A DNA stretch of 64,000 bases. Origin: Okamejei kenojei. Taxonomy: Eukaryota. Shown piece after piece: positions 1 through 64,000 of this stretch. The number at the start of each line of letters is the position of its first letter. The stretch's first letter is position 1. Below the pieces are notes generated by a model. It was given only the letters and a program-made list of their open reading frames with translations. It searched no databases and was not told the DNA's origin. Made by a program: the position numbers and the translations under genes. The DNA is taken from assembly GCA_035221665.1 (NCBI GenBank), contig CM069133.1:86056001-86120000 (forward strand), given 5' to 3'.

Positions 1-672
1 CTTCTTCAAACTGATGTGGGGGTTGGGGGGGGGTAGAAGAAAGGAAGAGGCAGAGACAGTGGGCTGAGGGAGAGCAGGGAAGGGGAGGAGAAAGCAGGGA
101 TTACCTGAAATTGGAGAAGTCAATGTTCATACCACTGGTGTGTGAACTGCCCAAGCGAAATATGAGGAGCTGCTCCTCCAATTTACGGTGGGCCTCATTC
201 TGGCCATGGAGGAGGCCCAGGACAGAAAGGTCGGATTTGGAATGGGAGGGGGAGTTGAAGTGCTGAGTCACCGGGAGATCAGGTTGGTCATTGTGAACCA
301 AGCTGCGGTGTTGGGCGAAGCGATCGCCAAGCCTGGTCTCACCGATGTAGAGCAGTTGACACCTAGAGCAGCGGATGCAATATGTGAGGTTGGAGGAGGT
401 GCAGGTGAACCTCTGCCTCACCTGGAAAGACTGCTTAGGTCCTTGGATGGAGTCAAGGGGGGAGCTAAAGCGACAAGTGTAGCATTTCCTGCGGTTTCAA
501 GGGAAAGTACCAGGGGAGGGGGTGGTTTGGGTGGGAAGGGATGAATTGACCAGGGAGTTACGGAGAGAGCGGTCTCTGTGGAAAGCCGAAAGGGGAGGAG
601 ATGAGAAGATGTGGCCAGTGGTGGGATTCCGTTGGTGGGTTTGTAATAGATGTCGGTCAGTAATAGATGTCT
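1..672 (-). mobile_element. Penelope-like element (Neptune-type), 3' fragment with GIY-YIG endonuclease
   Basis: ORF 101..421 reads [14 protein letters not shown]...LYIGETRLGDRF...EEQLLIFRLG and is homologous to 23900-24440. Confidence 0.9.
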
Positions 673-2276
673 CATTTGCTAAACGTGGGAGCCTAGTCTA
701 ATCGTCTTGAGGGCAAACCTGCCATCCTAAAAATCAACCCAGTGAACCACATGTTTGTCCTTGAGATAAGGTACACAACCGATGTCTTCAATATTTTTAT
801 ATAAATTGAATGAATATGAAGCAAGAAATTTGCAGGAAATATAGCAGTAGTTAAATCTGAGAATTTTGGTATGAAGTCAAATATTGAAGATGTTTATCTT
901 TTTAACAGCTTACACACTGACGGAGGTTTGTGTTAGCCCTGCAAGCCCGCCTGTTTCAATTGGGTTACTTAGTACAACTTCTTAAATGCCCTTCAGATTT
1001 CCTGCTTCAGTTTGTTCCTGCACCTTGGTTATAATTTTGTTTTGTTGCAAAAGTTTTTTACTTGTGGATTGTGTTGCTTTGAACTTTCAGCCATTTCTGT
1101 TCCATCAATATTTGGTGTAGTGTTGACTTTGGGGTGCAGTTTTATTGACAACCTGCCAAGCCTTCTCAGCGGGAGCCTTTAATGTGCATTGTGAGCATTG
1201 GTTGATAATTCAACAGCGAAGATGCTTCTACACATTTGATCTGTGCACTATCCTCTAACTATCCATGGAATATTGCATCACTGGCAGAATTGGGAATCTG
1301 GCCAGTTTATTCACTCCTTTCCCAGCCTAGGAGTTGAGAAATGTTGCATGCTTTTATAGATTCTGTTGAATGTTAAAACATATAGTAGGGCTGTGATTTA
1401 ATTGGTGGTGGATTTATGCATGAAAAGATTGGGTTGCTACTAATCCACAATGTCATGAGGCCGTAGTGAATTTAATTGTCGAACTTCATTAATATGCACT
1501 AATTCAATTCAATTCAATATTTATTCCATGTCATTTGAACCTCAGTGAAACTAACCTTCCTATCTGGTATCTTGTGATAAACAGGGGCAGAACAAAACAA
1601 TCTAATCGATCTTTGCGGAATTTGGTGTGGCACTTTTGCTTTGAGAAAGTAATGTGACCTTAATGGCCGTCTGATCCACTTTCTTAATTTATATTAGATG
1701 GCAAATAATTCATTGCGTTCGGGTAGAGTTAAAACTGTAGTTGGGCGATGTTATCACACCCAGATTGGCATACATAAGGATAGTGCTGTCTTCAGGGGCA
1801 CATTTGCTGCAGCCTTAGAGCATCACCTAACAATTGAAGCCAATAGCACATTACCTAGCAGATGTTACTTCCCTTCTTGACTAGAAGGTAGGTTAAAAGT
1901 TGATCCAATTTTTTTCTCCTTCAACTTGCCATTTTACATTGCTGAAGACCCTAACCAATTGTTTTAAGTATATCCAGGAATTATATACACCACTACCTGA
2001 AAGTTCATTTCATGTTTCGGCACTTTGTGTAGAAACCATTAACCCTGAAAGTAAATCTTTTTTAAACTGATTTAGATGGTATCTCCAATTGTTTGAATTT
2101 TTACTTTTCGAACAGTGTTCTTGATTCACTCTTATAATTGATTATTTCACCATTGCTTATGGAGCATATGTTGTCTGATTGCAGTACTTCCACATAAATG
2201 AAATATCATTGGTCTCCAACATGTCCATTGAGACATCTTGGCCAGCTTGCTATAATTTCTAATAATTTGTTCTGGT

Positions 2277-2770
2277 CATAGAGTGATAGAGGATTGAAAA
2301 AGGCACATCAGTCTATAAAATCAAGACAGACATTAAGCACTAATTTTTACACACATTCTATTTTTGTCCATTTTATTCTCCCAATTACCATCAACTTAGT
2401 ACAAATTCTGTTACACATCTAAACACATGGGGAAATTTACACTAACCAACTAGCCTACCACCTTGCATGTCTTTTGAGATGTGGGAAGAAATGGCAGCCC
2501 TGGAGAAAATCCACATGGTCACAGTTAACATGCAACCTCCACACTGAATTGTTTAAGAAGGAACTGCGGATGCTGGTTTAAACCGAAGATAGACACAAAT
2601 GCTGGAGTAACTCAGCAGGACAGGCACTTTTTCTGAAGAAGGGTCTCGACCTGAAATGTCACCCATTCCTTCCCTCGTGATGCTGCCTGTCCTGCTGAGT
2701 TACTCCAGCTTTTTGTGTCTATCTCCACACTGGATTGCTGGAACCATGAGGCAGCAGCTCAATTAATTTC
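2277..2770 (-). mobile_element. Degraded HE1/V-SINE-like SINE interrupted by a PLE-derived insertion
   Basis: Reverse-complement similarity to the SINE at 15090-15388 (gatgtgggaagaaa...ggagaaaatccacatggtcacag...gaggcagcagctc). Confidence 0.6.
2547..2722 (+). mobile_element. 176-bp PLE-derived mini-element (inverted repeat enclosing a hammerhead motif)
   Basis: Direct repeat ctccacactg at 2537-2546 and 2723-2732; about 40-bp inverted arms; CTGAAGAAGGGTCTCGACCTGAAATGTC at 2633-2660. Confidence 0.8.
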
Positions 2771-4679
2771 ACCGCAGTGTTGCACATTGCCTATGATTCC
2801 ATGGTTTGCAAATAATAGATTTCTTAATTTATCATCAGCAAACTTAAGGAAATAGATTAACGTTCTATTGTTTATGGATTTGGATTCATACCACAGGATT
2901 GGTGAAGCAGAAATTACAGAGTCATGTAACACAAAGTGTAAAGCCATGCTTCAATAGCAGAGAAAGGTAATTCTGAGCCAAAGGATTCTAATTTTGGGAG
3001 GGAGAAACTCAAGTTAGGGACAGCACAAACTCAAGTAAAGTACACTTATGCCTCATTTGCAGAGCAGCCCCTGTTGTACCAGTGTGGTAACCTGCTTTCG
3101 TATCCTGTAAGCCAACTTCCATTATTTGCCGTTTCCGATAATGCCAAGTTGAAACATCAACCATTTCTCCCTTCATAGATGCTGGATAGCCTGGGTATCT
3201 CTAGTGTTTTGTTTTAAGTGTACTGAAGGCTACATGCTGCTAATGTTGATGGCCCAAAATGGCACACATCTTTTTTAAGTAAAGAAGAACATTTCACATA
3301 GTTTTTGTTTCTCAAGTTATCCAATCAATTTAAAAAAAGTCACATCACATTCATTCCATTACAGAGGATAAAAATGTGTCCAGGGAATGAGGCGTTTCTG
3401 TTGTTGATGTCATTGGGAAGCTGCCCTGATTTTACCAAGTCATAGTGAGTCATGACAAATTTGGGGAGACCAGAAAATCCAGATGCTGGAATCTGAAGCT
3501 AAAAATAAACTGCTGGAGGAACTCAGCAGATCGAGCAGCATGTTTGTGGGGTCAGGTAGAAGCTGGGAAATTGATGTTTTAGGTTGAGACTCTGCATCAG
3601 TGGAGTGGGAGGGGTGAGGCAGGCATGTTGGTGATGGGTGGAAGCAGACAAGCAATATCAAGGCAAATGGAGCCAACTGAGGTGAGGGAAGGAGGAAGGT
3701 AGAGACAGCAGCTCGAGGGCAATAAGCAGGGATACAAAACGCTATGTTTTGGAATCTCCCTCATCTGCCTATTTCTGCTCATCCTCGAACCACCTCTCTC
3801 TGCTATTCATTCTGTCCAGTTGCATATGTGACAAATAAAGTACAATTGAACCATTGAGGATCTCAACATGGGATGTCAACAGTTCCTCCCCCTTCCCCTT
3901 CACTATAAACAAATAACGTTCAACCCACTGAGCTCAATCAGTGGGTTTTTTTTGGTCATTAAATTTATTTTCACTCAAAATAAACCTTGTATTAACTCAT
4001 TAGAATTAGTTGAAAAGCACTTACCTTACTATGAAGACTTCCAAACTTGTTATCTTTTCTTTTTGTATCCTGTGTCAGTCTGATATAGAAAGCATGTATG
4101 TGGGCAGATAAATTCATTGTATTGGGAATGCATGTTTTACTTTATCAACTCGTCCAAGTGATGGCATGCAAATGAAAATAAACAATGCGTTTAAAGAAGA
4201 AAATCTGCAATCTGAAAATGTTCCCCACTGATGGTTATACCTAGTCTTGACGTTAATGGAAGGGTAAGATTCCAGGAAAAAACACTTCTTGGATTCCCCA
4301 GAGGATCGCATTGGAGAACGACAGGGTGATCCATGAGGCCAAAAAGTGATCTTCAAGAGCTGTAGTTTGAAGTGACTGCTCATATTTTCCAGAGAACTTT
4401 CTATTCCGGCACAAATCAAATCTCAAGAGTGTTTTGTTTTTCATTAGTCTGCAAAGAATGCATCATGGGAGTAATTATTCTACGGAGCTTCAAACTTCAC
4501 AGGCATCCAGTTAAATATTTTCCGTAAGTCTTGGAACCATTTGCAGAGGGAACATTGGCCAGGAAACAGAAAGGGACTCCCTATAAAAGTGTTGAGGTCT
4601 TTGATGAGTGGACAGGCAGGACCCGAGTTCAAATTAATTCTCAATTCAATGAATTCTCATCATATAGAAATTTAGTGCT

Positions 4680-5270
4680 TGACTGAAAACTCCACCAATC
4701 TTCTACAGATGCTCTGTGGAAGGTATTCTGACTGGTTGTATCGTGGCCTAGTACTGCAATTCCAACACAATGCAACAAACTACAGAAAAGAGCAGGCACA
4801 GCCTGTTCCTATCATGGGCATAATCCTTCCCACTCAAAAATATCCACATGAAGTACCACCTCAAAAGTGGCATCTATCATCAACGATCCTCACCATCTAG
4901 GCCATACCCTATTCTCACTAGTATCATTGGAAAAGAGATGCAGAAGCCTGAGGTCCCACAGTACCAAGTTCAGGAAAAGCTAACTTCCTACACCCATTAG
5001 GTTCTTCAATCAACCTGCACCCACCAAAGCCGACCTTGACAATTCAATTCCATTCCCACCAACTCTTGCACTACCGTGATCTTGTTTTATTATTGTGTTT
5101 GTTGTACTAATATTTTTTTCTGATCTTATACTTTTCAAAGACTTGTATAATTTATGCACAATTTATGTTGTTGTGTTTGTTGGAGTCGAAGTACCTGTGA
5201 TGCCACTGTAAGCAAGATGTTTTATTGTATCTGTACCTCAATGAACTTGTGCTTATGACAATAAACTTGA
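4680..5270 (+). mobile_element. Degraded Rex1/Babar-like LINE 3' fragment
   Basis: Similar to the 3' coding end of the Rex1-like copy at 26802-27489; ends in gacaataaacttga. Confidence 0.55.
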
Positions 5271-6561
5271 TGTGGGTGAAGGAGGAAAGATGTTAGTATA
5301 AAAAGTTATGAATGTTTTTTTTAAACCTTGTTTAAGTATTTATTCACAACTATATTTGTGTTTATCTATTTCATTAAATTCTGGAACTGATTTTCTGCTG
5401 AAGAGTTTCAGTCTCCTGAAATGATTTAAATCGCTGCTACTTCACATCTTCAATGCATTCTAAATGCTTCACAGCAAATACAATTTAGCGCATTTCTCTT
5501 CTGCATCGTGGTCAGAGGAAATCTTCAGTATAAATGCTCTATAAATACAAAATGTACAAGCTATTCAGTCGAGTAATACCATGAATAAAAATTGAGTAAC
5601 ATTTATTTATGTTGAATATTATCACATGGGCACCCGAGCCAAAAATGTGCGGGTTAAAATGTAAATATAAGAACAGCATGGTAGTGATTATATAATGTAG
5701 AAACAAAGAACTGCAGATGCTGGTTAATACACAAAAGGCCATAAAATACTGGAGTAACTCAGCAGGTCAGGCAGCATGGATAGGTGATGTTTCTGGTTGA
5801 GACCCTTCTTCAGACTGATTAAATACAATGGTCAGGAAAAAAGGAATGAAACCAGAGGCAGCCACATTTTGTTGCTTGCATCATTGCATCAAAAGATGGT
5901 TGTTTGCTTGGAGAGCATTTACATGGCCACAGGCAAACAGGCAACAAATCTTCAACACATATTTCTATAAAAGGGGTAATGTCATCTTAAGTCCTGTGGA
6001 TGTGCAGATGGACAACTGAGATCCATTAGCAGCCTTTATAAAGGAACACACAATTCTATGGCTTCATTGACCAAAAGATAACATCACCCAAATCCACCAG
6101 AAACAGATTAAATGCTTGCTGGCTTGTTGGATTCTTGCTGTGAGTAATGCGGCTACGGTGTTGGTTGCTTGACACCAAATGTGTGGGAAATTTTTACATT
6201 GAATCAAAATGCAATAACAGGCATTGTTTGGCTGAGTGATCTTTGGGGTTTAATCAAAAGGCATGTTCATTCTTGTTCTATCTTTCAATTTATTTTCCTG
6301 TCTAATTCAGCCTTATATGTTGGTCTGTCCTCTGCTTCAAACACTATCTGGTAGTGCATTCCACATTATTTGCATGTAAATGGCTTTGGGCTTATTTCTC
6401 AAGTTGCATATTGATAATTTGTCTTTTAAAAGTATTTTCACTGAATAATCTTAGTATTTATCTGGTATTTGAAGACGTGATCTCTTCGGCTTATACAGGT
6501 TGTTTTACTAGATTTCCTAATGTGCATGTTTTCACCAGAGGGTTTCTCTTGCTGTATTTAG

Positions 6562-6646
6562 GAGAAGAGGCACAGTTATTGAGACTGTCACTGATGCAGT
6601 TGTTTAACAACAAAGCACTTGAAACTCATAAAGATTGTATTAACAG
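6562..6646 (+). CDS. P450 exon (C-helix region: GEEAQLLR...KDCIN)
   Basis: Acceptor tttctcttgctgtatttag, donor AG|gtaagt, phase 2 matches the next exon. An alternative acceptor at 6539 (ttttcaccag) cannot be excluded. Confidence 0.8.
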
Positions 6647-9600
6647 GTAAGTAACTTTGGAGGTTAATTATTCTAGGCTAATTGTGAATGTTTGAGTTAC
6701 TATCATAAACTTAGTAACAATTTCAATAACTTTTCCCAAGTTTGAAGTGTGATCCAGCATTAATGCTATTTATAATTGTCACGTGAACCAAGATATAGTG
6801 AAAGCCTTGTTTGCATGCTATCCGTCCATCATAAGTTTTGCTGATGATTACACAATGTTAGATTCCACTCAGCAAATGAAATAGTCAATTTCTGAATTAA
6901 GCAAGCCATAGACAATATACAGGGATGGACTGAAAAGTGGCAACTAACATTCACACCGCATTGCTACCAGGCAGTCTCAACCTCCAACAATAGAAAATCT
7001 ACACAGGTGACACGAGAGGCTGTAGATAGGGGTTCCCAACCTTTTTCATCCCATTTACCCCTGGCAACTTTAATAGCACATAACAATGTTATTTCACTTA
7101 TTTATGAACAACTAATGATGATACCGGTATACCAGAACCAAACACAGTCAGTCAATGAGAGAAAATATGCACAAATTCAGATTCAACAAATTTACACCCT
7201 GGGCAGGCGAAATTTACCCCCTGGGGTAAGTTTACCCCAGGCTGGAAACCCTTGCTGTAGACGCTGGAATCTTGAGCCAATGATTGAAGTTTGTATGTTC
7301 TCCCTGTGACCATGTGGGTTTCCTCCTCCCAATGAGTTGCAGGTTTGTAGGTTAATTGGCCTCTGTAAATTGTCCCTAGAGTGTAGGCAGTTGACTAAAA
7401 CTAAACAAACAAAGTGCTGGAGGAAAAATAGGGCACTAAATTCTAGGGAAACGCGGCAGATCAGGCGGCATTTCTGGAGAACAGGCGATATTTTGAGTCG
7501 GGACTTTTCTGAGTGAGTATAGTAGGGGGGAGAAAGCTGGAAGAGAGGTGCAAGCGAGAACAAAGGCAGACAAGTGATAGGCGGATACAGGTAAGTGCGG
7601 GTTTTAACCAATGGATTTTCTCAAATATTTAATTGCCACCTGTGCACAGTCACTTAAGTGTGTCCTTTCTACATAGTGAAGCTGTTAGTTACAGTACTTA
7701 CCCAGGCTACTCTAAAAACAACTGCGAAGCTGCTACCTGCTAAATTCGGGAACACCTTGCCCAACAGCACTGGAAGAACTGCAACAGCTCAGCACCATCT
7801 CCTTCAGGAACTGCCAATAATTGCAGGCAGTTCCCAGATCCTGAAAGTCACAAAACAAAAACAGTTCTACTTCTCTTACATATTGTACACTCAAAATTCC
7901 ACATTGCAAGTTAACTGGAATTAGCTCTAAACTTAACCAGGATCTAAATATAACAAACCTTGGCCTTTAAGGCTATGTTGGCTAACAATTAAAATAGATG
8001 GTGTCTCCCTGAGCTGGGTACTCACTGCTGAGCTGTGTTCTTCTTTACCAGTAACAGCACTACATTTGGCTTTGCCATCATACATCACAGAAGTGAGGTG
8101 TGCCTGCAGGTTAAGCTTGGCACCTGTCTCTGGATCCTAACTTTGAAATGGAATGCCATGGTCAACATCCTCATATCCCCATTCCCATTTTTCTGAGGAA
8201 TCTGGAGTGTGGAGCAAAGGTGGAAATTTGTCTATATAGGCGCTTTTTCAATCTAATTTTCTAATTAGTTTAATTAATTAATGTGCAACTTTTGGCACTG
8301 ATGAGTTATGACTTTCTTCTCAATTATATTTTATCTAAATCTGCAAAATTTAATGTAGTTCCGAGACATGGGTCACAAATGTTGATTTCGAGACACATTT
8401 TTGATGCTCTGCCCACAGCCTAATAGTCACAAAATGCTGCGTAACTCAATGGGTCAGACAGCATAATGGGTCAGACAGATATAATAAAAATAATAATTAA
8501 TATAATTGTGAGTGTGTTTTTTGAATGAGACTGCCGCATAGGTCCAGCTCCTGAACCAGCCTAATTAATGGGTGAGGGCAGTTCCTCTGGGTTCCCCCGT
8601 TTACTGAACCCCACTAACTGCCAGTGTGCAGAGTGGGGATCACGGCCATATTGGGACTGGGGCAGTGCCAGGCTGGGGGAAGGCTAAGGTATCTTCCACT
8701 GACAGGAAAGTGCCTAACCCTAACTCGCCCCCCCCTTCTAGAGCTGCCCATGGCTGGAGCTGGAGCCGCTTTGGGACCAGCTGCGGGCTCCATACGTGTG
8801 GCCCCGCAGCGCGTCCTCAGCCAGCATGCACCTTCTTGATCATCGTGGTGGTGATGGTGGGGAGCAGCACTGCCCTGCACACATCTCGGTCCGCCTTCAG
8901 CACCACCATAGCTCCGGCTCCATCAGACCACCCGCACGTTCGCTGCAACACCGGCCTACCGACAGCCCGACCGACCCCTCGCAGCATCCACCGGTGGCCC
9001 GGCCACTCTCACCATCCACCGGCAGCCTGGCCACTCTCACGACCCACCGGCGGCACGGCCGCTCACACCACCCACTGGCGGCCCGACGGCTCCTCCACAG
9101 CATCCATCGGCCTACCGACAAGCCCGACCGACTGACTGACTGACCGACCGACCGAACCTGACCATGACCCTAAACCTAACCCTAGCTCATATATATCATT
9201 TTTATTTAACAGTTCACATCATAATTTATAAAGATAAATCAAATGAAAAACAAAATTATCAACAAGGTTTGCATTACCTTTATTCCTTGGAAACCTTGCT
9301 ATTGTTTTGATGTAATAAGCAAAGATCCTATAGCAAGCAAGATAGACCACTCCTTCTAAATGCAATGGGCTGACGTGTAGTACGCAACGGAGCGGAACGT
9401 GGGCCTTTTTTTCTTCCATTTCAGTAACCCGACCCAACCTGACCTGACTTGCAGTGTAATCAGCGTTGCGGGGGAACAGTTTGTGTTAATAAATTATAAT
9501 TCTGAAAATTAGAAGATTTTCCCCAAAAACGAGGATGTTTCCGTAACCGGCTTCTGTCTCCGCACTAGTATCGTATGAGATCTTTGGTGCGGAGACGGAA

Positions 9601-12600
9601 GCCGGTTACGGAAATGGGGCTGAAAATTACCCATGAATCTGCCCATGACCGTACTATGTCTTTTTCGTCGAGTGATCTATCTTGCTTGCTATAGGATCTT
9701 TGGTAATAATGAGGCAGCCATGATCCCAGGGTCCTAGCTGCCTAGCGACCATAAAACAAAGCGCGGGATTGGTCAATTTGCATCCGACCTCAATGTCAAA
9801 CGTACATTGATTGGACAATTACTACTCGGAAAATTGGAAGATTTTGTCATTTAAAAAAAATTTGCAGGTTTTGTTCTTGACGAGTTTCAGGTATGATTTA
9901 TATAATATTTTTACACAATATGTTAAAAATTCAGGTAGTTCCGTGTGTTGGGTCACAAACTTCAACGAAGAAACTCCTCGGCCCACAGCCTATATTTCTG
10001 AGAATTTGTTTGAAGACTGACTAGTGAGATGCCACCAGGATTATTATCTGTTCGCAGTGATTTAACTGAGGGGTCCAAGTGTAATTTATCTAGGCTTCAA
10101 ACTGATCCCAACATTAGCCTACAGTGTGAGCTGCAAGAAGAATGCTTGGAGGTTTTGAGAGTGCAGTAACAGGTTAAGCAATAGGTGAGGAAATAGCAGG
10201 TGGAATATAATATGCAAACGTGCGAGGTAGAAACATAGAAAAATAGGTGCACGAGTAGGCCTCTATGATCATGGCTGATCATCAAAATTCAGTACTCCGT
10301 TCCTGCTTTTCCCCCATATCCCTTGATTCTTTTAGCCATAAGAGCTAAATCTATTTTTTTCTTGAAAATATCCAGTGAATTGGCCTCCTGCCTTCTGTGG
10401 AGAGAATTCCACAGATTCTCAACTCTCTGCATGAAAAAGTTGTTCCTCATCTCAGTCCAAAATGGCGCACCCCTTATTCTTAAATTGTGACCCCTGATTC
10501 TGGACTTGCCCAACATCCAGAACATTTTTCTTGCATCCAGCCTGTCCAGTCCTTTAAGAATGTTATATGTTTCTATAAGATCCCTCTCATCCTTCTAAAT
10601 GTCAGTGAATACAAGCCCAGTCGATCCATTCTTTCATCATATGTCAGTCCCGCCATCCCGGGAATTAACCTGGTGAACCTACGCTGCACTCCCTCAATAG
10701 CAAACATGTCCTTCCTCAAATTAGACCAAAATTGCACACAATACTCCAGGTATGGTCTCACTAGGGCCCTGTACAACTGCAGTAGAACCTCCTTGCTCCT
10801 AAGCTCAAATCCTCTTGCAATGAAGGCCAACATGCCATTAGCTTTCTTAACTGCCTGCTGTACCTGACTGATCTACAAGCATTGTAGATCTTGTTGCACC
10901 TCCCCTTTTCCTAATCTAACACCAGTCAGGTAATAATCTGCCTTCCTGTTCTTACGACTAAACATTTATCCACATTATACTACATCTGCTATGCATCTGC
11001 CCACTCGCCCAACATATCCAAGTCATCCTGCAGCCTCAATACCTACCCCCAATATCATATGCTCTAATTTTGGACACAAATCTCTTGTGTTGGACCTTGC
11101 AAAGACTTTTTGAAAGTTCAGATACACCACATCCATTGGCTCTCCCTTGTCCATTCTACTTGTTACATCCTCAAAAAATTCCAGAAGATTAGTCAAGCAT
11201 AATTTGCCCTTCATAAATCCATGCTGACTTTGACTGGCCCTGTCACTGCTTTCCAAATACACTGCTATAACATCTTTAACAATCGACTCAGGCATCATCC
11301 CCACTACTGATGTAAGGCTAACTGGTCTATAATTCTCCCTCCTTTCTTAAAAAGTGGGGTTATTTTGGCTACCCTCCAGTCCACAGGAGCTGATCCAGAG
11401 TCGAAAGGAAAATTGGAAAATGATCACCAATGCACCCACGATTTCTAGGGCCACCTCCTTGAGTACTTTGAGATGCAGACTATCAGGCCCTGGGGATATA
11501 TCTGCCTTCAGTCCCAACAGCTTACCTAACATCATTTCCTGACTAATGTAGATTCCCTTCAGTTCCTCCCTCCCAGTAGATCCTCGGTCCCCTAGTATTT
11601 TTGTGAGATTGTTTTTGTCTTCCTTAGTGAAGACAGAACCAAAGTTCACATTTAACTGTTTTGCCATTACTTCGTCATTGTTTCCCATTATAAACTCACC
11701 TGTCTCTGATTGTAAGGGACCTACACTTGTCTTCACTAATCTTTTATTTTTTATATATCTATATTTTATATTCCCTGCAAGCTTTCTTTCATGCTTTTCC
11801 CTCATCCTCCCTCCCCCCTCTTAATTTAACCCCTTTGTCCTCCTCTGTTGAGTTCTAAATTTCTCCCAGTCCTCCGGTTTGCTGCTTCCTCTGGCCAATT
11901 TATATGCCTTTTCCTTGGATTTCCCTCATTAGCCACAGTTGAGCCGCCTTCCCCGTTTTAATTTTTCACCAGGCAGGGACGAACAATTCTTTGGAGTTCA
12001 TCCATGCGGCGTTTAAATCTTTGCCATTGCATCTCCACCGTCAACCCTTTAAGTATAATTTGCCAGTCTATCCTAGCCAATTCCCATCTCATACCTTCAA
12101 AATCTCCTTTCTTTAAGTTCAGGACCCTAGTCTCTGAATTATCCGTGTCACTTTCCATCCTAATGCAGAATTCTACCATATTTTGGTCACTGTTGCCCAA
12201 GGGGCTTTGCACAACATGATTGTTAATGAATCCTTCCTCATTACACAATACCCAGTCTAGGATGTCCTCTAGTCGGGTCTTCTACTTATTGGTTAAAAAA
12301 CCATCCCGTATGCACTTTGGCAGAAATAAAATGTTTTTTAATAAGATGTGAAAGCTATTGGTGCTTAGTTTCCTATGCACAGGAATCATTGAAAGTTTGT
12401 TAATGTGCAGATTTATGGGAAGAAGACCTCTCACGAAGCAACTGTATCTCACTGGGTTAAGCGCGAATACAAAAACTTGCTAGTTTTAACAATCTTTGTC
12501 TTTTCACTGTTGTATTTCTAAGTAGTTTGAATAATCTTATTCAGCTTCCCTATAGCTGAACCCTTCTGAAATGCACCTTGACATTTCTGGCAGGAAGGGA

Positions 12601-15600
12601 TCCATAGTTTCCCTTTTAATATCTTGCACAATCTAAATTTATGGGGGTTTCACAATCCATTTCTCTAGGTGTTTTCCATAGGTAGCTGTTTTTGCTAACT
12701 TTTTCTATTTGGTGCCTTCTGCAAAATAGGTTTCTATATCCAAGGGGAAAGTGAGATTCTTGGAGGATGCATTTCAAACAAATGAGTCTGTGTTGAAAGT
12801 CCACTAAACAGTATGCATGTCATATAAGAGACTATGTATATTAGGTGCAAAAAAGCGAAGACCATCAACCCAAACCATCCTCTGTCATTCAAGTTAACAA
12901 TCCAATGTGGAATGGTTGATGACGGAGTTCATCAAATTTAACTTAGATATCCTTCAATTTAATTGCATCTTTAAACTTTTGGTAGCAAAATCTGATAAGG
13001 CGTATTGTAATATTTGTTGGTAACTTTTTCAACTTTGTTTTATTTTAAAATGTATATTTTTTGAAATTGTTTTATTTTAAAATGCATCCTTTTATTAATG
13101 GCATTTGTTTTGTTTAGAGTATGTACAAGGAATCTGAAGGACCTTGCACAAAGGTAAGAGCATACATTTATTTTTGAGCCAACAATAATTGATAGAATTT
13201 AATGCAGAGAAGTGTAAGGTGTTGCATTTTGGGATATCTAATAAGGGCAGGACCTACACAGTGAATGGTAGGCCTCTGGGGAGTGTTGTAGAGCAGAGGG
13301 ATCTCGGAGTGCAGGTGCATGGTTCCCTGAAGGTCGTGTCACAGGTAGATAAGGTGGTCAAAAAGGCTTTTGGCACATTGGCCTTCATCAGTCAGAGTAT
13401 AGAGTATAGAAGTTGGGAGGTCATGTTGAAGTTGTATAAGACGTTGGTGAGACCGCATTTAAAATATTGTGTTCAGTTCTGGGCACCAGGTTATAGGAAA
13501 GATATTGTCAATCTTGATAGTGTTCAGACGATTAACGAGGATGTTGCCAGGACTAGAGGGTGTGAACTATAGAGAGAGGTTGAGTAGGCTGGGTCTCTAT
13601 TCCTTGGTGCACAGGAGGTGCAGGCTTTAGAGACTAAGTGGCTGAGTCCTGCTATTTTTTGGGGATTTTGTGTTTATCAATCAAGTGCACTGCAGTAACT
13701 GCAATGTTTAACAGCACTTCCTAAACCTGTAACCTGTACCATGCGAGAAGATAAGGGAAACAAAATCATCGTAAACTTTTCCTCTAAGGCAGAGGCCAAT
13801 TTTGAGATGACAGTGCATCGCCATTCATTTATTACTTAGTCAGATACTTATATCTAACATAAATTTTGTAACCCTTTTGTACTTTACAAAATTTATTTTT
13901 CCCCAGGGCCTGTTTACAGGCTGAAGACTGAAGCTGGAGATTGCCACAAAAATGTTCCTTGAGCCTCTCTATACATTCTAACGGAAGCTGGACAAAATTA
14001 TAAGGGGTCTTAAGGGGTTGGACAGGCTAGATGCAGGAAGATTGTTCCCGATGTTGGGGAAGTCCAGAACAAGGGGTCACAATTTAAGGATAAGGGGGAT
14101 ATCTTTTAGGACCGAGATGAGAAAAACATTTTTCACACAGAGAGTGGTGAATCTCTGGAATTCTCTTCCACAGAAGGTAGTTGATGCCACTTCATTGGCT
14201 ATATTTAAGAGGGAGTTAGATGTGGTCCTTGTGGCTAAAGGGATCAGGGGGTATGGAGAGAAGGAAGGTACAGGATACTGAGTTGGATGATCAGCCATGA
14301 TCATGCCACTCAAGAGTATATGAAATGGCGCTGCAGGCTCGAAGGGCTGACTGGCCTGCTCCTGCACCTATTTTCTATGTTTCTATGTTTCTATAATGAA
14401 AAACAAAAAAGCACATAGTTCTGGAGTAACTCAGCAGGCCAGGCAGTACCTCTGGAGAACATACTTCGGGTCAGGACCTTTCGTCAGACTGTGATGGGGG
14501 GGAGAGAGGAGGGGCAGGCGAGTGATAGATGGATGCAGGTGAGGCAACCGGTTGGATTAAGGCCCAAGCTGAAAAGACAGGTGTGAGATAAGGATATAAG
14601 AGTTGCGAATTGTGAAGATAGAGGAAGGAATGTAGGAGCAGGGGTGGAATGGGTGCATTCAAGATATGGAACAAGGAAGAGAGGGGGGGTGGGTGGGGGG
14701 GGTTAGATAAGTTATCTAGAATTTGAGAATTAAATGTTGGGTTGTAAGACACCCATGGAATATGAAGTGCAGTTCCTCCAGTTTGCGTGTGCTTTCAATC
14801 AGACAATGGAGGAGGCCCAGGAAAGATAGGTCAGTATGGGAAGGGGGTTAAAATTGTTAGCAACCGGGCGATCCAGTAAGCCTTGGTAGAGAGAGCGTGT
14901 GTTTGGCGAAACAGTCGCATGGTCTATTCTTGATCTTGCCAATGTAAAGGAGACCCTATCAGGAACACCGGATACAGTAGATGAAGTTAGAGGGGGTGCA
15001 CTTGAACCTATGTCTCATCTACATGGACTGCTGTGATCACTGAATGGATGTGAGGGAAGAGAGATATAGGGACATCTATAGGGACAGATGTAGTGGCACA
15101 GCAGTAGGTTTGCTGCCTTACAGTGCCAGAGACCCGGGTTCAATCCTGACTATGGGCGCTGCCTGTACGAAGTTTGTACATTCTCCCTATGACCGCCTGG
15201 GTTTTTTCCGGGAGCTCCAGTTTCCTCCCACATTCCAGAGACTTCCTGGTTTGTAGTTTAATTGGTTTAGATAAAATTGTAAATTGTTCCTATGGCGTAG
15301 GATAGTGCTAGCGTGCGTGGATACTAGTCAATGCAGACTAGGTGGGCCAAAGGGCCTGTTTCCATGCTGTATCTCTAAACTAAACTAGACAGAAGGAGGT
15401 GTAGTTCAGGTAAGTGTGGGTCCCCTGTGACGGAGACATCAGGAAAGGGGAGAATTATGGTAAATTCAACTTCAGTTTGGGGTTAGGTTAATGTAGTAGG
15501 CAATGGAGTAGAACTCAGTCAGGTAAGTGGCTTCCAAGGTGGAACTGTGAAATATTGTGTAGGGGTGTTAGGCCTGTTGGCCCACGGGATAGTGGACTGT

Positions 15601-18600
15601 ACTTGTTTATTTTTTCCCTAAGCATATACACTGTTATTCATGCTCAGTTTAGAAGTAAAACACACAATTCAGGCTGACCTGCAAAGATTGGTCATTACCC
15701 TGATTTACCCTTCATTTTACCACAGTAATTTTTAAAGGTGCTGCTGTAATTGAGTTTTGATTTGTTTTTATAAATTTTATTCCATCAGCAAAGAGCCTGT
15801 TGCAATTTATGAAATGTTCAAACGATTGGCAACGGAACTCGTACTAGGAATTTTTCTTAGCATCGATGCAGAGGAATCTGCGGCACTCTACAAACAGATT
15901 ACAGACCTTTCAACACAGCATTGGCATGGTAAGACTTCAATTCAGATTGTTATAGAGTCATACAGCAGCGTTGCATGCCCTTGAACCCAACTTGACCAAG
16001 ATGCTCATCTAAGGAATGGTCCCGCCCTGAAATGTCATCTGTCCATTGGGGAAAACTGCCTCCTTTCTAAGATTCATGGTCTCTGAGCAGTTTTATCTCT
16101 TGAGCTTGATTTGCAGTCCTGTGAAAAACATAGTGGCAATTTCTCTGTATGCATGGGGCTGTCAGTCTGGATTATGTTCTCAACTGTTGAAATGAGATTT
16201 TATCTTATAGCTTTTACCCTTTCATAAAAGTGATAGATCTGTGTATTAGGCATTGTAAAATTATGACCACTCATTACTGTCTTTCAGACCAGTAGAATGA
16301 CCTCTTGCCATTTCTTAAGAACCTTGGAACAATATATGTGCTAAGGCTGGCTTAGAATTAGATTGGCTCAAATGTCAAGAAACATGCAAGCATGCCTCAG
16401 GATCTAATGTGATTCTGCCAAAATGGAAGATTCACATTCAAATCTGCTGGTTTTCCTATTTTAGACCAGACTTTGAACCAGTTGTCTCTTCTTCATCCGC
16501 GACAAATGATATTTCCTTTCACAATTTTGAAGCCCCACTTCTTCCACACTATAATTTCTAGTTTCACGAAATTCTTTCCCCAAATTAATTATATGCCCAA
16601 ACACAGCTTGAATAATTTGAGAGGATACAAAGTGCTGGAATAACTCAGCAGGTCAGGCAGCATCTCTGGAAAACATGGGTAGGTGACGTTTTGGGTTCAG
16701 ACACTTCAGACAGATTGAATCACAATCACATTTCACAAATAAATTCATCTTTCGTAGTCGACTCTCTCCCTTGTCATCAAATTAGATACTTGCAGGATGA
16801 TGTAGTAGGTAATTCTGCTGCCTCAGTCCAGCCCTGAAGAGTCTGGACCCAAATTGTCAACTATCCACGCTCTGTAGAGATGCTGCCTGATCTGCTGAGT
16901 TACTCCAGCAGTTTGTCCTTTTGTGTATTGATCAGCATCTGCCGTTCCTTGTTTCTACATTTTGAATCAAATTTATCATTTCTTATCACAACCCTTAAAT
17001 ATTGCTCCTCTCTGGTTGTTCTGCATTTTAGTTATTACAATACTTTCTCTGTCACTCTACAAGATTCTCATGACTCCAAATTGTATCTGTTCACTTATAA
17101 CCAGATAAGCCATGTTCAGAACTAATGGCATAATTTCACAAGTAACGTGATCTTCAAAGTAAAGTCGATGTTCTCCCTTGTCTTCAAATCAGGAGGTTGC
17201 ACGGTGCTGCAGTGGGTAATTCTGCTGCCTCACAGCTTCAATTGAAGATTTGATTCTGACCTTTGGTGCTGTCTTTCTGAAGAACGAACATTCTCTCTTT
17301 GACTGTTGTTTTTTCCTGGCATGCTCCAGTTTCTTCCCACATCCAGAAGACATGGTGATTTGCGGGTTATTTGGTGGCAGTAAATTACCCCCGGTGTAGC
17401 TTGAGCTTGAAGAATCAGGGTGGAATTGAGGGGCATTTGAGAGAGAATAGGCTACAAGAAAATGGAGGCAGATGGAATTGATGTGGTTGTTCTGAGAGGT
17501 GGCGTAGATTCTACGGGCCAAATGGCATCCTTCTAACTCTCGGTAGACACAAAGTAGTTAACTGGATTTTAATTCACTTGCTATTTGAGTGTTGCTCTGA
17601 GCAAATAAGCTGCACAATTTTCCCTATTTCACCAAGAAGTAAATTTCAAAAGTAATACATTGACTGCAAGTTGTGCAAGATAACTGTCCCCACTGTATAG
17701 GGAGTGGCTAAGAAAGTTGGATTACATAGAACTAGTGTGAATGGGTGATCGATGGGTCGGTGTGGACATGATGGGCTGAAGGGTCTGTTTCCATGCTCTA
17801 TCTAAAAACTGAAGAATGTATTTTTAATTCTTTCCATTACCTGTTCAAATAGCTAATCTACAGTTCCTTGCTTTATTTTTTGGAGATTTCTTTGCTGACT
17901 AACTGTTTTACATCATATTTATCTTTTCTGCTTTGAATTCAAATTACTTATATTGCATTGAATGGCTCCCTAAAGTTCTCTTTTTAAATTGTGCACAATG
18001 TTGAATGAGATACCATAGAGTTGATTTGACTGCATGAATTCTTGAATCATGTGATAGCCACAAGCATAGAAATTAAAGAGACCCTCTGTGGAGAGCCTCT
18101 TGCTGTTGTTTATAACTTGTTCTTTTGATCACTTTAATGGATTTGAAGTACATTGAAGCATTTTGCAGAAGGCTAGTGACTGATGTAGATAGCAAGGAAT
18201 TTCTCCTGTCATTTCTAGAGTTTGAGCAAAAAATTGGTATGAATGCAAGGCATTGTTTAGGGCAGCAAAAATATAATCCAAAAACATAATTTGAATTTTA
18301 AGATATACATCATAAGGAGTATGTGCATTTGTAACACAGGCTTAAAAGAATAAATAGATTTAGTTTAAAATGTATCGAGATGGAGTGGAGTTGATTAGTG
18401 GAGTACACTGGTGTTGTGAAAAAGGTAGTATGTGCTTTGAAATGTTTTGAACAAGGTCAAAAGAAATATGATAATTGCAGGAGGTTAGAACCCGATCATA
18501 CAATCATAGATGTTTGTAGTAATGCTGTGAGGGGCTGCAGAAGTTGAGTCAAAAGTTGAGCAGATCACAGTAAAGTTCCAATAATCTAGCATCCTTGGGG

Positions 18601-21600
18601 CTTTTGGTTCTGGACTGGACTGTACCATTGGATTTTGTTCTATTAACACTCCATAATATTTTAATTCACTTATGTGAAGATGTTATACAGTAGTGTGATA
18701 AGTATTCCAGTGAATTTAAAGGGAGAGTGGGAAATGGTGACCCAGTCATTTTAAACTGATTACAGGAAATGGGGCTGACTGAGTTTAAAGGAGCATGGGA
18801 AACGGTATCCAGTGGGCCAGACACTGAACCATCGGGAATTCCAGCCATTGGCAGATTGGATGTTGGAGTTTTATTGTAGTAGTTTAAATGTTAATCAAAG
18901 TTAATCATGTAAAAGTTGGTTGTCTAGTTGATAATGAGTAAGAAAGCCATTGGTTACACTGACACCTCGGAAGTTTTGATCAGTGATGTCAGTGTTGCAG
19001 TTGAATAAAGGGGACCATGGAGCCACGAAGGAGGAGCTGGCCAAAGTTGACTGGAAAGATACACTAGCAGGGATGACAGTAGAACAAAAATGGCAGGTAT
19101 TTCTAGGAATAATACAGAAGGTGCAGGATCAGTTCATTCCTAGGAGGAAGAAAGATTCCAAGGGGAGAAAGGGGCGACCATTCCTGGGCGTCAGGGACAG
19201 TATAAAAATTAAAGCGAAGAAGTACAACGTAACAAGCATGAGCAGGATGCAAGAGGATTGGGTAATGTTTAAAGAACAACAGAAGATAACGGGGAGAAAA
19301 ATGAGGTACGAAGGTAAGCTAGCCAAGAATATAAAGCAGGATAGTAAAAGCTTCTTTAAGTATGTGAAGAGGAAGAAATTAGTTAAGACCATAGTTGGAC
19401 CCTTGAAGACCAAAAAAAGTGAATTATTATGGGGAACCAGGAAAATGGCAGATGAGTTGCACAGGTACTTTGGATCTGTCTTCACTAAGGAGGACACAAA
19501 CTATCTTCCTGATATGTAGTAGTGGGCAGAAGATCTGGGTGACGGAGGAACTGAAGGAAATCTACATTTGCAGGAAATGGTGTTGGATAGACTGATGGGA
19601 CCAAAGGCTGATAAATCCCCAGGACCTGATGGTCTGCATCCCAGGGTACTTAAGGAAATGGCTCTAAAAATCGTGGATGCATTGGTGATATTTTTCCAAT
19701 GTTCTACAGACTCAGGATCAGTTCCTGTGGATTGGAGGGTAGCTAATGTTATCCCACTTTTTAAGAAAGACGGGAGAGAGAAAACAGGGAATTATAGACC
19801 AGTTCGCCTGACATCGGTGGTGGGGAAGATGCTGGAGTCAATTATAAAAGATGAAATAGCCGAACATTTGGATAGCAGTAACAGGAGTCAGCATGGATTT
19901 ACGAAGGGGAAATCATGCTTGACTAATATTCTGGAATTTTTTGAAGATGTAGCTACGAAAATGGACAAGGGAGAGCTAGTGGATGTAGTGTACCTGGACT
20001 TTCAGAAAGCATTTGATAAGGTCCCACATACGAGATTAGTGGGTAAAATGAGGGCACATGGTATTGGGGGTCGAGTGCTGACATGGATAGAGAAGTGGTT
20101 GGCAGACAGGAAACAAAGAGTAGGTATTAACGGGTCCCTTTCAGAATGGCAGGCAGTGACTAGTAGGGTACCGCAAGGCTCGGTGCTGGGACCGCAGCTA
20201 TTTACATTATACATCAATGATTTGGATGAAGGGATTCAAAGTAACTTTAGCAAATTTGCAGGATGACACTAAGCTGGGTGGCAGTGTTGAACTGTGAGGA
20301 GGATGCTATGAGATAAATGCAGGGGTGACATGAACAGGTTGGGGGAGTGGGCAGATGCATGGTAGATGAAGTTTAATGCAGATAAATGTTGAGGTTATCC
20401 ACTTTGGTATCAAAAACAGCAAGGCAGATTACGATCTAAACGCCATCAAGTTGGAGAAAAGGGGAAGTACAACGGGAATCTGGGGGTCCTTGTTCATCAG
20501 TCTATGAATGTAAGCATGCAGGTACAGCAGGCAGTGAAGAAAGCAAATGGCATGTTGGCCTTTGTAACAAGAGGAACCGAATATAGGAGCAAAGAGCTCC
20601 TTCTGCAGTTGTACAGAGCCCTAGTGAGACCGCACCTGGAGTATTGTGTGCAGTTTTGGTCCCCTAATTTGAGGAAGGACATTCTTGCTATTGAGGGAGT
20701 GCAGCGTAGGTTTATAATGTTAATTCCCTGGATGGCGGGACTGTCATATGCTGAGAGAATGGAGCAGCTGGGCTTGTACACTCTTGAGTTTAGAAGGATG
20801 AGAGGCGATCTTATTGAAACATATAAGATTGTCAAGGATTTGGACATGCTAGTGGCAGGAAACCTGTTCCTGATGTTGGGGGAGTTTAAGAATAAGGAGT
20901 AAGCCATTTAGAACGGAGACGAGGAAACGCATTTTCTCACAGAGAGTGGAGAGTGTGGAATTCTCTGCCACAGAGGACGGTGGGGCGGTGGAAAATAAGT
21001 GGATAGATAGATAAGGCACATGGGTTATTCTCCTTAATTGGCTAAAATGTAATTGCAGAGATCTTGTGCTAAAATGCCAGTCAAAAGTGCTGTATCCTGC
21101 ACACAATTATTCAAATTGGCTTTCGGTACCGACGGGCTATCTGCCGCCACACTGTACAATTCTCCAACCGGGCACTAAGATCCACCCTGGTTGCAATGCG
21201 CCGACACCAGCAGGACCTCGCATTGACTCTCCCGAAACTTCGGGCCTCACTCACCCAGACCTGCAACGGACCTCAACTACACTACATCCTCCGGAAGATC
21301 CACCGCTTCAATCAACAATTCCTATCCCACCTTACCTCCACCAAGGACCTGAAATTAGCCCGCCTCCAGGCCGTTCCAGCCACCGACAATCCCCAACTCG
21401 ACCGCCTGCAGGCCACGGGCCCCAACTCTGGCCCGAGCCGCCGGCCTGAGTCCCCAACGCCATCTTGTCCACGAGGAGCGCCTCCAGGACTCACCAGGAC
21501 GCCACCTTCACCGACCTCCACGCCGATGCTGCCGCCGACCTCCACCTGCCTACCGATGACGCCCAGCCCCGCTGCCTGCCCGGTAACTCTGTTTATCTCC

Positions 21601-24600
21601 CCCACCCCGATTCCACCGCCCATCACCAGCACAACGCGACTGCCGAACCTCGCCGCCCCCGGGACCACCTAACTCCATCGCCGCACCGGGCCCATCCAGC
21701 ATCGCCAGTGTACTGGGCCCGCCGAAGACCACAGCCGCACCCGCCTCACCTTGCATCGCCGCCGGACCGGGCCTACAGAGCATCGCCGCCGGACCGGGGC
21801 TCCCCGAACATGGCCGCCGCACCGCACCCCACTCATCTCGCCGCCTCACTGGTCGGACCGACCACCCGCCCACCGGGACCGCCAACACATCGCCCGCCGA
21901 CCACGATTCCACTGCCCGCGGACTCCTACCTTCTGGCCCGCCGACCCACGACTCTCCACCGCCCTCCAGCAGCCCCGCAGCCGTCGCCTCACCTGCAGAC
22001 TGGACTCTTACAGTGGGCCTGAAGCCTCCACGTTGCTAACTCCTCCCACCACACTGAGTCCTAGTGCCCGTCTCCCCAGCCCCAGTAACCTTAGTGGCTA
22101 TTCCACTGGATCTTCCCCATCCCCCCCCTACCATGTAACCCCTGCTCTTCCCCACCCACACCACAGCCCCATACCCCCCCACCCCCTGACCACCCTCCAC
22201 CCCCCACCACACAACGCTCCGTCCTCAGTTCTCTCACCTGCCTTCCTCCGGCCACAAACCCCCATCCTTGCCGCGTGTTCACCATCCCCCGGACCTCCCC
22301 CCTCTCCGACACCGAAACGGTCTGTCCTCAGCAGAGGTCTTACCTTTGTCCCCCTCCGTCCCCACCTCAATGAGTTCCGCGCCCACCACGACTTGGAGCT
22401 CTTCTACCGTCGCCTCGCCTCACAGCGTTCTTCCACGGGAAGAAGTCCTCGCCCCCCACTGATGATCCCTTTTCCTGTCTCCCACGTACCCCCTCCACCT
22501 GGACCCCCCCTCGTAGCCTTCCGGCTCTAGAACTATTTATCCACAACTGCCGTCGGGACATCAACCGCCTCGACTTCTCCACTCCCCTGTCTCACTCCAA
22601 TCTCTCCACCCCCGAACGTACTGCCATCGACTCACTCCGTAACAACCCAGACTGGGTTATCAAACCCGCCGACAAGGGAGGTGCCGTGGTAGTCTGGCGC
22701 ATCGACCTCTACAAAGCGGAGGCCATGCGCCAACTCTCGGACACCTCCTCCTACCTACCCCTGGACCATGACCCCACTGACGAACACCAGGCCACCATCT
22801 CGAGCAGCACATAACCAACTTCATCAGCTCCGGCTCCTTACCCCCCCGAGCCTCCGACCTCATCGTTTCCCAGCCCCGCACGGCCCGATTTTACCTTCTC
22901 CCAAAATCCACAAACCCGACTGCCCTGGCAGACCCATTGTCTCTGCCTGTTCGTGCCCCACCGAACACATTTCCACATACCTTGACGCCATCCTATCCCC
23001 CTTTGTTAAATCCCTCCCCACCTATGTTCAAGACACCTCAGACACTCTCCGTCGGCTCCGTGCATTCCATTCTCCAGGCCCCCATCCTCTCATCTTTACC
23101 ATGGACGTACAGTCACTCTACACCTCCATCCCCCACCAGGACGGTCTCAAAGCCCTCCGGTTCTTCCTCGACCAGAGGAGCAATCCATACCCGTCCACTG
23201 ACACCCTCTCCGCCTAGCGGAGTTGGTTCCTTACCCTCAATAACTTCTCTTTTGACTCCTCCCATTTCCTCCAAACACAAGGCGTAGCTATGGGCACACG
23301 CATGGGCCCCAGCTACGCTTGCCTCTTTGTTGGGTACGTCGAACAATCCTTGTTCTCGGCGTACCAGGGTCCCCATCCCCGACCTCTTACCTCCGTTACA
23401 TCGATGACTGCTTTGGTGTCACCTCCTGCACCCCCACAAACTGACTGACTTCATTCATTTCACCACCAACTTCCATCCGGCACTCAAATACACTTGGCCC
23501 ATTTCCGACATTTCCCTACCATTCCTTGACCTCACAATCTCTATTGCAGGTGATACACTCCTGACCGACATCCACTACAAAACCACTGACTCCCACAGCT
23601 ACCTGGACTACTCTTCCTCCCACCCTGCTTCCTGTAAGGACTCCATCCCCTATTCCCAATTCCTTCGTCTACGCCGCATCTGCTCCCAGGATGAGGCGTT
23701 TCACACCAGGTCATCAGAAATGGCCTCATTCTTCAGAGAACGGGGATTCCCTCCCCCACTATTTGATGAGGCTCGCACCAGGGTCTCCTCCATACCCCGC
23801 AAACACTGCCCTCTCTCCCCATTCCCCCACTCGCAAACAGGGCAGAGTCCCCCTGGTCCTCACCCTTTCACCCCACCAGCGGCAAATACAAACAGATAGT
23901 CCTCCGCCAGTTTCGCCACCTCCAACGTGACCCCTCCACCCGCCACATCTTCCCATCTCCCCCCCTGTCTGCCTTCCGCAAAGACCGCTCCCTCCGCGAC
24001 TCCCTTGTCAATTCTTCCCCTCCCCTCCCGCTCTACTGCTTCCCAGGCACTTTCCCTTGCAACCGCAAGAAATGCAACACTTGTCCCTTCACCTCCCCCC
24101 TCCACTCCTTTCAGGGGACCCAAGCAGTCCTTACAGGTCCGACAGAGGTTCACCTGCACCTCCTCCAACCTCATCTACTGCATCCGTTGCTCCAGATGCC
24201 AGAGATGATCTATATCGGTGAGACCAAGCGGAGGCTTGGCGATCGTTTCGCCGAACACCTCCGCTCGGTCCGCAAAAACCAACCGACCTCCCGGTCGCTC
24301 AGCACTTCAACTCCCCCTCCCATTCCGTATCCGACCTCTCGGTCCTGGGCCTCCTCCATGGCCAGAGTGAGCAACACCGCAAGTTGGAGGAACAGCACCT
24401 CATATTCCGCTTGGGGAGTTTGCATCCTTTGGGCTTGAACAATCGAATTTTCTCAATTCTGTTAACCCCTGCTGTCTCCTCCCCCTCCCACCTCTCCCTC
24501 AGCCCTCGGGCCCTGGCATTCCCTCTATCTCTATCTCCCTCCCCCACCCTAGTCGCACTAGCTTCTCATTTTCACACCACAAAGAGCTTACAATGGCTCG

Positions 24601-27600
24601 TTCCCTTTATCATCGATACTTTTTTGCATATCTTTCATTCATTGTTCTTTATCTCTCACATCACCGTCTATATCTCTCGTTTCCCTGATCCCTGACCAGT
24701 CTGAAGAAGGGTCTCGACCCGAAACGTCGCCTATCTCCTTCGCTCCTTAGATGCTGCTGCACCCGCTGAGTTTCTCCAGCATTTTGTGTAACCCCCTATT
24801 CAAATTGCCTCTTTAGAGGAAAGATATAATAACATTAAAGAAGGTGCGGAGGCGTGCAGGATTTGAGGATATAGACAGAGCTAGTGACGTTTGGTTCTGT
24901 GGAAAAGCTAGCATTAGGTAATTGTCTTTTCAAATCGTGGATGATGACTAAATATCAATTCAAGATCTATAAAATTATAAGATGGGACATCCATCTCTAA
25001 AACAATGTCCACGGCAGCACCTGTACATTGTAGCCTGGTTGGATGTACAAAGCTGTGGGCTAGGCTGCAACAGCCATCTGGTAAAGCAGAAGGGTCCACG
25101 AGCATTGATGGACCTTTGCCCTTCAGAACATAGAAACATAGAAAATAGGTGCAGGAGTAGGCCATTTGGCCTTTCAAGCCTGCACCGCCATTCAAAATGA
25201 TCATGGCTGATCATCCAACTCAGTATTCCTTACCTGCCTTCTCTCCATACCCCCTGATCCCTTTAGCCACAAGGGCCACATCTAACTCCCTCTTAAATAT
25301 AGCCAATGAACTGGCCTCAACTACCTTCTGTGGCAGATAATTCCAGAGATTCACCACTCTCTGTGTAAACATTTTTTTTTCTCATCTCGGTCCTAAATGA
25401 TTTCCCCCTTATCCTTAAACTGTGACCCCTTGTCCTGGACTTCCCCAACATCGGGAACACTCTTCCTGCATCTAGCCTGTCCAACCCCTTAAGAATTTTG
25501 TACGTTTCTATAAGATCCCCCCTCAATCTTCTAAATTCTAGCGAACTCACCCATACAGCCTTTTCCTGACAATTCGAGACGTTAAAAAGCTGTTGAATTT
25601 TTTTTTTTTTAATCAAAAAAATAAAAATAAAAATGTTTTAAAGACCTACAAATACATTTAAAACAATTGTTTGACCATAAGTGGGATTTAGGACTTTGTT
25701 GCAGCACATTTAAAGCAGAGGGATTGTATGCAAAATATATCTGGCACCTTGGCTCAGCACAACTGGACTCGACGCTGAGTCCGGCGGTAGTGTGGACGTG
25801 TATGTTTTCAGTGTCCTGGGATGTCACTGATTTTCATTCTGAAGTTTGTTGGCAGTGAAGTCAGGAATGATCTGATGCATGAAAAGGACCTCACAGGCAG
25901 CTTATCTTCAAATCCCGGCAGAAGGATGGGTTGGTCCAATGATTCTGATGTATTTTTCATTTCTTGCATGTTATTCAATTAATAGGATTGATCTCCACTC
26001 CTGTGAATGTGAAAGTGTCGGGTTGGTCTTCGGGGTTGTCTCAGGCTCTGGAAGCGAAAGAAAAACTGCTTAAAATCATCAATGAGCGTCTCCAGACTGT
26101 GAATGAAGGGTGAGCCCTGTCAGATAATCTTTTAACTGGATGAGGTAAATTTCCTCCTCTTTTGTCTTGAGCTGTGTTGTTGGCACTCGCTGTTCAAAGT
26201 AAAAAGTCTGCATTGGGAACCAACTCAAAGCTGTGAAAACTCTGTCTATGCCAGTCGCATTTACATGGTGAATCAGGGAATTTGGCCATGATGGTATAAC
26301 AGTGTATGTCTGTGACTCGCATCACTTCACAGCTACTGTTCATTGAAGCATTATCTTTAAAGCACCATGATGATAAAACCCGAATACTAGATAGACAGTG
26401 GTCGTCTACCAATTCCAATGTTACATTGTTAAATACCATGATGCTTAGTCTCCAATCAAAGGATGCAAGTCCTCATATTTGGAGATAATGTTTTTATGAT
26501 ATATATATATAAATGACCTGGATGTGAATGTGGATGGGTTGGTTAGTAAGTTTTCAGATGACACAGCTGGGAGAAGGTTGTCAAAGTATACAGTGGGTTA
26601 TAGATCAGCTACAGAAATGGGTGGTGAAATCACATATCAGGTTTAAATTGAGCAAGTATGAGGTGTTGCCTTTTTGGGAGGCAAAATGTAATGTGGAAAA
26701 TATACAATGAATGTGATGCCCCATAACAGCATTGATATTCAGAGGGATCTTGGCATCTAAGTCCATAACTCTCTGAAAATAACAATACATTGATAGAATG
26801 GTTAAGTAAGTAAGTTTATTGGCCAAGTATTCACATACAAGGAATTTGCATTGGTGCTCCGCCCACAAGTAACAACATGGCATACAGTGACAGTTACGAA
26901 TGACTCAGAAAACACTAAACATTAATAATAATAAAACATTAATGATAAAACACCATTGATCAAGCATGTGAACCAACAAAATACCAGATCAAAGGGAGGC
27001 TACAGATTTTTGGCTGTTGAGTAGAGCAACTACTCGTGGATAAAAACTGTTTTTATGTCTAGCTGTGGCACCTTTGACAGTCCGGAGTCGCCTTCCAGAG
27101 GGAAGTGATTCAAAGAGTTTGTGGCCAGGGTGAGAGGGGCAGAGATGATCTTGCCCGCTCGCTTCCTGGACCTTGCAGTGTACAGTTCATCAGTGGAGGG
27201 AAGGTTGCAGCCAATAACCTTCTCTGCTGATCGGATGATTCGCTGCAGCCTCCAGGTGTTGTGCTTGGTGGCTGAGCCAAACCAGACCATGATGGAGAAG
27301 GTGAGAACAGACTCTACGATGGCCGTGTAGGACCATCATTACCTGTGGCAGATTGTTCTTCCTCAGCTGTTGTAGGAAGTACAACCTCTGTTGTGGCTTT
27401 TTGACTGCGGAGTCGATGGTAGCCCCCCACTTAAAGTCCTTGGAGATGATGGTTCCCAGGAACTTAAAAGACTCCACAGATGTGACTGTAAAGAAGGAAA
27501 ATGGTGTGCTTGCCTTCACTGGTTGAGTCATTGAGTATAATAGTCAGGATGTCATGATGCAGTTTTATTCGTTAGGCCATATTTGGAGTAATGTATACAG

Positions 27601-30600
27601 TTCTGGTTGCCCCATTACAGGAAGGATATGGAGGCTTTGGAAAGGGTTCCAAGGATGTATACCAGAATTATACCTGGATTAGGGGATATTAGCTGCAGGG
27701 AGAGGTTAGGTTGCTTTCTCTGGAGTGCCAGAGGTTAAGGGGAGGCCTGTTAAAAGTATATAAAATTATGAGAGGCATAGATAGGTGAGACAGACAGAAC
27801 CTTTTTCCCAGGATAGAAATATCAAATAGTAGGGGACATTGCTTTAAGATGGTAGGGGCAAAGTTTATTGGAGATATGTGGGGAAAATGTATTTTACAGA
27901 GGGTGCTTAGTGCTTGGATCAAGCTGCTGTAGATGCTGGTGAAGGCAGATACGATTAAGAGTATTTAAGAGACATTTGGATAGGCAACATGCCTATGGAG
28001 GGAAATGGATTATGTGCAGGCCGATAACAGTTTGTCTTAGCATTATGTTCGGCACAGACATTGCAGGCCAAAGGGCCTGTTCCTGTGCTGTACTGTTCTA
28101 TGTTATCTTTATGTTTTTTTGCAACAGTTTAATACAAAAAAAAATCTTCTCAGTTGTCAAATCTCTTCTAATCTTAGGAAGCACAATTTTTAGGGTGAAC
28201 CTTTTTCATTTTCTATTTGGTAAGGATGTCTCAATTTCACTCCAAAATGGCAGCTGTCATTTGCTCTGTTCCAAATATCCCTCAAGGCTTTTATCTTTCC
28301 CATGGTCTGATGCCCAGAAGTAAAACTCCCGATGTGGACTGACAGTAATCACTCCATCTGAAACATCACTATCTTGCTCAGAACATGGCCATGTAATCCA
28401 GTGTTTTCAGCAGACATTTAATATTCAGTTCATTACTGGGTTGTGGGCATTTATTCTGGGCAGAAATGCATCAATAAGTAAAATGCACCTTACCTCACAT
28501 TTAAGAATCCATATAAATTCCACTCTAGATAATTCTTAGAATGAATAGATGGCATGTCTGGTCAGGGCCCTGCAGACTGATTGTAGTGTGGAGGTGGGCG
28601 GGAAGAGAGGTGAAGGCAGGATACTGGCAAGGGTATTGGTTATTAAGTATTGGTGAATATGTCTGGATTATCAACTTGTCAATAAACTTGTTTTGTAATT
28701 CATAATCAGCTTAATCTCCAAAATAAAGGACGTACCATTTCCAGAAAACACCTGTGCAGCACAGCACCTCCTACTCTTTATTTCAGCCCTCATTCCTAAG
28801 GCGCTTGCATCGCTGTTGACTTCCTTCACAATTGCGCTCGCTGGATCAAACCAGGTACCCTCACTATTTATAAGACATGGACTATTGTAGAATAAAATTG
28901 ACCTTTAGTTGTTATTATTGATCAGAGTGTGCATACTAATGGAAGTGTTGGTTTCAGTGTGCTTCCTTCCTCCTTTTGTAGCCTGAACATTTCTTTTGCA
29001 GAGTTTAATATTGCAAACTGTTTATTAATAGAATATTGACTGGCCTTGAGGGGGATACGACATATATTGCCTGAAGTAGATTCATATTGCCCGAGTCGAA
29101 GACGAGGGCAATATGGATCTAGTGAGGGCAATATATGTCGTATCTCCCGAAAGAGGACAGTCAATATTGTTATTATTACCCATATCAGACATCTAGAGGA
29201 AAATTTGAACATCTCAGCTCGGCGGACTTCCACGTAAAATTTAACCAAAATGGACGCGGCAGTCTTCCTGTCTGCCGTTTGAATATTCTAAATTTCCCAC
29301 GCAGCGTCACGTTGCCGTCACGTTGCCAAGTTCCCGGATGTGAGACCAGGGGAATATAAGACTATATTCCCCGCTGTTTTAACAGGTAAAGTCCATAGGC
29401 GTTCGCAAGAAAGGGGAATACAAGAAAATATTCCCCTGTTACCCCTGCTGGCAGTAAAAACGAAGGGAATACAATTTTGTAAAAGCATACCTCAGATGTG
29501 TGATATGGGTAATAATAATGTTTATTTGCCTGTCCCTTCTGTGTTTCTGTGCTACGTTGTACTGTTTCCTCAGATTGCCTCTTTCACAATCCCATAGCTT
29601 TGTCTCAGTGGCCGATATGTTGGTGTCATCCCAAACTTCCTGTGTCGGATAAATTGGCGCATTGAACTCTGTAAATTAATGAAAGTTCATTTAATAATTA
29701 TTCACGATTTACTGAGGAAACTAGTTAGAAATTAGTTTAAATATGCCTTCTATTCATGATCATTGCATTTGTGCCCTCTTTAATATCCTGATGTAATCTG
29801 TGAAATTACGGTTACTCACATATTTACATTGAGCTTCATCTGATAGTTGACATAACTTCACATAAAAAACAAAGATGTGGAAAATGTTCTGGAGGAAAAT
29901 ATGCTTTTATTCTTGGAAATGGAGGGGTTGAGGAAGGGAATTCCAGATCTTTGAGCCTCTGTAGCTGGAGGCTAATTGATTATTTGTAGTGCAAATTAAT
30001 GATATGCAATGTTCAAAATTGCCTGTTCAAAGAATACACCTGACCAACCAAAAACAAATCTACACCGGAATTAGGCCTAGAAAGAGATATATAAACACAT
30101 TCAATAATCATATGCTTGCACGGACTCAATCACCCCCCACAAGAAAGATTATGGAATTTATGGGGGCAATCAAATCCCTCTTCCCCTCTCTTCCNNNNNN
30201 NNNNNNNNNNNNNNNNNNNNNNNNNNNNNNNNNNNNNNNNNNNNNNNNNNNNNNNNNNNNNNNNNNNNNNNNNNNNNNNNNNNNNNNNNNNNNNNNNNNN
30301 NNNNNNNNNNNNNNNNNNNNNNNNNNNNNNNNNNNNNNNNNNNNNNNNNNNNNNNNNNNNNNNNNNNNNNNNNNNNNNNNNNNNNNNNNNNNNNNNNNTC
30401 TACCCTCCCCACCACTCCCCTCTCCCCTCCCCCTCCCCTCTCACCCCCCCGTCTCCTCCCCTCTCCATCTCCCCTCCCTCCCTCCTTCTCCCTCCCCCCT
30501 TCTCTCCCCTTCTCCCCCCTTCTCCCCTCCCCCTCCCCCCTCCCCCCCTCACCCCCCACTCCCCCTCCTCTCCCTCCCTCCCCTCTCCTCTCCCCCTCCC

Positions 30601-33600
30601 CTCTCTACCCCCTCTCTCGCCCTCTCTCTCCTCCTCTCCCCCCTCCCCTCTCCCCATCTCCCCTCCCCCTCATCCCTCCCCCTCTCCCTTCCCCCCACTC
30701 TTCCTCCCTCCCCCTCTCTCCTCCCCTCCCCTCTTAACCCCCCCTCTCCCCCCTCTCCTCACCCTCTCACCCCTCTCTCCCCCCCCTCGCTCCCCCCTCT
30801 CTCTCCCCCCTCCCCCTCTCCCTTGCTTCTCTCCTCCCCCCTCCCCCCTTCTCTCCCCATCTCTCCCTCCTCCCCTCTCCCCCTCCCTTCCCCCTTCTCC
30901 CCTCCCCCCTTCTCCCCTCCCCCCTCTCACTTCCCCCCCTCTCCCCAATCAGAATATACAGTGGCTTGCAAAAGTTTTCATACCCCTTGAACTATTCCAC
31001 ATTTTGTCACGTTATAACCACAAACGTAAATGTATTTTATTGGGATTTTATGTGATAGACCAACACAAAGTGGTGCATAATTGTGAAGTGGAAGCAAAAT
31101 GATACATGGTTTTCAAATTTTTTTACAAATAAAAAACTGAAAAGTGTGGCGTGCAAAAGTATTCAGCCCCCTTTACTCTGATATCCCTAAATAAATAAAG
31201 CAGGGTTAGGTTATAAAAAAATATCCCAAGCTTTGAACATCTCACGGAGCACTGTTCAATCCATCATCCGAAAATGGAAAGAGTATGGCACAACGCAAAC
31301 CTACCAAGACATGGCCGTCCACCTAAACTGACAGGCCGGGCAAGGGGAGGATTGATCAGAGAAGCAGCCAAGAGGCCCATGGTAACTCTGGAGGAGCTGC
31401 AGAGATCCACAGCTCAGGTGGGAGAATCTGTCCACAGGACAACTATTAGTCATGCACTCCACAAATCGGGCCTTTATGGAAGAGTGGCAAGAAGAAAGCC
31501 ATTGTTGAAACAAAGCCATAAGATGTCTTGTTTGCAGTTTGCCACAAGCCATGTGGGGGACACAGCAAACATGTGGAGGAAGGTGCTCTGGTCTGATGAG
31601 ACCAAAATTGAAGTTTTTGGCCTAAATGCAAAATGCTATGTGTGGCGGAAAACTAACACTGTTTACTATCACCCTGAACACACCATCCCCACTGTGAAAC
31701 ATGGTGGTGGCAGCATCATGCTGTGGGGATGCTTTTTCTTCAGCAGGGACAGGGAAGCTGGTCAGAGTTGATGGGAAGATGGATGGAGCCAAATACAGGG
31801 CAATCTTGGAAGAAAACCTGTTAGAGTCTGCAAAAGACTTGAGACTGGGTCGTTGTCCTGCTGGAGGTTCACCTTCCAGCAGGACAACGACCCTAAACAT
31901 ACAGCCAGAGCTACAATGGAATGGTTGAGATCAAAGCATATTCATGTGTTAGAATGGCCCAGTCAAAGTCCAGATCTAAATCCAATTGAGAATCTCTGGC
32001 AAGACTTGAAAATTGCTGTTCACAGACGCTCTCCATCCTATCTGACTGAGCTTGAGCTATTTTGCAAAGAAGAATGGGCAAAAATTTCAGTCTCTAGATG
32101 TGCCAAGCTGGTAGAGACATACCCCAAAAGACTTGCAGCTGTAATTGCAGCGAAAGGTGGTTCTACAAAGTATTGACTCAGGGGGGCAGAATACTTTTGT
32201 ACTCCACATTTTTCAGTTTTTTATTTGTAATAAAATGTGGAAACCATGTATCATTTTCCTTCCACTTCACAATTATGCACCACTTTGTGTTGGTCTATCA
32301 CATAAAATCCCAATAAAATACATTTACGTTTGTGGTTGTAATGTGACAAAATGTGGAAAAGTTCAAGGGGCATGAACATTTTGCAAGCCACTGTAACTAC
32401 TATTATTCTAGCTTTTAATTTCTTAGGTGTGTATTCTGAGCTGAGATGGTAGTCTGTTGGCTGCAATCTGAATTGGAAACATTTTGAAAGAAGATTGATG
32501 GTCAAATATGAATTTTTAACATGAACTTACAATAGGAATACATTTTGAGTGTATATTTGGGAAGAACATTTTGGAAAGTGTCATGACCTTTAATGGAATC
32601 ATGACCTTTCATGGGCCCATTTGATTTTTTTTGTATGTTTGACAACCTTCCAGTTTTAGACTTTTCCCCAAAATGCACATTGGAGGCTTTAGAGCAAGCA
32701 TGAAGGTTTTTGCCACAAGAGGGCCTCGGCAATGTACCAAAGTAGAAATGTATGTTCGCTTCAATGGTTGAAGCTGAATGTAGTTAGACCCAATAGCTCC
32801 CCTTTATATTCAAGCAGCTATTTTTGTTGATGTGTCTCTAGGGCCTGCAGATGGTCTCGTAGCTAATACTACGCATGGTTATCTGTGAAGATATTTTCAA
32901 TCAATATTTGAACAAAATGTTCTCAATGTTGCATATTGTACATACAGATGTAACTGTATACCAGGTACTACTATAACACGATAGTTGCATTCTTGTGAAA
33001 CCTCGCCCTATATAAAATTGTATTATAAAAACAATTGTGTCAATGAGGAATAAGGGTTAGGGGCTGGAGAGTTTCAGATTCTTACTTACTTAGCCTTAGT
33101 TCCTCCCACACTGTTGATTGCATTGGGCAGCAAGCTTTCGCCATTCTGTTCAATCTTGTGCGACATCTTCCACCCTCGATAGGTTAGCGTTTCGGGCTTC
33201 CAAGTCCTTCTGGAATGTTCGCCTCCATGTGAGTTTTGGTCGGCCTCTTTTCCTTCTTCCGTCAGGTTGCCATAGGGTCATTGGTATCTTAGGTGCATGT
33301 TCTGGTGACATTCTGAGTACATGCCCAGCAAATTTCATCCTGCGTACCTCTATGCCCTGGCTGTGAGGCTTTGTTGCTGTTTCCCGGTAGATCTCCTCTT
33401 TGTGATGTGGCCTCTGTAGCTAGTCTTCAGGATCTTCCTCGAGCAGAGTTGTTGGAATGCATCCAATTTCTTTTTCATCTTCACTTTGACTTTCCATGTC
33501 TTACTGGCATAGAGGGCTGTACGGAGGACTACGGACTGGAAGAGCTTGACTTTTAGCATCTTGGATATCCCGCCACTAGACCATTTTGGCTGCATTCTTC

Positions 33601-36600
33601 TGAAGACTGATGCAGCTTTACCAATTCGGGAGTTGATGTCGACCTCTACATCTCCATCTTGGACATGTTGAACATGTTGCCAAGATACGTAAATCTTGTG
33701 GCGTTTTCCACAGGTTTCCGATTGATTATCAGTTGGTCTATTGGCTGCTGGTCTCCAGTCTGCATGGTCTTAAGTCTTCTGGCAGCTGATCTTCAATCCA
33801 ACCTTTGATGCATTCTCCTCCAGTCATCACTTGAAGGGTGTGTCTCGACTCTGCTAGTAGTGCAATGTCATCAGCAAAATCTAGGTCTGTGAGGCATCTT
33901 CCAGTTCTCCACGGTATTCCAAAGTCACGTGTATTCATTGTCTTCCGCAAGGCATAGTCGATCGTGACAATAAACAGTAAGGGGGATAGAAGACAACCTT
34001 GTCTTACCCCTGTGACAATGTTAAAGAATTCTGCGTTTCCAGAATCAATCTTCACGCAACAACTGGATCCCGCATAAAGATTCTTGAAGATGTTGATGAA
34101 AGCCTCTGGTATGCCATACACTAAGAATTCGCCACAGGGGTGTCTGTACACTATCGAATGCCTTTTTGAAATCATAAAAAGTTTATTAGTATTGGCTTCT
34201 GAAATTCCGGGCATTGTTCTACCACATTTCGTAACATAAAGATCTGTTCGCTGCAGGATCTTTCCATGCGGAATCCTGCTTGTTCATCACAGGGTTTCAT
34301 ATCCAGACTCGCAGTAACAATTTTTTTTTCACACAAGAATTTCAAAAATAAACATCTTTTTAATAGCTATAACTTTTTGTTTAAAATATTAAAGGCTTTA
34401 TGTAACATAGAACATAGAAACATGGAGCAGCACATGGAAAATAGGTGCAGGAGTAGGCCATTCGACCCTTCGAGCCTGCTCCGCCATTCAATATGATCAT
34501 GGCTGATCATCCAACTCAGGATCCTGTACCTGCCTTCTCTCCATACCCTCTGATCCCTTTAGCCACAAGGGCCACATCTAACTCCCTCTTAAATATAGCC
34601 AACGAACTGGCCTCAACTACCTTCTGTGGCAGAGAATTCCACAGATTCACCACTCTCTGTGTGAAAAATGATTTTCTCATCTCGGTCCTAAAAGACTTCC
34701 CCCTTATCCTTAAACTGTGACCCCTTGTTCTGGAGTTCCCCAACATCGGGAACAATCTTCCTGCATCTAGCCTGTCCAACCCCTTAAGAATTTTGTAAGT
34801 CTCTATAAAATCCTCCCTCAATCTTCTAAATTCCAGCGAGTACAAGCCAAGTCTATCCAGTCTTTCTTCATATGGAAGTCCTGCCATCCCAGGAATCAGT
34901 CTGGTGAACCTTCTCTGTACTCCTTCTATGACAAGAATGTCTTTCCTCAGATTAGGAGACCAAAACTGTACGCAATACTCCAGGTGTGGCCTCACCAAGA
35001 CCCTGTGCAACTGCAGTAGAACCTCCCTGCTCTTGTACTCAAATCCTTTTGCTATGAATGCCAACATACCATTCGCTTTCTTCACAGCCTGCTGCACCTG
35101 CATGCCTACTTTCAATGACTGGTGTACCATGACACCCAGGTCTCGTTGCATCTCCCCTTTTCCTAATCGGTCACCATTGAGATAATAGTCTGTCCCTTCT
35201 GTTTTTGCCACCAAAGTGGATAACCTCACATTTATCCACATTATACTGCATCTGCCATGCATTTGCCCAACCTATCCAAGTCACCTTGCAGCCTCCTAGC
35301 ATCCTCCTCCCAGCTAACACTACCCCCCAGCTACGTGTCATCCGCAAACCTGGAGATGTTGCATTCAATTCCCTCATCCAGATCATTAATGTATATTGTA
35401 AATAGCTGGGGTCCCAGCAATGAGCCTTGCGGTACCCCACTAGTCACTGCCTGCCATTCTGAAAATGACCCGTTTACTCCTACTCTTTGCTTCCTGTCTG
35501 CCAGCCAGTTCTCTATCCACATCAATACTGAACCCCCAATACCATGTGTTTTAAGTTTGTATACTAATCTCTTATGTGGGACCTTGTCGAAAGCCTTCTG
35601 AAAGTCCTGATATACCACATCGTTTAATAAACATTGTTTAATAAAGTATCAGTGCTTACAAATCTGTTTTACTGCAGTTACGAATAAGAGTGTAATTGTG
35701 CCGCTCCGGTACATATGACAATAAAACTCTTTTGATGATTATTCAATAAATACTGGAATCGTGGAAGCTAAAAAATGGAGACATACTAATTGTGCTATCT
35801 TAGATCATATACAAATTACCAAAGAGAAGTAATGAGTGTTTTTAAAGTGAATTAAGATGGATAAATCCACCAGGGCTTGACCAAGTCCATCCTTGGACCT
35901 TGTTGGAAGCTAGAGAAGAATATGCAGAGGCCCTTTTTTACATAATCATAGGTGAAGTTTTGTAAGTCTGGAGGGTAGCAAATGTTGTACTGTTACTTAA
36001 AAAGGGCAACGCTGACAAGCCAGGGATCTATAGGCCGGACATCAGGGATCTGTAGGCCGGGCATCAGTGATTGGTCAGTTGTTGGAAGGAATTCTCAAGG
36101 CACAGGATCTACTGAGCACGGATAGGCATGGACTGATTAGGATTAGTCAGCATAGTTTGTGCATGAGAAGAGCTCACCAAGGGGACCGATAGGAACAAGG
36201 CAGTGGACGTTGTCTACATGGACCTTAGCAAGGCCTTCATGTGTGGTAGTGTGGTTGGTTGGACTGGCGAGCTAGCCAATTTTATTAAAATGTGGCACGA
36301 AGGAAACAGTCAAAGGGTTTTTCTGATTGGACACGTGTGGCCAGTAGAGCACTGCAATAGTCAGTACTGGGTCCACTGTTGCTTGTTGACTACATAACGA
36401 TTCAGGTGACAATGTAGTTAATGTCGTCAGTTGAGAAAGGATGTCTAAGTTTGTTGCAGGATCCAGATATGTTGGCAAGGGAGACCAAGGAATGGCCAGT
36501 GGAATTTAAGTCTGACAAGTGTGAGGTGTGGCACATCGGAATGCCAATACAAGGTAGGGCATGTACAGTAAATGGTAAAGCTCTAGAGAGTGTTGCAGGC

Positions 36601-39600
36601 CAGAGAGTTGTAGGAGTTACAGGTTCATGGTTTTATGAAAGTGGTGAGTTTGGAGAACAGTGTGTTAAAGGAGGTGTTTGACATGCTTGTCTTCCCATTT
36701 GTTACAAAGTTTGGGGCATCATGATACAGCTGTGCAAGTCCTTGGTCAGACAATACTTGGAGTAATGTGTGTATTTCTGGTCACCCAAATACTGGAAGGT
36801 TTGCATTTAGTTTGATAGGGAGCTGAAGACATTCACTACAATGTTACTTGGGCTTGCTGGCTTAAGTGATAGGGAGTGTTTGGGTGAGCTGAGAGTTTTT
36901 CCTTTGGACTTAGGAGCTGAGTGGTGACAATGTTGAGATGCAGAAGAAACATATATGGCAAAGATAAATTAACGCTCACAGACCTTTTCCCACGGTAAGA
37001 GTATTCCGAAACCAGAGGACATACGCTTAAGCTGAAAGGGGAGATATTTAAAAGGAAGCTCAGGCAACTTTTTCACTCAGTGGGTAATCCATATCAGGAA
37101 TGAGCACCCAGTCAAAGCTAGAAAAGCATATGCAGTTATGACTTTTAAAAGACATTTGACAGATATATGGATAGGAAGGGTTTAGAGGACTATGGGCAAA
37201 ATGCTAGCCAATTGAACTAACCCAAAGGGCCGGTTTCCATGCAGTACACCTCTATGACGATGTCGTCACTGTGCATCTAGTAATCCTTTTCCAAACCAGA
37301 TGACATCACAGAATTTCTAGGATCCACTTCTGCAATTAAAACCAATGATTTTAAAACATTAAAAAAAAATAAAGCCTACCACTTTTACCAGGGTGATTTA
37401 CGCTGTCTACCGGCATTATCTTGTAACTTCAATTTAGGTTACCAATTAAAAGATGCAGATTGAGAGAAGCATTGTATGGTCCTTAATTCTCCTTATCCCC
37501 TACTATTGATATAAGGCACAAAATAACCACCAGTCATCCGAAAGGGCCTGTCCCACTTGGGCGACCTAATCCGTGAGTCCAGTAGAGTGCCTTTGACCTT
37601 CAAGCTCGAGGGTACTCGCCTGGAAAGCCTCGAGCTGGATCGACCGGCCGCGTTGAAACCACGAGCTGGATGGACTGAACCGCGAGCTGCATCTACCNNN
37701 NNNNNNNNNNNNNNNNNNNNNNNNNNNNNNNNNNNNNNNNNNNNNNNNNNNNNNNNNNNNNNNNNNNNNNNNNNNNNNNNNNNNNNNNNNNNNNNNNNNN
37801 NNNNNNNNNNNNNNNNNNNNNNNNNNGCCAACTTGAGACCCGATTCAGCATTGCGGTAATCCTCCATGCCGGCATCAGCCCGTTGGGCAGCAGCCAGCTC
37901 CACGTAATCCACGCCTAGGCTTAAAGCGGAAACCTCAGGGACCGCCGGATGGGAGAGCGCGTCGGCCACAACGTTCAGCTTCCCTGCCACATGCTGAATG
38001 TCAGAAGTGAACTCAGATATGTAGGCGAGGTGCCGCTGTTGCCTGGCGGACCAGGGATCGGACGCCTTATTTAAAGCGAACGTGAGTGGCTTGTGGCCGA
38101 CGTGTCTATCACGGACGTAGAGGCATTCGTTTGGGCCGATCACGTTGCCTCGGCGATCGGCCGAGACATTTCCCTGAAACGAACAGGGGCTTCGGCATCT
38201 TTGGGCTTCCATGCCGTAGTGGAGATGGTAGTAGCACCAACGGCGTCGGCTGTACACCTCCGGCAGCGGCGATGCCTCTTCAGCGCTGGGCAGATCCTGC
38301 TCTTCTTCCCGATGTCATCTCGGTTGCACGTGGCAGTGGAGCACAAACGTCCCACCGCCTGTGGGTCCACAACTCGTCAGTTCTCTCTGCGAGGTGCTGG
38401 GGATTGCTGAAATCAGCCCTGGCGAGCATCAGACGGACTTCATCTGGCATCTGCTCTAAGAACTCCTTTTCGATGAGCAGACACGGGCGCTGCCCGTCTA
38501 TCAGGGCCAGCATCTTTGCCATGATGGTGGATGGCCGCCAGTTGCCAACACTGTCCATGTGCAGGATCTTCGCCGCCCTGTCTCTAAGGCTGAGACCAAA
38601 GGTATGGAGCAGCAGGGCCTTCAAACCTTCGTATTTTGCGATCGTCGGCGGGTCTCTGATGTATGGCAACAGCCTCGAGGCACAGTCCTGCGGCAGAGCT
38701 CCTACCGCATGAAATTACATCGTGTCGTCTGCAATAATACGGTGCAGATGAAACCGCGCCTCAACGTGGGCGAACCAGACCTGAGGTTGGTCTGGCCAAA
38801 ACAAAGGTAATTTGAAGCCCGGTGAGCCCTGCCTCGTGCCGGCTGATTCTGCGGGAACGTAGTCCTCCTGCATGATCTTCTTTGTGTGACAAATCACATT
38901 CTACCCTGAACTCTCCATGCACAACTTATTGAGACCATTGAAATACCTGTATTCCTTGAGGGATAGTAAAGGGAGATTGTAATTTATGGAGAATTTATTT
39001 CAGGAAGTTAACTGGAATCTTGATTTGAGCTTTCTAGAATTGTAATTCTTAGACTAAAAATTCTAGATGGATGCTAAAAAGAAGCTTCAATTTTAGTTTA
39101 GTTCAGAGATACAGCGTGGAAACAGGCTCTTCCGCCCACCTGATCCGCACTGACCAGCGTTCTCCTCATATTAACACGATCCTGCACACACTGGGGACAA
39201 TTTTTACATTTACCAAACCAATTCAGGGCTGCCAACATTGGGTGAGAAGTGAGAGTTAGAAATTGCGAGGGAGTGCAGCGACCGAGGTGGGGGGGGGGGG
39301 GAGATGACACACCCCCCTCCCATACCGACCCGACCATTCCCCCCCCCCAATGGTAGGAAGCTTTTGCATTTTTCAGTTTGAAATTGTGGGATCTGGTGCA
39401 TTCTTTTAACTTACGCTTGATGCAACATTTATGCTTCAAATTGGATTAGGTGTGAATAAGGTTAGGCTGAATTACATTCCTAATTACATTCCACAGTAGA
39501 GCCAGGCTCTGATCAATAGGTGCAGCACATGAATGACCTTAGTATATTCATGTATGGAAATCAGATTATAATTCATGCTGTTATGCATATATAGAGAAAC

Positions 39601-42600
39601 AAAAACATAGAAACAAGGCAAGAGGAGTCAGACTTCCATCACTGTTCTGCACAAATAAATCAATTAACCTTACCCTTTCCGGGGTGCATTTCCCTCTCTC
39701 CCCCCTCCCAGGAATGCGGGCCGGCCCAGGTGCTCTGTGTCCCGCTGGGGTCCGGGGGAGGTGAGGGTCAGTGACCTGGGGGTCCGGGGGAGGTGAGGGA
39801 CAGTGACCCGGGAGTCGGGGAGCGGAGCCTTACCCCGAGATTCATCCCGCGGCTCCAGAGACGGCACCGACGCCCCCACTCACCTGGTTCTTTCCTGGCT
39901 CCGGGCCGGGTTAAAACTCCATGCGATGTAGACAGAGCGGCCGACGGACACAGAGCCGCCGGTGAGGGTGGGAGGTGTGAGTGGTGCCTCAGGGGGGGCA
40001 GTGCTGGGACCACCACCGTGTCTCACCTATCACACCATCTGCACGGGAATGTGAATGCGGGGGAGGCAGCATCTATTGAGCAATGGGCAAAAATGCTGGA
40101 GAAATGCTTGAGTCTGAAGAAGGGTCAAAGTCAGACATAGATGCTGCCTCACCTGCTGAGTTTGTCCAGCATTTTTGTCTACATTGCCTTTTTAAATAGT
40201 GTGCGATGATGGGCTTAAGCCAATTAAATTGCTTATTTTTTACGGGGAACCCACCGACAGAAAACTATTCTCATTGGTGAGTGTGGAGGAGTGTGACTTT
40301 ATTTATTTATTTGTATATTTTTTTAAATATTTTTTTGAGCATGAGAACTTCTGTCATCAGCGTGAGAGCGTGAGAATTTCCTCAAATGCGTTAGTTTCAC
40401 GCTCAATGCGTGTGAGTTGGCAGCCCTGCCAATTTACCTTCATACCTGTACGCCTTGGATGTCTTGAGATTTTTTTGTACAATTGAATAAAAGGTATTGA
40501 AGTTGACAGCAAGTTTGAGGTATTTTGCAAATATGCACCCTACGAATATTGAACAATGGACACAAACTTTGAAATAGTAGAGCGTTTTGCAGTGTCCTTG
40601 ACTATCTCCGGCTACCAATAGCAGGTGCTTTGTCTAAGTTCTATTTGTGCACCATGTTGATGTTCAAACTAGTTGCCATATTCACCTGTCTATTGAAAAT
40701 TGCTGTACTTCAATTCATCCAGTGTAATATCTTTTTGTGGTATAAAGAGAGCAATTCATTGTTTTTCCCATGACTCACTTCATCACCTTTAACTAGTAGA
40801 TACTAGTGACCAAATTAGATTTATTTTTTTCTTGAATGTGGATCTAAGCGATCTGAAGTCCACAAATACTTACTTACATTTACCTGAATATTAGTTTTTA
40901 AAATGTGAAATTAGGGATGAGTTAGACTAGGCGTGATTAGGTTTTAATCTGCACTGTGAGATTATGCCTGGTCATTAGTTTAGGTAATCCATGGTGTGAT
41001 GCCCCCAAAATAAATTTCTATGGATCAACACAGTATTAACACAACACACCATGTTACATGTTAGATGTATCAATATAAGCAGTTCAGCCATCATTATTAT
41101 GAAAAGATGTATGCGATAACAGAACACAGCAAAGTTTAGTACCCTTCTGCAGATCAGTCTCATGGAGTGCAAACATTGTCACAGTCAGTGAAAATCGCAG
41201 GATATAACAACAGAACAAATCATCACCATCAGGCAGCAGGATATATTTTATATTGAAATACTCTGTATCCAGGTCATTACACCCACTAAAATGAGTGATT
41301 ATTTTACTGCTAAGGCTGATTCCATTGCCTTTTTTAGATTTGTAATGCTTCCACATTAAGCATTACATTGAAATATTATCTGCATGATTCTGGGTTTAGC
41401 TGGGATAATTCGTTAAAATATTGAATGTAGCCACTGTATTAAGGATTTACATAAATTAACAGGCTTGTTGCCAAGATGAATGACTGCTGAATGTGTGCTT
41501 TGACTGCTGCATGAGAGCACTGATACCAAACTGGCAGTTGCAACATTGTAATTCATATTGCAATTTGCACTTGAATTGGGTAAGGTTGCAATGCATGCAT
41601 TGGAGCTTGCTGTATCTAATCCCCAGTGTTTGAGATTATCATGATGAAATAATGAATATTACAATGGGCACCACACCATTTTTATTGTATTTTGACACGG
41701 ATGCTCAGGATCTCCACTTTAAATCAGGTTCATGTTCGTAAACGTGCACAAGAAAATGAAGCGTACTTGGACCATGTACTACTAGAGGTGGAAAGACTTT
41801 GGCCTTCCTTTATTGGTGGACGAAGAGTTGCAAAGCAGGTACAATTTATTCTTTGTGTAGCTGAAGTTAAATAGTACTGATGATGGACATAACAGAAACA
41901 TTTCCATGGAACCTTATACCAATGGGGACCATTCAGCCAATTTTGCTCAGATGGTTCTTTGAAATTGTCATGTTAGCATTGACATTTGTGTACTCTTTTA
42001 CAATTCTCACACTGTTATTCAATAACAACCTCAACCATGCTGTCTCTACAACTTCCCACAATTCTATGTATTTTCATTTTCTTTGCCATATCAGTGGTGG
42101 CCATATTTGCTTTACTTGGAACCTAAATTCTGAAACTTTATTTCCCAAACCTCTCCTATGTTGTGCTTCTCTCCTATGCTGTGCTCTTTGATCAGATTTA
42201 TGGTAATTTGAAATATCTTCTTCATTGACTTATTTTAACAGCTTTTGCCTAATATACCTGTGAACAATCTGTGGAAATGTTACTGTGTTGGTGGCCATTA
42301 AGTCTTTACGGGATTATGCTGCATGTTAACTGGCTTCAGCTTTACCTACAGAACAATAATATCAGGGTTGCCAACATTGGGTGAGAGTTGGGAGTGAGTA
42401 GTTGTGAGAGGCCAAGCCAGAGAGAGCATAGCAACCAAGGGGGGAGGGGGGTGCGAGGTGGATGTCCCCCCTCCCATGGGTACGGAGCTTTTGCATATTT
42501 CAGCTTGAAATTGTGCAATCTGGTGCATACTATAGCTCACTGCACAACTGGTACTACTCCTGACCCTGACTCACGTTGCATACCTTCTCTCATTCCTGAC

Positions 42601-45600
42601 CCTGAGTCCAGCCTTACACCTGGCCCTCTATTGTACCCTGATCATAGCTGCTTACTTGCTCAGGTTCCCAGTGCTGAACACTCCCATTGCCCTAGCTTTG
42701 ACTGCACACCTAGTACTATTCCAGACCTTGACTCTGGATGCACACTTGGCCTTGCTCCTAGCCCCTCTGCACTGACAATATATCTGGTCCACACATAAAG
42801 CCCAATATCTGACCTCCTGGATTTAACCTATTACGTTCAAGCCCACAGGTGCTTATCTAATGCAGTTATCTTTTATGGGGCACAGACCAAATTCTGTATA
42901 ACTAAATTTGCTACATCCATTGCTTCCTTGTTATCTAACATGCTAGTTACTTTGTCAAAGAAGTCATCAATTGGTTGAACACAATTTCTCATCCATAATA
43001 TTATACTCACTCAGCTGTATATGTATTCTGTTACCATTTCCTTCATTTTCCGAACAAACTGCCCTGAAGTCATTTTCACCCTCAATATTTTCAGTAATTT
43101 GCTGTCTTCCTCTCAGCAGGGACTTTTTGGAAATGCAAAGTCCAAAAACTATATATTTAAGCAATGATATTCTATTTAATGTGATCTTGAGTGTACATAA
43201 TATTTTATGTGGTATTCATAACACAACAATGATAAAAAGATCTTTGTTTTGATTGCACCTATCATCATGCATACATTATTATATTACAATTAATATGTAC
43301 CGAGTGGAAATTTTTGTTCCAACGCTCCCCATTCCCAATTACTTTTACATTGAAGTGATTGAAATCTGAGTGATGTTTAAATGGCATAAGAAAAATAAAA
43401 CCTCCGCAATGGATGATATTCATTACGTTTTGGTTGGAGTCAGTATCAGCACAATTACTATATTAAATTTTAAATCTTCAGATGTCCTGGTTCAAGCTAA
43501 AACTAATGACAAATAATAACCTCCTCACACATTGCCCCGCAAGTATCTCTGTCACTACTTTAAAATATGTCCCTTCTTTGAACAAGCTCTTAAACATTGC
43601 ATCTGAATCAGTTTCCATCTGATTACATTCCTTGAGGATGTTCATCTACATGTTCAATTAATAAAACAATGAGATTGGGGACATTTCTATTCAACCTGTC
43701 AAAGATTTGAGGGGGGGTGTTAGAAATAGTCAGTGAGGTAAACAAACATAATAGTTGAGTGGCAAATGACAATTGACACCTTCCCAATATTTAACTGAAG
43801 GAAATAATGGGTTATCGGGGTTGTATGTTGTGACAGACAGCCTGACACCTTGCATTTCATTTTAATATTACACTTATCCCATCCCCCTGGATATTCCAGA
43901 TTAATAAATTAATGTTTTGTTAACTAATTACAAATCAGGCTAACTACAAATCAATAACTTTAGCCAACGCTAAAACACGAAGTGCTGAGCATTGGGATCC
44001 AGACATCCAGAAACTTACAAAATTCTTAAGGGGTTGGACAGGCTAGATGCAGGAAGATTGTTCCCGATGTTGGGGAAGTCCAGAACAAGGAGTCACAGTT
44101 TAAGGATAAGGGGAAAGTATTTTAGGACCGAGATGAGAAAAACATTTTTCACACAGAGAGTGGTGAATCTGTGGAATTCTCCGCCACAGAAGGTAGTTGA
44201 GGCCAGTTCATTGGCTAGATTGGAAAGATTCTAAGGGGAGTAGGAGGCAACCGTGGCTGACAAGAGAAGTTAGGGATAGAATAAAACTAAAAGAAAAGCA
44301 AACAGCAAAGAGTAGCCGGAAGCCTGAGGACTGGGAAACTTTGATAGGACAACAGAAGAAACAAAACGGGCAATACGGGCTGAAAAGATGAAGTACGAGG
44401 GGAAGCTGGCCAGGAATATAAAGACGACAGTAAAAGCTTCTTTAGATATGTTAAGGGAAAAAGAGTCAAATGTGGGTCACTTGAAGGCAGACATGGATGA
44501 AATTATTATGGGCAACAAGGAAATGTCAGAAGAGTTGAATAGGTACTTCGGATCTGTCTTCACTAAGGAGGACATAAACAATCTCCCAGATGTACTGGAG
44601 GACAGAGGATCTAAGGGGGTAGAGGAACTGAAAGAAATTTTCATTAGGCGAGAAATAGTATTGGGTAGGCTAATGTGACGGAAGGATGTTAAATCCCCTG
44701 GGCCTGATGGTCTGCATCCCAGGGTCCACAGGGAGGTGGCTCTAGAAATAGTGGAGGCATTGGTGATCATTTTCCAATGTTCAACAGATTCAGGATCAGT
44801 TCCTGTGGATTGGAGGATAGCTAATGTTATCCCACTTTTCAAGAAAGGGGCGAGAGAGAAAACGGGGAATTACAGACCAGTTAGCCTGACTTCGGTGGTG
44901 GGAAAGATGCTGGAGTCAATTATTAAACAGGTAATATTTGGGCATTGGATAGCAGTAAAAGGATTAGTCCAAGTCAACAAGGATTTATGAAAGGGAAATC
45001 ATGCTTGACTAATCTTCTGGAAATTTTTTGAGGATGTGACAAGTAAAATGGATGAAGGGGTGCCAGTGGATGTAGTGTATCTAGACTTTCAGAAAGCCTT
45101 TGATAAGGTCACGCTCGGGAGACTGGTGACTAAAATTAGAACACATGGTATTGGGGGTAGGGTGTTGACATGGTTAGAAAATTGATTGGCAGACCGGAAG
45201 CAAAGAGTAGGAGTGAATGGGCGCTTTTCAGAATGGCAGGCAGTGGCAAGTGGGGTGCCGCAAGGCTCGGTGTTGAGGCCGCAACTGTTTACCATATATA
45301 TAAATGATTTGGAAGAGGGAATTAGGAGCAACACTAGCAAGTCTGCCTATGACACAAAGCTGGGGAATGTGAACTGTGAAGAGGATGTTAGGAGGTTGCA
45401 GGAGGACCTGGACAGTGGGCAGATGCGTGGCAGATGCAGTATAGTAAAGATAAATGTGAGGTTATTCACTTTGGCGGCAAAAATAAAGGGGCAGATTATT
45501 ATCTCAATGGGGTTAGGTTAGGTAAGGGGGAGGTACAGCGAGACCTGGATGTCCTTGTACACCGGTCACTGAAAGTTGGCGTGCAGGTACAGCAGGCAGT

Positions 45601-64000: not shown

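What the first reader, a model, noticed from the sequence alone, without database searches (positions are those of the whole stretch)
28710..28854. P450 lacking the canonical I-helix oxygen-activation motif
Seen: the I helix reads [16 protein letters not shown] where typical P450s have (A/G)GxD/ETT, so the acid-alcohol pair is replaced by Pro-Lys-Ala, while ExxR and PERW are intact and all exons are open. Known: P450s that lack the conserved Thr (CYP74, CYP8A1, CYP5A1) are often peroxide isomerases or use substrate-assisted catalysis. Inference: an orphan, possibly non-monooxygenase P450, tentatively CYP16, a family reported in non-mammalian vertebrates and invertebrates for which I know no substrate.
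Basis: partly seen in the sequence, partly recalled or inferred. Interest (0 to 1): 0.7.

Follow-up and report, generated by a model that had tools for sequence, protein, structure and literature searches.

The report
Anchorless fish P450 with fixed lysine
This is a real, spliced exon of a skate gene for CYP16, an ancient cytochrome P450 of unknown function that lacks the usual membrane anchor and carries a fixed lysine where most P450s have their oxygen-activating residues, so it likely runs on peroxides rather than oxygen plus a reductase.

Summary
Observation confirmed, family call confirmed, mechanism still inferred. The 145-nt exon is spliced between its neighbours in 4 of 4 RNA-type runs laid. 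It belongs to an intact 425-aa single-copy P450 whose heme-cysteine exon lies 3.5 kb beyond the window. It is CYP16: 41% identical to the Nematostella gene named CYP16D1, which has the same I-helix. The acid-alcohol pair is replaced by Lys-Ala, with a short insertion. Lys252 is invariant in 100 of 100 aligned members from sharks to a choanoflagellate and algae; Pro is not (84 of 100). This 10-residue stretch is the most conserved in the protein. Also found: no N-terminal membrane anchor, few proximal basic residues, a shortened J-K segment, and two tandem alternative exons encoding the B' substrate helix in cartilaginous fish. Best reading (0.45): a soluble, reductase-independent, peroxide-using enzyme acting on an anionic lipid. 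Main rival: substrate-assisted monooxygenase (0.28). It is not a CYP74 member. No activity was found in the papers I could search; three key CYP16 papers were not held.

The parts
6562..6646 (+). Exon 3, C helix (heme-binding Arg101; W and flanking basic residues absent). Upstream of the window lie exon 1 (G000:C3:86044040-86044241; no transmembrane anchor, in-frame TAG before the ATG) and the alternative 78-nt B'-helix exons 2a (C3:86047305-86047382) and 2b (C3:86047501-86047578)
13118..13153 (+). Exon 4, D helix
15789..15928 (+). Exon 5, E and F helices (Tyr141 and Lys/Arg145 conserved; HWHG)
25986..26109 (+). Exon 6, F-G loop and G helix
   Evidence: joined to exon 7
28710..28854 (+). Exon 7 (the finding): H and I helices with FISALIPKA
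28798..28803 (+). Codons for Lys252 (acid slot, invariant) and Ala253 (Thr slot)
41728..41838 (+). Exon 8, shortened J segment, K helix ExxR and SRS-5
47708..47835 (+). Exon 9, beta strands and meander (PERW). Downstream of the window lie exon 10 (G000:C3:86123549-86123636; heme loop FGNGSRNCIG with Cys368, canonical length) and exon 11 (C3:86144317-86144457; SRS-6 and stop)

Best explanation
The exon encodes the rebuilt I helix of skate CYP16, an anchorless P450 with an intact heme cysteine, which likely works as a soluble enzyme without a reductase and likely splits the O-O bond of a peroxide (a fatty-acid hydro- or endoperoxide, or H2O2 paired with a carboxylate substrate) instead of activating O2. 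Shown: intact expressed gene; Lys-Ala in the acid-alcohol slots; no anchor; shortened J-K segment; two alternative B' exons. Inferred: ferric heme binds the peroxide directly, so the proton relay of the acid-alcohol pair is not needed. Lys252, with other conserved basic residues (145, 302, 403, 409), would hold the substrate's anion or steer a proton. Swapping the B' exon would change substrate or product. The substrate is unknown; an oxylipin is my best guess.
For: Acid and alcohol lost together: slot pairs are KA 80, KS 9, KG 4, KT 4, KC 2, KV 1 of 100, never D/E. Lys252 is one of three columns invariant in all 100 rows, with ExxR; residues 243-252 are the best-conserved 10-mer, above the heme loop (0.80 vs 0.71), so the site is under strong constraint. 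The AF2 model of the 93%-identical Rhinoraja protein (pLDDT 92.6) breaks the I helix at 246-248. Plant allene oxide synthase, a peroxide isomerase, reads GGMKI here (PMC13049297, passage and section 37), which by my hand alignment puts Lys in the acid slot and a nonpolar residue in the Thr slot; that section also says O-O homolysis can occur without the axial Asn, as in thromboxane synthase. CYP74s need neither O2 nor redox partners (PMC10813956, passages). Natural peroxygenases replace the pair, and CYP152 uses a substrate carboxylate held by an Arg (PMC11842817, passages). Anchor-like N-termini in only 2 of 88 rows. No basic residue at four C-helix slots in 36 of 36 vertebrate rows against 1-3 in 7 of 7 CYP120-like comparators; acid-slot to ExxR spacing 36-38 in 71 of 100 rows against 52-53 in 6 of 7 comparators. 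That these surfaces dock the reductase is recalled.
Against: The CYP74 hallmarks are absent: heme loop of canonical length in 93 of 97 rows, and Asn near the groove in only 5 of 100. The nearest solved structure is CYP120A1 bound to retinoic acid, which keeps AGHET (TM 0.82; Z 41.2, rmsd 2.6, 399 aligned). 33 of 56 non-vertebrate rows keep at least one C-helix basic residue and 13 of 100 keep Ser/Thr in the alcohol slot. A CYP8B-like gene of this genome lacks the Thr, in a family recalled as monooxygenases. The 100 rows were picked after I saw the motif, so invariance is partly by selection; see Tried and rejected.
Confidence: 0.45

Rival explanations
1. A soluble O2/NAD(P)H monooxygenase that uses a substrate group or ordered water in place of the acid-alcohol pair, likely on a retinoid, sterol or terpenoid acid, fed by a soluble or transient redox partner.
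For: Closest structures are CYP120A1 and CYP90B1; the family sits beside CYP120/CYP26-like proteins (PMC8110760 passage). Heme loop canonical. CYP8B-like and CYP26-like genes of this genome also have altered I-helix motifs. CYP120A1 itself has no anchor (alignment).
Against: Charge reversal at the acid slot in all 100 rows, plus an insertion and bulky residues in the groove; C-helix basics absent in 36 of 36 vertebrates; no reductase or ferredoxin domain in the 10 longer hits scanned (2 of them are multi-P450 proteins outside the group).
Confidence: 0.28
2. A P450nor-like enzyme that binds NAD(P)H or another small anion directly in a basic distal pocket and carries out a reduction (for example of NO), with the alternative B' helix choosing the cofactor.
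For: Soluble eukaryotic P450 of about 420 aa with several conserved basic residues (145, 252, 302, 403, 409) and an exchangeable B' helix. Recalled, not from a call: CYP55 is soluble, binds NADH through a basic cluster, and its B' helix sets NADH/NADPH preference.
Against: CYP55 is recalled to keep the Thr, which CYP16 lacks. Whether the basic residues face the pocket is not shown. Pure analogy.
Confidence: 0.12
3. A non-catalytic heme-thiolate protein (ligand carrier or gas/redox sensor), possibly with Lys252 as sixth iron ligand after the helix shift.
For: Catalytic pair lost, Lys absolutely kept, helix break next to it. Recalled: a Lys engineered at BM3 position 264 ligates the iron.
Against: Lys aligns three to four residues past the heme-facing Ala slot. 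Two maintained versions of the substrate-recognition exon suggest substrate choice.
Confidence: 0.1
4. A decayed or mis-spliced P450 (pseudogene, wrong exon).
For: Loss of a canonical motif, taken alone.
Against: Open 425-codon frame with canonical splice sites, spliced contigs in 3 studies, motif in 120 of 120 listed homologues.
Confidence: 0.01

Closest known systems
CYP16 family, clan 16 (Nematostella CYP16D1; teleost CYP16A1)
   Same: Same I-helix motif with ALxPKA, anchorless start, about 420-440 aa; 41% identity to the Nematostella gene product and 56% to the medaka homologue; one copy found in this genome.
   Different: Nothing defining. Cartilaginous fish have a second B' exon, seen in no bony-fish row examined. 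Function of the family is stated as unknown (PMC11184212 passage).
CYP120A1 (cyanobacterial, retinoic-acid-bound structure) and CYP26/CYP90-type P450s
   Same: Nearest fold; shared SRS-5 PPxxGGxR; no anchor in CYP120A1.
   Different: CYP120A1 keeps AGHET, C-helix basics and the long J-K segment; about 22-24% identity.
CYP74 clan (allene oxide synthase and relatives)
   Same: Acid-alcohol pair lost; in plant AOS a Lys plus nonpolar residue occupies those slots (GGMKI; register aligned by hand).
   Different: No nine-residue heme-loop insertion, no conserved Asn; CYP16 has an I-helix insertion with Pro.
CYP8A1 (prostacyclin synthase) and CYP5A1 (thromboxane synthase)
   Same: Animal P450s without the Thr that isomerise an endoperoxide.
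   Different: They have GN or EI in the slots, are recalled as membrane-anchored, and lie in other clans.
CYP152 and CYP255 peroxygenases
   Same: Soluble, I-helix pair replaced; CYP152 holds a substrate carboxylate on a basic residue.
   Different: Bacterial; CYP255 has Gln-Glu; the CYP152 Arg is recalled to sit earlier in the helix than Lys252; 16% identity to CYP152N1.
CYP4F3 alternative exons
   Same: A splice choice inside a P450 that switches substrate (PMC7434440 passage).
   Different: Other clan, ordinary monooxygenase; for CYP16 a switch of substrate is only predicted.

Membership tests
Cytochrome P450 superfamily | P450 fold | tested here: met
   AF2 model of the 93%-identical orthologue, pLDDT 92.6; TM 0.82 to CYP120A1; Z 41.2, rmsd 2.6, 399 aligned
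Cytochrome P450 superfamily | Heme-loop Cys (FxxGxRxCxG), ExxR, meander Arg | tested here: met
   All present; Cys in 97 of 97 rows covering the column, ExxR in 100 of 100
Cytochrome P450 superfamily | Bound heme with 450-nm CO spectrum | not testable with these tools
   needs purified protein
CYP16 (clan 16) | At least 40% identity to a named member (threshold recalled) | tested here: met
   168 of 410 (41%) to P0335, whose first ~345 residues match the CYP16D1 row of PMC8110760 supplement 1 by eye; P0335 has a wrong heme-exon stretch, which lowers the figure
CYP16 (clan 16) | Groups with named CYP16 apart from CYP26/CYP120 | tested here: met
   Animal rows with CYP16D1 form one group (92) inside a 38-row Lys group (98*) in FastTree; without I-helix columns 2 changes, 1 forced
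CYP16 (clan 16) | Synteny with named vertebrate CYP16A1 | not tested
   only a FAM110 N-terminal domain was found nearby; no reference gene order on hand
Canonical microsomal monooxygenase | (A/G)Gx(D/E)T acid-alcohol pair | tested here: not met
   Lys-Ala; no D/E in 100 of 100 rows
Canonical microsomal monooxygenase | N-terminal transmembrane anchor | tested here: not met
   top hydropathy 0.53 in the first 60 residues, stop codon before the ATG, 2 of 88 family rows anchor-like
CYP74 clan | Nine-residue insertion in the heme-binding loop | tested here: not met
   F-to-C span of 8 in 93 of 97 rows; feature from PMC10813956
CYP74 clan | I-helix Asn above the heme (AOS Asn321) | tested here: not met
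   Asn anywhere in 244-251 in 5 of 100 rows, absent in the skate
CYP74 clan | Hydroperoxide turnover without O2 or reductase | not testable with these tools
   needs an assay
CYP152 peroxygenases | Basic I-helix residue that holds the substrate carboxylate over the heme | tested here: inconclusive
   invariant Lys present, but its orientation could not be read from the model (one search gives no coordinates)

The most novel reading that the evidence does not exclude
CYP16 is the animal branch of a eukaryote-wide, soluble, reductase-free P450 lineage with lysine-based peroxide chemistry. It makes an unknown oxylipin-type signal in aquatic animals, was lost on the way to land vertebrates, and in sharks and rays switches substrate or product by exchanging a duplicated B'-helix exon.
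Probability: 0.3. Interest if true: 0.85.

Novelty: new variant of a known kind. Interest (0 to 1): 0.62.

Why it matters
CYP16 is a named vertebrate P450 family whose function is stated as unknown. A lysine fixed from sharks to algae in the slot where most P450s need an acid, plus loss of the anchor, predicts chemistry other than ordinary oxygen activation and names the residue to mutate. A 48-kDa protein without an anchor should be easy to express, so the question is directly testable. If it uses peroxides it adds a branch to animal oxylipin biology; the alternative B' exons would be a rare splice-controlled substrate switch. Database names mislead here (P450 120, 26A1/B1-like, 3A56, beta-amyrin oxidase).

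Tried and rejected
Prokaryotic or viral members, sought for operon clues: 0 of 29 pattern matches in genome contigs and 0 of 27 in viral contigs were relatives; the pattern is strict, so distant members could be missed. Neighbours in 6 of 25 metagenome loci gave unrelated genes (PPR, tetraspanin, mitochondrial carrier, OATP). In the skate flanks 120 of 505 non-repetitive open stretches were scanned, giving FAM110_N, transposon domains and one sub-cut-off zinc-finger hit. dN/dS was not computed: no orthologous coding DNA was reachable. Single-sequence fold of an exon-2b isoform failed (pLDDT 33), so the two B' versions were not compared in 3D. The exon alone finds nothing in PDB sequences. No CYP74 chain stood among the 50 rows; that does not exclude likeness. 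ESM Atlas gave only generic P450 clusters. Selection check on the Lys count: of 74 representatives of 300-620 aa, 17 were left out of the 100-row alignment; 8 carry the Lys motif (partial or irregular models), 1 is truncated before it, and 8 are CYP120- or CYP3-like with an acid, which fall outside the group in both trees. With the I-helix-to-K-helix columns removed, one long-branch Lys row moved next to the CYP8B-like row, so one origin is likely but not proven for the most distant rows. Strict mutual exclusion of exons 2a/2b was rejected: among 120 database proteins there are 68 A, 4 B, 2 both, 7 neither, 3 other, 36 not covered. Use of 2a was not shown in the four runs; one run's contigs break at these junctions in a way that fits a skip-both form. 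Tetrapod absence is only a hint: lists were cut at 120 of 180, 221 and 142 rows. No complex was predicted, since no native redox partner sequence was in hand. Literature: searches for CYP16, CYP16A1 (7), 'clan 16' with P450 (35) and ALIPK (31; 20 of 108 listed, none on a P450 by title) showed no description of this motif or of an activity; Nelson 2013, Dermauw 2020 and one further review were not held, Nelson 2011 was not looked up, and any of them may already note the motif or the missing anchor.

Full report
Observation. Window 28710-28854 is bounded by AG and GT and encodes the H and I helices of a cytochrome P450, reading [16 protein letters not shown]. The window is G000:C3:86056001-86120000 of a 2.76-Gb genome. 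The closest database protein is from the skate Rhinoraja longicauda (94% over the exon; 397 of 425 over the protein), so the genome is skate-like. Four runs from three studies, guessed by the tool to be RNA, were laid on the exon. All four cover it exactly, with loose ends that match the ends of the flanking exons, and the differences inside the motif are synonymous.

Gene. Searching with orthologues placed seven coding exons in the window and the rest outside: exon 1 about 12 kb upstream, two 78-nt alternative exons about 8.5 kb upstream, the heme-cysteine exon 3.5 kb past the window end and the last exon 24 kb past it. With either alternative exon the frame is 425 codons without internal stops, and all junctions are AG/GT. 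Only this locus matched at over 60% identity among 28 candidates scored. The heme loop is FGNGSRNCIG, ExxR is EVER and the meander is PERW.

Family. Supplement 1 of PMC8110760 (one row seen, cut at 400 of 425 letters) gives Nematostella CYP16D1 with HLLLFVSALVPKALAS and an anchorless start. The database product of that gene (P0335) is 41% identical to the skate protein despite a wrong heme-exon stretch. Oryzias curvinotus CYP16A1 is listed at 438 aa, the length of the medaka homologue found here. In a 49-row tree the skate protein groups with sharks, bony fish and deuterostomes, and with CYP16D1 among the animal rows; the 38 Lys-bearing rows form one side of a branch (98*) against CYP120-, CYP26-, CYP1-, CYP3- and CYP8B-like rows (those labels are mine, from recalled motifs). 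Without the I-helix columns one long-branch row moved. Named members include echinoderms, a hemichordate, molluscs, an annelid, cnidarians, the choanoflagellate Savillea, the green alga Mesostigma and the red alga Eucheuma; a further eukprot row labelled 'Clim' I read from recall as Corallochytrium. No tetrapod appeared in the listed rows of three searches, each cut at 120. Papers state that CYP16 is lost in mammals and absent from zebrafish (PMC5751882 passage) and that its function is unknown (PMC11184212 passages; section 3.7, does not mention it).

What is odd in the I helix. Alignments to CYP120A1, to a CYP120-like protein and to canonical P450s of this genome put Lys252 in the acid slot and Ala253 in the Thr slot, with 0-2 extra residues just upstream. 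In 100 aligned members (23-83% identity) the only invariant columns are Lys252 and the ExxR pair; Pro251 is kept in 84. The slot pairs are KA 80, KS 9, KG 4, KT 4, KC 2, KV 1. Residues 243-252 are the most conserved 10-mer (0.80; heme loop 0.71). The rows were chosen after I had seen the motif; the 17 of 74 full-size representatives left out are accounted for under Tried and rejected. An AF2 model of the Rhinoraja protein (pLDDT 92.6, pTM 0.91) has a P450 fold with the I helix broken at 246-248, nearest to CYP120A1.

(1) No membrane anchor: the Pro-Gly motif is at residue 9, a stop precedes the ATG in frame, and 2 of 88 family rows have an anchor-like start. (2) The proximal side is changed: no basic residue at four C-helix slots in 36 of 36 vertebrate rows (33 of 56 other rows keep at least one), and the acid-slot-to-ExxR distance is about 15 residues shorter than in 6 of 7 CYP120-like comparators. 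Their role in reductase docking is recalled. (3) Other basic residues are conserved at 145, 302, 403 and 409; some are shared with CYP120A1. (4) Two tandem 78-nt exons encode alternative B' helices, 7 of 26 residues identical. Exon 2a scores closer to 29 of 29 bony-fish rows, exon 2b to 16 of 22 non-vertebrate rows. The 2b form was seen only in cartilaginous-fish proteins (6 of 120). Three of four runs join exon 1 to 2b, skipping 2a, in contigs of 1568-1600 nt whose length fits the whole message; use of 2a was not shown there.

Mechanism. The acid-alcohol pair delivers protons for O2 activation, and natural peroxygenases replace it (PMC11842817 passages). Plant allene oxide synthase reads GGMKI at this place, and O-O homolysis does not need the axial Asn (PMC13049297 passages and section 37); CYP74s use neither O2 nor a redox partner (PMC10813956 passages). 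Loss of the pair, the anchor and the proximal basics together, with a Lys held as tightly as ExxR, makes a soluble peroxide-using enzyme on an anionic lipid my best reading (0.45). Against it: no CYP74 loop insertion or Asn, nearest structures are hydroxylases, and a CYP8B-like gene here lacks the Thr in a family I recall as monooxygenases, so a substrate-assisted monooxygenase keeps 0.28. A direct NAD(P)H-binding reductase (0.12) and a non-catalytic heme protein (0.10) rest on recalled analogies. A pseudogene is excluded.

Novelty. The gene is a member of a named orphan family. I found no description of the Lys motif, the missing anchor, the range outside animals or the alternative exons in the searches named under Tried and rejected, but the main CYP16 papers were not held and may mention some of this. 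PMC8110760 names CYP20 as its example of a degenerate I helix; the motif tables seen do not cover Nematostella. Verdict: real, CYP16, a new active-site variant of a known enzyme class, function untested; interest 0.62.

Noticed in passing
G000:C3:86047305-86047578 (L006:1305-1578), upstream of the window: Tandem duplicated 78-nt exons for the B' helix, 118 nt apart; one bony-fish-like, one closer to invertebrates, which suggests an old duplication kept in cartilaginous fish.
   Followed up: partly
window 31217-32173 (+), and about 58800-59500: Tc1/mariner-type transposase in pieces with frame changes; a second partial copy near 59 kb (type recalled from the translation).
   Followed up: no
window 10484-11820 (-), 18980-20900 (+), 34519-35648 (-), 21000-24450 (+): Broken LINE-type reverse transcriptase copies, and a GC-rich retroelement with reverse-transcriptase- and GIY-YIG-like text at 21-24 kb (types recalled).
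   Followed up: no
window 38283-38714 (-): 144-codon open stretch that resembles a retrotransposon gag-like protein (recalled likeness).
   Followed up: no
L014:717-1298 (G000:C3:85966717-85967298): FAM110 N-terminal domain about 77 kb upstream of exon 1; a possible synteny marker for CYP16.
   Followed up: partly
L003:4455-4457 (G000:C3:86144455-86144457): The stop codon stands where Rhinoraja has Gln, so this skate protein lacks a 17-residue low-confidence tail that is still readable in frame after the stop.
   Followed up: partly
P0198 (749 aa): A distant Lys-motif member with an alpha/beta hydrolase domain behind it; single case, fusion or gene-call artefact not resolved.
   Followed up: no
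L029 (G000:C1:190952000-190961000) and L024 (C2:28795500-28798500): A CYP26-like gene reads AAFATT (no acid) and a CYP8B-like gene ASQGNT in the I helix (labels recalled).
   Followed up: partly
P0190, P0223: CYP120-like proteins that keep the acid but have Leu in the Thr slot.
   Followed up: no
window 30170-30950: Long C/T-rich low-complexity tract around an N stretch.
   Followed up: no
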